A stretch of DNA of 63,651 bases. It comes from Acidimicrobiales bacterium. GTDB lineage: Bacteria > Actinomycetota > Acidimicrobiia > Acidimicrobiales > VFJN01. Shown in pieces: positions 1 through 63,651 of this stretch. The stretch is taken from positions 1 through 63,651 of the forward strand of contig JAUXRW010000038.1 of assembly GCA_030681555.1 (NCBI GenBank). The letters run 5' to 3'. The first letter of the stretch is position 1. Each line of letters opens with the position of its first letter. Under the pieces are notes generated by a model. That model did no database searches, was not told the DNA's origin, and was given only the letters and a program-made list of their open reading frames with translations. The position numbers and the translations under genes were made by a program.

Positions 1-70
1 CCAGCCATGCTCTTCGATCCACGCCCACTTCGCGAATCGAACCGCTCACCGCCGATTGCTCAGCAGTCTC

Positions 71-373
71 CTAGGCCTTCACGAGGCGCTCGATGGCCTT
101 CGTGGCCTCGGCGATCATCTTCTCGAGGTTGGCCTCGTCGCCGACTGCCACGGCGTTGCGCACGCAATGGCGGACGTGCTCGTCGAGGAGGTTCACGGCG
201 ACTGCTTGGAGGGCCTTGGTGGCGGCGCTCACCTGGGTGAGGACGTCGATGCAGTAGGTGTCCTCGTCGATCATCCGGGCGATGCCTCGCACCTGGCCCT
301 CGATGCGGCTGAGCCGCTTGGCGTAGTCCGCCTTGCCCTCGGTGTACCCGCGTTCGGTCGGGGTGTCGGTCAT
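71..373 (-). CDS. csoR: CsoR/RcnR-family copper-sensing repressor
   Basis: 100 aa; [12 protein letters not shown]...YCIDVLTQ...LLDEHVRHC (Cys/His/Cys copper ligands); ATGA-coupled to copA. Confidence 0.93.
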
Positions 374-2646
374 CGGGCGTGGAACCTCCGGAGGCGCAGG
401 CTGTTGGACACCACGAACACGCTAGAGAACGCCATCGCCGCGCCGGCAAGCATCGGGTTGAGCAGGCCGGCGGCGGCCAGTGGCAGAGCCCCGACGTTGT
501 AGGCGAACGCCCAGAAGAGGTTCCCCTTGATCGTCGCCAGGGTCCGACGCGACAGTCCGATGGCGTCGGCGGCCGCCCGAAGGTCGCCGCGAACCAGGGT
601 GATGTCGCTGGCCTCGATGGCCACATCGGTGCCCGTCCCCATGGCGAGGCCGAGGTCGGCCTGAGCGAGTGCGGCCGCATCGTTCACGCCGTCGCCGACC
701 ATGGCCACGACCTTGCCCTCCCCCTGCAGACGCCGGATCACGTCGACCTTGTCCTCCGGCATCACCTCGGCGATGACTTCGGCGATGCCCACCTGATCGG
801 CCACGGCTCGTGCCGCCCGCTCGTTGTCCCCGGTGAGCAGCACCGGGCGGAGACCGAGCTCTCGAAACTGCTGGATGGCCCCCGGGGACGTGTCCTTGAT
901 GGTGTCGGAGACCACCAGGACCCCCCGGGCGACCCCGTCCCACCCGACCAGCACGGGCGTGCGACCGGCGGCCTCCGCCTCTCGCTTGGCTGACTGCAGC
1001 TCGGCCGGGAGCACGAGGGACCAGTCGGCCAGGAACCGCTCCCGACCAGCGACCACAGCGTGACCGTCGACGACACCCTGGATGCCCAAACCCTGGGTGT
1101 TGGCGAACGACTCCACCGGGAGGAGCGACGCGCCCCGCTGGCGGGCTCCGGCGGCGATGGCCCGGGCGATGGGGTGCTCGCTCGCATCCTCGAGCGATCC
1201 GGCGAGGCGCAGGACCTCGTCTTCGTCGGTGCCTTCGGCGGGGACGACGGCGACGAGCTCCATGCGGCCGGTGGTGACCGTGCCGGTCTTGTCGAGGACG
1301 ATGGTGTCAACCTGCCTCGTGGACTCGAGCACCTCGGGGCCCTTGATGAGGATGCCGAGCTGAGCGCCTCGGCCGGTGCCGACCATCAGCGCGGTCGGCG
1401 TGGCCAGCCCGAGGGCGCAGGGGCAGGCGATGATCAGGACGGCGACGCCGGCGGTGAATGCGGCCGTGGCGCTGTCGGTGGCGGCGGCGGTGAGCCAGAA
1501 CCCGAGGGTCGCCACGGCGAGAGCGATGACGATGGGGACGAAGACGGCGGACACCCGATCGGCCAGCCGCTGCACGGGCGCCTTGCCCGTCTGCGCATCC
1601 TGCACCAGCCGGGCGATCTGGGCCAGAGCGGTGTCGGCGCCGACGCGGGTGGCTTCGACCACGAGCCGGCCGCCGGCGTTGACGGTGGCTCCAGTCACTG
1701 CATCACCCGGGCCGACCTCGACGGGGACGGGTTCGCCGGTGAGCAGCGAAGCATCGATGGCCGAGGTGCCCTCGACCACGGTGCCGTCGGTCGCCACCTT
1801 CTCGCCGGGCCGGACGATGAAGCGGTCGCCGACCGCCAGGTCGCCGATGGGGATGCGCACCTCGTCGCCGTTGCGGAGGACGGCGACGTCCTTGGCCCCG
1901 AGCTCGAGCAGGGCGCGGAGGGCCGCGCCGGAGCGCCGCTTCGCCCGCGCCTCGAAGTAGCGACCAGCGAGGATGAAGACGGTGACGCCGGCCGCGACCT
2001 CCAGGTACACCTGGGAGTCGCCAGCCCCTCGCTCGGCGGTCCAGGAGAACCCGTGGGTCATGCCGATCTCTCCGGCCGTGCCCCAGAACAGGGCGTAGAG
2101 GGACCACCCGAAGGCCGCCAGGACGCCCACCGAGATCAGGGTGTCCATGGTGGCGGTGGCGTGGCGGAGGTTGACCCAGGCGGCACGGTGGAACGGCCAG
2201 GCGCCCCACGTGACCACCGGTGCGGCCAACGTGAGGGACAGCCACTGCCAGGCGTCGAACTGCAACGCCGGCACCATGGCCAGCACGATCACGGGCACCG
2301 TGAGCGCCACGGAGGCCAGCAGGCGGATACGAAGCGGAGCTGTCTCGTCCGGCTCGGGCTCGCCGCCCTCGGTCGGTGATGCCGGGTCGGTCGCCGCCCC
2401 GATGGGCCGGGGCACACGGGCGGTGTAGCCCGCCGCCTCCACCTGGGCGATCAGGTCCTCCGAGCTGACGCCGTCGGGGACGGTGACCTTGGCCTGCTCG
2501 GTGGCGTAGTTGACGGTGGCGGTGACGCCGTCGACCTTGTTCAGCCGCTTCTCGATGCGGGCGGCGCAGGAGGCGCAGGTCATGCCACCGATGACGAGGT
2601 CGACGGTGGTCGTGCTGGGAGAGGTGTCGGTGCTCATGGCGCTCAT
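370..2646 (-). CDS. copA: Cu(I)-exporting P1B-1 ATPase
   Basis: N-terminal GMTCASC HMA domain, TGE, CPC, DKTGT, GDGVNDA, YN and MAFSS motifs. Confidence 0.95.
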
Positions 2647-3527
2647 CCCTCGTGGGCGCCGTGGGAGGCGCCGGGCTGCTCGTCGACCTCGAGGACGAAC
2701 CGGGCCGTGCGCACGACGCCGTCGACCTGGAAGTCGAAGAACAGTGCGTACGTCCCGATGGAGGGGACCTCGACGGCGAAGCGGACGGGGCCGCTGGGCT
2801 CGTCGTCGAGCGGGTGGACGTGGAGGTAGGCGAGGTCGCCGTCGCGCAGGGCGACGAGGTGTCCGGCCGCCGCCAGGTAGGGCTCCGTGACGACGACGTC
2901 GCCGTCTCGGTAGACCGTGACCGTCAGCTCGGTCCCGTCTTCACCGGTCTGGGGGTCGAGCCGCACCTCGAGCCCGTCCACATCATCGACGAACGAGGGC
3001 GCAAGGGGCGCTGAGCGCACTGCGGCACCGGGTGCCGTGAGGTCGATGCCGAGGGTGTACTGCTCGGCACCTGCGGGCTGGAAGTCGGCGAACGCCCGGT
3101 AGGGGCCGGGCGGGAGCTCGGGGAGGTCGACCGTCCAGCGCCCGTCGGCGTCGCGCGTGGGGTGGAGGTGGGCGTAGCCCTGCAGGTCTCGCGAGGCGAC
3201 GATGAGGTGCAGCTCGCGGTCGTGGAGCAGCTCGTAGTCCTGCACCGGCTCGCCGTCGGGCCCGATGATGGTGAAGGCGAAGGCCCCGGGGTCGGCGGTG
3301 CGGTCTTCCGGGGCGAAGGAGTAGCCGTCCTGGGAGACCAGGAGGCCGCCGGCCGGGAGCTCGGCGGTGGAGGTGGTGGGCATGGTGGGTTCCTCTTCGG
3401 TGTGGGTGTCGTGCGGCGCGTCGCCGCCGACGTCGATGGGCCCTGCCGCGGCGCCCACGACCGCCCCACCGCCGAGGACGGCGGCGAGGACGAGGCCGTA
3501 GGCGCCGAGCTTGGTGCCGGCGTTCAT
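2643..3527 (-). CDS. Secreted/membrane His-motif protein of actinobacterial cop operons (function unknown)
   Basis: True start MNAGTKLG at 3527 (ATGA overlap with copZ stop); signal-like N-terminus; repeated HLIV..AHLHP and HLVAL..LHVHP motifs. Confidence 0.8.
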
Positions 3528-3730
3528 CGGACGACCGTGTAGCCGGCCTCGTCGACGGCGGCCTCGACGGCGGCGTCGTCCACGGGCTGGTCGGACTCGA
3601 CGGTGACCTTGCCGGACTGGAGGTCGACGTCGACGGTGGTGACGCCGTCGAGCTTGCTGACCTCCTGGGTGACCGAAGCGACGCAGTGGCCGCAGGTCAT
3701 GCCCTCGACGGTGAAGGTGGTGGTGCTCAT
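3524..3730 (-). CDS. copZ: Copper chaperone, HMA domain
   Basis: 68 aa, GMTCGHC motif. Confidence 0.93.
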   Translation of the reverse strand: MSTTTFTVEGMTCGHCVASVTQEVSKLDGVTTVDVDLQSGKVTVESDQPVDDAAVEAAVDEAGYTVVR

Positions 3731-3750
3731 CGGGGGGTCCTTCCGTGGGG

Positions 3751-4281
3751 TCAGGCCGAGGCGGCCAGGTGGTCGGGTTCCAGGCCGGCGACCAGGTTGA
3801 AGGTGCCGGTGAGGACGTTGAGGGCCACGAGGCCGACGACGTCGAGGACGTCGCGGTCGCGGAAGCCGAGGTCGCGCAGCAGGCGGATGTCGTCGTCGCC
3901 GATGGACGACGGCTCCTGGTGGACCCGCGCGCCGAAGGCGACGATGGCGGCGACCCGTGGGTCGGCGGAGGTGCCGAGCTTGGCCCGCTCGATCTCCTGC
4001 TCGTCGACGCCCGCGGCACGAGCGCCGTTGGCGTGGGCCTCCAGGCAGAGGGCGCAGCCGAGGCGGGCCTGCACCGCGAGCGAGATCCGCTCCGCGATGC
4101 CCCGTTCGAGCCGCGACCGCTTCATGGCTCGGCTCAGGTCCAGGTAGCCGCCGAGCACGGAGGGGGACCCGGCCATGGTGCGGACCATCGCTCTGGCGGA
4201 CCCGTTCCTGGACACGATGTCGGCGAGCAGCTCGGCGGCCTTGCCGTCGGCGGAGTCTGGGGTGTGGGTCGGGAAGCGCAT
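3751..4281 (-). CDS. AhpD/carboxymuconolactone decarboxylase-family protein
   Basis: ERISLAV...CALCLEAH CxxC motif; AAGGAGAG RBS before ATG at 4281 (MRFPTH). Confidence 0.85.
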   Translation of the reverse strand: MRFPTHTPDSADGKAAELLADIVSRNGSARAMVRTMAGSPSVLGGYLDLSRAMKRSRLERGIAERISLAVQARLGCALCLEAHANGARAAGVDEQEIERAKLGTSADPRVAAIVAFGARVHQEPSSIGDDDIRLLRDLGFRDRDVLDVVGLVALNVLTGTFNLVAGLEPDHLAASA

Positions 4282-4320
4282 CAGGACTCTCCTTCGGTAC
4301 CCCGGCGGGGTACGGACGAC

Positions 4321-4339
4321 TATACCGGCGGGGGGTATA
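4321..4339. promoter_or_regulatory. CsoR-type operator
   Basis: TATACC-GGCGGGG-GGTATA inverted repeat with G tract, upstream of the ahpD-like-copZ-copA-csoR operon. Confidence 0.75.
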
Positions 4340-6465
4340 TCAGCCAACCTCGTCGGGCAGCTTCGGACGGAGGTCGAGGCGGCGCAGCAGTTGGGCGTTG
4401 GCGGCCACGACGATGGTCGAGACGCTCATGAGGACCGCGGCGACGGCGGGGGGCATCGACACGCCTGCCCACGCCAGCGCACCGGCGGCGAGGGGGATGG
4501 CGGCGACGTTGTAACCCGCCGCCCACCAGAGGTTCTGGAGGCTCTTGCGGTAGGCCGCCTGGGAGAGCCGGATGATGCCGGTGACTGCTCGGGGGTCGGA
4601 GCTGGCGAGGATCAACCCGGCCGACTCGATGGCGACGTCCGTTCCGGCCCCGATGGCGATGCCGACGTCGGCGCGGGCCAGGGCCGGGGCGTCGTTGACC
4701 CCGTCTCCGACCATCGCAACCTTGAGGCCCCGGGCTTGCAGCTCGGCGACCTTGGCGTCCTTGTCCTCCGGGAGCACCTCGGCGAAGACCTCGTCGACGC
4801 CGAGGTCCGAACCGACGGCCTCGGCGACCTGACGGGCATCGCCGGTGATCATCACGACCTTCCGGCCCATGGCCTGCAGCTCTCGAACGGCCGCTCGCGC
4901 CTCGGGCCGCACCTCGTCCTCGAGGGCGATGGCACCGACGATCGAGTCGCTGCGGACCAGGTAGAGCACCGCAGCGCCGCGTGCCTTCCAGCCGTCGGTG
5001 GTGGCGGCCAGTTCGTCCGGCTCAGCGAGCGTGCGCTCCCGCAGGAGCGCGGGCCCACCCATGGCGTAGCTCGTTCCGTCGATGGTGGCCTCGACGCCTC
5101 GGCCGGTGATCGACCGAAAGTCGGTGGCCTTCGCCAGGCTGCCCGGGCCGGTCGCCGCCGCGACGATCGCTCGTGCGAGCGGGTGCTCGCTGTCGGACTC
5201 CACGCCGCCGGCCAAGCGCAGGACCTCGTCCTCCTCGAGGCCCACCCCTGCGACGCCCACGACCGTGTGCTGGCCCTTGGTGAGGGTCCCGGTCTTGTCG
5301 AAGAGGAAGGCGTCGATCGTGCGGCTCTGCTCGAGGGCGAGCCGATCCTTGACGAGGATCCCGTTGCGGGCGGCCATCGCCGAGGACAGCGAGGTCGTCA
5401 ACGGGATGGCGAGGCCCAGGGCGTGGGGGCACGAGATCACCAGCACGGTGACGACCCGCACCACAGCGTCGTCGACGTCGCCGACGGCCAGCCACACCAC
5501 GGCCGTGACGGCGGCTGCGGCGGTGGCCACGTAGAAGAGCAGTGCGGAAGCCCGATCGGCGAGGACCTGGGCTCGGGACCGGGAGTCCTGCGCCTCGGCC
5601 ACCAGCCGCCCGATGCCGGCGAGGGCGGTGTCATCACCGATCGCGTCGATCGGATCCGGATGGCCGAGTCGGTGGAGACCGTCCCGGCGACGACCCGGTC
5701 GCCCGGATCCTTCGACACGGGCTTGGACTCGCCGGTGATCATCGACTCGTCCAGCTCAGCGGACCCCTCGACGATCTCACCGTCGGCCGGGACCCGTCCG
5801 CCCGAGCGCACGAGGACGACGTCACCTGCGGCGAGGTTGCCCAGGGCAACCACCTCGACCTGGCCATCGGCGCCAACGCGCTCCGCCTCGTCCGGGAGAA
5901 GGGCCGCCAGCGCAGCCAGGGCGTCCTGGGCCTGGCCGAGCGCCTTCATCTCCTGCCAGTGGCCGAGCAGCATGATGGTGACGAGAAGCGAGAGCTCCCA
6001 CCAGAAGTCGAGGTCGAACCAGTCGAGCGAGGTCGCCATCGACGCGCCGTAGGCCACCGTGATCGCCATCGCGATCAGCAGCATCATGCCCGGCTGCCGT
6101 TCCCGGACCTCCTGCCGCCCGCCTGCGAGGAACGGCCAGCCGGCCCAGAGGAAGATGAACGAGCCAAGGATCGGTCCGACGGACTCCATGCCGTAGAAGT
6201 CGAGCTCATAGGCGAACCAGTCCATGACCATGTGGCTGGTCGCCACGACGGGGACGGTCAGGACGAGCGTCCACCAGAACCGGCGTCGGAACATCTCGAC
6301 GTGGTGGCCGGCGTGCTTCCCGTGCCCGCCTCCGTGGTTGGCGTGACCACCATCGCCCTGGGCGGGGGCGTGGCCGGCATCCGCACCGTGGGTGCGTGTC
6401 CGGCTCTCCGGCAGGTGATCGGCATGGGCGCTGGCTTCGCGGCTGTCGAGCTCGAGGTGGTTCAT
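4340..6465 (-). pseudogene. copB: CopB-type (P1B-3) copper ATPase, frameshifted near 5651
   Basis: His-rich N-terminus, TGES, CPH, DKTGT, GDGVNDA, YN, MSVST; reading IRIR-(1 nt missing)-IDAIGDDTALAGI joins ORFs 5437-6525 and 4340-5602. Confidence 0.85.
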
Positions 6466-6493
6466 CGGATGCTCCCTTCGCATGCCGTTCAAG

Positions 6494-6533
6494 ATACCCC
6501 CCTGGGGTATACTTGTAAACCCCATAGGGGTAT
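6494..6533. promoter_or_regulatory. Two tandem CsoR-type operators
   Basis: ATACCCC-CCT-GGGGTAT (6494-6510) and AAACCCC-ATA-GGGGTAT (6517-6533) just upstream of copB. Confidence 0.85.
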
Positions 6534-6727
6534 GGGCTGAACGATCTCACGACGGCGCCTCCGCTGGGGCAGCGGGAACGAGCGAGCAGACCAGGGCCAG
6601 GTTGGTGGATCGCGTCCGACGGAGGGTGTCCAGCGCAGCGCTCGTTCGATCAGCAGCATGCCCCCTTCGACAGCGGCCGCTCACCGACCGCCTTTGTTGA
6701 TCCGAGGTTCGGCGGTGAGCGGACCGC

Positions 6728-7813
6728 TCACCCGCGCGCCTCCAGGGCAGCCGCGTACCGCTCCAGATCCGAGGGGGACACCGAGCTGGTCAGACGCACC
6801 CAGTGGTCGTCGTCGACGGCGATTCGGATTTCGCTGCCGGTCGTGCCCAGGTGGAGTGTTGCGTCGCCCAGGGTCGAGCCGACCTCAGAAGCTGCGTCAC
6901 GCTGGTCGATGCTCCCGGTGCCCGCCTCCACGGTGAGGAAGTCGCCGCCGCGCTCCATCACCCACGCGCTCGTCGACAGCGGCCCGAGCGCTCGGTCGAC
7001 CGATGCGGTCTGGAACCGGCCCGTGCGCCGGAAGCCACGGGGCAAGGGGGGTTCCGCGATGAAAGAGGAGATCCTCGTCACCGCCCTGACCATCGGGCCC
7101 TGGGCGAGCGATGCGTCCGTAGGCGCTGGGTCCCCCAGCTCGCCGAGCGCATCGAGCTCGGGCTTTTCGTCGACGGCGACGGCTGTGCGCACGAACACGA
7201 GCTCCCCATCGAGCTCCCACACCTCCCGTAGTACGAGTCCGGCCTCGTCGAGGCACAATGTGGCGCGGGAGTCGGCGGTGGGCGCAGCGAGGACGCGTGC
7301 ACCCGGCTCGTTCACTGCGAAGAGCCGACACGGTCGGCCGAGGACGCGCTCGTCCTCGCTGAGCGCGACCGCGCGGTCGAGCCGAACCGCGTCCTCCAGT
7401 ACCGCCGCAAGCGCTTGATCGCCGATGGCGACCGTCGGGACGCGACCCTGCACGGGAACCGACTGCCCGTTGGTGATGGACAGGATCAGCGATCCCAGGC
7501 TCTCGGTCCCGGAGGTCTCCGGGTCGTCGATGTCGACCTCGCGGGATCGCGACCCAAGCAGCCTCCCGTCGAAGGGGCGGCGGACGAGGCGTTCCTCGAA
7601 GGTCGTCGACGAAGGGTCCTGAAGCACCTCCACGCGGTAGAGGATCCGAAAGGCGGTGGGACCGGGACGACGACCGAGCTGGAGGCCGTCGGGTTCGGCG
7701 GTGCTCCATACCGCGAGGGCGAGCGTGAGCGCCAAGGCGATCGGCAAAGCAGATAGAAGCGGTCTGGTGCGTGCCGTGTGGATCGCCCAGCGGATCGGTC
7801 GGGGTGCCCCCAT
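6728..7813 (-). CDS. Uncharacterised membrane-anchored exported protein (possible LolA/RseB-like fold)
   Basis: 361 aa; N-terminal hydrophobic helix; beta-rich stretch RPCRLFAV...ATLCLDEAGLVLREVW; divergent from the P450. Confidence 0.65.
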   Translation of the reverse strand: MGAPRPIRWAIHTARTRPLLSALPIALALTLALAVWSTAEPDGLQLGRRPGPTAFRILYRVEVLQDPSSTTFEERLVRRPFDGRLLGSRSREVDIDDPETSGTESLGSLILSITNGQSVPVQGRVPTVAIGDQALAAVLEDAVRLDRAVALSEDERVLGRPCRLFAVNEPGARVLAAPTADSRATLCLDEAGLVLREVWELDGELVFVRTAVAVDEKPELDALGELGDPAPTDASLAQGPMVRAVTRISSFIAEPPLPRGFRRTGRFQTASVDRALGPLSTSAWVMERGGDFLTVEAGTGSIDQRDAASEVGSTLGDATLHLGTTGSEIRIAVDDDHWVRLTSSVSPSDLERYAAALEARG

Positions 7814-7834
7814 GGTGCTCCAAAAACTTTCTTA

Positions 7835-7863
7835 TTGATCAATCGGTAAACTAGTTCTACGCT
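7835..7863 (+). promoter_or_regulatory. Sigma-A-like promoter of the P450 operon with overlapping operator-like motifs
   Basis: TTGATC-17 nt-TACGCT within an AT-rich intergenic patch. Confidence 0.55.
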
Positions 7864-7920
7864 ACCTGGACACACACCAGCGGGCGCGCCGCGCCCCTGC
7901 GGAGCAGGGTGGAGCCCAGC

Positions 7921-9228
7921 ATGACCACGACCACCAACCCGGTCAGCGAGTTCTTCAACCAGGACGTCATCGAAGACCCGTACCCCACGTACGAAAAGCT
8001 TCGATCCCAGGGCCCGGTCGCGTATGTCGACAGCCTCGACGCCTACATGGTGACCGGCCACGCCGAATGCATGACGGCCATGCGGAACCACGACGTGTTC
8101 CGGCAGTGGGACGGCTCCGAGCTGAACGCCATCAACCCTGACGTCGCCGAGGAGCTGGCCGAGATGTTCGGCGTGGACGCCGAGACCGCGCAGAAGGGCG
8201 GGCTGCGGGGCATCGCCTCGACCTCTGGCTTTGGCCTCATGGTCGACACGCTCGTCACGGCCAACCCGCCCGAGCACACGCGCTACCGCCACGTGACGAA
8301 CCAGGCCTGGTCGGCCAAGCGCACGGCGGTGGACGCCGAGCCGCGCATCCGGGAGGTGACCAACTTCCTCGTCGACGACTTCGCCGGCTCCGGAAAGGTG
8401 GAGTTCATGTCGAGCTTCGCTGCGCCGATGCCGTCGCTCGTGATCTCGGAAATCCTCGGCCTGCCCAAGGAGGACTGGACGAAGTTCAAGGAATGGTCCG
8501 ATGTTGGTCTCACGTTGCTCGGCGGAAACCTCGAGCGGGACCAGGTCCGCGCCGCGGTGACGGCAATGATGAACCTCACTGCCTACCTGGGAGCGGCCAT
8601 CGAGACACGCCGCAGCGAGTCCACCGACGACGCGCTCTCGGCGCTCCTGCGGGCCAAGGACCGCGACGGCGTCGGCCTCGAGCAGCAGGAGCTCCTGAGC
8701 ATCGCGCTGCACCTACTCGGCGCCGGCCACGAGACCACGATCAACGCCATGGGCAACATGATGTGGCTCATCCTGCGCGACGCCGAGGTTCGCGACGCGA
8801 TCCTGGCCGACCGCTCCCTGATCCCCAACGCCGTCAACGAGTCGCTACGCCTCGAGGCGCCGGTGCAGTTCCTCTTCCGCCAGACGAGCGAGGCGAGCAC
8901 GCTCGGCGGAACCGAGGTGCCGGGCGATGCCAAGGTGTGCCTCATCTTCGCGGCGGCCAACCGGGATCCTGCCGTGTTCCCGGATCCGGACCGCTTCGAT
9001 CTGCACCGGGAGAACTCGCGGCACCACGTCTCGTTCGGCTTCGGCATCCACCGCTGCATCGGTGAGCCGCTGTCGATCAAGGAGTTGGAGCTGGCCGTCG
9101 ACACGCTGCTCACGCGCCTGCCCGATCTGCAATTGCACCCCGACCAGTCGTTCGACCACAACCCCCACCCCTTCCTGCGCCGCTTCAAGGAGCTTCAGCT
9201 CACCTACGGCTCGTCTGTCGCCAGCTGA
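7921..9228 (+). CDS. Cytochrome P450
   Basis: AGHETT I-helix, ESLR (ExxR), FGFGIHRCIG heme motif; alternative GTG start at 7909. Confidence 0.96.
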   Translation: MTTTTNPVSEFFNQDVIEDPYPTYEKLRSQGPVAYVDSLDAYMVTGHAECMTAMRNHDVFRQWDGSELNAINPDVAEELAEMFGVDAETAQKGGLRGIASTSGFGLMVDTLVTANPPEHTRYRHVTNQAWSAKRTAVDAEPRIREVTNFLVDDFAGSGKVEFMSSFAAPMPSLVISEILGLPKEDWTKFKEWSDVGLTLLGGNLERDQVRAAVTAMMNLTAYLGAAIETRRSESTDDALSALLRAKDRDGVGLEQQELLSIALHLLGAGHETTINAMGNMMWLILRDAEVRDAILADRSLIPNAVNESLRLEAPVQFLFRQTSEASTLGGTEVPGDAKVCLIFAAANRDPAVFPDPDRFDLHRENSRHHVSFGFGIHRCIGEPLSIKELELAVDTLLTRLPDLQLHPDQSFDHNPHPFLRRFKELQLTYGSSVAS

Positions 9229-9237
9229 ACCCACCCA

Positions 9238-9465
9238 ATGACGGCGCTGCGCATCGAGATCGATCACGGCCTATGCGGAGGAGCGTCGGAGTGCGTGCGG
9301 GCGCAGCCCGAGCTCTTCGAGCTGAACCAGGAGGGGCGGGCGTCGCTGCGCCGAGTGCCCGGCGACCACGAGCGGGACGCCTGCCTGGCCGCTGCGTGGG
9401 CCTGCCCGACGTCCGCCATCCGCGTGTTCGAAGGTGACGAGGAGCTGGATCCCTACCCAGGATGA
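9238..9465 (+). CDS. Ferredoxin ([3Fe-4S]/[4Fe-4S] type), likely P450 partner
   Basis: CGGASEC...ACP motif, 75 aa, directly after the P450. Confidence 0.88.
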   Translation: MTALRIEIDHGLCGGASECVRAQPELFELNQEGRASLRRVPGDHERDACLAAAWACPTSAIRVFEGDEELDPYPG

Positions 9466-9908
9466 AGACCATGCCCGACACACGATTCATCGACCCGTCC
9501 ATCGCCACCTGGCCGGGGGAAGCTGCCCGCCTGCTCGGAGGCCGCTGCGACGGTTGCGCCGTGGTGACCTTCCCGGCCCCGAAGGGCTGCCCGGCATGCG
9601 GCGGCGGCGACGTGTCGCAGGTGGAGCTCGATCCGGTGGGAACCGTCTGGACCTACACCGTGCAGGGCTTCCCCCCACCGGCGCCGCCCTACCTCGGACC
9701 GGCATCTCCGGATACCTTCCGGCCCTTCGCGGTCGCCTACGTGGATCTCGGCTCGGTGCTGGTGGAAGGGCCTGTGCTCGGAGATCCCTCATCCGTTCGC
9801 ATCGACGATCCGGTCCGGGTCGTGTTTCCCGTTCTCGGGCAGGACCAGGACGGCAACGATGTCGTGGCCTTCGCGTTCGAGCCCATCGAGGAGGGCAGCC
9901 ATGCCTGA
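9462..9908 (+). CDS. DUF35 Zn-ribbon/OB-fold protein
   Basis: RCDGC..CPAC Zn ribbon, GTVWTYTV, PFAVAYVDL; overlaps the thiolase gene. Confidence 0.9.
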   Translation: MKTMPDTRFIDPSIATWPGEAARLLGGRCDGCAVVTFPAPKGCPACGGGDVSQVELDPVGTVWTYTVQGFPPPAPPYLGPASPDTFRPFAVAYVDLGSVLVEGPVLGDPSSVRIDDPVRVVFPVLGQDQDGNDVVAFAFEPIEEGSHA

Positions 9909-11049
9909 GTCCGAGGTCGTCATCGTCGGGGTCGGCATCCACCCCTTCGGTCGCCACGAAGGCCTGTCGGGCCTCGAGCAGGGGGCCATCGCGGCCCAGG
10001 CGGCGCTCGCCGACGCCGGGTGTGCGTGGCCTGACATCGACGTCGCCTACGGAGGCAGCGTGGCATCTGGCGCTGCCGATTCGCTCGTCAGCATCCTCGG
10101 CCTGACCGGGGTGCCCTTCGTCAACGTCGCGAACGGGTGCGCGACCGGCGGCAGTTCCCTGATGGCGGCCTTCGACGCCCTTCGATCGCGCCAGTGCGAT
10201 CTCGGGCTCGTGGTCGGCTTCGACAAGCACCCCCGTGGCGCGTTCAATGCAGATCCGGCCCTGCTCGGCCTACCCGACTGGTACGCCGAGGCGGGGATGA
10301 TGCTCACCACCCAGTTCTTCGGTATGAAGTTGCGACGCTACATGCACGACTTCGGCATCACCGAGGACGCGCTGGCCCGTGTGGCGGCCAAGGCCTTCCG
10401 CAACGGGGAGCGCAACCCGAACGCCTGGCGTCGCAAGCCGATCACCGAGGAGGAGATTCGCAACTCCTTCGTCATCGCTGACCCCCTCACCCAGTACATG
10501 TTCTGCGCCCCCGCCGAGGGAGCGGTGGCGTTGGTCGTGGCCCGGGCCGAGTCAGCGCCGGCAGGGAGCCGACCGGTCACCCTCCGCTCCGCTGTGCTTG
10601 CGTCGCGCCGTCACGGGACCTTCGAGGTCTTCAGCCCCAGCCTGTCGAGCACCCGCGCGCCGAGCCCCTCGGTGTTCGCGGCGCAGGGGGCGCTCGAGAT
10701 GGCCGGGGTGTCGGTCTCCGAGATCGATGTGGCGCAGATCCAGGACACCGAGAGCGGAGCGGAGATCATGCACATGGCCGAGACGGGACTGTGCGCGGAC
10801 GGCGACCAGGAAGCGCTGATCATGAGCGGGGCCACCGAGGTCGATGGCAGCCTTCCCGTGAACACCGACGGCGGTTGCCTGGCCAACGGAGAGCCCATCG
10901 GCGCGTCGGGTTTGCGCCAGATCCACGAGAACGTGGTGCAGCTGCGCGGCGACGCAGGTGAGCGCCAGGTCCCTGGCGAGCCGCGGGTCGCGCTCTCGCA
11001 CGTCTACGGCGCTCCAGGGATCAGCGCCTGCACCGTCATCACTGCCTGA
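9901..11049 (+). CDS. SCP2-type thiolase-family protein
   Basis: IVGVGIHPFGR, NVANGCATG, QDTE, NTDGGCLANGEPIGASG. Confidence 0.9.
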   Translation: MPESEVVIVGVGIHPFGRHEGLSGLEQGAIAAQAALADAGCAWPDIDVAYGGSVASGAADSLVSILGLTGVPFVNVANGCATGGSSLMAAFDALRSRQCDLGLVVGFDKHPRGAFNADPALLGLPDWYAEAGMMLTTQFFGMKLRRYMHDFGITEDALARVAAKAFRNGERNPNAWRRKPITEEEIRNSFVIADPLTQYMFCAPAEGAVALVVARAESAPAGSRPVTLRSAVLASRRHGTFEVFSPSLSSTRAPSPSVFAAQGALEMAGVSVSEIDVAQIQDTESGAEIMHMAETGLCADGDQEALIMSGATEVDGSLPVNTDGGCLANGEPIGASGLRQIHENVVQLRGDAGERQVPGEPRVALSHVYGAPGISACTVITA

Positions 11050-11089
11050 TCGCACCTGCGGTCAGCGCCACGAGAGGGAAGGACATGCC

Positions 11090-11827
11090 ATGGAGTTGTC
11101 GGGGAAGGTGGCCGTGGACCCCGGGGCGGGGTCGGGCATCGGCCGGGCGTCGGCCTCGCTGCTGGCCAGCAAGGGCGTGAAGGTCGTGGTGGCGGACATC
11201 GACGAGGACGGGGGCCGCGAGACGGTCGCCACCATCGTGGGCCAAGGCGGGGACGCCCACTTCGTCTTCGTCGACGTGACCGACCCTGGCTCGGTCACAT
11301 CGCTCTACGCCGCGGCCGTCGAGCACTACGGTGGCCTCGACATCAGCCACAACAACGCCGGCATCGTGGCCGGCAACCCCCCCTGGCCGGAGACCCCCAT
11401 GGAGCGGCTCATGCAGCTCGCCATGGTGAACCTGGGCGGCGTCATGCCCTGCACCCGTGCGGCGGTGGACCACCTCCGCAACCGAGGTGGCGGAGCCATC
11501 GTCAACACTGCGTCCATCGCGGCCCAGTTCCCCATGGCCGACGACGCGGCCTACTCGGCCACCAAGGCTGGCGTGGCCATGTTCACGCAGGCGTGTGCCG
11601 CGCTGAAGGACCGCGACGGGATCCGGGTGAACGCGGTGCTCCCGGGTCTCGTCGACACGCCGATCATCAACAAGACTGGCGACGGCACCAAGCCGGCCGA
11701 CTGGCTGGTCGCTGCGCTGGAGGTGGTGCCCCCCCTCAAGCCCGAGGAGGTCGCCGAAGCGGTGCTCGAGCTCATCGTTGACGACAACGCCTACTCCCAG
11801 CTGAAGCCAGTGATGGCCGGGCTGTGA
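11090..11827 (+). CDS. Short-chain dehydrogenase/reductase
   Basis: GAGSGIG, NNAG, YSATK, NAVLPG. Confidence 0.9.
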   Translation: MELSGKVAVDPGAGSGIGRASASLLASKGVKVVVADIDEDGGRETVATIVGQGGDAHFVFVDVTDPGSVTSLYAAAVEHYGGLDISHNNAGIVAGNPPWPETPMERLMQLAMVNLGGVMPCTRAAVDHLRNRGGGAIVNTASIAAQFPMADDAAYSATKAGVAMFTQACAALKDRDGIRVNAVLPGLVDTPIINKTGDGTKPADWLVAALEVVPPLKPEEVAEAVLELIVDDNAYSQLKPVMAGL

Positions 11828-11860
11828 CCGACCACCTGATCACCGAAAGGACGCCCGCAC

Positions 11861-12847
11861 ATGGCTGACGACGCCACGCTCGACCCCGCGGTCCACCGCG
11901 GCCTCTACCGGACGATGAGCCTGATCAAGCAGTGCGACGACCGGTTCCGCACCATGCTCTCCAGCGGCCAGATCTTCATCGTGTACTACTCGCCTCGCGG
12001 CCAGGAGGCCATCTCGGCCGGTGTCGGAGCCCACCTCCGCCCGGACGACTCGGTGGTCACCACCTACCGCGGCCTGCACGACCACCTGGCCAAGGGCGTC
12101 GACCTGCGGGGGCTCTGGGCCGAGTTCCTCGGCAAGTCCACCGGTCTGTGCAAGGGCAAGGGCGGCCCCATGCACATCACCTCTCCCTCCGACGGGCTGA
12201 TGGTGACCACCGGGATCGTGGGCGCCGGCCTCCCCATCGCCAACGGTTTCGCCATGGCTGCCCAGCTCGACGGGTCGGACGCCGTCACGGTGGTGAACTT
12301 CGGCGACGGGGCGTCGAACATCGGCGCCTTCCATGAGGCGGTCAACCTGGCCGCGATCTGGAAGCTGCCGGTGGTGTTCGTCTGCCACAACAACCTCTAC
12401 GCGGAGCACACGGCCTTCGAGGCGGGCACCGCAGGCGGGTCGGTCGCCGGACGCGCCAGCGCCTACGGGATCGCCGGTCAGCGGGTGGACGGCAACGACC
12501 CTGTGGAGGTGTACCTGGCTGCTCAGGAGGCGGTCAGGCGCGCCCGTGCCGGCGAGGGGCCCACCATCGTCGAGTGCATGACCTACCGTTTCCACGGCCA
12601 CGTGGTCGGGGACGCGATGGAGTACCAGCCCCCGGACGAACGGGCCGCCGCCATGGCGGCTGACCCGGTCGATCGCTACCGAGCTCGGCTCGTCACCGAC
12701 GCGACCCTCACCGAGGCCGAGCTGGCCGACATCGACTCCACCATTGCGGCCGAGATCGACGACGCCGTGGAGTTCGCGCAGTCCAGCCCTGCCCCGGACC
12801 TGTCCGAGCTGTATACCGATGTCTACGCCGAGGGGGTCGCGCCGTGA
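11861..12847 (+). CDS. TPP-dependent dehydrogenase E1 alpha subunit (AcoA/PdhA-like)
   Basis: GQEA, GKGGPMH, GDGA...HNN TPP motif, TYRFHGH. Confidence 0.92.
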   Translation: MADDATLDPAVHRGLYRTMSLIKQCDDRFRTMLSSGQIFIVYYSPRGQEAISAGVGAHLRPDDSVVTTYRGLHDHLAKGVDLRGLWAEFLGKSTGLCKGKGGPMHITSPSDGLMVTTGIVGAGLPIANGFAMAAQLDGSDAVTVVNFGDGASNIGAFHEAVNLAAIWKLPVVFVCHNNLYAEHTAFEAGTAGGSVAGRASAYGIAGQRVDGNDPVEVYLAAQEAVRRARAGEGPTIVECMTYRFHGHVVGDAMEYQPPDERAAAMAADPVDRYRARLVTDATLTEAELADIDSTIAAEIDDAVEFAQSSPAPDLSELYTDVYAEGVAP

Positions 12848-13839
12848 CCGCCACGGAGACCACCCGAGTCATGATGGTGCGTGAGGCCATCAACGACGCG
12901 CTCGATCGAGCGCTCGCCTCCGACGACAAGGTGGTGCTGCTCGGGGAGGACATCGCAGACCCTGGTGGTGGGGTGTACGGCATCACCAAGGGCCTGTCCA
13001 CGAAGTACGGTCTCGACCGTGTGCGGCCCACGCCGATCTCGGAGCAGGCCATCGTGGGCGCGGCAATCGGCGCTGCCGTAGCCGGGTATCGGCCGGTGGC
13101 GGAGATCATGATCATGGACTTCTTCGGGGTCTGCCTCGATCAGGTGGCGAACCACGCCGCCAAGCTCCGATACATGTCCGGCGGCCAGACCACCGTCCCG
13201 CTCACCATCCGCTGCTCAGCCGGGGCTGCGATGTCCCTGGGCGCCCAGCACTCGCAGATGCTCGAGGCCTGGCTGGTCCACACTCCCGGCCTGAAGGTGT
13301 GCATCCCGAGCAACTCGGCTGACGCCAAGGGGATGCTCACCACCTGCATCTTCGACGACGATCCTTGCGTCTTCGTCGAGCAGGTCATGGGCTACTTCAA
13401 TGGCTCGGAGTGCCCCGAGGGGGAGCACCGAGTGCCGATCGGTGAGGCCGCCATCCGGCGTGAAGGCGACGCCATCACCCTCGTGAGCTACGGCCGCCAG
13501 ATGAACGACGTTCTGACGGCGGCCGATCAGCTCGCAGCTGACGGGATCGACGCGGAGGTCATCGACCTGCGCTGGCTGCAGCCGCTCGACACTGCGACGA
13601 TCCTGGCCTCTGTTCGTAAGACAGGTCGGCTGGCCATCCTGCACGAGGCCGTCAAGCGGGGAGGTGTCGGGGCGGAGATCGCAGCGGTCGTCGCAGAGGA
13701 GGCCTTCGACTCGCTCCGGGCACCCGTGGTGCGCATCGCCGGCAAGAACACCCCCGTCCCCTACGCACGGGAGCTCGAGGCGGCGTTCCTGCCCACGGTG
13801 GGCGATCTCGTGGCTGCAGCCAGGGCCCTGGTGAGCTGA
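12844..13839 (+). CDS. TPP-dependent dehydrogenase E1 beta subunit
   Basis: LGEDI, TPISEQAIVG, EIM..DF, QHSQ, EVIDLR. Confidence 0.93.
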   Translation: MTATETTRVMMVREAINDALDRALASDDKVVLLGEDIADPGGGVYGITKGLSTKYGLDRVRPTPISEQAIVGAAIGAAVAGYRPVAEIMIMDFFGVCLDQVANHAAKLRYMSGGQTTVPLTIRCSAGAAMSLGAQHSQMLEAWLVHTPGLKVCIPSNSADAKGMLTTCIFDDDPCVFVEQVMGYFNGSECPEGEHRVPIGEAAIRREGDAITLVSYGRQMNDVLTAADQLAADGIDAEVIDLRWLQPLDTATILASVRKTGRLAILHEAVKRGGVGAEIAAVVAEEAFDSLRAPVVRIAGKNTPVPYARELEAAFLPTVGDLVAAARALVS

Positions 13840-13841
13840 GG

Positions 13842-14072
13842 GTGAAGATCAACGTGCCCCGCCTGGGGTTCTCGATGACCGAAGGCACCCTCGTCGAGTG
13901 GGTGGTCCCCGACGGCGGGCAAGCCGTCGCTGGGGAGGTGTTGTACATCCTCGAGTCCGAGAAGGTCGAGAACGAGGTCGCGGCGCCCCTCACGGGCACG
14001 CTGCGCCACATCGCGGCGCCTGGCGACACGCTCGACGTCGGCGCGCCACTGGGCGAGATCGAGCCGGCCTGA
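13842..14072 (+). CDS. Stand-alone lipoyl-carrier domain
   Basis: 76 aa; PRLGFSMTEG...LESEKVENEV with the lipoyl Lys; stop codon directly after the domain. Confidence 0.88.
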   Translation: MKINVPRLGFSMTEGTLVEWVVPDGGQAVAGEVLYILESEKVENEVAAPLTGTLRHIAAPGDTLDVGAPLGEIEPA

Positions 14073-14150
14073 CGGTCCGGAGCGCGCGACGCAGTCTCCG
14101 CTCCCCCCGGAGAGCCAGATGGGTGGCGAGCCCGACGGGCCGCCACCCAT

Positions 14151-15011
14151 CTACGCGTCGGGACCCTCCGTGGGCGGACGCTGCCTGCGCTGCCGGACCA
14201 GACCAGAGGGATCGATCGGCAGATCGAAGCGCTCGCGGTTGTGGGAGTGGGCAAGGGAGTGCAGCCCGAACGCGCCCCGCATCGCGGTCCAGAAGCCCTG
14301 CGCCTCGAGGGCCTGGTTCACCGACTCCTTGGCCAGCTTGAGCGCAAACGAGGGCTTGGTCGCGATGCGCTCGGCCAGCACCAGGGCCTCGGTGTCCAGA
14401 TCGTCCCGGGACGGGACGACCCGGTTGACCATGCCGAGCTGCTGCGCCTCGGCGGCCGTGATCGCGTCGCCGGTGAAGAGGAGCTCCTTCGCCTTGCGAG
14501 CACCGAGCTCCCACGGGTGGGCGAAGTACTCGACTCCGTTGACGCCGAGGGCGACGGTGATATCGCTGAAGGTGGCTTCGGCGCTGGCGATGACCAGGTC
14601 GCAGACCCAGATCAACATCAGTGCGCCGGCGATGGAACGGCCGTGCACGGCGGCGATCGTGGGTTTCGGCAGGTTGCGCCAGCGCCAACACATGTTGAGA
14701 TAGACCTCCTCCTCCCAGGCCATGAATCCCTCCGCTCCTGGCCGGTCGAACGATGCCGACGTGCCCACGACGGCGTGGGTCTCGCCCATGGTTTGATCGG
14801 CGAGATCATGCCCGGAGCAGAAGTCGGGCCCGCGCCCGGCGAGGATGACGACCTTCACGGCGTCGTCCTGGGCCGCTCGGTCGAAGGCGGTGTTGAGCTC
14901 GTAGGTCATGCGCCGGCTCTGCGCGTTCCTGCGCTCCGGACGGTCGAGCACGATGCGTGCCACCCCCGGCGCGGGCTCTTCGTAGGCGATGGTTGTGAAC
15001 GTGGTGGACAC
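14151..15011 (-). CDS. Enoyl-CoA hydratase/isomerase (EchA13-like)
   Basis: LDRPERRNAQ, FCSGHDL, PKPTIAAVHG, AGALML..VCDL. Confidence 0.92.
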   Translation of the reverse strand: MSTTFTTIAYEEPAPGVARIVLDRPERRNAQSRRMTYELNTAFDRAAQDDAVKVVILAGRGPDFCSGHDLADQTMGETHAVVGTSASFDRPGAEGFMAWEEEVYLNMCWRWRNLPKPTIAAVHGRSIAGALMLIWVCDLVIASAEATFSDITVALGVNGVEYFAHPWELGARKAKELLFTGDAITAAEAQQLGMVNRVVPSRDDLDTEALVLAERIATKPSFALKLAKESVNQALEAQGFWTAMRGAFGLHSLAHSHNRERFDLPIDPSGLVRQRRQRPPTEGPDA

Positions 15012-15036
15012 GGGTCCTCATCGGGGTGGGAGGCGG

Positions 15037-15066
15037 TTGGACAGTTTCTAACTGATTGACTAGAAT
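15037..15066 (+). promoter_or_regulatory. Putative promoter with operator-like motif in the spacer
   Basis: TTGGAC-18 nt-TAGAAT; spacer contains ACTGATTGAC. Confidence 0.5.
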
Positions 15067-15135
15067 GTCACTTCGCTACGGTGCGCGGACCACAACTTCG
15101 GTGGTCTGCCACGAGACCTTACGACGGGGGCAAGG

Positions 15136-16359
15136 ATGCAGATCGAGGTGTTCCGGGAGGAGGCCGTCCGGTGGCTGAAGACCACCGCGGTACCGCGCGC
15201 CGACATCGCGGGGGACGCTCCGCTCGTGTGGGGGGCCGGCAGCGATTCGGTCGCCGTGTTCGAGAACACCACCGAGGAGGAGGAGCGACTCCAGGCCGAG
15301 CGGATCTCCGACTGGCAGAGCACCAAGTTCGACGCCGGGTACGGCGCCATCGCCTGGCCCACCGAACTCGGCGGCCGAGGGCTGACCCCCGCCCACGAGG
15401 CCGCCTTCCGGGCGGAGGAGGCGAAGTTCGAGACTCCGGGCTTCAACGAGCTGTTCGGCGTGACGATCGGCCTCGTGGCTCCCACCATCGGCATCTTCGG
15501 CACTCCGGAGCAGCAGCAGCGGTTCATCCCGTCGCTCCTGCGCACCGACCTCCTCGCCTGCCAGCTCTTCAGCGAGCCCGGTGCGGGCAGCGACCTGGCG
15601 TCGTTGTCGTGCCGGGCCGAGCGTGACGGCGACGGGTGGCGCATCACCGGGCAGAAGGTATGGACCTCCGGAGCCAGGGTGGCCCACTACGGCGAGGCCA
15701 TCTGTCGCACCGACCCCAGTGCCCCCAAGCACCATGGCATGACCGCCTTCCTCGTGCCCCTCGACGCGCCTGGCGTCGAGGTGCGGCCCATCCGCCAGAT
15801 GACCGGTGGGTCCACCTTCAACGAGGTGTTCCTCGAGGACGTGCTCGTGCCCGACGACCTCCGACTGGGAGCCCCCGGCGACGGGTGGAAGGTCGCGCTC
15901 ACCACGTTGGGCTTCGAGCGAGGGCTCTCCAGCGCGGGTGGTGGCGGGCTCGGCGGGTCCTTCCGACGGCTCCACGCCCTCTCCCGGCAGCTCGACCGCA
16001 CCACCGAGCCCGTGACCCGCCAGCAGCTGGCGAAGCTCTACATCGGCGAGCGGCTCCTCTCGATGCTCGGCCAGCGGGCCCGTGCCGCCATGGAGGCGGG
16101 AGGGCCACCGGGGCCGGAGGGCTCGGTGGGCAAGCTGCTCTGGACGCAGAACATGAGCCGCACGAGCGACCTGGCCTCTACCCTCCTCGGCCCCCGCCTC
16201 GGGGCGGACACCGGCGAGTGGGGCACCTTCGCCTGGGCGGAGCACCTGCTGGGTGCCCCCGGGTACCGGATCGCCGGCGGGAGTGACGAGATCCAGCGCA
16301 ACATCATCGGCGAGCGGGTTCTCGGCCTGCCCCGGGAGCCGAGGCCCGCCGCTCCATGA
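15136..16359 (+). CDS. Acyl-CoA dehydrogenase (FadE-type)
   Basis: CQLFSEPGAGSDLA, GQKVWTS, FNEVF, GGSDEIQRNIIGERVLGLPREP. Confidence 0.94.
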   Translation: MQIEVFREEAVRWLKTTAVPRADIAGDAPLVWGAGSDSVAVFENTTEEEERLQAERISDWQSTKFDAGYGAIAWPTELGGRGLTPAHEAAFRAEEAKFETPGFNELFGVTIGLVAPTIGIFGTPEQQQRFIPSLLRTDLLACQLFSEPGAGSDLASLSCRAERDGDGWRITGQKVWTSGARVAHYGEAICRTDPSAPKHHGMTAFLVPLDAPGVEVRPIRQMTGGSTFNEVFLEDVLVPDDLRLGAPGDGWKVALTTLGFERGLSSAGGGGLGGSFRRLHALSRQLDRTTEPVTRQQLAKLYIGERLLSMLGQRARAAMEAGGPPGPEGSVGKLLWTQNMSRTSDLASTLLGPRLGADTGEWGTFAWAEHLLGAPGYRIAGGSDEIQRNIIGERVLGLPREPRPAAP

Positions 16360-16378
16360 CCGTCACCCGGAGGTTTCC

Positions 16379-17917
16379 ATGTCGATCGTGACCCGCCGAG
16401 GTCGAGCCGACGACGAGCGCGCCGTCGCACTGGCCGACGCCACGCAGGAGCTCACCTGGGACGCCCTCGACCAGGTCCTCAACCGCATCGGCAACGCCCT
16501 GCTGACGGAGCTGAGCCCAGGCGCTGATCGCGTGGCCATCTTCGCGGAGAACGCCCTCGAGACGGTGGCCGCCCACCTCGGTGCCATCGGCGTAGGCGTG
16601 TCGTCCGTCCCCGTCAGCTTCCACCTCACCGAGGACGAGCTGGCCTACATCCTCAAGGACTCCGGGAGCCGGCTGCTGCTGGTCGGCCCCGAGACGGCGC
16701 CCCGCGGCGTGGCCGCAGCGCAGCAGGCTGGTATCACCGTCGTGGGCTGGCGGTGTGAGGGCCAGCCGGGGGTCGAGGACTGGGACGCGTGGCTCGCTCG
16801 CGCCGACGCCTCCGAGCCACCCACGGACGTGCCGCCGCGGCCCTTCCTCCACTACACCTCGGGCACCACGGGTTTGCCGAAGGGCACCGACACACCTCCG
16901 GCGATGTTCGCGGGGGGCGAGACGTTGGAGGAGCACTTCGACAACGTCGCGGCTACGAACCTCTTCACAGGCACCAACCTGATCGTCAGCCCCGTCTACC
17001 ACACGGGCCCCCTCTCCACGCTGCGAGCGCTCGCTGCCGGCACGCGACTGGTGGTGCTGGGCCGGTTCGACCCCGAGGGCGTCCTGCGGGCGATCGATCG
17101 CTACAAGGTGACCTCGACGGTGATGGTGCCCACCCACTTCGCCCGGCTCCTGAGCCTGCCCGAGGACGTGCGGAAGCGTTACGACCTCTCCAGCCTGGCC
17201 GTAGTGGCGCACACGGGGGCCTCGTGCCCCGTAGAGGTCAAGCGCCGGATGATCGACTGGTTCGGGCCCGTGTTGATCGAGGCCTATGGCGCCACCGAGT
17301 CAGGCACGACCAACATGATCACCTCTCCCGAGTGGCTCGAGCACCCGGGGTCGGTCGGTCGCACGCTCCCGCCCTTCGAGGTGGTGGTGGTGAGCGAGGA
17401 GGGGGAGGAGCTCCCGACCGGCGAGGTCGGGGTCCTCTACTTCCGCGACACGACCGGACGGGGCATCCGCTACCACAACGACCCGGAGAAGACGGCCAAG
17501 GCCCACCGCCGACCGGGCGAGTTCACCCTGGGCGACGTGGGCTACGTGGACCCCGACGGCTACGTGTACATCACCGACCGCACGTCCGACATGGTCATCT
17601 CGGGAGGGGTCAACATCTACCCGGCCGAGGCGGAGGCGGTGTTACTCGAGCATCCGGCCGTGGACGACGTGGCCTGCATCGGCGTACCCCACATCGAGAT
17701 GGGCGAGCAGCTGCAGGCCCTCGTCGTGCTGCGGGCCGGCGAGCCGGCCCCCACCGAAGCCGAGCTCATCGACTTCGCCCGAGGTCGGATCGCCCACTAC
17801 AAGTGCCCCCGCTCCGTCGACTTCGTCGAGGACCTGGGCCGCAACGCCATGGGCAAGCTGAACAAGCGCGCCCTGCGCGCCCCCTACTGGCCCAGCGACC
17901 GGACGATCGGCGGCTGA
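16379..17917 (+). CDS. Acyl-CoA synthetase (AMP-binding)
   Basis: YTSGTTGLPKG, YGATE, GDVGYVD, SGGVNIYP, GKL. Confidence 0.94.
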   Translation: MSIVTRRGRADDERAVALADATQELTWDALDQVLNRIGNALLTELSPGADRVAIFAENALETVAAHLGAIGVGVSSVPVSFHLTEDELAYILKDSGSRLLLVGPETAPRGVAAAQQAGITVVGWRCEGQPGVEDWDAWLARADASEPPTDVPPRPFLHYTSGTTGLPKGTDTPPAMFAGGETLEEHFDNVAATNLFTGTNLIVSPVYHTGPLSTLRALAAGTRLVVLGRFDPEGVLRAIDRYKVTSTVMVPTHFARLLSLPEDVRKRYDLSSLAVVAHTGASCPVEVKRRMIDWFGPVLIEAYGATESGTTNMITSPEWLEHPGSVGRTLPPFEVVVVSEEGEELPTGEVGVLYFRDTTGRGIRYHNDPEKTAKAHRRPGEFTLGDVGYVDPDGYVYITDRTSDMVISGGVNIYPAEAEAVLLEHPAVDDVACIGVPHIEMGEQLQALVVLRAGEPAPTEAELIDFARGRIAHYKCPRSVDFVEDLGRNAMGKLNKRALRAPYWPSDRTIGG

Positions 17918-17922
17918 CCAGG

Positions 17923-19233
17923 ATGGATCGATGGCGTGGCGCGCTCTCGAGGTTCCGCGTGTCCGCGCGGACCCTCCTGCTCGCGGCCACGACGGCCTTC
18001 GGCGTGGCCGCTGCGGTCGCGATCCTGCGCGTGACCGAGGTGTCCGAACCCCGGCTCACCCTGCCCGTGGAGCGGCCCGCTCGAACCCGGCCAACGGCGA
18101 TGCGGCAGACCACGGTCACCACCGGGCAGGGCGCCCCCACCACCCAGCTCTCCGACACCACTGCGTCGTCGCCGCCGGGTGGTGGAACGACCATCTCGGC
18201 CGGCCTCGCCTACCGCTGGTCACCGATCGCAGGGGTGGACGAATTCAGCGCGCCAGACGCGGGAGGCGGGCTGACCGCAGTCGCCGCCGTCGAGGGCGAG
18301 GGTCTGATCGCGGTAGGCGGCTCGCGCGACGCCCCGCTGGTCCTCGTGTCACCCGACGGGCTCGGTTGGTCCCGGGTCGATGCCGCGGAGGAGGATCTCC
18401 AGGGTGCCGCCCTGCGGGACGTCGCCGTGGTCGACGGTCGCCTCGTGGCCGTCGGATCACTGCGGGGCGCCCCCGCCGCCTGGACGTCGCTCGACGCCGT
18501 GCAGTGGAGCCGGGTGCCCGTGACCGACCCGGCCAACGAGCTGGGCGTCGGCCTGCTCGAGGCCCTGGCCCAGTCGCCTGACGGGTCGGTGTTCGCCGTG
18601 GGGTTCAGTCCCGGCAGCGCCGGCATCTGGGCCCTTCACGACGGTCGATTCGAGCCAGAGTCGTCCGCGAGGACACCGAGCGTCGGCCAGGTGCTCTCCG
18701 ATGTCGTCTCCACCTCGAAGGGTGTCGTCGCGGCCGGGAACGATGCTGAAGGCCAGCCCATCGCCCTCCGGTCGACGGGTGAGGGCACCTGGTCCACTGC
18801 GGTGCTCCCCGCCGAAGGTGGCCGTGCCTCGGTCGCCGCGCTGGGAGAGATCGGCGACGTCGTGGTCGCCGTGGGCTACGGCGTCCCGGGCCCGCTGGTT
18901 TGGTCGTCGGCAGACGCGCAGAGCTGGTCGGCCGTGACCGCCCCGACGACGTCCCCCGGCCGCCCCGCCGGGCTCTACGCGGTGGCACCGGGACCGGGTG
19001 GCGCGCTGGCCGGCGGTCAACGTCCCGGGGGACCGCTGTGCTCGTCCTCGACCGATGGAACGTCATGGTCCGAATGCGACGGCGAGGACGGGCTGCGGAC
19101 GGCGGCCGTGAGAGATCTTCTCGCCGTAGGCGCGGGTTTCGTCGCCGTCGGTACCTCGACGCCAGAGGACGGCCAGGCAGGTCCGGCCATATGGCACGTC
19201 GAACGTGAACCACGAGCAGCGCAGGCGCGCTGA
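17923..19233 (+). CDS. Exported beta-propeller-like protein with Asp-box-like repeats
   Basis: N-terminal hydrophobic helix, Thr/Pro linker, about 7 repeats of the form VAVG...WxSxDGxxW. Confidence 0.7.
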   Translation: MDRWRGALSRFRVSARTLLLAATTAFGVAAAVAILRVTEVSEPRLTLPVERPARTRPTAMRQTTVTTGQGAPTTQLSDTTASSPPGGGTTISAGLAYRWSPIAGVDEFSAPDAGGGLTAVAAVEGEGLIAVGGSRDAPLVLVSPDGLGWSRVDAAEEDLQGAALRDVAVVDGRLVAVGSLRGAPAAWTSLDAVQWSRVPVTDPANELGVGLLEALAQSPDGSVFAVGFSPGSAGIWALHDGRFEPESSARTPSVGQVLSDVVSTSKGVVAAGNDAEGQPIALRSTGEGTWSTAVLPAEGGRASVAALGEIGDVVVAVGYGVPGPLVWSSADAQSWSAVTAPTTSPGRPAGLYAVAPGPGGALAGGQRPGGPLCSSSTDGTSWSECDGEDGLRTAAVRDLLAVGAGFVAVGTSTPEDGQAGPAIWHVEREPRAAQAR

Positions 19234-19248
19234 AGGGGGAAGCAGAGA

Positions 19249-21057
19249 ATGGTCAACCCGGTCCTACGTCGATACACGCCGGTCATCATCTTCTTGGTGG
19301 CGCAGCTCCTCATCGTCGCGATGGTGCCTGTCGACGACGACGAGCTGTCCGCCAGCTCCAGCGTTACTTCCGGCTCGGGGCTCGTAGCTCAGCCCGGCGA
19401 CTCGGTCGTCGGTTCGGACGGCCAGCCGCTGTCGAGCGACGACGCGAGCCTCGTCGCCGGTACGAACGGCGAGGCTGCGCCCAGCGGCTCCGGCGGTGCG
19501 CAGGCGCTGCCCAGCGGGGCAGGGATCAAGCCGGCGCCTGGCGTCCAGGGCCTGGTGTCGGGTCTGAACGCTGCTGAAGAGGGCGTGTGGCCCTGGACGA
19601 ACCCTTGGCTCCTCGAGGGCGACCGGAGCAAGTGCGGCCCCGGCGGGCAGCTCCAGGACGAGGTGCTGGTGTTCTCGATCCCCTGCGTGCCTGCCTACAC
19701 GGGCGACAACGGCGGTGCGACCTACTCCGGCGTCACGGAGGACGAGATCCGGCTCGTGATGATCGTCCCCAAGGCCAACCCCGCCATCGTCGCCGCGCTG
19801 TCAGGCGTCGGCCTGTGGGCCACCCCTGAGCAGTGGGACGCCGGGGGCAAGGCCTTCGCCAAGTTCTTCAACGAGCACTACAACTTCTACGGCCGCCGCA
19901 TCAAGGCCTACACCCACCTGGCCGAGTGCGAGGGCGGCCCCTTCGGCGGCGGCGGCGGCTCCACCGACCTGGCCTGCTGGCGAGAGCAGGCCAGGATCAT
20001 CCAGGCCAAGTACAAGCCCTTCGTGACCTTCTTCACCTCCCCCCATCCTGCCGAGGTGTTCGACGAGCTGAGCCGGCTCAAGATCCTGAACGTGGGCGGC
20101 TGGCTGTACGACGCCGGCTTCAGCAAGGACCGGGCGCCCTACCACTGGGACCTGTTCACCGACGGCTCCCGCACGGCGGCCAACGTTGCCAACTACTGGT
20201 GCAACCGCATGGTCGGGCAGAAGGCGTCCCGAGCCGGCGACCCGGGCCTTAAGGACAAGGTCCGCAAGCTCGCCATCGTCACCCCGGAGTACCCCTTCTA
20301 CGTGTCGGCGGCGAAGTTCCTGGCCGAGCAGGTCTCGGGCGGCCAGTGCGGCGCCGGGGGCGACGTGCCGAAGGTCTACCAGTACTCCCAGTCGGACCTG
20401 GCCAAGGCGCAGGAGCAGATGACGCTCATCGCCACGCAGATCAAACAGGACCAGGCCACCACCGTCACCTGCCTCTGCGACCTTCTCGCTCCGGTGTACC
20501 TAACCAGCGAGCTCGACAACCAGCAGTGGTTCCCCGAGCACCTCCTGGCCCTGCAGGAGGGTGCCGACCACGACTACCCGGCCCGGCTCTACAGCCCCCG
20601 CCAGTGGGACAACGCCTTCGGACCCAGCCCCCGGCCGATGGAGATCCCCAAAGAGCAGCAGGACGACTACGTGATGTGGAAGATGGCCGGCAACACGTCC
20701 GAGCCTCCCTACGTGCTCACGGTCGTACAGATGTACTACCACCTCATCGCAGCGATGCTGCAGTGGGCCGGCCCCAACCTCACGCCCGAAACCGTGCAGC
20801 GGGGCGCCTTCAGCCTCTCCCAGCTCGGCGGGTTCGGGGGCGAGGCGCCCTGGCCCGGCTGGCAGGGCAACGATCCCCGGGTGCAGCTGTGGACCTTCGG
20901 CCCTGACGACTACACGGCCAACGACGACACCAAGGAGGTGTACTTCTCGTCCTCGGCGCGATCCCGCATCGACGACCAGCCCGGGACCTACATCTGCGCC
21001 AGGGACTGCGCTCGCACGCCCATTGCGGGCTGGTCGAAGGGCGCGCCGCTCCAGTGA
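19249..21057 (+). CDS. LIV/HAAT-type ABC substrate-binding protein (atypical, membrane-anchored)
   Basis: 602 aa; N-terminal TM without lipobox; GDNGGATYSGVTEDEIR, YGRRI; precedes the fused transporter. Confidence 0.8.
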   Translation: MVNPVLRRYTPVIIFLVAQLLIVAMVPVDDDELSASSSVTSGSGLVAQPGDSVVGSDGQPLSSDDASLVAGTNGEAAPSGSGGAQALPSGAGIKPAPGVQGLVSGLNAAEEGVWPWTNPWLLEGDRSKCGPGGQLQDEVLVFSIPCVPAYTGDNGGATYSGVTEDEIRLVMIVPKANPAIVAALSGVGLWATPEQWDAGGKAFAKFFNEHYNFYGRRIKAYTHLAECEGGPFGGGGGSTDLACWREQARIIQAKYKPFVTFFTSPHPAEVFDELSRLKILNVGGWLYDAGFSKDRAPYHWDLFTDGSRTAANVANYWCNRMVGQKASRAGDPGLKDKVRKLAIVTPEYPFYVSAAKFLAEQVSGGQCGAGGDVPKVYQYSQSDLAKAQEQMTLIATQIKQDQATTVTCLCDLLAPVYLTSELDNQQWFPEHLLALQEGADHDYPARLYSPRQWDNAFGPSPRPMEIPKEQQDDYVMWKMAGNTSEPPYVLTVVQMYYHLIAAMLQWAGPNLTPETVQRGAFSLSQLGGFGGEAPWPGWQGNDPRVQLWTFGPDDYTANDDTKEVYFSSSARSRIDDQPGTYICARDCARTPIAGWSKGAPLQ

Positions 21058-24000
21058 CCTCGCCCTCAGGCGCGTGGGTGGCTCGGCTGCGCACGGATCC
21101 CCGGCTCGGTCCCGTCCGGATGGCGGGCGCCACCCTCGCAGTGATCTTGGCGCTCCGGCTCGCCTTCCGACCCGGGGCCCCCCCGGGCGTGTTCCTCAAC
21201 GGCGCCATCGTCGGCGGCCTGTACGGGCTGATCGCGATGGGGCTCATCCTGATCTACAAGTCCGACCGCATCATCAGCTTCGCCCAGGCAGGTCTCGGCG
21301 CCTTCCCAGCGGTCCTGGCGCTGAACCTGTACATCCAGCGCGACTGGCCCTTTGCCCTGTGCCTGGTACTGGCTCTGGCCGGGTCCTTCGCCATCGGCGC
21401 CCTCGCCCAGCGCCTCATCATCCGCCGCTTCGCCTCCTCCCCACGCCTGATCCTCACCGTGGCCACGATCGGGCTGGCCCAGCTCCTGGCCTTCGCGGAG
21501 TTCATGAGCCCCACCTGGATCGGCGGTGAGGTGACCCCCACCGGGGCCGTGCGCACGCCGGTGAGCGGGATCACTGCGGACATCGGGGGCATCGTGTTCC
21601 GTGGCGACCACCTTGCTGCGGTCGTCGTCGTGGTCCTTGCCGCCCTCGGCCTGGGATGGTTCCTGAACGGGACCCGGGTGGGTGTGGCGGTCCGTGCGGT
21701 GGCCGAGAACCGTGACCGGGCCCAGCTCGCCGGCGTGCCCGTGGCCCGCCTCGGCACCATCGTATGGGGGGTGGCTGGGTTGCTCTCGGGCATCGGCGTG
21801 TTCTTCCGGGCGCCGATCACAGGGCTGCCACTCGGAAGCCTCATCGGGCCACAGGTGCTCCTGTTCGCCCTCGCAGCCGCGGTCATTGCTCGCATGGAAC
21901 GACTGGGCGTAGCCCTGCTGGCCGGCGCACTCCTGGGCATGTTCGACCAGGCGGCGTTCTACTCGACGCGCACGGCGAGCATCTCCACCGCTCTGCTCCT
22001 GCCCATCGTGCTCGCTGCCCTTTTGGTGCAGCGCCGTCACCTGTCCCGGGCGGCGGACTCCGGTAGCGCCACCTGGCAGGCGGTGCGACCCCTGCGCACG
22101 CTGCCTCCACTGGTCCGCCGCCTGCCCGAGGTGCGGGTGGCCCGCGGTCTCGGCGCGGGGCTCTTCGCCGCCCTCCTCCTGGGTGCGCCCTTCCTCGTCG
22201 ACGAGCTCCGCCGCAACGACCTCTCCCAGGTGCTCCTCTTCGGAGTCATCGCCGTCTCACTCGTGGTCCTCACGGGCTGGACCGGCCAGATCAGCCTCGG
22301 CCAGTTCGCCTTCACCGGCGTCGGCTCAGCGGTGGCCGGCGGCCTGGCGGGCAAGGCCGGCGCGGACTTCTTCGTCGCCCTCCTCCTCGGCGGCCTGGCC
22401 GGGGCGGCGCTGTCCATGGTCGTAGGCATCCCCGCGCTACGCGTCAAGGGCTTCTTCTTAGCCCTGACCACGTTGGCCTTTGCCGCCTCGACGCAGGCCT
22501 ACGTGCTCAACCGGGAGCACTTCTCATGGCTGCTCCCCGAGATCGGCGACGCCATCGATCGCCCCAAGCTGTGGGGCGTGCTCGACCTGCGATCCGATTC
22601 CTCCTACTACTTCACCTGCCTCGCCCTGCTGCTGCTCGCGGTCGCCGGCGCCCGCAACCTCCGTCGGTCGCGCGCCGGTCGGGCCCTGGTGGCCACCCGT
22701 GACAACGAGCGAGCAGCGCAGAGCTACGGCATCAACCTCGCACGCGCCCGCCTCGGCGCCTTCGCCATCGCCGGATTCCTGGCCGGGAGCGCGGGCGCTC
22801 TCTACGTGTACCTCTACGAGGCAGTCGACCCGGAGAGCTTCGGCTCGAGCCGGAGCATCGACGTGTTCGCCATGGCGGTGATCGGAGGGCTCGGCTCGAT
22901 CGGAGGCGGCTTGGCGGGGGCCGTCTACGTCGTCGGCATCAAGGAGTTCCTCCCGCGCTACGAGCTGTTGGCTTCGGGCGGCGGGCTCCTCCTGCTGCTC
23001 ATGTTCCTCCCCGGCGGGCTGGCCGAGGTGGGCGTGCGCCTGCGCGACGCCTTCGTGAAGCTCGTCGCCCGCCGCCACGGGCTCGACGAACGAGCGTTGA
23101 AGTGGGGGGTGGAGGACGAGGGCGCAGTCACCGTGCTCGATTCGCACGCCTCCACCGACCCGGCCCCTGTCGTGGTAGGAGCTTCCTCCGCCGACGACGC
23201 CACCCTTCTGTGCCGCGGCGTCGATGCCGGCTATGACCGGGTGCAGGTGCTCTACGGGATCGACCTCGAGGTGCACCGCGGGGAGATCGTGGCGCTACTG
23301 GGCACGAACGGCGCCGGGAAGAGCACGCTCCTGCGCACCATCTGCGGTCTCCAGCCGGCCACCGCCGGGTCGGTGCGGTTCCGGGGCGAGGAGATCGTCG
23401 GCACCTCGGCGAGCGACATCGCCCGCCAGGGCCTCGTCTACATGCCCGGAGGTCGCGGTGTGTTCCCCACGCTCAGCGTGGAGGAGAACCTGCAGGTAGC
23501 CACCTGGCTCCTCTCGCCCGAGGAGGCCGAGGGTGCGGTGGAACGGGCTCTGGAGCAGTTTCCCCGCCTGCAGGAACGGATCGGCCAGATGGCCGGCAAC
23601 CTCTCCGGCGGTGAGCAGCAGATGCTCTCGCTGGCGATGGCGTTCGTCATGGTCCCCGATCTGCTCGTGATCGACGAGCTGTCGCTGGGGCTGGCGCCCG
23701 TCGTGGTGGGCCAGCTGGTGGAGTTCGTCAAAGCGATGAACCGCGCCGGGACGACGGTGCTCATCGTCGAGCAGTCCGTCAACCTGGCCCTCACCCTGGC
23801 TGATCGGGCCTACTTCATGGAGAAGGGCCAGGTGCGGTTCACGGGACCGACAGCTGAGCTCCTCGAGCGCGGCGACCTCCTGCGGGCCGTGATGCTACGG
23901 GGGGGACCCGACACGCCCGAGCCCTCACCCGAGCCGGTGCCCGAAGCCATCCCGGCCGCATCTCGCCGGCCGATCGTGGCGACACCGGCCTCTCCGGCGG

Positions 24001-25121
24001 CTCCTGACGTCTCGCCCGAGGGGGCGGGCGGCAGCGAGCCTGCCCACACCGGTCCGCTCCTCTCCCTCACCGACGTGCGGAAGCGCTTCGGGGGGGTCAC
24101 CGCTGTCGCCGGTGCCACCTTCGAGGTCCACCCCGGCGAGGTCCTCGGCATCATCGGTCCGAACGGCGCCGGCAAGACCACGACGTTCGACCTCATCTCG
24201 GGCTTCCTCCAGCCCGACGCCGGACAGATCCAGTTCCTCGGGGAGGACATCACGGGCCGCGCCCCCGACGTGCGAGCCCGCGCTGGGCTGGGCCGACTGT
24301 TCCAGGACTCGCTCCTGTTCCCGTCGATGACCGTCACCGAGAACCTGGCGGTGGCGTTCGAGCGCCACATCCCCATCCACGACGACCTGGCCGCCCTGCT
24401 CGGCCTGCCGGAGGTCCGCCGGGCCGAGGGCGACATTGCCTGGTCGGTCCACGACCTCCTGGAGCTCTTCGACCTGGGTCTCGTGCGCGACCTGTTGGCA
24501 GGAGAGCTCTCCACCGGCACGCGGCGCGTCGTCGACCTCGCCATGGCCGTGGCCCACGCCCCCGCAGTCCTTCTGCTTGACGAGCCGTCCTCGGGGCTGG
24601 CCCAGCGCGAGACGGAGGCCTTGACCCCCATGCTGCGCCGCATCCAACGCGAGACAGGTGCGGCGATGGTGATCATCGAGCACGACATGAGCCTCATCAC
24701 CGAGGTGTCCGATCGGATGCTGGCCCTCGAGGTCGGCGTGGTAATCGCGCAGGGTTCGCCGTCTGAGGTCGTGTCCCATCCGCGGGTGGTGTCGTCCTAT
24801 CTGGGTGGCGACGACGCCGCCATCGGCCGCTCCGGCCCGCCACGGCGATCCACCGCACGTCGGGCGCCGGAGCCAGGCAACGGCACGGCGCCGGGAGGAC
24901 GGTCGGGGAAGGCCCCGGCCGAGCCGGGGCCCCAGCGGGCTGCGACGGCGAAGGCGTCGGCAACCGCCGCGAAGGCGAAGCCCAAGGCGGCTGCGACGCC
25001 CAACGGGTCGGGCGCCGATAACGCCAAGGCGAGCGGGGCCGGCATCCCCCGACGCGCGGCCCGATCACGTGACGAGACGCTCACCGCTGCGGGTTCGCGG
25101 CGGACGACGACGAAAGGATGA
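21054..25121 (+). CDS. Single-chain LIV-type ABC transporter (LivH-LivM-LivF-LivG fusion)
   Basis: 1355 aa; NFAQ-type LivH and GQISLGQ LivM TMDs; NBD1 GTNGAGKS/LSGGEQQM/DELSLGLAP; NBD2 GPNGAGKT/LSTG/DEPSSGL/EHDM. Confidence 0.92.
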   Translation: MTSPSGAWVARLRTDPRLGPVRMAGATLAVILALRLAFRPGAPPGVFLNGAIVGGLYGLIAMGLILIYKSDRIISFAQAGLGAFPAVLALNLYIQRDWPFALCLVLALAGSFAIGALAQRLIIRRFASSPRLILTVATIGLAQLLAFAEFMSPTWIGGEVTPTGAVRTPVSGITADIGGIVFRGDHLAAVVVVVLAALGLGWFLNGTRVGVAVRAVAENRDRAQLAGVPVARLGTIVWGVAGLLSGIGVFFRAPITGLPLGSLIGPQVLLFALAAAVIARMERLGVALLAGALLGMFDQAAFYSTRTASISTALLLPIVLAALLVQRRHLSRAADSGSATWQAVRPLRTLPPLVRRLPEVRVARGLGAGLFAALLLGAPFLVDELRRNDLSQVLLFGVIAVSLVVLTGWTGQISLGQFAFTGVGSAVAGGLAGKAGADFFVALLLGGLAGAALSMVVGIPALRVKGFFLALTTLAFAASTQAYVLNREHFSWLLPEIGDAIDRPKLWGVLDLRSDSSYYFTCLALLLLAVAGARNLRRSRAGRALVATRDNERAAQSYGINLARARLGAFAIAGFLAGSAGALYVYLYEAVDPESFGSSRSIDVFAMAVIGGLGSIGGGLAGAVYVVGIKEFLPRYELLASGGGLLLLLMFLPGGLAEVGVRLRDAFVKLVARRHGLDERALKWGVEDEGAVTVLDSHASTDPAPVVVGASSADDATLLCRGVDAGYDRVQVLYGIDLEVHRGEIVALLGTNGAGKSTLLRTICGLQPATAGSVRFRGEEIVGTSASDIARQGLVYMPGGRGVFPTLSVEENLQVATWLLSPEEAEGAVERALEQFPRLQERIGQMAGNLSGGEQQMLSLAMAFVMVPDLLVIDELSLGLAPVVVGQLVEFVKAMNRAGTTVLIVEQSVNLALTLADRAYFMEKGQVRFTGPTAELLERGDLLRAVMLRGGPDTPEPSPEPVPEAIPAASRRPIVATPASPAAPDVSPEGAGGSEPAHTGPLLSLTDVRKRFGGVTAVAGATFEVHPGEVLGIIGPNGAGKTTTFDLISGFLQPDAGQIQFLGEDITGRAPDVRARAGLGRLFQDSLLFPSMTVTENLAVAFERHIPIHDDLAALLGLPEVRRAEGDIAWSVHDLLELFDLGLVRDLLAGELSTGTRRVVDLAMAVAHAPAVLLLDEPSSGLAQRETEALTPMLRRIQRETGAAMVIIEHDMSLITEVSDRMLALEVGVVIAQGSPSEVVSHPRVVSSYLGGDDAAIGRSGPPRRSTARRAPEPGNGTAPGGRSGKAPAEPGPQRAATAKASATAAKAKPKAAATPNGSGADNAKASGAGIPRRAARSRDETLTAAGSRRTTTKG

Positions 25122-26206
25122 GCATGATGGGCAAGTTCGGACGAGGTCCCGGTCGGCTCGGCGCGGGGCTGGCGGCGGCGGCCTTCGCCGTGCTTGTCGT
25201 CACCCCCACGGCGGCGGCGGCTCCACGACAGGAAGATCCACCGGTGACGCTGCCTCCGCCGCCCGTCACGGTGCAGCAGGTGATCAACGAGCTGCTCCCG
25301 CTGATCCGCCAGCTCGATCCGCTGACCCAGCAGGTAGGGCCGGTGCTCGCCCAGCTCGACGGGCTCTTCGTCGCCGGAGGTGAGTTCGCGACCCAGTTCG
25401 CCGCCCTCGGTCAGCAGCTCGATCCGATCCTGTCCACCGCAGGGACCCCGATCGGCTCGCTGGGCGCGGCCCTGGAACCGCTGTTCGTCACCATCGACGA
25501 GCAGGTGTCCCCTCAATTGCAGGACCTGCTCGCGCTCCTCGGGCCCTACGTCAACCAGGTCGATCTCGCCACGGCGTTCCAGCTCATCGGGCCGCTCGCG
25601 CCGAGCGCCCTCAAGGTCATCCCCACGCTGAACAAGTTCTATGACGGCGTGGATGCGATCACGGGCCCGGTCACCTACCCGATCACCTGCCCGCTGGCCC
25701 GCGCCGTTCCCCAGCAGAAGCTGCTCGATATCGTCGTTCCCTTCCTGTGCTACGACACGCTGGCGGCGGTCGGCCAGATCTCCGATGGCGCGCCCGCCGA
25801 CCCGCTCCCACCCGCCGACATGCCCCCCAGCGATTCGGTGGAGGTGCCGGGAAACGATCCCGTCGCCGATCCCGTCGATCCCCTCACTGACCCCGTCGTT
25901 GATCCATCGGCGCTGACCTCGGGAGGGTCCTCGCTGGATGCCTTGCCCCCCCTGGCCTCGACGCCCACGGCATCGAGCAACAGCGTGCCAAGAGCGTCGG
26001 GTACGGCGGCCGAACCCCTCGCGACGCTCAACGCGAGCGACGCGCAGGTGGAAGCGCTCGAGGACCGCATGCGGCTCATGGCCATCCTCGCCGTCGCCAT
26101 CGGCGCTCTCCTGTGGAGCGCGTTCCGCGCCCCCGCGGATGACGGGAGGGGTGGGCTCGGGGCGTTCCGCAAGTCCCGTGCTGAGCCACCGCCAACGCTG
26201 AGCTGA
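25118..26206 (+). CDS. Secreted, C-terminally anchored helical protein (unknown)
   Basis: Signal peptide AAAAP, amphipathic helical repeats, Pro/Asp linker, TM LMAILAVAIGALLW, short tail. Confidence 0.75.
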   Translation: MSMMGKFGRGPGRLGAGLAAAAFAVLVVTPTAAAAPRQEDPPVTLPPPPVTVQQVINELLPLIRQLDPLTQQVGPVLAQLDGLFVAGGEFATQFAALGQQLDPILSTAGTPIGSLGAALEPLFVTIDEQVSPQLQDLLALLGPYVNQVDLATAFQLIGPLAPSALKVIPTLNKFYDGVDAITGPVTYPITCPLARAVPQQKLLDIVVPFLCYDTLAAVGQISDGAPADPLPPADMPPSDSVEVPGNDPVADPVDPLTDPVVDPSALTSGGSSLDALPPLASTPTASSNSVPRASGTAAEPLATLNASDAQVEALEDRMRLMAILAVAIGALLWSAFRAPADDGRGGLGAFRKSRAEPPPTLS

Positions 26207-26245
26207 CCGTCCGTCCCGCCATCCCACGTCCCATCGGAGATCCCT

Positions 26246-27622
26246 TTGAGCACTCCCGCCCGTTCGCTTGGCCCTGCCCCCGCGAGCCTGCTCCTGCCCA
26301 AGTCCCGGCTGCGCAAGCGCCGAGCGGCGCGGATCGTGTGGACCGGTGTCCGCCACTCGGCGGTGTTCGGCGGACGCGTGATCCGGCGCCCCCGTAACGG
26401 TGTGGCCGCTCCCGGGGCATCGGAGATGCGGCGCGCCTTCGAGAACCTCGGCCCGACCTTCGTGAAGTTCGGTCAGGTCATCGCCTCGTCGCCGGCGTTC
26501 CCGGTGTCCCTGGTCCAGGAGTTCGAGCGGTGCCTCGACCAGGTACGCCCTGAGCCGATCGAGGCCGTGCGCCGGACGATCGAGGAGTCGATCGGTGATG
26601 TCGAGGAGCACTACGCCCGCGTCGACTGGACCCCGGTGGCCGCGGGTTCGATCGCACAGGTCTTCCGGGCCTGGGGCCACGACGGTGAGGCTCTCGTCAT
26701 CAAGGTGCAGAGACGCAACCTGCAGGAGGTGCTGCGCAACGACGTGCGGATGCTGCACCTCGGCGCACGCGCGATCTCCCGTGTCGTCCCATCGCTCCGG
26801 TCGATCAACCCTGTCGGCGTCGTCGAGGACTTCGCCGCCACGCTGGCCCAGGAGCTGAGCTTCGTCGAGGAGGCCAGGCAGATGGAGGTCCTGGCCGCCT
26901 CCCTGGAGGGCTGGCCGGTGCGTGTCCCCGAGGTCCGCTGGGACCGTACGACGGAGAAGGTCCTCACCATGACTCACCTCGAGGGCGTCAAGATCTCCGA
27001 CCTCGACGGCCTCGACCGCTACGGCGTCGACCGATCCAAGCTCGTCGACGTGGTTTTCGGCCTGCTGCTCTACACGGCGTGCCGCCACGGGATGTTCCAC
27101 GGTGACATGCACGCGGGGAACATCATCGTGCAGCCCGACGGGAAGGTCGCACTCATCGACTTCGGCATCGTGGGTCGGCTTCCGGGCCAGCTCCGCCTGC
27201 AGGTCTCCGAACTGCTCCAGTGCCTGTTCGAGGAGCGCTGGGATCGGCTGGCGCCCCTCTGCTTCGAGATGGCCGACATGGACGACGTGGACCTGGAGGG
27301 AGCGATCGGCGACCTCACCCAGGTGGCGGAGAAGTACCTGGCAATGCCCCTCCACGAGATGCCCCTCGCCGAGATGGTCGGCGACATCCTTCAGCGCTGC
27401 AACAAGTACGGGTTCGTGATGCCCTCAGACGTGATCTTGTTCTTCAAGAGCCTCATGTACCTCGATGGGCTGGGAATCCGGATCCACCCGGGCTATGAGG
27501 TGCTCAACCCCGAGCACGGCCTCGCGTTGCGGCCCTTCCTTGCGCCGGAGACCGGCGGGAGCCCCCAGGGCGTGGAGCCCACCTATGGCTACGAGAGCGT
27601 TCTGCAACTTGTCGATAACTGA
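26246..27622 (+). CDS. ABC1/UbiB/AarF-family atypical kinase/ATPase
   Basis: LGPTFVKFGQ, AGSIAQV, VIKVQR, FHGDMHAGN, DFG. Confidence 0.92.
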   Translation: MSTPARSLGPAPASLLLPKSRLRKRRAARIVWTGVRHSAVFGGRVIRRPRNGVAAPGASEMRRAFENLGPTFVKFGQVIASSPAFPVSLVQEFERCLDQVRPEPIEAVRRTIEESIGDVEEHYARVDWTPVAAGSIAQVFRAWGHDGEALVIKVQRRNLQEVLRNDVRMLHLGARAISRVVPSLRSINPVGVVEDFAATLAQELSFVEEARQMEVLAASLEGWPVRVPEVRWDRTTEKVLTMTHLEGVKISDLDGLDRYGVDRSKLVDVVFGLLLYTACRHGMFHGDMHAGNIIVQPDGKVALIDFGIVGRLPGQLRLQVSELLQCLFEERWDRLAPLCFEMADMDDVDLEGAIGDLTQVAEKYLAMPLHEMPLAEMVGDILQRCNKYGFVMPSDVILFFKSLMYLDGLGIRIHPGYEVLNPEHGLALRPFLAPETGGSPQGVEPTYGYESVLQLVDN

Positions 27623-27637
27623 TTGATCGATTAGTAT
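27609..27637 (+). promoter_or_regulatory. Putative promoter with a palindromic operator in the spacer
   Basis: TTGTCG-17 nt-TAGTAT; near-palindrome ACTGATTGATCGATTAGT. Confidence 0.55.
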
Positions 27638-27687
27638 GTGCCGTCTTCTGGTGACGCCGGTCACATCTAGGGAGAGAGGGAGGGAGC

Positions 27688-27993
27688 GTGCCCACCGTTC
27701 GGGTCGAACCCGCCGGACTGGAGTTCGAGGTGGGGGCCGCGGAGACCATGATGGAGGCGGCACTGCGCCACGGCTATCGATGGCCCACGATCTGCGGGGG
27801 CCGGGGGCAATGCCGTGCATGTTTCGTCGAGGTGCTCGACGGGGGTGACCAGTTCGGCCCGATCGGGAGATGCGAGGCTGAGGGGATCCAGATCCTTGCC
27901 GAGAGCGGTGAGGATCCGGCAGCTGTGCGGCTGGCCTGTCAGGCCAGCGTCCGCGGTTCGGTGACGGTGCGCAAGCGAGGTGTTCGTAGGTGA
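27688..27993 (+). CDS. [2Fe-2S] ferredoxin
   Basis: CGGRGQCRAC...RLACQ. Confidence 0.9.
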   Translation: MPTVRVEPAGLEFEVGAAETMMEAALRHGYRWPTICGGRGQCRACFVEVLDGGDQFGPIGRCEAEGIQILAESGEDPAAVRLACQASVRGSVTVRKRGVRR

Positions 27994-28060
27994 CACGACG
28001 CCGCAGGCGGCGTGGTGGATGGACGTGGATCCAGCTGAATGGGAGAGGGAGAGCAACCTG

Positions 28061-29482
28061 ATGGACTTCGACGTGGTGGTGGTGGGCAGTGGAGCTGCCG
28101 GACTCAGTGCGGCTCTGGAGGCGAGCGCGGCGGGCTCGTCGGTGCTCCTCGTAGACGGGCAGGGGTGCACCGGAGGCTCCTCGGCGCTGTCGGGCGGCAT
28201 CGTGATGGCGGCCGGCACCTCTGTCCAGCGCAAGGCGGGGATCGAGGACAGCGCCGAGCAGCTCTTCCGTGACTACCTGCTGTTCAACCAGTACAAGGTC
28301 GAGCCGGCGCTGGCTCGCCGCCTGGCCTATGGCGGAGGTCCGGCCATCGAGTGGCTGATCGATCTGGGGGTCGAGTTCCACGACCAGCTGATGTTCGCCG
28401 CTGAGGAACGAGCCCCGCGCTCTCATGTCCCCAAGATGATGGGCTTCGGGGTGATCGACGTCCTGCAGAGCCGGGTGCGGGAGAAGCCCTCCGTCGAGGT
28501 CGCGCTCGGGCAGCGCGTCAACCGGCTGCTCGTGAAGGAGGGCCGGGTGGTCGGGGTCGCCGTGGACGACGATGAGCTCACGGCCGGCGCGGTGGTGATC
28601 GCCACCGGCGGCTTCGGCGCGAACCGGGCGCTGTGGCCCGAGCACCTGCCCTCGATCGCCGCCTCGGGCTCGGCTGCCTGGTACATCGGCACCGATGGCG
28701 CCCAGGGCGACGCATTCGCCCTCGGCGCACAGGTCGGCGCCGCCGTGGTCGGTCACGATCGCTCCCTGATCCTGCCCACACCGGACTTCTTCTCGAACCT
28801 CGAGGTGTACTTCCCCGGGTGGCTGGTCATGGTGAATCGCGCCGGCCGGCGGTGCGTCGACGAGTCGACCTCCTATGCCGTGATGCAGCTGGCCAACCAG
28901 CAGCACGGGCCGCTGTTCGCCGTGCTCGACGACGCCGCCAAGCGGGCGGCTCAACCCGACGCGCCCCCGCAGTACAAGCAGTCGATCCCGGGGACCGAGG
29001 GCATGACCCTGCCGTCCAACTGGACCGAGCCCAACATCGATGACGCGGTGGCCAAGGGCAAGATGAGGCAGGCGGGTTCGCTCACCGAGCTCGGTCGCCT
29101 GCTCGGCGTCGATCCGGCCGGGTTCGCGGCGTCGGTGGAGCGCTACAACACCAATTGCGCTGACGGGGCCGATCCCGAGTACTTCAAGGACCCAAAGTTC
29201 CTGCGGCCCATCTCCACCCCGCCCTTCTACGGAGCGGAGCTCCGCATGGGCATCCTCTGCCTCACGTCCAAGGGACTGCGGATCGACGAGCACGCACGTG
29301 TGCTCGATCGCAGCGGCGGCCCGATCCGCGGCCTCTACGCGGCGGGAGAGTGCACCGGTGGGGTGCTGGGCGACGTGTACATGGGCAGCGGGAACTCCTA
29401 CGCCAACTGTGTCGTGTTCGGTCGCACCGCGGGCCAGTCGGCTGCCGCCTTGGCCTCCGAGCTGGCCGAGGCCGCGGTGTGA
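28061..29482 (+). CDS. FAD-dependent oxidoreductase (flavocytochrome c / 3-ketosteroid dehydrogenase-like)
   Basis: VVVGSGAAG, GGSSALSGG, ATGGFG, TSKGLRID, GLYAAGE, GNS; start MDFDVV at 28061. Confidence 0.88.
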   Translation: MDFDVVVVGSGAAGLSAALEASAAGSSVLLVDGQGCTGGSSALSGGIVMAAGTSVQRKAGIEDSAEQLFRDYLLFNQYKVEPALARRLAYGGGPAIEWLIDLGVEFHDQLMFAAEERAPRSHVPKMMGFGVIDVLQSRVREKPSVEVALGQRVNRLLVKEGRVVGVAVDDDELTAGAVVIATGGFGANRALWPEHLPSIAASGSAAWYIGTDGAQGDAFALGAQVGAAVVGHDRSLILPTPDFFSNLEVYFPGWLVMVNRAGRRCVDESTSYAVMQLANQQHGPLFAVLDDAAKRAAQPDAPPQYKQSIPGTEGMTLPSNWTEPNIDDAVAKGKMRQAGSLTELGRLLGVDPAGFAASVERYNTNCADGADPEYFKDPKFLRPISTPPFYGAELRMGILCLTSKGLRIDEHARVLDRSGGPIRGLYAAGECTGGVLGDVYMGSGNSYANCVVFGRTAGQSAAALASELAEAAV

Positions 29483-30201
29483 CCGGACCGCTGCTCTCCG
29501 TGCGTGACCTCGAGGTCAGCTACGGCACCATCCCCGCGGTGCGGGGTGTCTCGCTCGACGTGGGAGCAGCCGATCGGGTAGCCATCGTGGGGCGCAACGG
29601 GGCGGGCAAGACGTCCACCCTGCGGGCCATCGCCGGGATCACGCCGGCCAAGGGCGGTCGCATCGAGTACGACGGGGTCGACATCACCCGGCAGGCCCCC
29701 GGCAAGCGGTTGGCTCGTGGCTTGGCCCTGGTGCCGGAAGGTCGGGGCCTGTTCGGGCAGCTGACCGTAGAGGAGAACCTCGTCATGGGCGCCTACCACC
29801 GCGACCTGCGCGGCCCCGCCCTCGCCGAGGAGATGGAGCGCGTCACCGAGCGCTTCCCACGCGTGCGCGAGCGCATGAGCCAGCTTGCCAACAGCATGTC
29901 CGGGGGGGAGCAGCAGATGCTGGCCATCGCTCGAGGCCTGATGACCGCGCCGTCGGTGCTGGTCGTGGACGAGCCTTCGCTGGGTCTGTCCCCCGTGCTC
30001 GTCGACGAGATCTACGAGTTGTTCGCTGCGCTCAGCGCCGAGGGCACTGCCGTCGTCGTCGTCGAGCAGTACGTAGCGCTGGCGCTGCGTTTCGCGCGCC
30101 ACGCGTACGTTCTCGACAAGGGTGCCGTGGCGCTGGCCGGCGACGCCTCGGAGCTCTCGGCCAACCCCGATCTCGTCGACGTCTACATGGCGGCGGTCTG
30201 A
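29479..30201 (+). CDS. LivF-like ABC ATPase
   Basis: GRNGAGKT, MSGGEQQM, DEPSLGLSP, VEQ. Confidence 0.93.
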   Translation: MTGPLLSVRDLEVSYGTIPAVRGVSLDVGAADRVAIVGRNGAGKTSTLRAIAGITPAKGGRIEYDGVDITRQAPGKRLARGLALVPEGRGLFGQLTVEENLVMGAYHRDLRGPALAEEMERVTERFPRVRERMSQLANSMSGGEQQMLAIARGLMTAPSVLVVDEPSLGLSPVLVDEIYELFAALSAEGTAVVVVEQYVALALRFARHAYVLDKGAVALAGDASELSANPDLVDVYMAAV

Positions 30202-30202
30202 G

Positions 30203-31108
30203 GTGGGGTCGCATCGCGGACCGGCCGAGCTCACGGTGCACGGCGTCACGGTGCGGTTCCGGGGCCTGGTGGCCAACTCCGAGGTCGACCTCGAGGTGCC
30301 GGCGGGTTCGATCTCGGCCTTGATCGGGCCCAACGGTGCCGGCAAGACGACACTGTTCAACGTCATCAGTGGCCTGGTGGCACCATCGACGGGCCGCCTT
30401 GCGCTCGACGATACGGATATCACGTCGCTCTCCACGGTCCGGAGGGCCGAACTCGGAGTTGCTCGAACCTTTCAGAGCTTGCAGCTCGCGCCGACCCTCA
30501 CTGCCCTCGACAATGTGCTCGTCGGAGTGGCTCGGCTGGGCCGATTCGGTCGGCTCGTGAACCTGGGCCGACGCGATGCGCTGAGCTCGGCCGGGCTGCG
30601 ACGGATCTCCGCCCGCGCGCTCGAGTTCGTAGGCCTCGGCCACCGGGCCGACGACCGGGTGGAGCAGCTTCCCTTCGGCGACCGTCGTCGCGTAGAGCTC
30701 GCTCGCGCCCTGGCCGGAGCGCCCAGGTTGCTTCTGCTCGACGAGCCGGCATCGGGCTTGCCTCAGGAGGAGACGGTCGAGCTGATCGACATCCTGCGCC
30801 GTGCACGTGACGAGCTGGACCTCACCCTGCTCGTGGTCGAGCACGACATGTCGTTTGTGCGGGCACTGGCGGAGCGGGCGGTGGTGCTGGACTTCGGTTC
30901 GGTGCTGGCCTCGGGCATGACCGAGGAAGTTCTCGCCGACGAGCAGGTTGTGACCGCCTTCCTCGGAACCGGGGCCGCAGGCCAGGCCGGCGCTGCGAAC
31001 GGGGCTGTTCCGCACCTCGACGACACGGTCGAGCTACGGCCAGGTCGTCGGAAGCCCCTCGTGGCGGCGGCACCCGGTCCCGAGACCAACAGTAAGGCAG
31101 CGCGATGA
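30203..31108 (+). CDS. LivG-like ABC ATPase
   Basis: GPNGAGKT, LPFGDRR, DEPASG, EHDM. Confidence 0.93.
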   Translation: MGSHRGPAELTVHGVTVRFRGLVANSEVDLEVPAGSISALIGPNGAGKTTLFNVISGLVAPSTGRLALDDTDITSLSTVRRAELGVARTFQSLQLAPTLTALDNVLVGVARLGRFGRLVNLGRRDALSSAGLRRISARALEFVGLGHRADDRVEQLPFGDRRRVELARALAGAPRLLLLDEPASGLPQEETVELIDILRRARDELDLTLLVVEHDMSFVRALAERAVVLDFGSVLASGMTEEVLADEQVVTAFLGTGAAGQAGAANGAVPHLDDTVELRPGRRKPLVAAAPGPETNSKAAR

Positions 31109-32637
31109 CGGGAACCGGTGGCACCGGACCGCGCCGGCAGATCCGCCGACTCCTCGGCGCCCTCGCGGCGGGCCTGCTTCTCTTGGCCGTCCTGCCACCA
31201 GCGCGGGCGCAAACAGCGCCGGCCGGAGCTCGCGGGCCGGACGACTGGGACGTGTCGATCAACTCGCTGCCGGTTGCTTTCCAGACCAGCGTGCCCCCCG
31301 TTCTCCCCATCGACGTTGGCGCCGGGGTCGGCTTCGCGGGGATCGCTGGTTCCAGCCTTCCGCTCATCCTCGCAACGGTCGGGCCGGTCTACGCGCCTGT
31401 GCTCGACGCGCTCGGCCTCCTCGGCGGCACCGGCGCTCTCGCCCCGATCGCGCTGAAGCTGATTCCCAGCCTCCTCCTCGGGGGCAGCACCGTCTTCGGC
31501 CTGCCGCCGCTCCCCATCGACCCGGCGCTCCTGCCTCAGCCGCCTGCCCTCCCCCTTCCGTCTCCTGAGCTGCCGGTCGTGCAGTGCACGGCCGAGTTCC
31601 CGGGCGACCCCAGGCAGGTGACCTGCGGTGGTCCCCAACAGATCTTCCTGGGCTCACAGGTTGGAGCGTTCAGCGGTACCGCCCAGGTCGACGGTGACCC
31701 CACCGACACCGACACCATCGATGCCCGCTCGTCGGTCCGCGCGTCAGGCCTGGAACCCGATGCGGGGTCCACGCTGGCACCGGTGTCGGCCAACGTGCTG
31801 AACGCGACCTCGACCTTGAAGACGACCGGGGGCTCGATCCAAGGGGCCACATCGGTCGAGGTGGGTGGCATCGACCTTCTCGACGGCCTCGTCCATGTTG
31901 AGTCGGTACGGACGAGCATCGCTGCGTCGCTCACCGGCCGCCCGGGCGAAGCGGCGGTGAACGTGCAGCCTTGCGAGATCGCCGGTGTGAAGATTGCGGG
32001 GGTGCCGGTGACGATGAGTGCCGAGGGCCTCACCGTGGACAGGAGTACCACGCCCATTCCGATCGGGGGGTTGCTCGGTGGGGTGGCCGATCTCGTCCGT
32101 GAGCTGACCCAGCAGGGCGGCCAGTCCTTGCGTCAGCTCTCGTTCCCCGCCGACTTTGGCGTGGTCAGCATCAAGGCGCTCCCGCCGGTGGTGCCCGCCG
32201 TGGCCGAGGACGGTACGCGCATCGAGGCTCGCGCCAGCTGCCTCGAGGTGTCCTACACGATCGCCGCCAGCGCTTCGTCCATCCGAACCACGGTCGGCCA
32301 GTCGGCCCTCAGCATGTCCGCGTTCCGCGGTGACTCCGGGGGCGGACCGCCCAGCGATGGTGACGGCGGATCGGGAGGGCTCACCCTCGACGCCGCGGGC
32401 GGGATCCCGTCGCCGGAGCTCGGCAGCGCCCCCGCTCTGGTGCCGGATCTGGCTGACCTTCCCGAGGCGCCCCCGGCGGGGAGCGGGGCTCCGCCGCCCA
32501 GCGACGTGCCGGTGTTCCGGACGGTGGTCGCTCGAGCCCCCGACTGGCTCCCGGTGCTGCTGGCGGCGTTGGGTGCCGGGGTGATGAGCCTGGGCCTCGT
32601 CCGAGGTCGTCGCGCCACCTGGCGGGGAGCGGTCTGA
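31105..32637 (+). CDS. Secreted beta-rich protein with C-terminal membrane anchor (transporter accessory candidate)
   Basis: Signal PPARA-Q, beta-strand pattern, Pro/Gly linker, TM WLPVLLAALGAGVMSLGLV, basic tail. Confidence 0.78.
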   Translation: MTGTGGTGPRRQIRRLLGALAAGLLLLAVLPPARAQTAPAGARGPDDWDVSINSLPVAFQTSVPPVLPIDVGAGVGFAGIAGSSLPLILATVGPVYAPVLDALGLLGGTGALAPIALKLIPSLLLGGSTVFGLPPLPIDPALLPQPPALPLPSPELPVVQCTAEFPGDPRQVTCGGPQQIFLGSQVGAFSGTAQVDGDPTDTDTIDARSSVRASGLEPDAGSTLAPVSANVLNATSTLKTTGGSIQGATSVEVGGIDLLDGLVHVESVRTSIAASLTGRPGEAAVNVQPCEIAGVKIAGVPVTMSAEGLTVDRSTTPIPIGGLLGGVADLVRELTQQGGQSLRQLSFPADFGVVSIKALPPVVPAVAEDGTRIEARASCLEVSYTIAASASSIRTTVGQSALSMSAFRGDSGGGPPSDGDGGSGGLTLDAAGGIPSPELGSAPALVPDLADLPEAPPAGSGAPPPSDVPVFRTVVARAPDWLPVLLAALGAGVMSLGLVRGRRATWRGAV

Positions 32638-34622
32638 TGGGTAAGTACCTGGACGCTGCGGTCGTCGGCATCGCGGTGGGTGGCCCCTACTCGCTGATGG
32701 GCATCTCACTGACCCTCATGTTCCGCACAACGGGCGTGCTCTCGTTCGCGCACGCGGGGTTCGCCATGATCGCCGGGTTCACCTACGGAGAGCTGGCTGG
32801 AGCGCGCGCCTGGCCCGCTCTGGTGGCGGGCCTGGTGGCCGTGCTGCTGTCGGTGGGGGCCGCGCTGCTCACCGAGCGTCTTGCCATGCGCCCCATCGCC
32901 CGCACGGGCCCGGCCGTCAAGCTCATCGCCACCCTGGGAGTCCTGTCGGTGATCACCGGTCTGATCACCCAATTCTTCGGGGGACAACCCGACGAGACTC
33001 CGCTCGTCTTCCCGTCCGGCGTGATGCGCATCGGCGGCGCCGCCATCACCTACCAACAGCTGGGAATTCTGGCCATCACGATCGCCACTGCTCTCGGTCT
33101 CCGGGCCTTCCTGCAACGCTCGAGGTTCGGCATCGCCATCCGAGCCGTCCAGGTCAACGCCGAAGCCGCCGAGCTCCTCGGGGTGCCGATCACCAGGGTC
33201 GACCAGTTCAACTGGGCGCTGGCCGGCCTGCTCTCCGGAGTCGTCGGCGTGCTCCTCACGCCACTGATCGCAGCCACCGTCGCCACCTACCCCTTGGTGC
33301 TGGTGAAGGCCCTTGCCGGCACGCTCTTCGGCGGCCTGCTGTCGCTGCCGCTCACATTCGCGGGCGGTGTGGCGGTGGGCGTGATCGAGAGCGCGGCGAG
33401 GGTGGGTTTCTCAGTACGGGGTGCTCCCGAGGTGGCCGTGATGTTCACGGTGGCCATCCTGCTCCTGGTCCGCCGCTCGTGGGGCGACGACGACAACGCC
33501 ACGGCCGTGGCCAGCAGCGGGTCCACCGTCGGCCCGGTCCGCTTCCGGATCAACCAACAGCTCGATCGGGTGCCGTGGGTCGGGGGATCGACGAGGTCGA
33601 TCCTGCTCGTGGGCATGGCCCTCCTGATCGTCGCCGGTTCGTTCGTGGCCGCCGGGGACGAGTACTGGGGTTCGGTGGGCGCGGTGTCGCTCTTCTACGC
33701 CATCGAGGTCATCTCGATGGTCGTCCTCACGGGGTGGGGCGGGCAGGTCAGTCTCATGCACGGCGCGTACGTGGGCATCGGCACGTTCGTCACCGGCTGG
33801 CTGGTCGGGGTCCAGGACGTCCCCCTCGAGTTGGCCATCCCGATGGCAGGGCTCGTCGGCGTCGCCCTCGGGGCGATCCTCGGCCTCCCGGCGCTGCGGC
33901 TCAACGGCGTGCAGTTCGCCATCGCGTCGACGGTGTTCGCGGCGGCGGCGACGGCCTGGCTCTTCGAGCTGCCCGACCTGCCGCGCAACATGAACCGAGG
34001 AACGCTGTTCGGCATCGACCTGTTCGAGTCGAGCAACGTCTACCTGATCATGCTCGTGGTGACGGCCCTGATGCTGGCGGTGGCGGCAGCCCTCCGCCGC
34101 TCTACGTGGTGGCGCCTGCTCATCGCCGCCCGGGACGTGCCCGACGCGGTACGGCACGCCGGCCTCCGGCCGGGCCCGATCCGGATCGTGGCCTTCTCGG
34201 TGGCGAGCTTCATGGCCACCGTCGGCGGTTGCTTCTACGGCATCATCGCCACGAGCTACAGCCCATTCAACTTCTCGCTGCTCCTGTCCTTCTCGCTGCT
34301 CCTGTACGCCGTCGTGGGCGGGCTCGAGTCGTTGCTCGGCCCAGTCGTGGCGGCCATGGCCTTCGGACTGCTCCCCCAGGTGCTCCAGCAGGAGGCCGGG
34401 GCGAGCAGTAGTGCCTGGCCGATCGTCGTGTCCGGTGTCGCCGTCATCGCCCTGCTGGTCCTTCGGCCCTCTGGGGTGGCGTCGATGCTGCGGCCTCGCG
34501 GTCTGTCCGAGGGCCACCTCGACTTCGGTCGCTTCGATGCCGTCGTCAGCACCGGGTGGCAACACGAGGACGACACCTCCCCGGCAAGTAATCCGTCGCC
34601 GACCCTGGCGCCGAAGTCCTAA
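32637..34622 (+). CDS. Fused LivH-LivM ABC permease
   Basis: 661 aa; LSFAHAG and GQVSLMH permease motifs in tandem. Confidence 0.92.
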   Translation: MGKYLDAAVVGIAVGGPYSLMGISLTLMFRTTGVLSFAHAGFAMIAGFTYGELAGARAWPALVAGLVAVLLSVGAALLTERLAMRPIARTGPAVKLIATLGVLSVITGLITQFFGGQPDETPLVFPSGVMRIGGAAITYQQLGILAITIATALGLRAFLQRSRFGIAIRAVQVNAEAAELLGVPITRVDQFNWALAGLLSGVVGVLLTPLIAATVATYPLVLVKALAGTLFGGLLSLPLTFAGGVAVGVIESAARVGFSVRGAPEVAVMFTVAILLLVRRSWGDDDNATAVASSGSTVGPVRFRINQQLDRVPWVGGSTRSILLVGMALLIVAGSFVAAGDEYWGSVGAVSLFYAIEVISMVVLTGWGGQVSLMHGAYVGIGTFVTGWLVGVQDVPLELAIPMAGLVGVALGAILGLPALRLNGVQFAIASTVFAAAATAWLFELPDLPRNMNRGTLFGIDLFESSNVYLIMLVVTALMLAVAAALRRSTWWRLLIAARDVPDAVRHAGLRPGPIRIVAFSVASFMATVGGCFYGIIATSYSPFNFSLLLSFSLLLYAVVGGLESLLGPVVAAMAFGLLPQVLQQEAGASSSAWPIVVSGVAVIALLVLRPSGVASMLRPRGLSEGHLDFGRFDAVVSTGWQHEDDTSPASNPSPTLAPKS

Positions 34623-34631
34623 GGAGACACC

Positions 34632-34988
34632 ATGGCCACCACGCACCCGCTCATGGCGGAAGAGCACGAGGACGAGGTCCTCGATCGCGAGCCGGCACCG
34701 CGGCGCCGGGAGGTCGACTGGCGACAGCCGATGGCCTACGTGGCCATGGGTTTCTCCCTCCTCTCCTTCCTCGTCGGCTGGTTCCAGATCGCCAACACCG
34801 AGCAGGAGTGGGAGCAGCTCCCCTATCTCGCCTCGGCCGGTGGCGTCGGCGTCGTCGCCCTCGGGGTTGCAGTGGCGCTGCTCGTGTCGATCGAGCACAC
34901 CCGCGATCGTGAGGCGGTTGGCGAGCTGCTGAAGGAGATCCGCTCGCTGAAGCGGCGGATCGAGGCCATGGACAGCAGCACCGGGTGA
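34632..34988 (+). CDS. Small 2-TM membrane protein with QxPYLxS motif
   Basis: 118 aa; TM-EWEQLPYLASA-TM then coiled-coil; AAGGAG RBS. Confidence 0.78.
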   Translation: MATTHPLMAEEHEDEVLDREPAPRRREVDWRQPMAYVAMGFSLLSFLVGWFQIANTEQEWEQLPYLASAGGVGVVALGVAVALLVSIEHTRDREAVGELLKEIRSLKRRIEAMDSSTG

Positions 34989-35040
34989 TGACGACAGCGG
35001 CTCCGACCCCGGAGCCCCGGACGCGCAGGGAGACATCGCA

Positions 35041-36585
35041 GTGAACGGTCACCACCGCACAAGGCAGGTCGAGCGAGGCAAAGGGCTGCGGGGATGGGTG
35101 CTGGCGTTGACGATGGCGCTGCTCGCCTCCGCCTGCGGGTCGATGGTCGACAGTGCGTCCGTCCGTGCCAACGGCCCTGGTGCGGAGGGCGTGGCGTCGG
35201 ATGCCGACGGCAGCACCGACGCCGGGCTGTCGACCAACGTCGGTGATGGTGGCTCGACGCCCGGTGGCACCGCGGGAGGCAGCGCGGGCGCCGGCGGAGG
35301 CGCCGGCGGAGGCGCCGGGACAGGCACCGCGGCCGGCGGAGGCACCGGTGGGGCGGGACCCTCGGGCGCATCCGCCGGGGGTACGCCGCTCCAAGGCTTC
35401 ACCGACGACGAGATCCGCATCGGGCTGACCGCGCCCATCTCGGGCCTCTTCGGCGAGGTCATCGGCGAGGAGATCTCGGGCACGCTCGACTCCTACTTCA
35501 AGGATCTCAACGCCCGGGGTGGCATCGGTGGGCGCAAGCTGCGGCTGATCGCCTACGACGACGCCTTGGACCTCACCCAGACGCTCATCAACGTCCGGCG
35601 CCTGTGGGAGCAGGACAAGGTGGCCATGGTGCTCACCACGTTCCCGGACGGCGTGGCCGACTACGTCACCCGCAACAAGATCCCGACCTTCGTGCTGGGC
35701 TTCAGCGCCTCGGCGTTCAGCTCCGCCTACCCCACAATCTTTCCGATCCTGCAGAGCGGGGCCAGCGCCACCTACTCCTTCACCTACGGGTTGAAGGAGG
35801 CCGGCGTCCCCACCGAGGGCATGCGGGTGGGGATGCTCTACGACACGCAGATCATCGACACCCGGCCCTACCTCGACTCCGCCAAGGACGCCTGGAGCAT
35901 CGTGGGCTCCGAGGTGGTGGCCGCCGAGCCGTTCAACTTTGCCGACGGCGACTGCACGGCGCTCGTGGTGAAGATGCGCGACCTGAACATCGACTGGTGG
36001 GACTTCGAGGGGCTGGGCTGGTCGTTGTGCGTGTCGGCGGCGCAGCGCCAGAACTACGAGCCCAAGGTGGGCTGGGGCAACTGGCCGACCAACATCGGCT
36101 ATCTGGCCAAGTACGCCGGCCCCCACGTTGACGGCGTGTGGTTCATGGCTCCGGCCGACGAGAACTCGGGGTACCCCCGCCAGCGCACGCCGGAGCACCA
36201 GCGCTACCTCGAGGTGCTCAAGCGCTACCACCCTCGCCTCACCGACCCGGTGCACCTCGACTCCGTGGTCACGCAGACCTACTGGATCGTCGGCCGGGTG
36301 ATCGAGGCGGCGTCGAACGCGATCAAGGACAACCCGACGCAGGAGGGCATCATCGGCTACCTGCAGGGCATCAAGAACTTCGACACGGGGATCGCGCCTC
36401 CCATCGAGAGCTGGGCGCCGGACTGCAAGGTGGGCGTCAACACCATCTGGATCGGTGTGTGGCGGTGGAAGGACGGAGGGCCCGCCCGAGAGCCCCGTTC
36501 CGGCTACCTGTCCAACCCGTTCGCCAGGGAGCGCTACGGCCAGTGCTTCGTGACCGAGCTGGCCGACGCAGTGGTCAAGAAGTAG
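35041..36585 (+). CDS. LIV/HAAT-type ABC substrate-binding lipoprotein
   Basis: Lipobox LLASAC, Gly/Ala linker, GFTDDEIRIG, GGIGGRKLRLIAYDD. Confidence 0.9.
   Translation: MNGHHRTRQVERGKGLRGWVLALTMALLASACGSMVDSASVRANGPGAEGVASDADGSTDAGLSTNVGDGGSTPGGTAGGSAGAGGGAGGGAGTGTAAGGGTGGAGPSGASAGGTPLQGFTDDEIRIGLTAPISGLFGEVIGEEISGTLDSYFKDLNARGGIGGRKLRLIAYDDALDLTQTLINVRRLWEQDKVAMVLTTFPDGVADYVTRNKIPTFVLGFSASAFSSAYPTIFPILQSGASATYSFTYGLKEAGVPTEGMRVGMLYDTQIIDTRPYLDSAKDAWSIVGSEVVAAEPFNFADGDCTALVVKMRDLNIDWWDFEGLGWSLCVSAAQRQNYEPKVGWGNWPTNIGYLAKYAGPHVDGVWFMAPADENSGYPRQRTPEHQRYLEVLKRYHPRLTDPVHLDSVVTQTYWIVGRVIEAASNAIKDNPTQEGIIGYLQGIKNFDTGIAPPIESWAPDCKVGVNTIWIGVWRWKDGGPAREPRSGYLSNPFARERYGQCFVTELADAVVKK
35287..35320 (+). 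repeat. In-frame 12-bp tandem repeat in the SBP linker
   Basis: GGCGCCGGCGGA twice plus a partial copy, encoding GAGG repeats. Confidence 0.7.
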
Positions 36586-36646
36586 CGGCAGCCGCCGCCC
36601 GCCGAGCCAACGGGGCCCGGCGATCTGAACCAGGAGGTGTCTTTCC

Positions 36647-38614
36647 ATGGCCGAGCGCTACAGCCTGCTCCGAGCGCCGATCACGATCGGCGACTGCACG
36701 ATCCCCAATCGCATCGTCCGCACCGCCCACGCCACCGGCTTCGCCTTCGGCCTGGTCAGCGACCGCCTGATCGCCTATCACGAGGCTCGTGCCCGAGGCG
36801 GGGTGGGGCTCAACTTCCTGGAGATCGCCTCCGTGCACCAGACCTCGCCCGGGTCACTGATGGCCTGGGACGACATGGTGATCGAGGGTCTCACGACGAT
36901 CACCGACCGGATCCATGCCCACGGCTCCAAGGTGTTCCAGCAGCTGTGGCACGGCGGGGCCAACGCCAAGCCCTTCGACGGCACGCCCAGCTGGGCGCCC
37001 TCGGAGGTGCCCGAACCCACGTACAACACGATGCCCCAGGCGATGACCAAGGCGATGATCGACGAGGTGGTCGACGGGTTCGGGTCGGCCGCCAAGCGAT
37101 GCCAGACGGCGGGCATGGATGGGGTGGAGATCCACGGTGCCCACGGCTACCTGGTGGGCCAGTTCCTCAGCCCCAAGACGAACCTGCGGACCGACGACTA
37201 CGGCGGATCCCTCGACAACCGGGTGCGCTTCGCGGCCGAGGCGCTCGCGTCCATACGAGCCGCGGTAGGCCCTGGCTTCCCGGTCGGGATCCGCCTCTCG
37301 GGCACGGAGGGGATCCCCGACGGCATCCAGCCCCATGAGGCAGCAGCCACCGCCGCGATGCTCGAGGCCCAGGGCCTCGTCGACTTCGTCAACGTCTCGA
37401 TGGGCAGCTACTACGCGTTCTCGAAGTTCATCGGGGCGATGCACGAGCCGCTCGGCTACGAGCTGCCGACCAGTCGGGTCGTAACAGCCGCCGTCCGGGT
37501 TCCGCGGATCGTCACGGGGCGGATCATGGATCTCCACGACGCCGAACGGGTGATCGCGGACGGGATCGCTGATCTGGTGTCGATGGTGCGCGCCACCATC
37601 GCCGACCCCGAGATCGTGGCCAAGAGCTTCGCCGGCGAGGCCGACCGCGTCCGCCCCTGCCTCAGCTGCAACCAGGGGTGCGTCGGCGGCATCTTCGGGC
37701 CCGCCGCTTCCCTCGGTTGCGTGGTGAACCCGGACGCGGGGCACGAGCACCTCGGCATCGACCCCTACCCGGCGGCGCCGAAGACACGCAACGTGGTCGT
37801 GGTGGGCGGGGGACCAGCCGGCCTGGAAGCGGCCAGCACCGCAGCTCGCCGAGGTCACTCCGTGGTGCTGTGCGATGCGGCCGACGAGCTCGGGGGCCAG
37901 CTCCGCTGGGCCCGACGGGCGCCTCATCGCCAGGACATTGCCGCTTCCACGGACTGGCTCGTGGAGGAGTGCCGGCGACTCGGCGTCACGCTGCACACCG
38001 GGACGCTGGTAGACCTCGCGTACCTCGAGGGTCTCGAAGTCGATGCCGTGATCCTGGCCACCGGCGCCGAGCTCCGTCGCGACGGGGTCCAGGCGCAGCG
38101 CCCTGACGCCGAGGTGCCTGGCGTCAGCCTCCCCCACGTGGCCACCACCATCGACGTCCTCGGTGGGTGGACCAAGCCGGCCGAGCGGGCCGTCGTCTTC
38201 GATGATCGTGGGGACATCGGGGCGGTGTCGGTCACTGAGCACCTCCTGGCACAGGGGATGGAGGTGGTCCTGGTGACGAGCCGTGCGGAGATCGCGGCGG
38301 AGCTGGGCCCGTCACTGCAACGCGAGCCCGCCCAGCAGCGGCTCCGGTCGCACCCGCGGTTCCAGGAGCGGGTCGCGCAGGCGCTCGTGTCGGTGAGCGA
38401 CTCGAGCGTGACCATCGAGGGCCTCGACGACGCCAGGTCGGAGATACTTCCCGCAGACCTCGTGGTGCTCGACACGGGCGCTGAGCCGCGCCGCGACCTC
38501 CTCGCCGAGCTCGAGGCGGCTGGCTACGAGGTGCATCTCGCCGGCGACGCGCTGGCGGCCGAGGATCTGCAGCACGCGATGGCCAGCGCTCGGGAGGTGG
38601 CGAGGTCGGTTTGA
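36647..38614 (+). CDS. Old-yellow-enzyme Fe-S flavoprotein (2,4-dienoyl-CoA reductase / BaiCD-like family)
   Basis: GVEIHGAHGYL, NLRTDDYGGSL.NR, CLSCNQGC, VVGGGPAGLEAA. Confidence 0.92.
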   Translation: MAERYSLLRAPITIGDCTIPNRIVRTAHATGFAFGLVSDRLIAYHEARARGGVGLNFLEIASVHQTSPGSLMAWDDMVIEGLTTITDRIHAHGSKVFQQLWHGGANAKPFDGTPSWAPSEVPEPTYNTMPQAMTKAMIDEVVDGFGSAAKRCQTAGMDGVEIHGAHGYLVGQFLSPKTNLRTDDYGGSLDNRVRFAAEALASIRAAVGPGFPVGIRLSGTEGIPDGIQPHEAAATAAMLEAQGLVDFVNVSMGSYYAFSKFIGAMHEPLGYELPTSRVVTAAVRVPRIVTGRIMDLHDAERVIADGIADLVSMVRATIADPEIVAKSFAGEADRVRPCLSCNQGCVGGIFGPAASLGCVVNPDAGHEHLGIDPYPAAPKTRNVVVVGGGPAGLEAASTAARRGHSVVLCDAADELGGQLRWARRAPHRQDIAASTDWLVEECRRLGVTLHTGTLVDLAYLEGLEVDAVILATGAELRRDGVQAQRPDAEVPGVSLPHVATTIDVLGGWTKPAERAVVFDDRGDIGAVSVTEHLLAQGMEVVLVTSRAEIAAELGPSLQREPAQQRLRSHPRFQERVAQALVSVSDSSVTIEGLDDARSEILPADLVVLDTGAEPRRDLLAELEAAGYEVHLAGDALAAEDLQHAMASAREVARSV

Positions 38615-38651
38615 CTCGCCTCGACAGCGGCGCCCTCGGCCCGTTCTCAGG

Positions 38652-39332
38652 TCACGGTGCCGACGCCGCAGCGGCACGCTGGTCGACCAGCGTGCCGGCG
38701 AAGAGGCGTTCGACCACGAGCACCGCAGCAGTGTGCTCCTCAAGGCCCTCATCGAGGGTGGCGAAGTGGGCCAGCCCCGTCGTGATGGACAGGAGCATGT
38801 TGGCGACGGCCCCTGGCGACACGTCCGGCTGCAGCTCGCCGGCGTCGGCGGCGTCCTGGGCCAGCTGGTGGAAGAAGCCAAGACCGCGGCCCCACAGCTC
38901 GGCAGGGACCCGATCGGCGAGGTCCTTGTGCCTGAGCAGCTCGACCGGGTACACCGTGCTGAACCGAGCCAGGGAGGCGTCTTCTCGATGCAGCTCGATC
39001 GCGATGTCGAGCAGCCCGCGAACCCGGTCGACGAAGCTCGACGATTCCTCGAGCACACGGTCGAACTCGCTGAAGATCCGGGTCACCACCTGCTCGGTGA
39101 CCGCCCCGAACAGCTCGTCCTTGGAGTCGAAGTAGTGGTAGATCGCGCCGGCCGTCAACCCGGCCCGCTCGCCGATGTCGCGGTTGGTGGTGCTGGCGTA
39201 TCCGAGCTCGGCGAAGCAGCTGCGGGCGGCTCCGAGGATGCGCTCCCGGGTCTCGGCGCTCTCGGCGGCGGGCGGCCTCCCGAGAGGTCGGGCGGTCTTC
39301 CGTCGGCTTGGTCGGCTGCTCGTTGGGCCCAT
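38652..39332 (-). CDS. TetR/AcrR-family regulator
   Basis: TRERILGAARSCFAELGY...GLTAGAIYHYFDSK; likely start MGPTSS at 39332. Confidence 0.92.
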   Translation of the reverse strand: MGPTSSRPSRRKTARPLGRPPAAESAETRERILGAARSCFAELGYASTTNRDIGERAGLTAGAIYHYFDSKDELFGAVTEQVVTRIFSEFDRVLEESSSFVDRVRGLLDIAIELHREDASLARFSTVYPVELLRHKDLADRVPAELWGRGLGFFHQLAQDAADAGELQPDVSPGAVANMLLSITTGLAHFATLDEGLEEHTAAVLVVERLFAGTLVDQRAAAASAP

Positions 39333-39361
39333 GGAGACGGCTCCTGTACGTGAATCGCGGG

Positions 39362-39408
39362 TTGACCGGGCGCTCGCTGCAATCCTATGATATCTAATCA
39401 ACAGATTA
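39362..39408 (+). promoter_or_regulatory. Promoter and palindromic operator in the tetR/Rieske divergent region
   Basis: TTGACC-18 nt-TATGAT followed by the perfect palindrome TAATC-AACA-GATTA (39395-39408). Confidence 0.65.
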
Positions 39409-39470
39409 AATAGCCCATTGCCGGGCGCCAGAAACAATAGGCGTGAGCGAAGGTCCCAGGAGGAACGGTA

Positions 39471-40871
39471 GTGGACATGAATTCAGCTGGGCCTGCTGGT
39501 GCGGTGCGATCCCCGGGGGCGACGGTGCAGCAACTCCTCGACCGGGACAGCCATGAGGTCCCGGTGACACTCCGCGTCCACGCAGCAGCGGATCTCGGCG
39601 ATGCCGACCTGTCCGTGGACCGGTATTTGTCCCGGGAGTTCCACGACCTCGAGGTCGAGCGGCTGTGGGGCCGGGCTTGGCAGCTCGCTTGCCGCGAGGA
39701 GGACATCCCGGAGGTCGGCGACACGACGATCTACGACATCGCCGACCGGTCGCTTCTCATCGTGCGAGAGGCCCCGGAGCGCATCCGGGCGTACCACAAC
39801 GCGTGCCTCCACCGTGGCCGCCAACTGCGGTCCGAGCCCGGGTGGAACGCCGAGCTCCGGTGTCCCTTCCACGGTTTCACGTGGCGCCTCGATGGGAGCC
39901 TCAAGGAGATCCCGTGCGACTGGGACTTCCCCCACGTCGACCCGGCAGCGTTCGCGCTCCCGGAGGCGCTGGTGGCGACCTGGGGCGGCTGGGTGTTCAT
40001 CAACATGGACCCCGCCGCCGCCCCGTTCGAGGACTTCATGGGAACCTTCGCCGAGCACTTCCCGTGGCGCCAGGAGGACCTCACCAAGGGGGTTCACGTG
40101 GCCAAGGTGCTCCGCGCCAATTGGAAGGTTGCGCTCGAGGCCTTCATCGAGTCGTACCACGTGATCGCCACGCACCCCCAGCTCCTGGTGAGCCTCGGCG
40201 ACGCCAACACCCAGTACGACGTCTTCGACGAGCAGCCGCGGTGGAACCGGATGATCACCGCGATGGGCACACCGTCGCCTCACCTGCCCTACGAGGTTTC
40301 CGAGCAGGACATCATGGACGACCTCATGGAGCAGTTCATGGGGCCCGGCGTCACGTTTCCACTAGCTGAAGGCAAGACAGCGCGCGAGATGATGGGCGAC
40401 CTGATCCGGGGGCAGGTCGGTGGCGTGACCGGTGAGCCCTGTGAGGTCTCCGACTCGGAGGCCTTCGACGCCATCGAGTACTACCTGTTCCCGAACTTCG
40501 TCCCATGGGGGGGCTACTCGCGGATCAACTACCGGTTCCGGCCCTATGGCAACGATCCCGACATGTGCATCATGGACGTGATGCTGCTCGCCCCCTTCAA
40601 CAAGGCGGAAGGCCGGCCACCGGCGCCGCCCGTGCACTGGCTCGGACCCGACGACGAGTGGACCGACGCGCCGGAGCTGGGCCTCCTGGCCAAAGTGTTC
40701 GTGCAGGACACCTTCAACATCCCTCGCGTCCAGCGGGGCCTGAAGGCGACCGTGAAGCCCGGTGTCACGCTGGCGCACTACCAGGAGAGCCGGATCCGCC
40801 ACTATCACCAGGAGCTGGATCGCTGGCTCCAGGTGGAACTCGCCCCGAGCACGAACGGCCACTCAGGGTGA
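39471..40871 (+). CDS. Rieske non-heme iron oxygenase alpha subunit
   Basis: CLHRG...CPFHG Rieske cluster, NWK..EAFIESYH...H, distal Asp in VQD. Confidence 0.94.
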   Translation: MDMNSAGPAGAVRSPGATVQQLLDRDSHEVPVTLRVHAAADLGDADLSVDRYLSREFHDLEVERLWGRAWQLACREEDIPEVGDTTIYDIADRSLLIVREAPERIRAYHNACLHRGRQLRSEPGWNAELRCPFHGFTWRLDGSLKEIPCDWDFPHVDPAAFALPEALVATWGGWVFINMDPAAAPFEDFMGTFAEHFPWRQEDLTKGVHVAKVLRANWKVALEAFIESYHVIATHPQLLVSLGDANTQYDVFDEQPRWNRMITAMGTPSPHLPYEVSEQDIMDDLMEQFMGPGVTFPLAEGKTAREMMGDLIRGQVGGVTGEPCEVSDSEAFDAIEYYLFPNFVPWGGYSRINYRFRPYGNDPDMCIMDVMLLAPFNKAEGRPPAPPVHWLGPDDEWTDAPELGLLAKVFVQDTFNIPRVQRGLKATVKPGVTLAHYQESRIRHYHQELDRWLQVELAPSTNGHSG

Positions 40872-40879
40872 AGCACGCC

Positions 40880-41053
40880 ATGAGCGGGGCGGAGTACGAT
40901 TTCGACCCGGAACAGGGATTGGTTCGCGTGGTCGACCGTGATGGTCGGGAAGGCTTCTTTCATCCCGACGGTCGGTGGCACTCGGGCGAGCTGCGCTTCG
41001 CCGATCCGCAAGCGTGCTCGTGGGTCGCCGGCCCCGCCCTGCCGGCCTTTTGA
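40880..41053 (+). CDS. Small hypothetical protein coupled to the Rieske gene (57 aa)
   Basis: MSGAEYDFDPEQGLVRV...GRWHSGELRFADPQACSWVAGP; upstream in-frame GTG overlaps the Rieske stop. Confidence 0.65.
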   Translation: MSGAEYDFDPEQGLVRVVDRDGREGFFHPDGRWHSGELRFADPQACSWVAGPALPAF

Positions 41054-41116
41054 TTACGGTCCGGACATCGCCCAAACTGTCATATCGCTAGGCCACCCAA
41101 GGAGGACATCGTTCCA

Positions 41117-41503
41117 ATGAGTCACGAGTTCATGTCAGACGACTGGTTCAACGCCGTCGAGGCGCTCGCCGCAGAGGCACCCGAACCGCCCGCCGCCCTC
41201 AAGGACCTCACCGTCAACGTCGTCGTCAGCGGGGGGCCCGAGGGGGAGAAGGAGGCGCATCTGGCTGCAGGCCTCTTCAACCGTGGGCTCTCCGATGCCG
41301 CGTCCACGAAGCTGACAGTTCCCTTCGACACCGCGAAGGCCATGTTGATCGAGGGCAACCCCCAGGCCGCCATGCAGGCGTTCATGTCCGGACAGATCAA
41401 GGTGGAGGGAGACATGACCAAGCTCATGGCCATGCAGACCGCCGGTGCGCCGACGCCGGAGCAGGCCGCCTTCCAGGAAAAGCTCAAGGCGCTCACGGCG
41501 TAA
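41117..41503 (+). CDS. SCP2 sterol/lipid-binding domain protein
   Basis: 128 aa; FMSDDW start and AFMSGQIKVEGDM C-terminal SCP2 motif; AAGGAGG RBS. Confidence 0.85.
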   Translation: MSHEFMSDDWFNAVEALAAEAPEPPAALKDLTVNVVVSGGPEGEKEAHLAAGLFNRGLSDAASTKLTVPFDTAKAMLIEGNPQAAMQAFMSGQIKVEGDMTKLMAMQTAGAPTPEQAAFQEKLKALTA

Positions 41504-41560
41504 GAAGCGCGGAGGCTTCGCCGGAAGGTGCCGGTGTGGTTCCCGTAAACGGCATCTGAC

Positions 41561-41596
41561 GCCCCGGTCGGGCCGAGTTTAGGGCCCGACCGGGGC
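41561..41596 (+). terminator. GC-rich hairpin, probable terminator
   Basis: 14-bp perfect stem GCCCCGGTCGGGCC / GGCCCGACCGGGGC with an 8-nt loop after the SCP2 gene. Confidence 0.7.
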
Positions 41597-41627
41597 GGCA
41601 GTCACTGCGCCCCCAAGCAGGCAGGAG

Positions 41628-42407
41628 TTGGCAACGTTGACCCGTGTGAGCGAACCCGCCTCAAGCGAGGGCCCGCCGGCGGCATCAGGATCCTCCCGCA
41701 CCAGGGCGATCCGTCATAGCCTCATTCGGCGCCGAACGGCCGAGCACTTGCGGCGTTCGGTCGACACGTCCGCACACGTCTACTCGTCGATCGAGGTCGA
41801 CTTCGAGGCGGTCGACGCGGTGCGTCGGGTGCGGGCAGCGGACTGGAAGCAGCGGGAGGGCTTCGGGCTGTCGTACCTTCCCTTCACCGCGCGGGCGGCC
41901 GCACAAGCTATCGCGACCTTTCCGGAGGTGAACGGTACGTTCACCGCCGATGCCTTGCTGGTTCACGCCGACGTGCACCTGGGCATTGCGGTCGACCTCG
42001 ACTTCAAGGGCCTCATGGTCCCAGTGGTGCGGGATGTCACGTCCAAGAAGGTGCCCGCGATCGCACGCGAGGTGCACGAGCTCGCGAGGCGTGCTCGAGC
42101 CAAGGAGCTGGCGCGCGAGGACGTCGTCGATGGCACGTTCACCATCACGAACCCGGGGCCCTACGGCACTCTGCTCACGATGCCGATCATCAACCAGCCA
42201 CAGGTGGCCATCCTCGCCACCGACGGGGTGCGACGCCGACCCGTCGCCGTGACGGGCGCCGACGGGTCCGAGGACATCGTCGTACACCCCGTGGGAAACA
42301 TCGTGCTCACCTGGGACCATCGCGCCTTCGACGGGGCCTACGCGGCCGCGTTCCTCAACGAGATCAAAGAACGCCTCGAGACCTCTGACTGGGACTCGGA
42401 GTTCTGA
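41628..42407 (+). CDS. Stand-alone 2-oxoacid dehydrogenase E2 acyltransferase catalytic domain
   Basis: 259 aa; IRRRTAEHL, GTFTITNPG, MPIINQPQ, DHRAFDG; no lipoyl or E3-binding domain. Confidence 0.9.
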   Translation: MATLTRVSEPASSEGPPAASGSSRTRAIRHSLIRRRTAEHLRRSVDTSAHVYSSIEVDFEAVDAVRRVRAADWKQREGFGLSYLPFTARAAAQAIATFPEVNGTFTADALLVHADVHLGIAVDLDFKGLMVPVVRDVTSKKVPAIAREVHELARRARAKELAREDVVDGTFTITNPGPYGTLLTMPIINQPQVAILATDGVRRRPVAVTGADGSEDIVVHPVGNIVLTWDHRAFDGAYAAAFLNEIKERLETSDWDSEF

Positions 42408-42510
42408 GCGCCCTCAGCGAGCGCAAAGTCGCTCTGCGCGATGGACCGTGGTGAGGGCCTCGCTGGGTAACTGTGAGGGGCCACCGTTGAGGCCAACCGT
42501 GGCCTCATAA

Positions 42511-43484
42511 GAGGCCGCGCGGATAGGCGCTGAGGAAGACCATCCACCGGTCGTGGTGATGGCCCGGTTTTGATGCCGGGCGCATCCCAAGACCACGACC
42601 AGGTGGAGGTCCCCCTCATCATGCGCGCGTTCGACCCCGAAGTGGGAGATGCCGTCTGGCACGCCCTTGAGCCGCTGGTGCCTGTGCCTGTCGATGATCA
42701 TCCGTTGGGCTGCCATCGGCCCCGTATCCCTGACCGGGTCTGCTTCCAAGGGATCCTCATCCGCCTCGTCACCGGCTGCGCCTGGGTCGACGTCGAGACG
42801 CTCCTTGGCGGGCAGGTCTCCGACACCACCCTTCGGGCCCGGCGCGACGGGTGGATCGCCGCCGGGGTGTTCGACGCGCTCATCGCAGAGGCCCTGGCTG
42901 CCTATGACCGCATCATCGAGCTCGACCTCACCGAGGTGAGCCTGGACGGCTCTCAACACACGGCACCCTGCGGGGGCGAAGGGACCGGCCCGAACCCCAC
43001 CGATCGGGGCCGTTCGGGCTGGAAGTGGTCGATCGTCGCCGGCGCCGATGGGATCCCGTTCGGGTGGGCGCTCGACGGCGCCAACCGCCACGACATGCGA
43101 CTGCTCGAACCCACCCTGGCAGCGGCCGCCCAGCGCGGGCTGCTCACGGACATCGAAACCCTGCATCTCGATCGGGGCTACGACAACGGCGTCACCCGGA
43201 CGCTGTGCGACAGGCTCGGCCTCGACGACTTGGTCTGTGCTCGCAAACGGTCCCGCGGCGTCACGAAGCTCAAGAAGAAGCTCGTGCCGCTCGGGATGCG
43301 CTGGCCCATCGAACGCACCAACTCCTGGCTGTCGAACTTCGGGCAGCTCCGCCGCAACACCGACCGCCGAACCCAGCACCGCCACGCCCAACTCTCCCTC
43401 GCCGTAACCCTGCTCATCACCGCCAAACTCATCGACTGGCGCGACCGCTGGAGCCCGGAGTGAAGCACCTATCCGCGCACGCTC
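42511..43484 (+). mobile_element. IS5-family insertion sequence (974 bp)
   Basis: Terminal IRs GAGgccGCGCGGATAGGcGCT and (rc) GAGcgtGCGCGGATAGGtGCT enclose a transposase; flanks are TAA and TGA. Confidence 0.88.
42570..43463 (+). CDS. IS5-family transposase
   Basis: RPRIPDRVCF..ILIRLVTGC.W, SLDGS, LDRGYD, RWPIERTNSWL. Confidence 0.92.
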   Translation: MMPGASQDHDQVEVPLIMRAFDPEVGDAVWHALEPLVPVPVDDHPLGCHRPRIPDRVCFQGILIRLVTGCAWVDVETLLGGQVSDTTLRARRDGWIAAGVFDALIAEALAAYDRIIELDLTEVSLDGSQHTAPCGGEGTGPNPTDRGRSGWKWSIVAGADGIPFGWALDGANRHDMRLLEPTLAAAAQRGLLTDIETLHLDRGYDNGVTRTLCDRLGLDDLVCARKRSRGVTKLKKKLVPLGMRWPIERTNSWLSNFGQLRRNTDRRTQHRHAQLSLAVTLLITAKLIDWRDRWSPE

Positions 43485-44071
43485 TGAGTCGGCCCGCAGC
43501 TCCCGGCCGTCGTCGAGCTCGACGCGGTCGGGTCCCACAGCGACGGCCCCGGCCGGGAACTCCTCGACGCCGAGCTTCTCGCCAGCGAGGGCCAGGGCGG
43601 CGAGCGCCTTGCGCGGGTTGACCTGGTGATCGCCGGGGACCCACAGGCCCCCTCGTGTGCCGGGCCCCAGGGCCGGTTCATGCCGGCGGACCGCCCGGCC
43701 CGACAGTCGCTCGACGTGAAGTCCGAGTTCGTCGAGGTAGCCGGCGAGGTAGTGGAGTGGAGCTCGGTCATGTCGTCGCCGTCGCGGGCGACTGCGAGGG
43801 TGCCGCACTCGACGAACCCGGGATCCGCCCCGACCTCCCGCCCCAGCTCGGCGGCGAAGCTCGGCCACCGTCGGGCCGATGCGAGGTTCAGGCCGAGCAG
43901 GGCCTCCTCCCCGTAGTGGATCTCGGTAACCGGCGCCAGCATCCCCGCGGCCACCTGCGCCGCCGCCCGCGACGGGTCGGGATCGACGAGGACGACCCGC
44001 ACTCGACGCTGTGCGAGCCGCCACGCCACGGCCCGCCCGATGATCCCGGCGCCGACGACGACGGCCCTCAC
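43485..44071 (-). pseudogene. thiO: Glycine oxidase, 5' part; frameshift near 43760 and truncated by IS5
   Basis: VVVGAGIIG, AAGMLAP; second frame LERLSGRAVRRHEPAL..GGLWVPGDHQVNPR; ends at RELRADS/IS. Confidence 0.85.
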
Positions 44072-44680
44072 GACAGCAGATCCAGGAGCTCGGCCACCGC
44101 GCCGACAGGATCGGGGGCCCCGTAGACCCCCCCCACCACCGCCACGCCCCAGGCGCCGGCGTCGAGCAGCTCAGGCACATGCTTGGCGGTCACACCGGCG
44201 ATGGCGATGACCGGCACCCCGACCGCCCGGGCGATCGTCTCCACGCCGGCCGGTCCGATCGCATCGGGAAGCCCTGTCTTGGTCGAGGTCACATACGTGG
44301 GACCCACACCCTGACGCCGGCGGCGACGGCCCGGCGGGCCGCCTGTGGGTTCCGGCAGGTGGCGCCGACTACGGCGTGGTCGCCGAGCAGGCGCCGCACC
44401 ACCGCGACCGGGAGGTCGTCGTCTCCGACGTGCACCCCGTCGGCGCCGAGGGCGAGGGCCACATCGGCACGGTCGTTGACCAGGCATGTAGCCCGGGCAT
44501 CCCGCGCTGCAGCGAGGATCTCAGCGGTGTGGGCGAGGCGGACCCGGTCGATCACGTCCTTGGTCCGGACCTGCACCAGCGGCGCACCCGCTGCGAGTAC
44601 GGCCCGGGTGGTGTCGACGACGCTCGACTCCGCCACCGGTGGGGTGACCACGTGCAATCGGGGGATGTCGGGTATCTCGG
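44068..44680 (-). pseudogene. thiE: Thiamine-phosphate synthase, frameshifted near 44315
   Basis: VQVRTK, LVNDRADVAL..GADGVHVG; other frame GVGPTYVTSTK, PVIAIAGV; no clear start codon. Confidence 0.85.
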
Positions 44681-44772
44681 GCTCCCTGCGTCGGCATGAT
44701 CCGCATCAGGTTCATACGGTCGAGGGCGGTGTCAGCCCTCCTCTCAGCCCGCTGCCGCGGACTCCCGTGTCG
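44681..44772 (-). ncRNA. TPP riboswitch (THI element)
   Basis: Minus strand GGGAG...CTGAGA...GACCGTATGAACCTGATGCGGATCATGCCGACGCAGGGAG directly upstream of thiE. Confidence 0.93.
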
Positions 44773-44974
44773 GCGCCCACCATAGCGGCACACCGCTGCC
44801 GCCGTGCCCGAAGTCCCCCACACAATCTTCGCCGTACGCGGAGGACCTCGGTGTCGTTCCAGAGGTCGTGCTCAATCCGCGCGCGAGACCCCAGACGGGC
44901 CCCCGGATCGGATGACACACCTTGATCCCAGAGGCGGACGTCCCCTTCCCGTGAACCGGAGTGAATGCCGGCGG

Positions 44975-45018
44975 TTGACACCCTATCGATGATAGGTGAT
45001 ACTCCGATCACCGATAGG
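44975..45018 (+). promoter_or_regulatory. Promoter with two tetO-like operators
   Basis: TTGACA-CCCTATCGATGATAGGT-GATACT, then CCGATC-ACC-GATAGG. Confidence 0.75.
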
Positions 45019-45034
45019 AGAAACGGAGCGACTG

Positions 45035-45517
45035 ATGGCCTTCCTGCAACAGACCCTCGACCACGACGAAGTGAGCCTGGTGATGGCGAGCACACCAGAG
45101 GTGCTCTACGACCTTCTCTCGGACGTCACCCGCATGCGCGAGTTCAGCCCCGAGGTCGTCGAGAGCCGGTGGATCGACGGGGCGACGGGCCCGGCCGTCG
45201 GCGCCCGGTTTGCGAACAAGAGCAGGTTCAGCCGGGGCCCGGCGATCGGCAACAAGGCGACGATGACCGTCCTTGAGCCCGGCAAGAAGGTGGCGTGGAG
45301 CCGGACCGAGCCGTTCGGCGGCACGGTCGAATGGGCCTACGAGCTCCTTCCGCACGCGGAGGGCGTCGAGGTCGTCGAGTCGTACTCCTTCAGCCGGCCG
45401 GTCAGCCGGATCGGCTGGCTGATCATCACCCCGTTCACCAGCCGCGACCGAGGGGCGCAGATGCACGCCGGCATGGAAGAGACCCTGCAACGGCTCCGTA
45501 GGTACGTCGAGTCCTAG
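45035..45517 (+). CDS. SRPBCC/START-like (polyketide cyclase) ligand-binding protein
   Basis: LYDLLSDVTRMREFSPE...GPAVGARF...W.Y..; 160 aa. Confidence 0.88.
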   Translation: MAFLQQTLDHDEVSLVMASTPEVLYDLLSDVTRMREFSPEVVESRWIDGATGPAVGARFANKSRFSRGPAIGNKATMTVLEPGKKVAWSRTEPFGGTVEWAYELLPHAEGVEVVESYSFSRPVSRIGWLIITPFTSRDRGAQMHAGMEETLQRLRRYVES

Positions 45518-45521
45518 TCAG

Positions 45522-46106
45522 GTGAGCACCAGCAAGGTCACGGTCCGACGAGAGGCAAAGATCGCCTCGATCGTCGCAACGGCGTGGGAGCTCGCGGAGG
45601 CGGACGGTGTCGCGGGCCTCTCCCTGCACGCGCTGGCGCGGGCGGTGGGACTGCGCCAGCCGTCTCTCTATGAGTACTTCGACTCGAAGCATGCGCTGTA
45701 CGACGAGATGTTCGCCGATGGCAACCGCCAGCTCCAGGCCCACCTTGCCGCGTTGACGTTGCCGCGGGAACCGCGGCGTGCGCTGAAGAGGTATCTGGGC
45801 GCGCTCGCTTCGTTCGCACTCGAGCGCCCGGCTCGCTACGAGCTCATGTTCCTGCGTCACCTGCCGAACTTCACGCCGTCGGACGCGTCCTACGCGATCG
45901 CTGGCGAGGTGCTCGGCACCTTCGTGGAGCGGATGACGGCCGCTGGAGTGACGAAGCCCGACGATGTCGACTGCCTGGTGGCGATGACCGCCGGGCTCAT
46001 CGATGCGCAGCTGGCAAACGAACCGAACACGGACCGGTGGATCCGCCACCTCGATCGTCTCATCGACCTCCTGGTCGACGACGCGATCCGGAGGAGTGCC
46101 CAGTGA
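45522..46106 (+). CDS. TetR/AcrR-family regulator
   Basis: LSLHALARAVGLRQPSLYEYFDSK HTH; ARYELMF. Confidence 0.92.
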   Translation: MSTSKVTVRREAKIASIVATAWELAEADGVAGLSLHALARAVGLRQPSLYEYFDSKHALYDEMFADGNRQLQAHLAALTLPREPRRALKRYLGALASFALERPARYELMFLRHLPNFTPSDASYAIAGEVLGTFVERMTAAGVTKPDDVDCLVAMTAGLIDAQLANEPNTDRWIRHLDRLIDLLVDDAIRRSAQ

Positions 46107-46249
46107 TCAACGAACCAGCGAACCCGGCGACATCCAGCGCACCGTGGCTCCTCATCGCCGGGCGGGGAGCGTCGACCATCGGTGACGGCTGTTACGCGGT
46201 GGCCTTGCCCTTGTTCGTCCTCGGTGATCACGGCAGTGCTGCGACGCTC
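46103..46249 (+). pseudogene. 5' fragment of an MFS transporter, truncated by IS debris
   Basis: GTG overlaps the tetR stop; WLLIAGRGASTIGDGCYAVALPLFVL resembles MFS TM1. Confidence 0.6.
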
Positions 46250-46254
46250 AAAAA

Positions 46255-46368
46255 AGCGCGACGATCGAGATGGTCACCGAGTTCCGCAACCGACCCCTCG
46301 ATCAAGGCCCCTACACGTATGTGTGGATAGACGCGCTCACGCAGAAGGTCCGCAAGGGCGGGAGGTAT
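46255..46368 (+). mobile_element. IS256-family transposase internal fragment
   Basis: EMVTEFRNRPLDQGPYTYVWIDALTQKVRKGGR. Confidence 0.82.
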
Positions 46369-47012
46369 GGCGGGTTCAGGCGGTGGCCGCAACGACCTGC
46401 GCGTAAGCCTCTGATGGTGTCATGTACCGAGGGTCTTGCGGGGACGGCCGTTGAGGCCGCGCTGGATGCGCTTCAGATCGGCAGCCGTCTGCTTGGAAAG
46501 GTCGGTGCCCTTGGGCAGGTATTGGCGCAGGAGCCCGTTGGTGTTCTCGTTCGAGCCGCGCTGCCAAGGCGAGTGCGGGTCGCAGAAGTAGACCGGGATC
46601 CCCGTCGCTGTCGTGAAGGTCGCGTGGGTCGACATCTCCGCTCCTTGGTCCCACGTGATCGACCGTCGCAGCTCGCCAGGCAGCGTGGCGACGGCCCGAC
46701 GCATCGCGGCCTCGACGCTCACCGCGGAGCGGCCGTCGGGGAGGTGCAGGAGCAGCACGAGCCGAGTGGTCCGCTCGACCAGGGTGCCCACAGCGCTGCG
46801 GCCACCCTCGCCCAAGATGAGGTCGCCTTCCCAGTGGCCAGGCACAGCGCGATCGGCGACCTCGGCGGGCCGTTCGGAGATGTTGACCATGTTCGGGATC
46901 CGGCCCCGGCGTTCGACGATGCCCTCCGATCCGAGTATCCGGCCCCGTCACCAGCAGCGGGTGGACCCTCCCGACTCCACGCGGAAACGACCCGTCTCCA
47001 GGAGGCGGGGTA
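46369..47012 (-). mobile_element. IS30-family remnant (3' half and right end)
   Basis: [52 protein letters not shown]; end GTTGCGGCCACCGCCTGAACCCGCC. Confidence 0.9.
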
Positions 47013-47536
47013 ACGGAGAACGTCCTCGCCCGCGTCCCAAAGGCCTCCACCGAGATGGTCGCCGCCGCGATCCGCACGATCTTCGCTCAACCCGGAGCAC
47101 GTCCGCTCCCAACTGACCGAAGTCACCACCATGCTGCAGAGCCAGTTCCCCGACGTCGCCGACATGCTCACCGACGCCGCCGACGACCTCCTCGCGTTCA
47201 CCGGCTTCCCCCAAGCCCACTGGCGCAAGATCTGGTCAACGAACCCCCTCGAACGGCTCAACGGCGAGATCAAGCGCGCACCAACGTCGTCGGCGTGTTC
47301 CCCAACGACGCCTCCGTCGCCCGGCTCGTCACCGCCGTCGTCGTCGAGACCCACGACGAATGGGCCGTCGCCGAACGCCGCTACCTCTCCGAAGAATCCA
47401 TGGCCAAGCTCTACGCGAAGCCCGAACCCGACACCATCGTCGAGGAGCCGCCCCTCGTCATCACCGCCTGAGCCACACTGTCAACGACATCGAGCTCACG
47501 CCGACGTCGAACTACACCACTCCGCGGGGCGTCATC
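47013..47536 (+). mobile_element. IS256-family remnant (3' part, two frameshifts, right end)
   Basis: NVLARVPK..MVAAAIRTIFAQP, IWSTNPLERLNGEIKR, VGVFPN, HDEW..RRYLSE; end CTACACCACTCCGCGGGGCGTCATC. Confidence 0.88.
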
Positions 47537-47688
47537 CGACTCGAAGCGCTACCGTCTTGCGCGACAGTAAGGACAAATGATAGAAATTTTTTCTCTGGAC
47601 GTCTTAAAGAAGAAGGTCGCAGACTCCCGGTCGGCGAACCCTGGGGAGAGTCGTCGACCGTGGGTCGAAACAGGAGGGGGGGGTCTCG

Positions 47689-49068
47689 ATGCGACGAACG
47701 ATGAAGGTGTTGGCCATGTTGAGCACGCTCGGTCTACTGGCCGCGTGTGCTTCCACCGTCCCGGGCGGCGCAGGTCAGAACGCGGCGCTCGCCACCCGAA
47801 ACCAAGCCACCGGCGGTCTTGGCCCGACGGCGGCAACCGGGCCCGGACAGACCTCCGGGCCCGGACAGACCTCAACCCAAGCTAGCGGCAACGACCAGAC
47901 TGCCGCAGTCGGTGACGGATCGCAGGCCGACGCGGCCGGACCTGCCCAGGCAGCCAGCGGGGACCCGATCAAGATCGGCGCGATCTTTCCAGTGGGCTCG
48001 GGTTTCGGACAGGTGCTCGACGCGAACGGGCTGATCGGCATCTCGGAGAAGTACATCGCCAAGATCAACGCGGAGGGCGGCATCAATGGCCGGCCGGTGC
48101 AACTCGTTTGGTACGACGACGGCTTCGACCCGACCAAGGGCGTCGAGCTCGTCCGCAAGCTCGTCGAACAGGACCAGGTGCTCGCGCTCGTGAACCCCAT
48201 CACGACCTTCACGATCGAAAACGCAGCGCAATATCTGGCCGACAACGGTGTGACCACGATCGCGCCTGACGGGTACCAGGCGATCTCGTACCAATCGCCG
48301 TGGATCTACCCGGTCACCAACTTCTTTGACCGGCAGGGCTACCGCATCGGCAAATACCTGAGTTGCGATCTCGGCATCAAGCGCGTCGGCGTCTGGAGCA
48401 TCGGTACCTATGACGGGTCCCGTCGCGGCGGCGATGCGATCGTGAAGGGAGTCCAGGAGTGTGGCGGCACCGTGACCGACCGCGAGGATGTGTCGATGTG
48501 GGAGGCGAATTTCACGCCGTTCATCCTGCGCATGCGCGGCTCCAACCCGGACGTCATTGCCTCATCGATGCACCCCCTCGGCGACGCCCTCATGGTCACG
48601 ACTGCCCAGGCGCAGAACTACAAGCCGCCGAAGGGGATGATGTTCCTCTCCGCCACGGCAGGTTTCAGCGCGATCGCCGAGGGCTTTGGCGACTACGGCA
48701 ACGGTTTCTACGCAGTCTCGGAGTTCGACGGCGCCTCGGTGAGCGCCGACAACCAGAAGTTCCAGGAGTTCGCTTCTTGGGCGCGCGACAACGGGTTCAA
48801 TCCGCTCGATCGGTTCCCACAACAGATGTGGGCCGGGTTGGAGATCTTCCGCACGGCCGCGACGAGCGCAGGGGCCAACCTCGACCGGGCGAGCTTCAAA
48901 GCAGCGCTCGACGCGCTGCCGGCATTCGATTTCGGCTTCGCTTGCCAACCGATCCAGTTCGGCGCAGGGCCCCACGACCCGAACCCTTGCCTGCGGGTGG
49001 TCCAGTGGGACGCGAGCGACAAGGTTTGGAACACGGTCGTCCCATTCGCTCCAGCACCGAAGCCCTGA
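47689..49068 (+). CDS. LIV/HAAT-type ABC substrate-binding lipoprotein
   Basis: Lipobox LLAAC, Thr/Gly/Gln linker, DPIKIG, GGINGRPVQLVWYDDG. Confidence 0.92.
   Translation: MRRTMKVLAMLSTLGLLAACASTVPGGAGQNAALATRNQATGGLGPTAATGPGQTSGPGQTSTQASGNDQTAAVGDGSQADAAGPAQAASGDPIKIGAIFPVGSGFGQVLDANGLIGISEKYIAKINAEGGINGRPVQLVWYDDGFDPTKGVELVRKLVEQDQVLALVNPITTFTIENAAQYLADNGVTTIAPDGYQAISYQSPWIYPVTNFFDRQGYRIGKYLSCDLGIKRVGVWSIGTYDGSRRGGDAIVKGVQECGGTVTDREDVSMWEANFTPFILRMRGSNPDVIASSMHPLGDALMVTTAQAQNYKPPKGMMFLSATAGFSAIAEGFGDYGNGFYAVSEFDGASVSADNQKFQEFASWARDNGFNPLDRFPQQMWAGLEIFRTAATSAGANLDRASFKAALDALPAFDFGFACQPIQFGAGPHDPNPCLRVVQWDASDKVWNTVVPFAPAPKP
47837..47872 (+). repeat. Exact 18-bp tandem duplication in the SBP linker
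   Basis: CCGGGCCCGGACAGACCT twice (GPGQTS repeat). Confidence 0.8.
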
Positions 49069-49071
49069 TCG

Positions 49072-50712
49072 ATGGCCGACCGCAGGCGGTACCCGGGACA
49101 CCGACGTACGCGATGGCTGCGGCAGGCGTACATCAGCGCGATTGCGTTAACCGTGCTTACAGTCGCTCTTGTGCCCTCGGTCGCGACCACGCAACGGGCC
49201 CACGCCGACGAGCCCACCGGGCAGCCGACGCCGCCCGACGCTGCATCGCTCGGCCCGACCGTCGGCGATGCTGCGGCCGTACGCGCTCGCTGGCGCCAGC
49301 TGAGCGCATCGGCCGATGCCTACGGCGTCCGAGCCGGCCAGCAGTCGGGCGTCATCAAGGTGAACCTCGCCCGCGCGTTCACTGAGGCGACCGACAGCCC
49401 GCTCAGCCACGCATTGGCATCCCCGGTCGATGTCGGCGCCGTCCAGGTGCTGCTCGGGCTCGCGCTCAACCTGCCGTTCCCGGTGTCGTCGGAGACCCTC
49501 TACCCAGCGGGTGCGACAGACCAAAGCTTCGATGACACGTCGCCCGGCGCAGCCCTCAACCCCTTGGTGCCGGTAGCGGCACGCTCGCTGTACTCGGAGG
49601 CCCACAGTCGGCCAGCGCCCTCCGCGACGGCCTACACCAGCTACGCAGGCGCCAACACCAAGGACACGAGCGACCTGCTGAAGCTCGCCTCGAACGCGGT
49701 GGTGTTGGCGAAAGGCACCGCCGAGGTCGCGCTCGGCCCGGTGGTGGGCGACGCCGCCCAAGACATCAGCTCGTTGATCGATCAGCTCTCAGTTGCGGCC
49801 GCACTGCTCGAGTCGGTGGGCGACATCGTGCAGGTCGAGAACGTCGCCTCTCGTTCTGACACCGTTGACACCGAGGACGGCAAGGTGCGCGCTGAGGCAG
49901 TCACTGAGCTGTCGGGTGTCACGATCGCCGGGGTCCTCAAGATCGACGCGATCCTCTCCCGTACCGTTGTCACGTTCGATCCGGCCCGGGGCGCCGACCC
50001 CTATGACCCTCAGCAGAGCACCTTCATCGGTGGGGCATCGGTGCTGGGCATACCAGTCAACATCGACCAAAATGGCATCAACGTCGCCGGTGCCGGCCTA
50101 GGTGTTACCCCCGTCGTCACGTCGGCGCTGTCCAGCGCGCTCTCGCAATCCGGCGTCCTCGATGTGCGCATCACCGCACCGTTGATCGTACGGGACGAAA
50201 CCACGGGCGCAGTGGACGCGACCACTGGGGCTCTTCGCATCAACTTCAACCCGCCGAAGGCGCTCAGCGATCTCGTCAACGTCCTTACCCCACTCGAGGT
50301 GGCTCTCGGCGAGACGCACGTCAAGCTCAAAGCAGTACCAGCTCCCGTAGCGCCCTCGACGCCCAGTGCAGAGGCGCCGAGCGGCGGCGGACAAGGCTCC
50401 GGGACCCGTCAACCGGTCGACTCGTCAGTGACCGCACGCCTCCCGACGACCAAGCCGGCGACCAGCATCGAAGTGACCCCGACGCGCCCATCGGCATCCA
50501 CATCGAACACAGACGCCACGTTACCGATTGGGTTCAGCGAAGTCGATGAGATCCTCCTATGGCTGCTCGTCATTTCCGGCGTCAGCTTGCTGATCTCGAT
50601 CGCTCAGCTGTGGCGATGGACGACCGAAGGCGAGACCGGCGCGACGCTCTACAGCCGTGCTGGCGCAGTTCTCGGGGAGCGCCTGGTCGCTGGCCGAACG
50701 ACACTCCAATGA
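49072..50712 (+). CDS. Secreted beta-rich protein with C-terminal membrane anchor (transporter accessory candidate)
   Basis: Signal QRAHA-D; GVTIAGVLKIDAI and IGGASVLGIPVNIDQNGINV; Pro/Ser/Thr linker; TM ILLWLLVISGVSLLISIAQLW. Confidence 0.78.
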   Translation: MADRRRYPGHRRTRWLRQAYISAIALTVLTVALVPSVATTQRAHADEPTGQPTPPDAASLGPTVGDAAAVRARWRQLSASADAYGVRAGQQSGVIKVNLARAFTEATDSPLSHALASPVDVGAVQVLLGLALNLPFPVSSETLYPAGATDQSFDDTSPGAALNPLVPVAARSLYSEAHSRPAPSATAYTSYAGANTKDTSDLLKLASNAVVLAKGTAEVALGPVVGDAAQDISSLIDQLSVAAALLESVGDIVQVENVASRSDTVDTEDGKVRAEAVTELSGVTIAGVLKIDAILSRTVVTFDPARGADPYDPQQSTFIGGASVLGIPVNIDQNGINVAGAGLGVTPVVTSALSSALSQSGVLDVRITAPLIVRDETTGAVDATTGALRINFNPPKALSDLVNVLTPLEVALGETHVKLKAVPAPVAPSTPSAEAPSGGGQGSGTRQPVDSSVTARLPTTKPATSIEVTPTRPSASTSNTDATLPIGFSEVDEILLWLLVISGVSLLISIAQLWRWTTEGETGATLYSRAGAVLGERLVAGRTTLQ

Positions 50713-50752
50713 TCGACGAATCCAGCGTTTGCGCTCGAGAGGGGATTGCTCA

Positions 50753-51199
50753 ATGACCGCCTCCCATTCGACCCCGGACCCGACCGACGGGGTCACGGAG
50801 GGCCAAACGACGAACCGCCGGCACCCCGGCATACCTCTGGATCGCAGCCTCACGATGCTCGTGCTTGGCATGGTGTCGGGAGCAGGGGGCCTTGTCGGCA
50901 TGTTCGTCTCGCTCAGCCGAGTCCGGCCCGAACCCGAGGTGTTCCGTCAATTCCCCTACCTCATCAGCGCGATCATCGCGACGGGCTTCTTCGTCGTCGG
51001 CGCCATCCTGGTGCTCGGCCACTTCGTCTGGCGTTCGTACCAGGAGACGCGGACCCTGACGCGCGAGTTGGAGGAAGCGGCGGCCGCCCTCATGTGGGAA
51101 CAGCTCGGGCTGCCAGCGGCGAACGGCTCACCGCCCGCGTCGGAGCCCGATCGAGGGGCGCGGCCGCTCACCTCAGCGCGGCGCAACACGGGTAGATGA
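50753..51199 (+). CDS. Small 2-TM membrane protein with QxPYLxS motif
   Basis: 148 aa; TM-EVFRQFPYLISA-TM then coiled-coil. Confidence 0.78.
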   Translation: MTASHSTPDPTDGVTEGQTTNRRHPGIPLDRSLTMLVLGMVSGAGGLVGMFVSLSRVRPEPEVFRQFPYLISAIIATGFFVVGAILVLGHFVWRSYQETRTLTRELEEAAAALMWEQLGLPAANGSPPASEPDRGARPLTSARRNTGR

Positions 51200-52059
51200 G
51201 CGAGTTCACCCAGTTCCTGATCATTGGCCTCGTGACAGGGGTCCTCTACGCGCTTATCGCTCTGGGCATCATCTTCATCTATCGAGGCTCGAACATCGTC
51301 AACTTCGGCCACGGCGGCTTCGCTGCCCTCGGCGCCTTTGCCTTCGTGTCGGTGTATGACAAGGGCAGCCGGCCCTACGCCCTCGCTCTGCTGGCCGCGT
51401 GTGTTCTGACCGCGGCCATCGCGGGGGTCGCACAACAGATCGCCATCCGTCAGGTCGTCGATCGTGATCCCATCGATGGAGCAGTGATCACCCTTGGCTT
51501 GTTGACCATCCTGACGTTCAGCATCGGGATCGTGTGGGGCGCCACCCCCCGCCAGATGCCGCAAGCCTTTGGCAGCGAAGGTATGACGATCGGCGACCTG
51601 GTGGTGAGCTACCACCAGGTCATGGCGGTCGTCATCGGCGTTGCCCTCTTCACCGCGGTAGGCTTCTTCCTGCAGGCCACCCGCATGGGCCGCGCCTTCC
51701 GGGCGATCTCCGAGAAGCGCCAGGTCGCACAGCTGATGGGCATACCCACCCCCGCGTACGACCTCGGAGTGTGGATGCTCGGAGGAGCGATCGCGGCACT
51801 TGCCGGCATCTTGGTGGCGCCCACGACCGGCCTCACCACGACGGCACTCACGTTCATCATGGTCAAGGCCTTGGCCGCCGCCATGATCGGCCAGCTGGTC
51901 AGCATCCCGCGCACGATCGTCGGCGCCCTGGCCATCGGAGTGGCGGAGAGCATGGCGATCTGGAAACTGCCAGATGTCACCGGCATCCGGGAGATCCTTG
52001 CCTTCGCAGTCATCACCGGAGCCCTGCTTCTCGCCCCGCGTGAGCGAGTGCTCGCATGA
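51196..52059 (+). CDS. LivH-like ABC permease
   Basis: YALIALG, VNFGHG, TRMGRAFRA, ALAAAMIG. Confidence 0.93.
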   Translation: MSEFTQFLIIGLVTGVLYALIALGIIFIYRGSNIVNFGHGGFAALGAFAFVSVYDKGSRPYALALLAACVLTAAIAGVAQQIAIRQVVDRDPIDGAVITLGLLTILTFSIGIVWGATPRQMPQAFGSEGMTIGDLVVSYHQVMAVVIGVALFTAVGFFLQATRMGRAFRAISEKRQVAQLMGIPTPAYDLGVWMLGGAIAALAGILVAPTTGLTTTALTFIMVKALAAAMIGQLVSIPRTIVGALAIGVAESMAIWKLPDVTGIREILAFAVITGALLLAPRERVLA

Positions 52060-54050
52060 ACCGAACTGACGAGGCCGAGTCGTCGGAGCGCACCTCGGTG
52101 GGCGAAGCACACCGGGCCCCGACGCAGGTCAACCCGCTATGGCGTCTCTTCGTTGCTCGCCAGGCGATGCGCGGAGGCGTTCTCGCAAGCCGGGGTCAGG
52201 CGATGCTCGCCACCGAACGGCGCCGACGCCAGGGCCTGCAGCGGCGCTGGGAAGGTGCCACACCAACGCAACGTCGAGTCTTGACCGCGGTCGCCGTCGT
52301 GGCCGCCAGCGTGTATCCGTTCATCGTTGACTCGGTCTGGACCTACGTTGCGCTGCTGGCCATCGTCGGCTCAGTGATCGGGCTCAGCTTCATCGTGCTC
52401 ATCGGCTGGTCGGGCCTCGTCTCGTTCGCGCAGGCAACGCTCATGGGCATCGGGGCCTACACCGCATTCCACTTCGATCGGGCTGGCTGGCCATTCCCGA
52501 TCGCAATCCTCGGGAGTGGTCTGGTCGTGGCCGCGGCAGCCGCGATAATGGGGATCCCTGGGCTCCGGTTACGAGGCCTCAGCCTCGGGATCCTCACGCT
52601 CGCGTTCGCGGGGGTCGGCGATGGGGCAGTCTTCGCGAACCGCTGGTTCACCGGCGGCGTCCAAGCGGGCGCAGTCCTGAAGCCGGCTTCGCTCTTTGGC
52701 ATCGACCTCGTGACGAATCGGTCGTTCTACTACGCGAGCTGGGCCGTGCTGCTGCTGCTGCTCATCGCGCTGCGCAACATCCAGCGGCGCAGCAGCGGAC
52801 GAACCTTTCTCGCCGTCAAGAGCTCCGAGGCGGGCGCGATCGCCACCGGCTTGAACCCATCGGGCGTGAAGATCGAAGCGTTCGTGCTGAGCGGTTTCCT
52901 GGCCGGGGTCGCCGGTGCGCTCTTCGCTTACTCGCTGCGCTCCCTTGCCGCCTACTCCTTCGCGGTCCCGGTGTCGCTGAACCTGGCAGTGGTCTCGGTC
53001 GTCGGCGGAGTGAACAACCTCATCGGGGCGCTCCTTGCTGGCTTCGTGTACGCGTTCGCTCCCGCGCTCGTCACCGACTGGGGCATCTCGGGCGACTGGG
53101 TGTGGATCGGGACTGGTGCGTCGCTGATCCTCCTGGTGATCGTGAACCCGACTGGGCTCGGCGGGTTGGCCGCGCGCTGGCTCAACCTGCCCGACCGGCC
53201 CGAGCCGATCGGACCTGTCCGCTCGGCCAGGTCCGCGCCGCCACGCGCCCGGCTGCTTGAGCACACCCGAAGCGACCTCTCCGGACGCGGGCTGCTGCTG
53301 TCGGTCGACGCACTCAGCCAATCGTTCGGCGGCGTCTCCGCCCTGCGAGACGTGTCGCTCGAGGTGCAGCGAGGCTCCATCACTACGCTCATCGGTCCGA
53401 ACGGCGCTGGCAAGTCGACGCTGTTCCGGGTCGTCACCGGCCAGATCAAGCCCGACCATGGCCGGGTGGCCTTCGCTGGGAACGACATCACCACCGTTGC
53501 GTCCCACAAGCGGGCGCAACGAGCGTTGAGCTGGACGTACCAGAGCAATCAGCTCTTCGGGGAGCTCACCGTTGCCGAGAATCTCATGGTTGCTCTGCAT
53601 CGGCATCGTCCGTGGGACATCCTGACCGATGCGGTGGGACTTCCGGCCAGCACCAGGCGGGAGCGTTCGCTCCGGCAGGAGGCCGACGAGCTGCTCGAGC
53701 TCAGCCAGCTCGGTGCCTTCCGAGACCGCCGTGTTTCCGATCTCCCCTTCGGGGCTCAGCGGCGTGTTGATGTGACCCGAGCGGTCGCGCTTCGGCCGTC
53801 GCTGCTCCTCCTCGACGAGCCGGCGACCGGCATGAACCCCGAGGAGACAGCGGACTTCGGCGAGTACCTGCGGCGGCTGCACGACGATCGGGACGTCACG
53901 CTGTTGTTCATCGAACACGACATGGAGCTGGTGATGTCGCTGTCGGACTATGTGTATGTGCTCGACTTCGGACAGCTCATCGCAGAGGGAACTGCCGCGC
54001 AGGTTCGGGCGAACCCGCGGGTCATCGATGTCTACCTTGGCAAAGGCTGA
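52056..54050 (+). CDS. Fused LivM permease-LivG ATPase
   Basis: GLVSFAQ TMD followed by GPNGAGKS, LPFG, DEPATG, EHDM. Confidence 0.93.
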   Translation: MNRTDEAESSERTSVGEAHRAPTQVNPLWRLFVARQAMRGGVLASRGQAMLATERRRRQGLQRRWEGATPTQRRVLTAVAVVAASVYPFIVDSVWTYVALLAIVGSVIGLSFIVLIGWSGLVSFAQATLMGIGAYTAFHFDRAGWPFPIAILGSGLVVAAAAAIMGIPGLRLRGLSLGILTLAFAGVGDGAVFANRWFTGGVQAGAVLKPASLFGIDLVTNRSFYYASWAVLLLLLIALRNIQRRSSGRTFLAVKSSEAGAIATGLNPSGVKIEAFVLSGFLAGVAGALFAYSLRSLAAYSFAVPVSLNLAVVSVVGGVNNLIGALLAGFVYAFAPALVTDWGISGDWVWIGTGASLILLVIVNPTGLGGLAARWLNLPDRPEPIGPVRSARSAPPRARLLEHTRSDLSGRGLLLSVDALSQSFGGVSALRDVSLEVQRGSITTLIGPNGAGKSTLFRVVTGQIKPDHGRVAFAGNDITTVASHKRAQRALSWTYQSNQLFGELTVAENLMVALHRHRPWDILTDAVGLPASTRRERSLRQEADELLELSQLGAFRDRRVSDLPFGAQRRVDVTRAVALRPSLLLLDEPATGMNPEETADFGEYLRRLHDDRDVTLLFIEHDMELVMSLSDYVYVLDFGQLIAEGTAAQVRANPRVIDVYLGKG

Positions 54051-54770
54051 ATGATGCTGCAAGCGACAGGTGTGTCCGCAGGCTACGGCGACCTCGAGGT
54101 GTTGCGTTCCATCAACATCCGTGTCGCTCCTCGGCAGATCAATGCCCTCTTCGGCGCCAACGGCGCCGGGAAGACGACGACATTGAGCGTCCTGACCGGC
54201 TTGATCTCGCCATGGTCTGGCACCGTCGAACTCGATGGCGCGAGCATGCGCGGGCGTAGGGCCGACCAAGTTGCCCGCGCCGGAGTCGCGATGGTGCCAG
54301 AGGGTCGCGGGATCTTCGCTCGCCTCACGGTCGAGGAGAACCTCCAAATCGGCGCGTACCACATGCCGCCCGGCGTCCGATACAGCGAGGAGCTCGACCG
54401 GGTGGTGCTGTTGTTCCCCCGGCTCGCGGAGCGTCGCAAGCAGATGGCGGGCACGCTCTCGGGCGGCGAGCAACAGATGCTCGCGATCGGTCGCGCGCTC
54501 ATCCGCCAGCCCCGCTTCCTCCTCGTCGATGAGCTCTCGCTCGGTCTGGCGCCGGTGGTCGTGGACGAGCTGTTCGCGGTGCTTCCCCGTATCGCGGCTG
54601 ACGGTGTTGGGGTCCTGCTTGTCGAGCAGTTCGTCGAGCGTGCGTTGCGAGTCGCGACCGATTGCTTCGTCATGGAGAAGGGGGCGATCGTGATCGACGC
54701 GCCGGCCGCGACGTTGCGTGACAACCCGGAGATGCTGCGCGCCGCGTACCTCGGCGCGGCGATGACCTGA
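54051..54770 (+). CDS. LivF-like ABC ATPase
   Basis: GANGAGKT, LSGGEQQM, DELSLGLAP, VEQ. Confidence 0.93.
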   Translation: MMLQATGVSAGYGDLEVLRSINIRVAPRQINALFGANGAGKTTTLSVLTGLISPWSGTVELDGASMRGRRADQVARAGVAMVPEGRGIFARLTVEENLQIGAYHMPPGVRYSEELDRVVLLFPRLAERRKQMAGTLSGGEQQMLAIGRALIRQPRFLLVDELSLGLAPVVVDELFAVLPRIAADGVGVLLVEQFVERALRVATDCFVMEKGAIVIDAPAATLRDNPEMLRAAYLGAAMT

Positions 54771-54880
54771 CGGCGGACCAGCGCCCTGTCTCGGTCGACT
54801 TCTCGGTTGGCGCCGGTCCGAGGCGCGGCTAGTCTACTGGCGCGACGGTAGAAGCAGAGGAGGGTAGGGTGGGACGAGCG

Positions 54881-55276
54881 GTGAACCCGGCGACGCTCAT
54901 GCGATCGCCTGGCTACTCGCAGGGCTATCTCGTCGGGGGCACGACGCTCTACGTCAGCGGGCAGCTCGGGACCGACGAGCACGGTCAGTATCCGGGCGGT
55001 GACGACGTGGCCGCGCAGTTCGATCAGGCGCTCAGCAACCTGGTAGCGGTGGTGCGCGAGGCTGGCGGCGTCCCTGACGACGTCGTGAAGATGACGTTTT
55101 TCGTCACCGATCTCGACGAGTGGTACGGCGCGATGGATCGGTTGGGGCCGATCTACCGCACGCATTTCGGGAAGCACTTCCCGGCGATCACCCTGCTCCA
55201 GCAAGCCCGGATGACCATCCCCGGGGGCAAGGTCGAGGTCGAAGGCATCGCCGTGTTCGGCTCGGCCCGAGACTGA
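54881..55276 (+). CDS. RidA/YjgF/UK114-family protein
   Basis: GYSQG, LYVSGQ, VVKMTFF, FPAITL, VEVEGIA. Confidence 0.9.
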   Translation: MNPATLMRSPGYSQGYLVGGTTLYVSGQLGTDEHGQYPGGDDVAAQFDQALSNLVAVVREAGGVPDDVVKMTFFVTDLDEWYGAMDRLGPIYRTHFGKHFPAITLLQQARMTIPGGKVEVEGIAVFGSARD

Positions 55277-55300
55277 CCGCAACGACGGAGAGGAACCACC

Positions 55301-55477
55301 ATGGACCGCCAACAGGAGATCGAGCTTCTGCACCGCTTGCTCGATGACGCGAAGCAGCTCGCTCGCTCGAGTGATCCAGTCCTCACGCTGGCGATGCCGA
55401 GGATCTCGGCCATCGCGCATGACGCCTTGCGGTTGGTCGACTTGGACTATGTCGACAACCTCGTCGCCGCTGAGTGA
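55301..55477 (+). CDS. Small hypothetical protein (58 aa, not in the supplied track)
   Basis: GGAGAGG RBS; MDRQQEIELLHRLLDDAKQL...; fills the gap between rid and the convergent E1 gene. Confidence 0.5.
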   Translation: MDRQQEIELLHRLLDDAKQLARSSDPVLTLAMPRISAIAHDALRLVDLDYVDNLVAAE

Positions 55478-55495
55478 GCCGCGCCGCCGACTGAG

Positions 55496-57457
55496 CTAGA
55501 CCCGGGCGGTCGCGACGATTGCCTGCCGGATGCGAGCGACGTCTGGCAGCCACGCCTGCTCGAGCGACGGCGCGTAGGGCGGCGGGCTCGCGGCTGCGCC
55601 GATGCGTCGAATGGGCGCGTCGAGATGCCAGAACGCCTCGTCGGCGACGAAGGCGGCGATCTCGCCACCGATCCCGAACTCCAGGACCGCCTCGTGGGCG
55701 ATCACGAGGCGTCCGGTCTTGCGCACCGACGTCAAGATCGTGGCCCGATCGAGCGGGGTCACGGTCCGCAAGTCGATGACCTCCGCATCGATGCCGTCAG
55801 TGGCGGCCTCGGCGGCGGCAGCCACACAATCGTGCACCATCCGTGAGACCGACACCACGGTCACGTCGGTTCCCGGTCGTCGCACCACGGCAGAGCCGAG
55901 CGGAACGAGGTGATCTGGCGGCGGCTTCGGTCCCTTCATCCCGTAGATCTGGCGATTCTCGATGAAGATCACGGGGTTGGGGTCCTGGATCGCGGCCCGG
56001 AGCATTCCGTAGGTGTCCGCTGGCGTCGACGGCATCGCGACGGTCAGCCCCGGGATGTGGGCCAGCAGCGCTTCCAAGCTCTGGCTGTGTTGGCTCCCGG
56101 CGGACCGCCCCGCACCGAACTGGGTGCGTACAACGAGTGGCAGCGTGGTCCGCCCTCCGGTCATGAACCGCAGCTTGGCCGCTTGGTTCATCAGTTGGTC
56201 GAGGCAGACGCCGATGAAGTCGAGGTACATGAGCTCGACAACCGGGCGGGTGCCCGCCATCGCACCTCCGACGGCGATTCCCATGATCGCCATCTCCGAG
56301 ATCGGGGTGTCGCGGACCCGGTCCGGCCAGCGGTCATGGAGGTGACGGGTGACGGCGAACACGCCGCCGCCGGCGCCGATGTCGATGCCAGCGAGAAAGA
56401 CGCTCGGATCATGTTCGAGCTCGTGCGCAAGGGCGGACTGGACGGCGTCCATCACGCGAAAGGTGGTTCCGTCGTCCACGCATGCTGGTTGCGGCCCGAT
56501 CTTGGGTCGTGGCGCGGTCACGAAGTCCAGCAGGGTGGCGGGATCGGGCTCGGCGCCCTCGGCGGCGGCAAGCGCGGCGGCATCGATCTCGACGGCGAGC
56601 TCGACGTCGAGCGCGTCGAGCTCGGGTGCCGCGCAACCCATCGCAGTGAGCTGCTCGCGCGCGATCAGGAGTGGATCGCGCTGCTTCCAGTCGTCGAGCT
56701 CGGTGGCCGTCCTGTATCGCTGCGGATCGCCTTCGTAGTGACCGTGCCATCGGTAGGTGTCCGCCTCAACGATCACCGGCCCGCGCCCAGTGCGCACGTC
56801 GCTGATCAAGTCGGTCATGACTGCCGCGACCGCCGAGACGTCGTTGCCGGCCACCGCGATGTGGTCGACGCCGTACCCGCTGGCGCGGTCCTTGAGGCTG
56901 GCGCCGTGCTGGGCCGCTTCGGCAGAGAACTCGGCGTAGTGGTTGTTCTCGCAGAAGAAGATCACCGGCAAGCTCCAGACGCGGGCGAGGTTCACCGACT
57001 CGTGGAACATGCCCTGCGCGACAGCGCCGTCGCCGTGGAAGGCGACGACCACCCGTCCGTCGCCGCGCACGACTGCGGCGGTGGCAGCCCCGACCGCGAT
57101 CGGAAGCCCGGCGGCGACGATGCCGTTAGCGCCGAAGATGCCAAGACCGGGGTCGGCGATGTGCATCGAGCCGCCCCGTCCGTGGCAGGTCCCCGTCTCT
57201 CGCCCCAGTAGTTCGGCGAACATGGACTCCGGATCGAGGCCCTTTGCCAGGCAGTGGCCGTGTCCTCGATGGGTCGAGGTGATGATGTCGTCGCGTCCGA
57301 GAGGCCAACAAGCCCCGACCGCGGTCGCCTCCTGGCCGATGGACAGATGGACAAACCCGGGTATGGCGCCGTCTCGGTATAGTTGAGCGGCTCGCTCTTC
57401 GAAACGGCGGACGAGCACCATCCGCCGAAAGAGCTCTGTCAGGGTGTCTCTGTCCAT
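55496..57457 (-). CDS. Fused E1 alpha-beta TPP-dependent dehydrogenase (AcoAB-like)
   Basis: Start MDRDTL at 57457; HLSIGQEA, STHRGHGH, GDGA..ENN, TYRWHGH, then DTPISE, QHSQ, EVIDLR. Confidence 0.92.
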   Translation of the reverse strand: MDRDTLTELFRRMVLVRRFEERAAQLYRDGAIPGFVHLSIGQEATAVGACWPLGRDDIITSTHRGHGHCLAKGLDPESMFAELLGRETGTCHGRGGSMHIADPGLGIFGANGIVAAGLPIAVGAATAAVVRGDGRVVVAFHGDGAVAQGMFHESVNLARVWSLPVIFFCENNHYAEFSAEAAQHGASLKDRASGYGVDHIAVAGNDVSAVAAVMTDLISDVRTGRGPVIVEADTYRWHGHYEGDPQRYRTATELDDWKQRDPLLIAREQLTAMGCAAPELDALDVELAVEIDAAALAAAEGAEPDPATLLDFVTAPRPKIGPQPACVDDGTTFRVMDAVQSALAHELEHDPSVFLAGIDIGAGGGVFAVTRHLHDRWPDRVRDTPISEMAIMGIAVGGAMAGTRPVVELMYLDFIGVCLDQLMNQAAKLRFMTGGRTTLPLVVRTQFGAGRSAGSQHSQSLEALLAHIPGLTVAMPSTPADTYGMLRAAIQDPNPVIFIENRQIYGMKGPKPPPDHLVPLGSAVVRRPGTDVTVVSVSRMVHDCVAAAAEAATDGIDAEVIDLRTVTPLDRATILTSVRKTGRLVIAHEAVLEFGIGGEIAAFVADEAFWHLDAPIRRIGAAASPPPYAPSLEQAWLPDVARIRQAIVATARV

Positions 57458-57509
57458 GAGCGAGGTCCTCTCGTTGCGGGTGCCGGGATCATCGCTTACT
57501 GTCGGGGCA

Positions 57510-57527
57510 GTCAAACGATAGTTTGTC
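57510..57527. promoter_or_regulatory. Palindromic operator candidate in a divergent intergenic region
   Basis: GTCAAAC-GATA-GTTTGTC. Confidence 0.5.
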
Positions 57528-58338
57528 AGCCATGGTTCATGACCAGATCGCAGGAGAGGCCCCGCGACCGATCGTGGTACCCCGCGTCTTGCCGCTTCCC
57601 GGTGCGGTCGCCGGGAAGCGGGTGGTCGTGACCGGTGCCAGTCGGGGCCTGGGAGTGGTGATCTCGACCGCGTTCGCTCGGGCTGGCGCCCGAGTCGCGC
57701 TCGCGGCACGCAACGGGGCCGCGCTCGAACTGTTGGCGGCGGAGCTCGGTTCTGAGACGTTGGTCGTCCCAACCGATTGCAGCCTGCCCGAGGACAACGA
57801 ACGCCTCGCCCAAACGGTGATCGCCGAGTGGGGTGGCCTCGACGTGTGGATCTCGAATGCGGGCATCAGCCCGGTCCTCGGCGGGCCGGCGCGCACGACC
57901 CCGGATCTCTGGCGTCAGGTTATCGATGTGAACCTGAGCGGCGCGTACTACGGCGCCCGAGCCGCGGCGGCCGTGATGACCGATGGGGGTCGCATCATGG
58001 TGACCGCCTCGGTCCTGGCGGATCGGCCCCGGAAGGGGCTCGTCGCCTACTCGGCGTCGAAGGCAGGGATCGTGGCCATGGTCAAGGCCTTGGCGCTCGA
58101 TCTCGCCGATGACGGGATCTTGGTGAACGCAGTGGCGCCGGGGTGGTTCGACTCGCCCCTCACCGAGGCCTGGCAGGCGAACGAGAGGCTTGGCGAATCG
58201 ATCCTTGGTCACACGGCGCTGCACCGTTGGGGAAGCGTCGATGAGCTCGTTGGCGCGTACCTGTTCCTCGCGTCCTCGGCCGCTTCGTTCATCACCGGAA
58301 CGGTGATCACCGTCGACGGAGGATACGCGATCTCGTGA
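57523..58338 (+). CDS. Short-chain dehydrogenase/reductase
   Basis: VVTGASRGLG, NAG, YSASK, NAVAPG; start could be 57532. Confidence 0.92.
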   Translation: MSAMVHDQIAGEAPRPIVVPRVLPLPGAVAGKRVVVTGASRGLGVVISTAFARAGARVALAARNGAALELLAAELGSETLVVPTDCSLPEDNERLAQTVIAEWGGLDVWISNAGISPVLGGPARTTPDLWRQVIDVNLSGAYYGARAAAAVMTDGGRIMVTASVLADRPRKGLVAYSASKAGIVAMVKALALDLADDGILVNAVAPGWFDSPLTEAWQANERLGESILGHTALHRWGSVDELVGAYLFLASSAASFITGTVITVDGGYAIS

Positions 58339-59393
58339 GGTCACTCGTGTGGCACGGCGCGCGCGATCTGCGCCTCGAGGAGGTGCCAGAGCCCGACCGG
58401 GTCGGCCTGGGTGAGGCGATCGTGCAGGTGAGGTTCTGCGGGATCTGCGGCACTGATCTGCACGAGTACGCCGAGGGCCCCGTCATGATCCGGCCCGGCC
58501 GCCATCCGCTCACTGGTGAGGCGCCGCCGTTCGCGCTCGGTCATGAGTTCACGGGGCGCGTCGTTGCGGTGGGCGTCGACGTCGAGGTTCCGGTCGGCGC
58601 GCGGGTCGCAGTCGACCCTTGCTGGAGGTGCGGCACGTGCTACTGGTGCCGCCGTGGGGAGTACCACATCTGTCGCACTGGCGGTTCCGTTGGCCTCGCC
58701 TCCCCCGGCGCCCTCGCGCCGTTGGTGCGCGTCCCGGCCGCTGGGCTCGTGGTGGTTCCCGATGCCGTCGACGATCGCTCGGCGGCCCTTGCCGAACCTC
58801 TGTCGGTCGGGTTGCACGCGGTGTCGCGAGGTGATGTGCGGGTGGGCGACACCGTGTTGGTCCACGGCTTCGGTCCGGTCGGTGCCGCAGTCCTGCTCGC
58901 CGCCCAGCTGGCCGGCGCGGCCGCCACCTTTGTCAGTGAGCCGAGTGCGGAGCGCCGGCAGTGGGCCGCGCGACTCGGCGCAACCGCGGTGTTCGATCCG
59001 CTCGTGGATGATGTCCGTGCGGAAACGTACCAAGCGACCGGTCGAGTCGGGGCTGACGTCGTCTTCGAATGCACGGGGGTGCCCGCACTGCTCGACGGCG
59101 TGGTCGACACCGCCCGCCGCGGTGGTCGGATCGTGCTGGTGGGCGTGGGACACGGCCACGGCGAACTGAGGACGAACCGCGTCGTTCTGTTCGAGCGGCA
59201 GCTCATCGGCAGCTTGGGGTACAACCACGACCTGCCCCGGGTGATCGAGCTCATCGCCGCCGGTCGCCTGGACCCAACGCCTCTCATCACGGGGGTTGTG
59301 CCTCTCGATCGCGCAGTTGAAGACGCGTTCGAGGTGTTGCTCGCTGACCGCGGCAGCCACATGAAGGTGCTCATCGACGTGGGGGAGGTGTGA
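58335..59393 (+). CDS. Zn-dependent alcohol dehydrogenase (2,3-butanediol dehydrogenase-like MDR)
   Basis: CGICGTDLHEY, GHE, CWRCGTCYWC..C structural Zn site, GFGPVG. Confidence 0.92.
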   Translation: MRSLVWHGARDLRLEEVPEPDRVGLGEAIVQVRFCGICGTDLHEYAEGPVMIRPGRHPLTGEAPPFALGHEFTGRVVAVGVDVEVPVGARVAVDPCWRCGTCYWCRRGEYHICRTGGSVGLASPGALAPLVRVPAAGLVVVPDAVDDRSAALAEPLSVGLHAVSRGDVRVGDTVLVHGFGPVGAAVLLAAQLAGAAATFVSEPSAERRQWAARLGATAVFDPLVDDVRAETYQATGRVGADVVFECTGVPALLDGVVDTARRGGRIVLVGVGHGHGELRTNRVVLFERQLIGSLGYNHDLPRVIELIAAGRLDPTPLITGVVPLDRAVEDAFEVLLADRGSHMKVLIDVGEV

Positions 59394-60542
59394 ATGGATT
59401 TCGAGCTATCAGCTGATCAGGAAGCTCTGCAGGGGCTGGCGCGTCGATTCGCGCGCGAGGTGATCGCCCCGCAGGCCGCTGACTGGTGGGAGAAGGAGTA
59501 CTTCCCTGTCGATGTGATGCGCCAGCTCGGCCAGCTCGGGCTGATGGGCCTCCTGGTGCCCGAGCGTTACGGCGGGACCGATGCCGGGATGGTGGGCTAC
59601 GTCGCGGCAATGGAGGAGATCGGCGTCGCGGATCAATCGTTCGCAGCGGCGTGGAACGCGCACACCACGATCGGCTCGCTGCCCTTGCTCGCCTTTGGCA
59701 CTGAGGAGCAACGGGAACGTTGGCTTCGACCCTTGGCCGAAGGCACCAAGCTAGGCGCCTTCGGATTGACCGAGGCCGAGGCCGGCTCGGACGCCGCCGG
59801 CATCCGCACCCGAGCGGTCCGCGACGGCGACGAATGGGTCATCAACGGGACGAAGATGTTCATCTCCAATGCCGGTACGGAGATGTCCCTCGGTGTGACG
59901 TTGCTAGCGTTGACCGGCCGCGAGGAGGACGGGCGCAAGCGGTACGGCTCGTTCGTCGTGCCGGCGGGTACACCGGGGTTCAAGCTGGGAGAGCGGCTCA
60001 AGAAGCTCGGATGGCATGGGTTGGACACGCGGGAGCTCGTCTTCGATGATTGCCGGGTACCCGCTGATCACCTCGTCGGGGCCGAGGGGGCCGGACTCCG
60101 GCAGTTCCTTGAGATCCTCGGAGCCGGACGGATCTCGATCGCCGCGCTGTCGGTGTCGTTGGCACGTGCGTCGCTCGAGCTCGCACTTGCACATGCCAAG
60201 GATCGCCGCCAGTTCGGACGCTCGATCTCAGAGTTCCAGGCGATCCAGCACAAGCTGGCGGACATCGCTACGGAGCTGCAAGCGGCCCGGTGGCTCACCT
60301 ATCGGGCTGCCTCGCTGTACGATGCGGGCCGGCCGTACGCGACCGAGGCGGCGATGGCCAAGCTCTTCGCCTCGGAGGTGGCGAACCGCTCAGCGTCGGA
60401 GGCGTTGCAGATCCACGGCGGGTATGGCTACATGCGCGAGAGCGCCATTTCACGGTTCTATGCCGACGCGAAGATCCTCGAGATCGGCGAAGGCACCAAT
60501 GAGATCCAACGGACCGTCATCGCTCGGGCGCTCGGGTGCTGA
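59394..60542 (+). CDS. Acyl-CoA dehydrogenase
   Basis: FGLTEAEAGSDA, NGTKMFISN, FQAIQHKLA, IHGGYGY, EIGEGTNEIQR. Confidence 0.95.
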   Translation: MDFELSADQEALQGLARRFAREVIAPQAADWWEKEYFPVDVMRQLGQLGLMGLLVPERYGGTDAGMVGYVAAMEEIGVADQSFAAAWNAHTTIGSLPLLAFGTEEQRERWLRPLAEGTKLGAFGLTEAEAGSDAAGIRTRAVRDGDEWVINGTKMFISNAGTEMSLGVTLLALTGREEDGRKRYGSFVVPAGTPGFKLGERLKKLGWHGLDTRELVFDDCRVPADHLVGAEGAGLRQFLEILGAGRISIAALSVSLARASLELALAHAKDRRQFGRSISEFQAIQHKLADIATELQAARWLTYRAASLYDAGRPYATEAAMAKLFASEVANRSASEALQIHGGYGYMRESAISRFYADAKILEIGEGTNEIQRTVIARALGC

Positions 60543-60563
60543 TCAACGTCGCTCGTACCTGCT

Positions 60564-61205
60564 ATGCAGTGGCCAGTGAAGAGAGGTCTGGAGGGAGTCC
60601 GGCGAGTGCCGACCGATCGGCTGGATAACACGCGGCGCGAGGAGATCCTCGATGTGGCCGCGGAGATCTTCGGGAAGAAGGGGTACCGGGCGGCCACCCT
60701 GAACGACGTCGCGAAGGCGATGGGGTTCACTCGTGCCGCGCTCTACTACTACTTCGAGAACAAGCAGGAGATGCTGGCGGCCCTATCAGATATGGCCGGT
60801 TTGCACCTCATGACGCAGCTTGACAAGCGCTTGGCCGAGGACGGAACGACCTTGGACAAGGTGCGCGGGATCCTGCTGGATCACGCGAGCGCGTTCATCC
60901 GTCAGCCTCGGCTCTTCTCTGTCTTCCAGGCGGAGGTCTCGGAGCTTCCGACTGCAGCCCGTCAGCGGCTTGAGTCGGGTGAGCGGGCCTACATCGGTGC
61001 CATCGCCAGCCTGCTGGAGGTCGGCATGGACGAGGGTACGTTCGCGCGGCGGCCGGCGAAGCCGTCGGCGCTGGCGATGGTGGGCATGGCGAACTCGGTT
61101 GCACGCTGGTATCGACCGCAAGCGGGTTTGTCGGCAAAGGAGGTGGGTGAGCTCATCGTCGACCTCTGCGTGGGAGGGCTGACCACGCCGTCTGCGTTGT
61201 CATGA
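60564..61205 (+). CDS. TetR/AcrR-family regulator
   Basis: RREEILDVAAEIF..KGY...GFTRAALYYYFENK; start may be GTG 60606. Confidence 0.92.
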   Translation: MQWPVKRGLEGVRRVPTDRLDNTRREEILDVAAEIFGKKGYRAATLNDVAKAMGFTRAALYYYFENKQEMLAALSDMAGLHLMTQLDKRLAEDGTTLDKVRGILLDHASAFIRQPRLFSVFQAEVSELPTAARQRLESGERAYIGAIASLLEVGMDEGTFARRPAKPSALAMVGMANSVARWYRPQAGLSAKEVGELIVDLCVGGLTTPSALS

Positions 61206-63503
61206 CGCCGTCGCATCGGGTCGGTGCGCGGCGCGCCAGACCTTCTCTGGCGTCAGGGGCGGATCGATGTGGCGAACACCGAGGTGGCTCAGCGCATCAC
61301 AGACGGCGCTCACGACGGCGGGGGTCGAGCCGATCGAGCCGGACTCCCCGACGCCTTTGACGCCGAGCGGGTTCAACGGGCTGGGGGTGACCACTTCGTG
61401 GGTCTCGAACCGGGGGAGCTCTGACGCTGCCGGGGTGAGGTAGTCGGTCAGGGTCGTGGCCTGTGGTTGACCTTCTGCGGTGAACGAGATCTCCTCGAAC
61501 AGCGCCTGCGCCACGCCTTGGGCGAGGCCGCCGTGGATCTGGCCCTCCACGATTAGCGGGTTGAGGATGTTGCCGCAGTCGTCGACCGCGACCAGCCTGA
61601 GGAGATCGACCTTGCCGGTGTCGGGGTCGACGTCGACGACTGCGCCGTGCGCGCCAGAGGGGAACGTGACGCCCGCCTGGGTGAAGGTGGTTTCGACGCG
61701 GAGCCCTTCTTCGAAGTCGGCGGGACGGCGGGTCGGGTCGGCCGCGGCGACCGCAAGCTCTTGCAACGTGACTGCTTTGGCCGGTGTGCCCCGCACCGCC
61801 GCAGCGCCAGCTATGAGCTCGATATCCTCAGGCGCGGCTTCGAACAGGTGAGCGGCGAGGTCGCGCAGGCGGTCCGCGAGCTGTGCTGACGCCTTCTGCA
61901 CCGCGGAGCCGCCGAACTGGGCAGAGCGGCTTCCGACGGTGCCGCCTCCTGTGGGCACGAGCGCCGTGTCTCCGTGGATCACCTTGATGTGGTCCATCGG
62001 CACGCCGAGCTCGTCCGCGACGATCTGCGACCACGTCGTGGCGTGACCCTGACCGTGTGGCGACGTGCCGGTCAGGACCTGTACGCGGCCGTTGTCGAGA
62101 ACCTCGACGGTGGCGTCCTCGCTGAGGCCGATGCCACCAGTGATCTCCACGTAGCAGGCGATTCCGATGCCGAGCAGTGGGCTGGCACCCGAGCTTCGTC
62201 GCCGGTGCTGCTCGGCCCGCAGTTCCTCATAGCCCATCGCTGCGAGGAGCGTCTCGAGCAGGGCAGGGTAGTTCCCGCTGTCGTAGGTCACTCCCGTGAC
62301 GGTCGCGTAGGGGAACGCGTCGGCCGGGATCAGGTTGCGTCGACGCAGCTCGGCGGGGTCCATGTCGAGCTCGAGGGCGAGGTGATCGAGCGCTCGTTCG
62401 ATCAGGTACGTGGCCTCCGGGCGGCCAGCGCCGCGGTAGGCCGACGTCGGGGTCGTGTTGGTCATCGCCCCGCGCGAGCTGACGTGCACACGTGGAAACC
62501 GATAGGTGCCTTGCGCCATCATGCCAGTGGCCATCAAGAGCATCGGTGTCATGCTCGGATACGCGCCGACATCACCGACGAGCTCTGCGCTGAGCGCCAC
62601 CACGGTCCCGTCCTGTTTCGCGCCGATCGTGAAGTGCTGGTGCTGCGCCCGTCCATGGGTGGTCGCGATCATGTTCTCACTCCGTGTCTCGGTGTAGCGC
62701 ACGGGGCGCCCGAGCCGGCGAGCGAGCAGGGGGAGGAGGAGCTCCTCGGGGTATGCGTTCGCCTTGGCGCCAAAGCCGCCGCCAACGTCCGGCGCGATGA
62801 CCCGCACCTCGCTCGCTTCGACGTGCAGGGCCGCGGCGATGTCATCGCGCAACTTGTGGGGCTGCTGGGTGGAGGACCACACCGTGAACTCGCCTGATTC
62901 CGGGTGCCAGCCCGCGAGGACGGAACGCGGCTCGAGCGAGACCGACGCAACCCGCTGGTTCAGGATCGCGCCGTCGACGACCACGTCAGCGTCCTTCAGC
63001 AGATCGTCGGGCCTCGGCATTGCCAGACCGCCGATCTGGTTCGTGCCCCACGTTTCCCAGATCACCGGCGACCCAGGATCGAGGGCGGCGATGGGGTCAA
63101 CGACGGCAGCCAGCTGCTCGTAGTCGATCTCGATCGCGCTCGCTCCGTCGACCGCGGCGTAGCGGCTCTCTGCCAAGACGACGGCGATCGGCTCGCCTAC
63201 GTAGCGGACTCGCCCGCGGGCGAGGCTTGGCTGCTCCAGACCGGGAAGGGGGACGAAGCCGCCGCCAGTCGGCACCAGTGGGAGGTCATCGCCCAGGTCA
63301 TCGGCGGTGAACACAGCGACGACCCCGGGACTCGCCGTCGCCCGCGAGGTGTCAATGCCGCGCAGCTCGGCATGTGCTTCGTAGCTTCGGACGAACGCAG
63401 CGTGCAGCATGTCGGGCAGCGCGATGTCCTCCGTGTAGCAGTGCTGTCCGACGAGGAGGCGTGCGTCTTCGACCCGCTCGACCCGGTTTCCGAGAATGCT
63501 CAT
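61200..63503 (-). CDS. Xanthine dehydrogenase-family molybdopterin subunit (CoxL form II / CutA-like)
   Basis: GNRVERVED, GGGFGAK, AYRGAGRPEA, GQGHATT, KGVGESG. Confidence 0.92.
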   Translation of the reverse strand: MSILGNRVERVEDARLLVGQHCYTEDIALPDMLHAAFVRSYEAHAELRGIDTSRATASPGVVAVFTADDLGDDLPLVPTGGGFVPLPGLEQPSLARGRVRYVGEPIAVVLAESRYAAVDGASAIEIDYEQLAAVVDPIAALDPGSPVIWETWGTNQIGGLAMPRPDDLLKDADVVVDGAILNQRVASVSLEPRSVLAGWHPESGEFTVWSSTQQPHKLRDDIAAALHVEASEVRVIAPDVGGGFGAKANAYPEELLLPLLARRLGRPVRYTETRSENMIATTHGRAQHQHFTIGAKQDGTVVALSAELVGDVGAYPSMTPMLLMATGMMAQGTYRFPRVHVSSRGAMTNTTPTSAYRGAGRPEATYLIERALDHLALELDMDPAELRRRNLIPADAFPYATVTGVTYDSGNYPALLETLLAAMGYEELRAEQHRRRSSGASPLLGIGIACYVEITGGIGLSEDATVEVLDNGRVQVLTGTSPHGQGHATTWSQIVADELGVPMDHIKVIHGDTALVPTGGGTVGSRSAQFGGSAVQKASAQLADRLRDLAAHLFEAAPEDIELIAGAAAVRGTPAKAVTLQELAVAAADPTRRPADFEEGLRVETTFTQAGVTFPSGAHGAVVDVDPDTGKVDLLRLVAVDDCGNILNPLIVEGQIHGGLAQGVAQALFEEISFTAEGQPQATTLTDYLTPAASELPRFETHEVVTPSPLNPLGVKGVGESGSIGSTPAVVSAVCDALSHLGVRHIDPPLTPEKVWRAAHRPDATAS

Positions 63504-63651
63504 GTGCGGTCGCTCCTAGTTCGTTCCACTTGCGCGCACGTTAGCGAGGTTGGCGGTCGGTGCGTCGCCCCAGAGGTTGTCCCGGGTCTTGTTGAAGTGA
63601 GGTGGCGGTCCCCCGCCTGAGACCTGCCGGCTGGTAGGTGTCGGGTTCGAC

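What the first reader, a model, noticed from the sequence alone, without database searches (positions are those of the whole stretch)
55496..61205. Fused E1alpha-beta divergent from SDR, diol dehydrogenase and ACAD, with no E2/E3: possible acyloin-cleavage pathway
Established: butanediol dehydrogenase plus AcoAB converts a diol to an acyloin and then cleaves it. Here an added SDR, an acyl-CoA dehydrogenase and a lipid-type importer suggest a larger diol or alpha-ketol. A loose analogy is steroid side-chain ketol cleavage, where TPP enzyme DesAB pairs with an MDR or SDR 20-HSDH. It may borrow the free lipoyl carrier and E2 core encoded upstream. The substrate is speculative.
Basis: inference. 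Interest (0 to 1): 0.55.

Follow-up and report, generated by a model that had tools for sequence, protein, structure and literature searches.

The report
Orphan fused E1 catabolic module
A single-chain thiamine-dependent E1 enzyme sits back-to-back with two alcohol dehydrogenases, an acyl-CoA dehydrogenase and a TetR repressor; the same enzyme set recurs in hundreds of soil actinobacteria, almost never has its own E2/E3 partners nearby, and no one has worked out what it breaks down.

Summary
A 653-aa fused E1 alpha-beta gene (55496-57457, minus strand) lies 74 bp from a divergent operon. The ORF-list start at 57772 is spurious. The operon encodes an SDR, an MDR, an ACAD and a TetR. The MDR is most like (R,R)-butanediol dehydrogenase, the ACAD is short-chain/butyryl-CoA type, and the TetR belongs to an acyl-CoA-sensing subfamily.

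The module is not a one-off. In 160 related loci, an ACAD orthologue lies within the fetched flanks in 125. An SDR or MDR orthologue (never both) does so in 112. An E2 does so in only 1.

Missing E2/E3 is weak evidence for E2-independence. This genome has one complete E2, in an Lpd-E2-LipB/LipA operon with no E1 beside it. AceE, an OdhA-like gene and three alpha/beta-type E1 genes are scattered elsewhere. All E1 catalytic motifs are invariant across the family. Relatives at 46-51% identity carry an E2 in the operon.

Best reading: secondary-alcohol oxidation, then ThDP cleavage of an alpha-hydroxyketone (or a 2-oxoacid), then acyl transfer through the shared E2, then ACAD. The substrate is unknown but is probably not plain acetoin.

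The "lipid-type importer" is a Liv-type ABC system. The block looks horizontally acquired. The scan flagged this family in at least six other genomes without follow-up.

The parts
55496..57457 (-). Fused ThDP-dependent E1 alpha-beta, 653 aa. The alpha part covers residues ~1-320, a Pro-rich linker ~320-335 and the beta part ~335-653.
   Evidence: PF00676, PF02779 and PF02780. It scores below the PDH equivalog cut-offs. The GDG..ENN motif, alpha-His240, beta-Glu388 and beta-His457 are invariant in 80 family members. The family is monophyletic against split forms.
57458..57531 (.). 74-bp divergent control region with an imperfect palindrome at 57510-57527 (core CAAACGATAGTTTG at 57512-57525). 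Candidate TetR operator.
   Evidence: Sequence read. The exact core occurs once in the window, with 0.31 matches expected at up to 1 mismatch. It is absent upstream of the E1 in 80 relatives, whose TetRs are only 22-33% identical to this one.
57532..58338 (+). Classical SDR, 268 aa.
   Evidence: PF13561 and PF00106. No NCBIfam equivalog is reached. Orthologues at 50-64% identity lie in 92 of 160 related loci, and within 500 bp of the E1 in 37 of the 80 genome loci.
58335..59393 (+). MDR zinc dehydrogenase of the polyol/butanediol-dehydrogenase type, 352 aa. Its start overlaps the SDR stop by 4 bp.
   Evidence: PF08240 and PF00107. Best PDB match is 6ie0, (R,R)-butanediol dehydrogenase, 216 bits. 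Orthologues at 51-62% identity lie beside the E1 in Streptomyces and Pseudonocardiaceae.
59394..60542 (+). Acyl-CoA dehydrogenase of the short-chain/butyryl-CoA type, 382 aa.
   Evidence: All three ACAD domains are present. The best solved relatives are bacterial ACADs including 5ol2_C and 4l1f, followed by butyryl-CoA and short-chain ACADs. Orthologues at 55-72% identity lie in 125 of 160 related loci.
60564..61205 (+). TetR repressor (TetR_N + TetR_C_24), 21 bp after the ACAD and probably co-transcribed with it.
   Evidence: The nearest solved relatives are 3dcf, 3vpr, Mce3R, KstR2, MbdR and Bacillus FadR. From general knowledge, several of these bind CoA thioesters.
47689..55276 (+). Context only. 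A Liv/HAAT-type ABC importer operon (SBP, two accessory proteins, LivH, LivM-LivG fusion, LivF) followed by RidA. It shares the low-GC3 signature of the module. Not shown to belong to the module.
   Evidence: Liv parts lie near the E1 in only a few relatives. The SBP is only remotely LivJ-like.
61200..63503 (-). Context only. Molybdenum hydroxylase large subunit, closest to aldehyde/glyceraldehyde dehydrogenase and CoxL types. It is convergent with the TetR and overlaps it by 6 bp.
   Evidence: No match in the 80 genome loci and 1 in the 80 metagenome loci.
13842..14072 (+). Context only. Free 76-aa lipoyl-domain protein directly after the split E1 beta gene. It is one of only two lipoyl carriers in the genome.
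41628..42407 (+). Context only. An E2 catalytic domain alone (DHRAFDG motif, no lipoyl or E3-binding domain), followed by an IS5-type transposase gene.

Best explanation
This is a TetR-controlled catabolic module of a widespread, uncharacterised actinobacterial family.

Step 1 (inferred): the butanediol-dehydrogenase-like MDR and the SDR oxidise a secondary alcohol. The substrate is most likely the stereoisomers of a vicinal diol or hydroxyketone larger than butanediol, and the product is an alpha-hydroxyketone.

Step 2 (enzyme class shown, substrate inferred): the fused ThDP E1 attacks the carbonyl. It releases the carbinol half as an aldehyde or ketone and keeps the acyl half on ThDP.

Step 3 (inferred from genome layout): the acyl group is passed by reductive acylation to the lipoyl arm of the genome's single shared E2 (the Lpd-E2-LipB/LipA operon on contig C115), then to CoA.

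Step 4 (enzyme class shown): the short-chain-type ACAD desaturates that acyl-CoA, which then enters general beta-oxidation.

Step 5 (inferred): the TetR, from a subfamily whose solved relatives are known to bind CoA thioesters, represses the divergent promoters through the 57510-57527 palindrome until a CoA-ester intermediate accumulates.
For: Domain content and intact catalytic motifs.

Conserved triad: across 160 loci, an ACAD orthologue is present in 125, an SDR or MDR orthologue in 112, and the SDR is divergent within 500 bp of the E1 in 37 of the 80 genome loci.

The SDR and MDR orthologues replace each other along the E1 tree. This matches the known SDR-type and MDR-type butanediol dehydrogenases.

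The MDR's best solved relative is (R,R)-butanediol dehydrogenase.

The alpha part scores best against the PDH-y type model and below its cut-off. From general knowledge, acetoin E1 alpha also resembles that type; this was not tested here.

Some of the closest split relatives, at 48-51% identity, are E1a-E1b-E2-Lpd operons set among sugar and polyol genes.

Shared-E2 evidence. The genome has only two lipoyl carriers and one complete E2, and no E1 sits beside that E2. AceE, an OdhA-like gene and three alpha/beta E1 genes are scattered. One complete carrier chromosome (G343) has only one conventional E2 plus OdhA, about 3 Mb from the module. One relative, Sciscionella (L026), carries a full lipoyl E2 in the MDR-ACAD operon. 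Relatives at 46-47% identity have an E2 in the operon, with ECH, ACAD, an acyl-CoA ligase and TetR in Azospirillum and with an SDR in Fuscovulum.

The TetR's nearest solved relatives include 3vpr, KstR2, MbdR and FadR.
Against: No residue-level or experimental evidence separates alpha-hydroxyketone substrates from 2-oxoacid substrates.

No aldehyde dehydrogenase is conserved beside the module to take the aldehyde product.

An acyl-CoA ligase accompanies the E1 in 53 of 80 relatives. A ligase is not needed if an E2 makes the CoA ester directly.

The Azospirillum ACAD is only 32% identical to this one, so that cluster is an analogue and not an orthologue.

The operator is not conserved in relatives.

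No characterised member of the family turned up in four literature searches.
Confidence: 0.4

Rival explanations
1. It is a dedicated 2-oxoacid dehydrogenase E1, in effect an alpha-oxidation route. The SDR or MDR oxidises a 2-hydroxy acid to a 2-oxoacid, or an imported amino acid is deaminated with RidA clearing the imine. The E1, with the shared E2/E3, makes the acyl-CoA one carbon shorter, and the ACAD desaturates it.
For: E1 plus ACAD is the most conserved pair, in 125 of 160 loci. This is the classical branched-chain 2-oxoacid logic. The beta part almost reaches the PDH E1-beta subfamily cut-off, 318.1 against 321 bits. A Liv-type importer and RidA lie directly upstream and share the block's composition. 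The Azospirillum analogue pairs a Liv ABC system with E1-E2-ACAD.
Against: MDR enzymes of the butanediol/polyol type and classical SDRs are not the usual 2-hydroxyacid dehydrogenases (general knowledge; MDR affinity). RidA is absent from all 160 related loci, and Liv components from nearly all. No NCBIfam PDH equivalog cut-off is reached by the alpha part.
Confidence: 0.3
2. It is an E2-independent ThDP lyase or decarboxylase. The fused E1 releases the ThDP-bound fragment as a free aldehyde. That is oxidised to an acid, activated by an acyl-CoA ligase and then handled by the ACAD.
For: An E2 is missing from 159 of 160 loci. An AMP-forming ligase is conserved beside the E1 in 53 of 80 relatives. 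The active-site loop WHGHYEGD is invariant in the fused family and differs from the split forms.
Against: Beta-His457 and alpha-His240 align with the histidines that, from general knowledge, act in reductive acylation in PDH E1. Both are invariant. One family member and several 46-51% relatives have an E2 in the operon. This genome lacks an orthologue of the ligase. No aldehyde dehydrogenase is conserved nearby. Unlinked E1 genes are the rule in this genome.
Confidence: 0.12
3. It is an ordinary acetoin/2,3-butanediol utilisation system, AcoAB plus butanediol dehydrogenases, using an E2 encoded elsewhere.
For: The MDR is closest to (R,R)-butanediol dehydrogenase. The SDR also matches the meso-butanediol dehydrogenase model, at 173.5 bits against a cut-off of 270. 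The E1 alpha part scores best against the PDH-y type model.
Against: The tightly conserved ACAD has no role with acetyl-CoA. Relatives embed the module among a Baeyer-Villiger monooxygenase, an Amidohydro_2 hydrolase, a cyclase-family hydrolase, P450/Rieske oxygenases, an enoyl-CoA hydratase and a CoA ligase. There is no AcoC, AcoL or AcoR. The regulator is of the acyl-CoA-sensing TetR type.
Confidence: 0.08
4. The partner is local. The fused E1 loads the free 76-aa lipoyl protein (13842-14072), and the lipoyl-less E2 core (41628-42407) transfers the acyl group to CoA.
For: Both genes exist and look functional, with a lysine at the lipoyl position and a DHRAFDG motif. They are the only other lipoyl and E2 parts in the genome.
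Against: The lipoyl gene directly follows a different, split E1 alpha/beta pair, which is only 41-53% identical to the fused E1. The E2 core lies 13 kb away beyond two IS remnants. The lipoyl gene and the split E1 lie in the higher-GC3 part of the window, while the E2 core's GC3 is about as low as the module's. A complete carrier chromosome (G343) has no core-only E2 at all. Apart from the full E2 in L026, none of the 160 related loci shows either part.
Confidence: 0.1

Closest known systems
Acetoin dehydrogenase enzyme system AcoA/AcoB/AcoC/AcoL with butanediol dehydrogenase (Bacillus, Pelobacter, Cupriavidus, Pseudomonas). The comparison with Aco rests on general knowledge.
   Same: It has a heterotetramer-type ThDP E1 whose alpha part scores best against the PDH-y type model. 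It is associated with an MDR closest to (R,R)-butanediol dehydrogenase and with an SDR. The logic is the same: diol to alpha-hydroxyketone to ThDP cleavage.
   Different: Alpha and beta are fused into one chain. There is no AcoC, AcoL or AcoR. A TetR regulator and a conserved short-chain ACAD imply an acyl product longer than acetyl. The active-site loop WHGHYEGD is specific to the fused family.
Alpha2-beta2 E1 of the pyruvate and branched-chain 2-oxoacid dehydrogenase complexes (PDB 1w85, 1ni4, 1um9, 1dtw)
   Same: All three domains are present, with the ThDP motif, the activating Glu and both catalytic His residues. The beta part scores 260 bits against 1w85_B and the alpha part 192 bits against human PDH E1 alpha.
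   Different: It falls below the NCBIfam PDH equivalog cut-offs. It is fused, unlinked to an E2, and sits in a catabolic operon with alcohol dehydrogenases.
Actinobacterial shared-E2 arrangement, in which AceE and OdhA/Kgd use the lipoyl domains of one E2. From general knowledge; see also titles PMC10415282 and bioRxiv 10.1101/2020.07.24.212647.
   Same: The genome has one complete lipoylated E2, with Lpd and LipB/LipA, and no E1 beside it. AceE and an OdhA-like gene are elsewhere.
   Different: Here the proposed additional client is an accessory catabolic alpha/beta-type E1. That has not been shown experimentally for any organism that I could find.
Azospirillum brasilense plasmid cluster Liv-ABC | E1a-E1b-ECH-E2-ACAD-AMP ligase-PrpD-TetR (NZ_CP059451.1)
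   Same: The E1 is 48-50% identical. It has the same set of partner types (ACAD, TetR), a neighbouring Liv-type importer and a LivM-LivG fusion.
   Different: Its E1 is split and its E2 is in the operon. Its ACAD is only 32% and its TetR 22% identical, so it is an analogue and not an orthologue. It is also uncharacterised.
DesAB steroid-17,20-desmolase with 20-HSDH
   Same: A ThDP enzyme that cleaves a ketol, paired with an SDR or MDR dehydrogenase.
   Different: From general knowledge, DesAB is a transketolase-type N/C pair (PF00456). Here the ThDP domain is PF00676, and PF00456 was not among the families reported for this protein. It is not the same family.

Membership tests
ThDP-dependent alpha/beta-type E1 of 2-oxoacid/acetoin dehydrogenase complexes | E1_dh domain with the GDG-X26-NN ThDP/Mg motif | tested here: met
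   PF00676 at 249.6 bits. GDGA...ENN is invariant in 80 family members.
ThDP-dependent alpha/beta-type E1 of 2-oxoacid/acetoin dehydrogenase complexes | Beta part with pyrimidine-binding and C-terminal domains, the ThDP-activating Glu and a catalytic His | tested here: met
   PF02779 and PF02780. TPISE Glu388 and QHSQ His457 are invariant.
ThDP-dependent alpha/beta-type E1 of 2-oxoacid/acetoin dehydrogenase complexes | Works with a lipoyl-bearing E2 and an E3 | not testable with these tools
   None is adjacent. A shared E2-Lpd operon exists on C115.
Pyruvate dehydrogenase E1 (NCBIfam equivalogs TIGR03182, TIGR03181, NF008854) | Score at or above the curated cut-off | tested here: not met
   Scores against cut-offs are 322.3 vs 393.85, 229.3 vs 411.35 and 315.1 vs 454. 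The subfamily model NF006667 scores 318.1 vs 321.
Acetoin dehydrogenase system AcoABCL | E2 (AcoC) and E3 (AcoL) in the same operon | tested here: not met
   There are no PF00198 or PF00364 genes in 47-63.6 kb.
Acetoin dehydrogenase system AcoABCL | Association with a butanediol/acetoin dehydrogenase | tested here: met
   The MDR's best solved relative is (R,R)-butanediol dehydrogenase 6ie0, 216 bits.
Acetoin dehydrogenase system AcoABCL | Acetoin is the physiological substrate and acetyl-CoA the product | not testable with these tools
   The conserved ACAD argues against it.
Acetoin dehydrogenase system AcoABCL | The E1 groups with experimentally characterised AcoA/AcoB | tested here: inconclusive
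   No characterised Aco sequence was reachable. The nearest split relatives, at 47-51% identity, are generically named E1a-E1b-E2(-Lpd) operons.
DesAB-type transketolase-family ketol lyase | Transketolase_N (PF00456) ThDP domain | tested here: not met
   PF00456 is not among the Pfam families reported for the fused E1 at E <= 0.001. The ThDP part is PF00676.
Fused E1 alpha-beta / ACAD / SDR-or-MDR module of Actinomycetota (unnamed; defined here) | Single-chain E1 with the WHGHYEGD loop, grouping with the fused clade | tested here: met
   The fused clade has 99% support against split forms. The window's copy branches at its base. The loop is invariant.
Fused E1 alpha-beta / ACAD / SDR-or-MDR module of Actinomycetota (unnamed; defined here) | ACAD orthologue and SDR or MDR orthologue beside the E1 | tested here: met
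   The window has all three. Relatives carry the ACAD in 125 of 160 loci and the SDR or MDR in 112 of 160.

The most novel reading that the evidence does not exclude
The fused E1 alpha-beta family is a previously unrecognised class of catabolic C-C-cleaving E1. It splits bulky or tertiary alpha-hydroxyketones, for example from terpenoid-like or branched diols that ordinary dehydrogenation cannot pass. It has given up a dedicated E2/E3 and works as an extra client of the single housekeeping lipoyl-E2 hub of Actinomycetota. It feeds a dedicated ACAD and forms the core of a soil-wide pathway with no described substrate.
Probability: 0.25. Interest if true: 0.65.

Novelty: new variant of a known kind. 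Interest (0 to 1): 0.45.

Why it matters
The enzymes are familiar types, but this combination is conserved in at least 581 species-level genomes and at least 553 metagenome contigs. I found no characterised member of the family.

Identifying the substrate would assign a function to a common gene set of soil Acidimicrobiia, Streptomyces, Nocardia, Frankia and Pseudonocardiaceae.

It would also test whether accessory catabolic E1 enzymes plug into the one shared E2/E3 hub of actinobacteria. As far as I know, that sharing has been shown only for AceE and OdhA.

The scan has flagged the same orphan E1 repeatedly, so one answer would settle many findings at once.

Tried and rejected
I took context from the search for related loci, the genome search and the plasmid records instead.

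2. Four literature searches found no paper on this fused E1 or its cluster. A fifth attempt was malformed.

3. The window's palindrome was not found upstream of the E1 in 80 relatives. Their TetRs are not orthologous, so the operator could not be tested by comparison.

4. The sigma-70 promoter and intrinsic-terminator scan gave nothing usable in this high-GC DNA. The inverted-repeat finder missed the imperfect palindrome.

5. I looked in the window's own genome for orthologues of the extended cluster seen in relatives: acyl-CoA ligase, Amidohydro_2, cyclase, Baeyer-Villiger monooxygenase and a 303-aa SDR. I found only distant paralogues, so the substrate cannot be read from those genes here.

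6. NCBIfam gave no informative equivalog for the extended-cluster genes. The monooxygenase's best hit was PtlE, far below its cut-off, and the hydantoinase pair was nearest caprolactamase, also far below cut-off.

7. The PDB search with the binding protein gave only remote LivJ-like hits and no clue to the ligand.

8. I considered telling acyloin from 2-oxoacid specificity by active-site residues. I rejected this because I could not recall or retrieve a validated residue signature.

9. I treated the Azospirillum cluster as a possible orthologue and rejected that: its ACAD is 32% identical.

10. The maximum-likelihood mixture tree did not finish in time. The FastTree result was used.

Full report
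**What is there**

The window is about 69% G+C. I separated real genes from spurious ORFs by third-position GC and Pfam.

The finding's genes, with corrected bounds, are:
- Fused E1 alpha-beta, 55496-57457 (-), 653 aa.
- SDR, 57532-58338 (+).
- MDR zinc dehydrogenase, 58335-59393 (+).
- ACAD, 59394-60542 (+).
- TetR, 60564-61205 (+).

The 758-aa ORF that runs up to 57772 is an artefact. It overlaps the SDR, and homologues align from residue 1-6 of the 653-aa form.

The E1 and the SDR operon are divergent across 74 bp. That gap holds an imperfect palindrome at 57510-57527. Its core CAAACGATAGTTTG is found once in the window, against 0.31 matches expected at up to 1 mismatch.

The genes of the SDR-MDR-ACAD-TetR operon overlap, abut, or are separated by 21 bp.

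**Surroundings**

Upstream lies a Liv/HAAT-type ABC importer operon: a binding protein, two accessory proteins, LivH, a LivM-LivG fusion and LivF. A RidA gene follows it.

Downstream, convergent with the TetR, is a molybdenum hydroxylase large subunit.

Elsewhere in the window is a second, split E1 alpha/beta pair (11861-13839). A free 76-aa lipoyl protein (13842-14072) follows it directly. The pair sits in a cluster with a P450, a DUF35-type protein, a thiolase, an SDR, an enoyl-CoA hydratase, an ACAD and an acyl-CoA ligase.

An E2 catalytic domain without lipoyl or E3-binding domains lies at 41628-42407. It is followed by an IS5-type transposase gene, and an integrase fragment lies at 46420-46890.

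**What the proteins are**

- *E1.* It has PF00676, PF02779 and PF02780. The alpha part scores best against the PDH-y type model but falls below every PDH equivalog cut-off. The ThDP motif, alpha-His240, the activating beta-Glu388 and beta-His457 are invariant in 80 family members. So is a family-specific loop, WHGHYEGD, where split relatives carry a different sequence.
- *MDR.* Its best solved relative is (R,R)-butanediol dehydrogenase 6ie0, 216 bits over the full length. The next hit, a threonine dehydrogenase, scores 159 bits.
- *SDR.* It is a classical SDR with no specific assignment.
- *ACAD.* Its best solved relatives are bacterial ACADs including 5ol2_C and 4l1f, followed by butyryl-CoA and short-chain ACADs.
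- *TetR.* Its nearest solved relatives are 3dcf, 3vpr, Mce3R, KstR2, MbdR and Bacillus FadR. From general knowledge, several of these sense CoA thioesters.

**The module is conserved and widespread**

The fused E1 has thousands of relatives at 65-70% identity. They are named only "alpha-ketoacid dehydrogenase subunit alpha/beta" or "2-oxoisovalerate dehydrogenase E1".

| Feature near the E1 | 80 genome loci | 80 metagenome loci (many short) |
|---|---|---|
| ACAD orthologue, 55-72% identity | 73 (68 within 3 kb) | 52 |
| SDR orthologue, at least 50% identity | 44 (37 within 500 bp, divergent) | 48 |
| MDR orthologue, at least 50% identity | 17 | 3 |
| Both SDR and MDR orthologues | 0 | 0 |
| E2 or lipoyl domain | 1 | 0 |

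The genome-loci counts come, and the metagenome counts.

The FastTree tree shows the fused family as monophyletic against split forms, with two main clades. The Actinomycetes clade mostly carries the MDR. The Acidimicrobiia clade carries the SDR. The window's copy branches at the base, and it is the only locus with both.

SDR and MDR replacing each other recalls the known SDR-type and MDR-type butanediol dehydrogenases.

Relatives embed the core among other genes:
- an acyl-CoA ligase (53 of 80 loci) and a TetR (57 of 80, only 22-33% identical to the window's);
- further SDRs and an enoyl-CoA hydratase;
- a class II aldolase, an Amidohydro_2 hydrolase and a cyclase-family hydrolase;
- a Baeyer-Villiger monooxygenase;
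- Rieske or P450 oxygenases with a ferredoxin reductase;
- SnoaL/NTF2 and CMD-family proteins.

In the Pseudonocardiaceae loci, a hydantoinase A/B pair appears where the other loci carry the monooxygenase and hydrolases.

The window's genome lacks orthologues of these extra genes. Here the core stands alone.

**Is 'no E2/E3' meaningful?**

Less than it looks.

The genome holds three E2 catalytic domains and only two lipoyl carriers. The one complete E2 has lipoyl, E3-binding and catalytic domains. It lies on contig C115 in an Lpd-E2-LipB/LipA operon with no E1 beside it.

AceE is on C113 and an OdhA-like gene on C7. A third alpha/beta-type E1, also fused and 33% identical, is on C147 without an E2. 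Unlinked E1 genes that share one E2/E3 hub are therefore the rule in this genome. From general knowledge, this is the known actinobacterial arrangement for AceE and OdhA.

One complete carrier chromosome (G343) has only one conventional E2 plus OdhA, about 3 Mb from the module. In other complete carrier genomes the nearest E2 is tens of kilobases to megabases away.

One family member, Sciscionella (L026), carries a full lipoyl E2 in the MDR-ACAD-ECH operon.

Relatives at 46-51% identity have an E2 in the operon:
- Sinorhizobium and Brevibacillus have E1a-E1b-E2-Lpd among sugar and polyol genes.
- Azospirillum has a Liv ABC system next to E1a-E1b-ECH-E2-ACAD-ligase-PrpD-TetR.
- Fuscovulum has a fused E1, an E2 and an SDR.

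The Azospirillum ACAD is only 32% identical to the window's, so that cluster is an analogue and not an orthologue.

Together with the invariant catalytic histidines, this favours a lipoyl-dependent oxidative reaction that uses the shared hub.

**Origin**

All eleven genes from 47.7 to 63.5 kb have a third-position GC of 0.81-0.85. That is below the 20th percentile of the genome, whose mean is 0.90. The block lies just beyond the IS remnants.

In 24 genomes of the same genus, only two have an orthologue, and only at 67-68% identity. One of those two, G304, is unpublished, so half of that count rests on it. No fused orthologue was seen in 300 sampled genomes of the phylum, only split forms at 42-47% identity.

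The block is probably a horizontally acquired island. That weakly links the Liv importer and the molybdenum enzyme to the module in this genome only.

**Mechanism**

The conserved triad is a secondary-alcohol dehydrogenase, a ThDP E1 and a short-chain ACAD, under a regulator of the acyl-CoA-sensing type. It fits two schemes:
- (a) Vicinal diol to alpha-hydroxyketone, then ThDP cleavage to an aldehyde or ketone plus an acyl-lipoyl group, then acyl-CoA, then enoyl-CoA.
- (b) 2-Hydroxyacid or amino acid to 2-oxoacid, then acyl-CoA, then enoyl-CoA.

I favour (a) at about 0.4, against about 0.3 for (b). My reasons are the MDR's clear butanediol-dehydrogenase affinity, the SDR/MDR interchange and the sugar or polyol setting of some of the nearest split relatives.

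Plain acetoin is unlikely because the ACAD would have nothing to act on. An E2-independent lyase remains possible at about 0.1. The conserved ligase in relatives speaks for it. The invariant histidines and the E2-bearing relatives speak against it.

**Novelty**

All parts belong to known families. What is new is the fused, E2-unlinked E1 family and its conserved module. I found no characterisation of it in four literature searches.

The scan has flagged the same orphan E1 in at least six other genomes without follow-up. An earlier follow-up on this window concluded that nothing supports a lipid conduit for the Liv-type importers, which agrees with my reading.

Noticed in passing
window 4340-6525 (-): A P-type (E1-E2) ATPase is split into two overlapping ORFs in different frames, 5437-6525 carrying the N-terminal part and 4340-5602 the rest. 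It is probably a frameshifted copy. It lies next to an intact heavy-metal ATPase (370-2646) and a CsoR-type repressor (71-373).
   Followed up: no
window 11861-14072 (+) and 41628-42407 (+): A split E1 alpha/beta pair is followed by a free 76-aa lipoyl-domain protein. 27 kb away is an E2 catalytic domain with DHRAFDG but no lipoyl or E3-binding domain, placed after SCP2 and Rieske oxygenase genes. This looks like a dispersed 2-oxoacid/acetoin-type system inside a steroid- or lipid-like beta-oxidation cluster.
   Followed up: partly
G000 contig C115:13671-18204 (-): The genome's only complete E2 sits in an Lpd-E2 operon followed by a single 577-aa ORF. That ORF combines a LipB-type octanoyltransferase domain with a LipA radical-SAM lipoyl synthase.
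   Followed up: no
window 47689-63503: All eleven genes of this block (Liv importer, RidA, the E1 module and the Mo-hydroxylase) have GC3 of 0.81-0.85, below the genome's 20th percentile. They lie just past IS remnants at 42570-43463 and 46420-46890. The block is probably an acquired island.
   Followed up: partly
L028, L035, L037, L042, L057, L070, L078 (Pseudonocardiaceae loci): In these loci a hydantoinase A/B pair appears where other lineages carry the Baeyer-Villiger monooxygenase, Amidohydro_2 and cyclase genes. Its nearest named family is caprolactamase, far below cut-off. This may be two alternative ways of handling the same ketone or lactam-like intermediate.
   Followed up: partly
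L173 (Azospirillum brasilense plasmid NZ_CP059451.1, 523181-539115): A Liv-type ABC importer with a LivM-LivG fusion, as in the window, is divergent from E1a-E1b-ECH-E2-ACAD-AMP ligase-MmgE/PrpD-TetR. It is an uncharacterised proteobacterial analogue of the module that keeps its own E2.
   Followed up: partly
G000 contig C147:42996-45536 (-): A second fused E1 alpha-beta, 846 aa as called and 33% identical to the window's, has an N-terminal extension of about 170 residues before the E1 domain. Its neighbours are a quinone-oxidoreductase-like MDR and a metallo-beta-lactamase-fold protein. No E2 is nearby.
   Followed up: no
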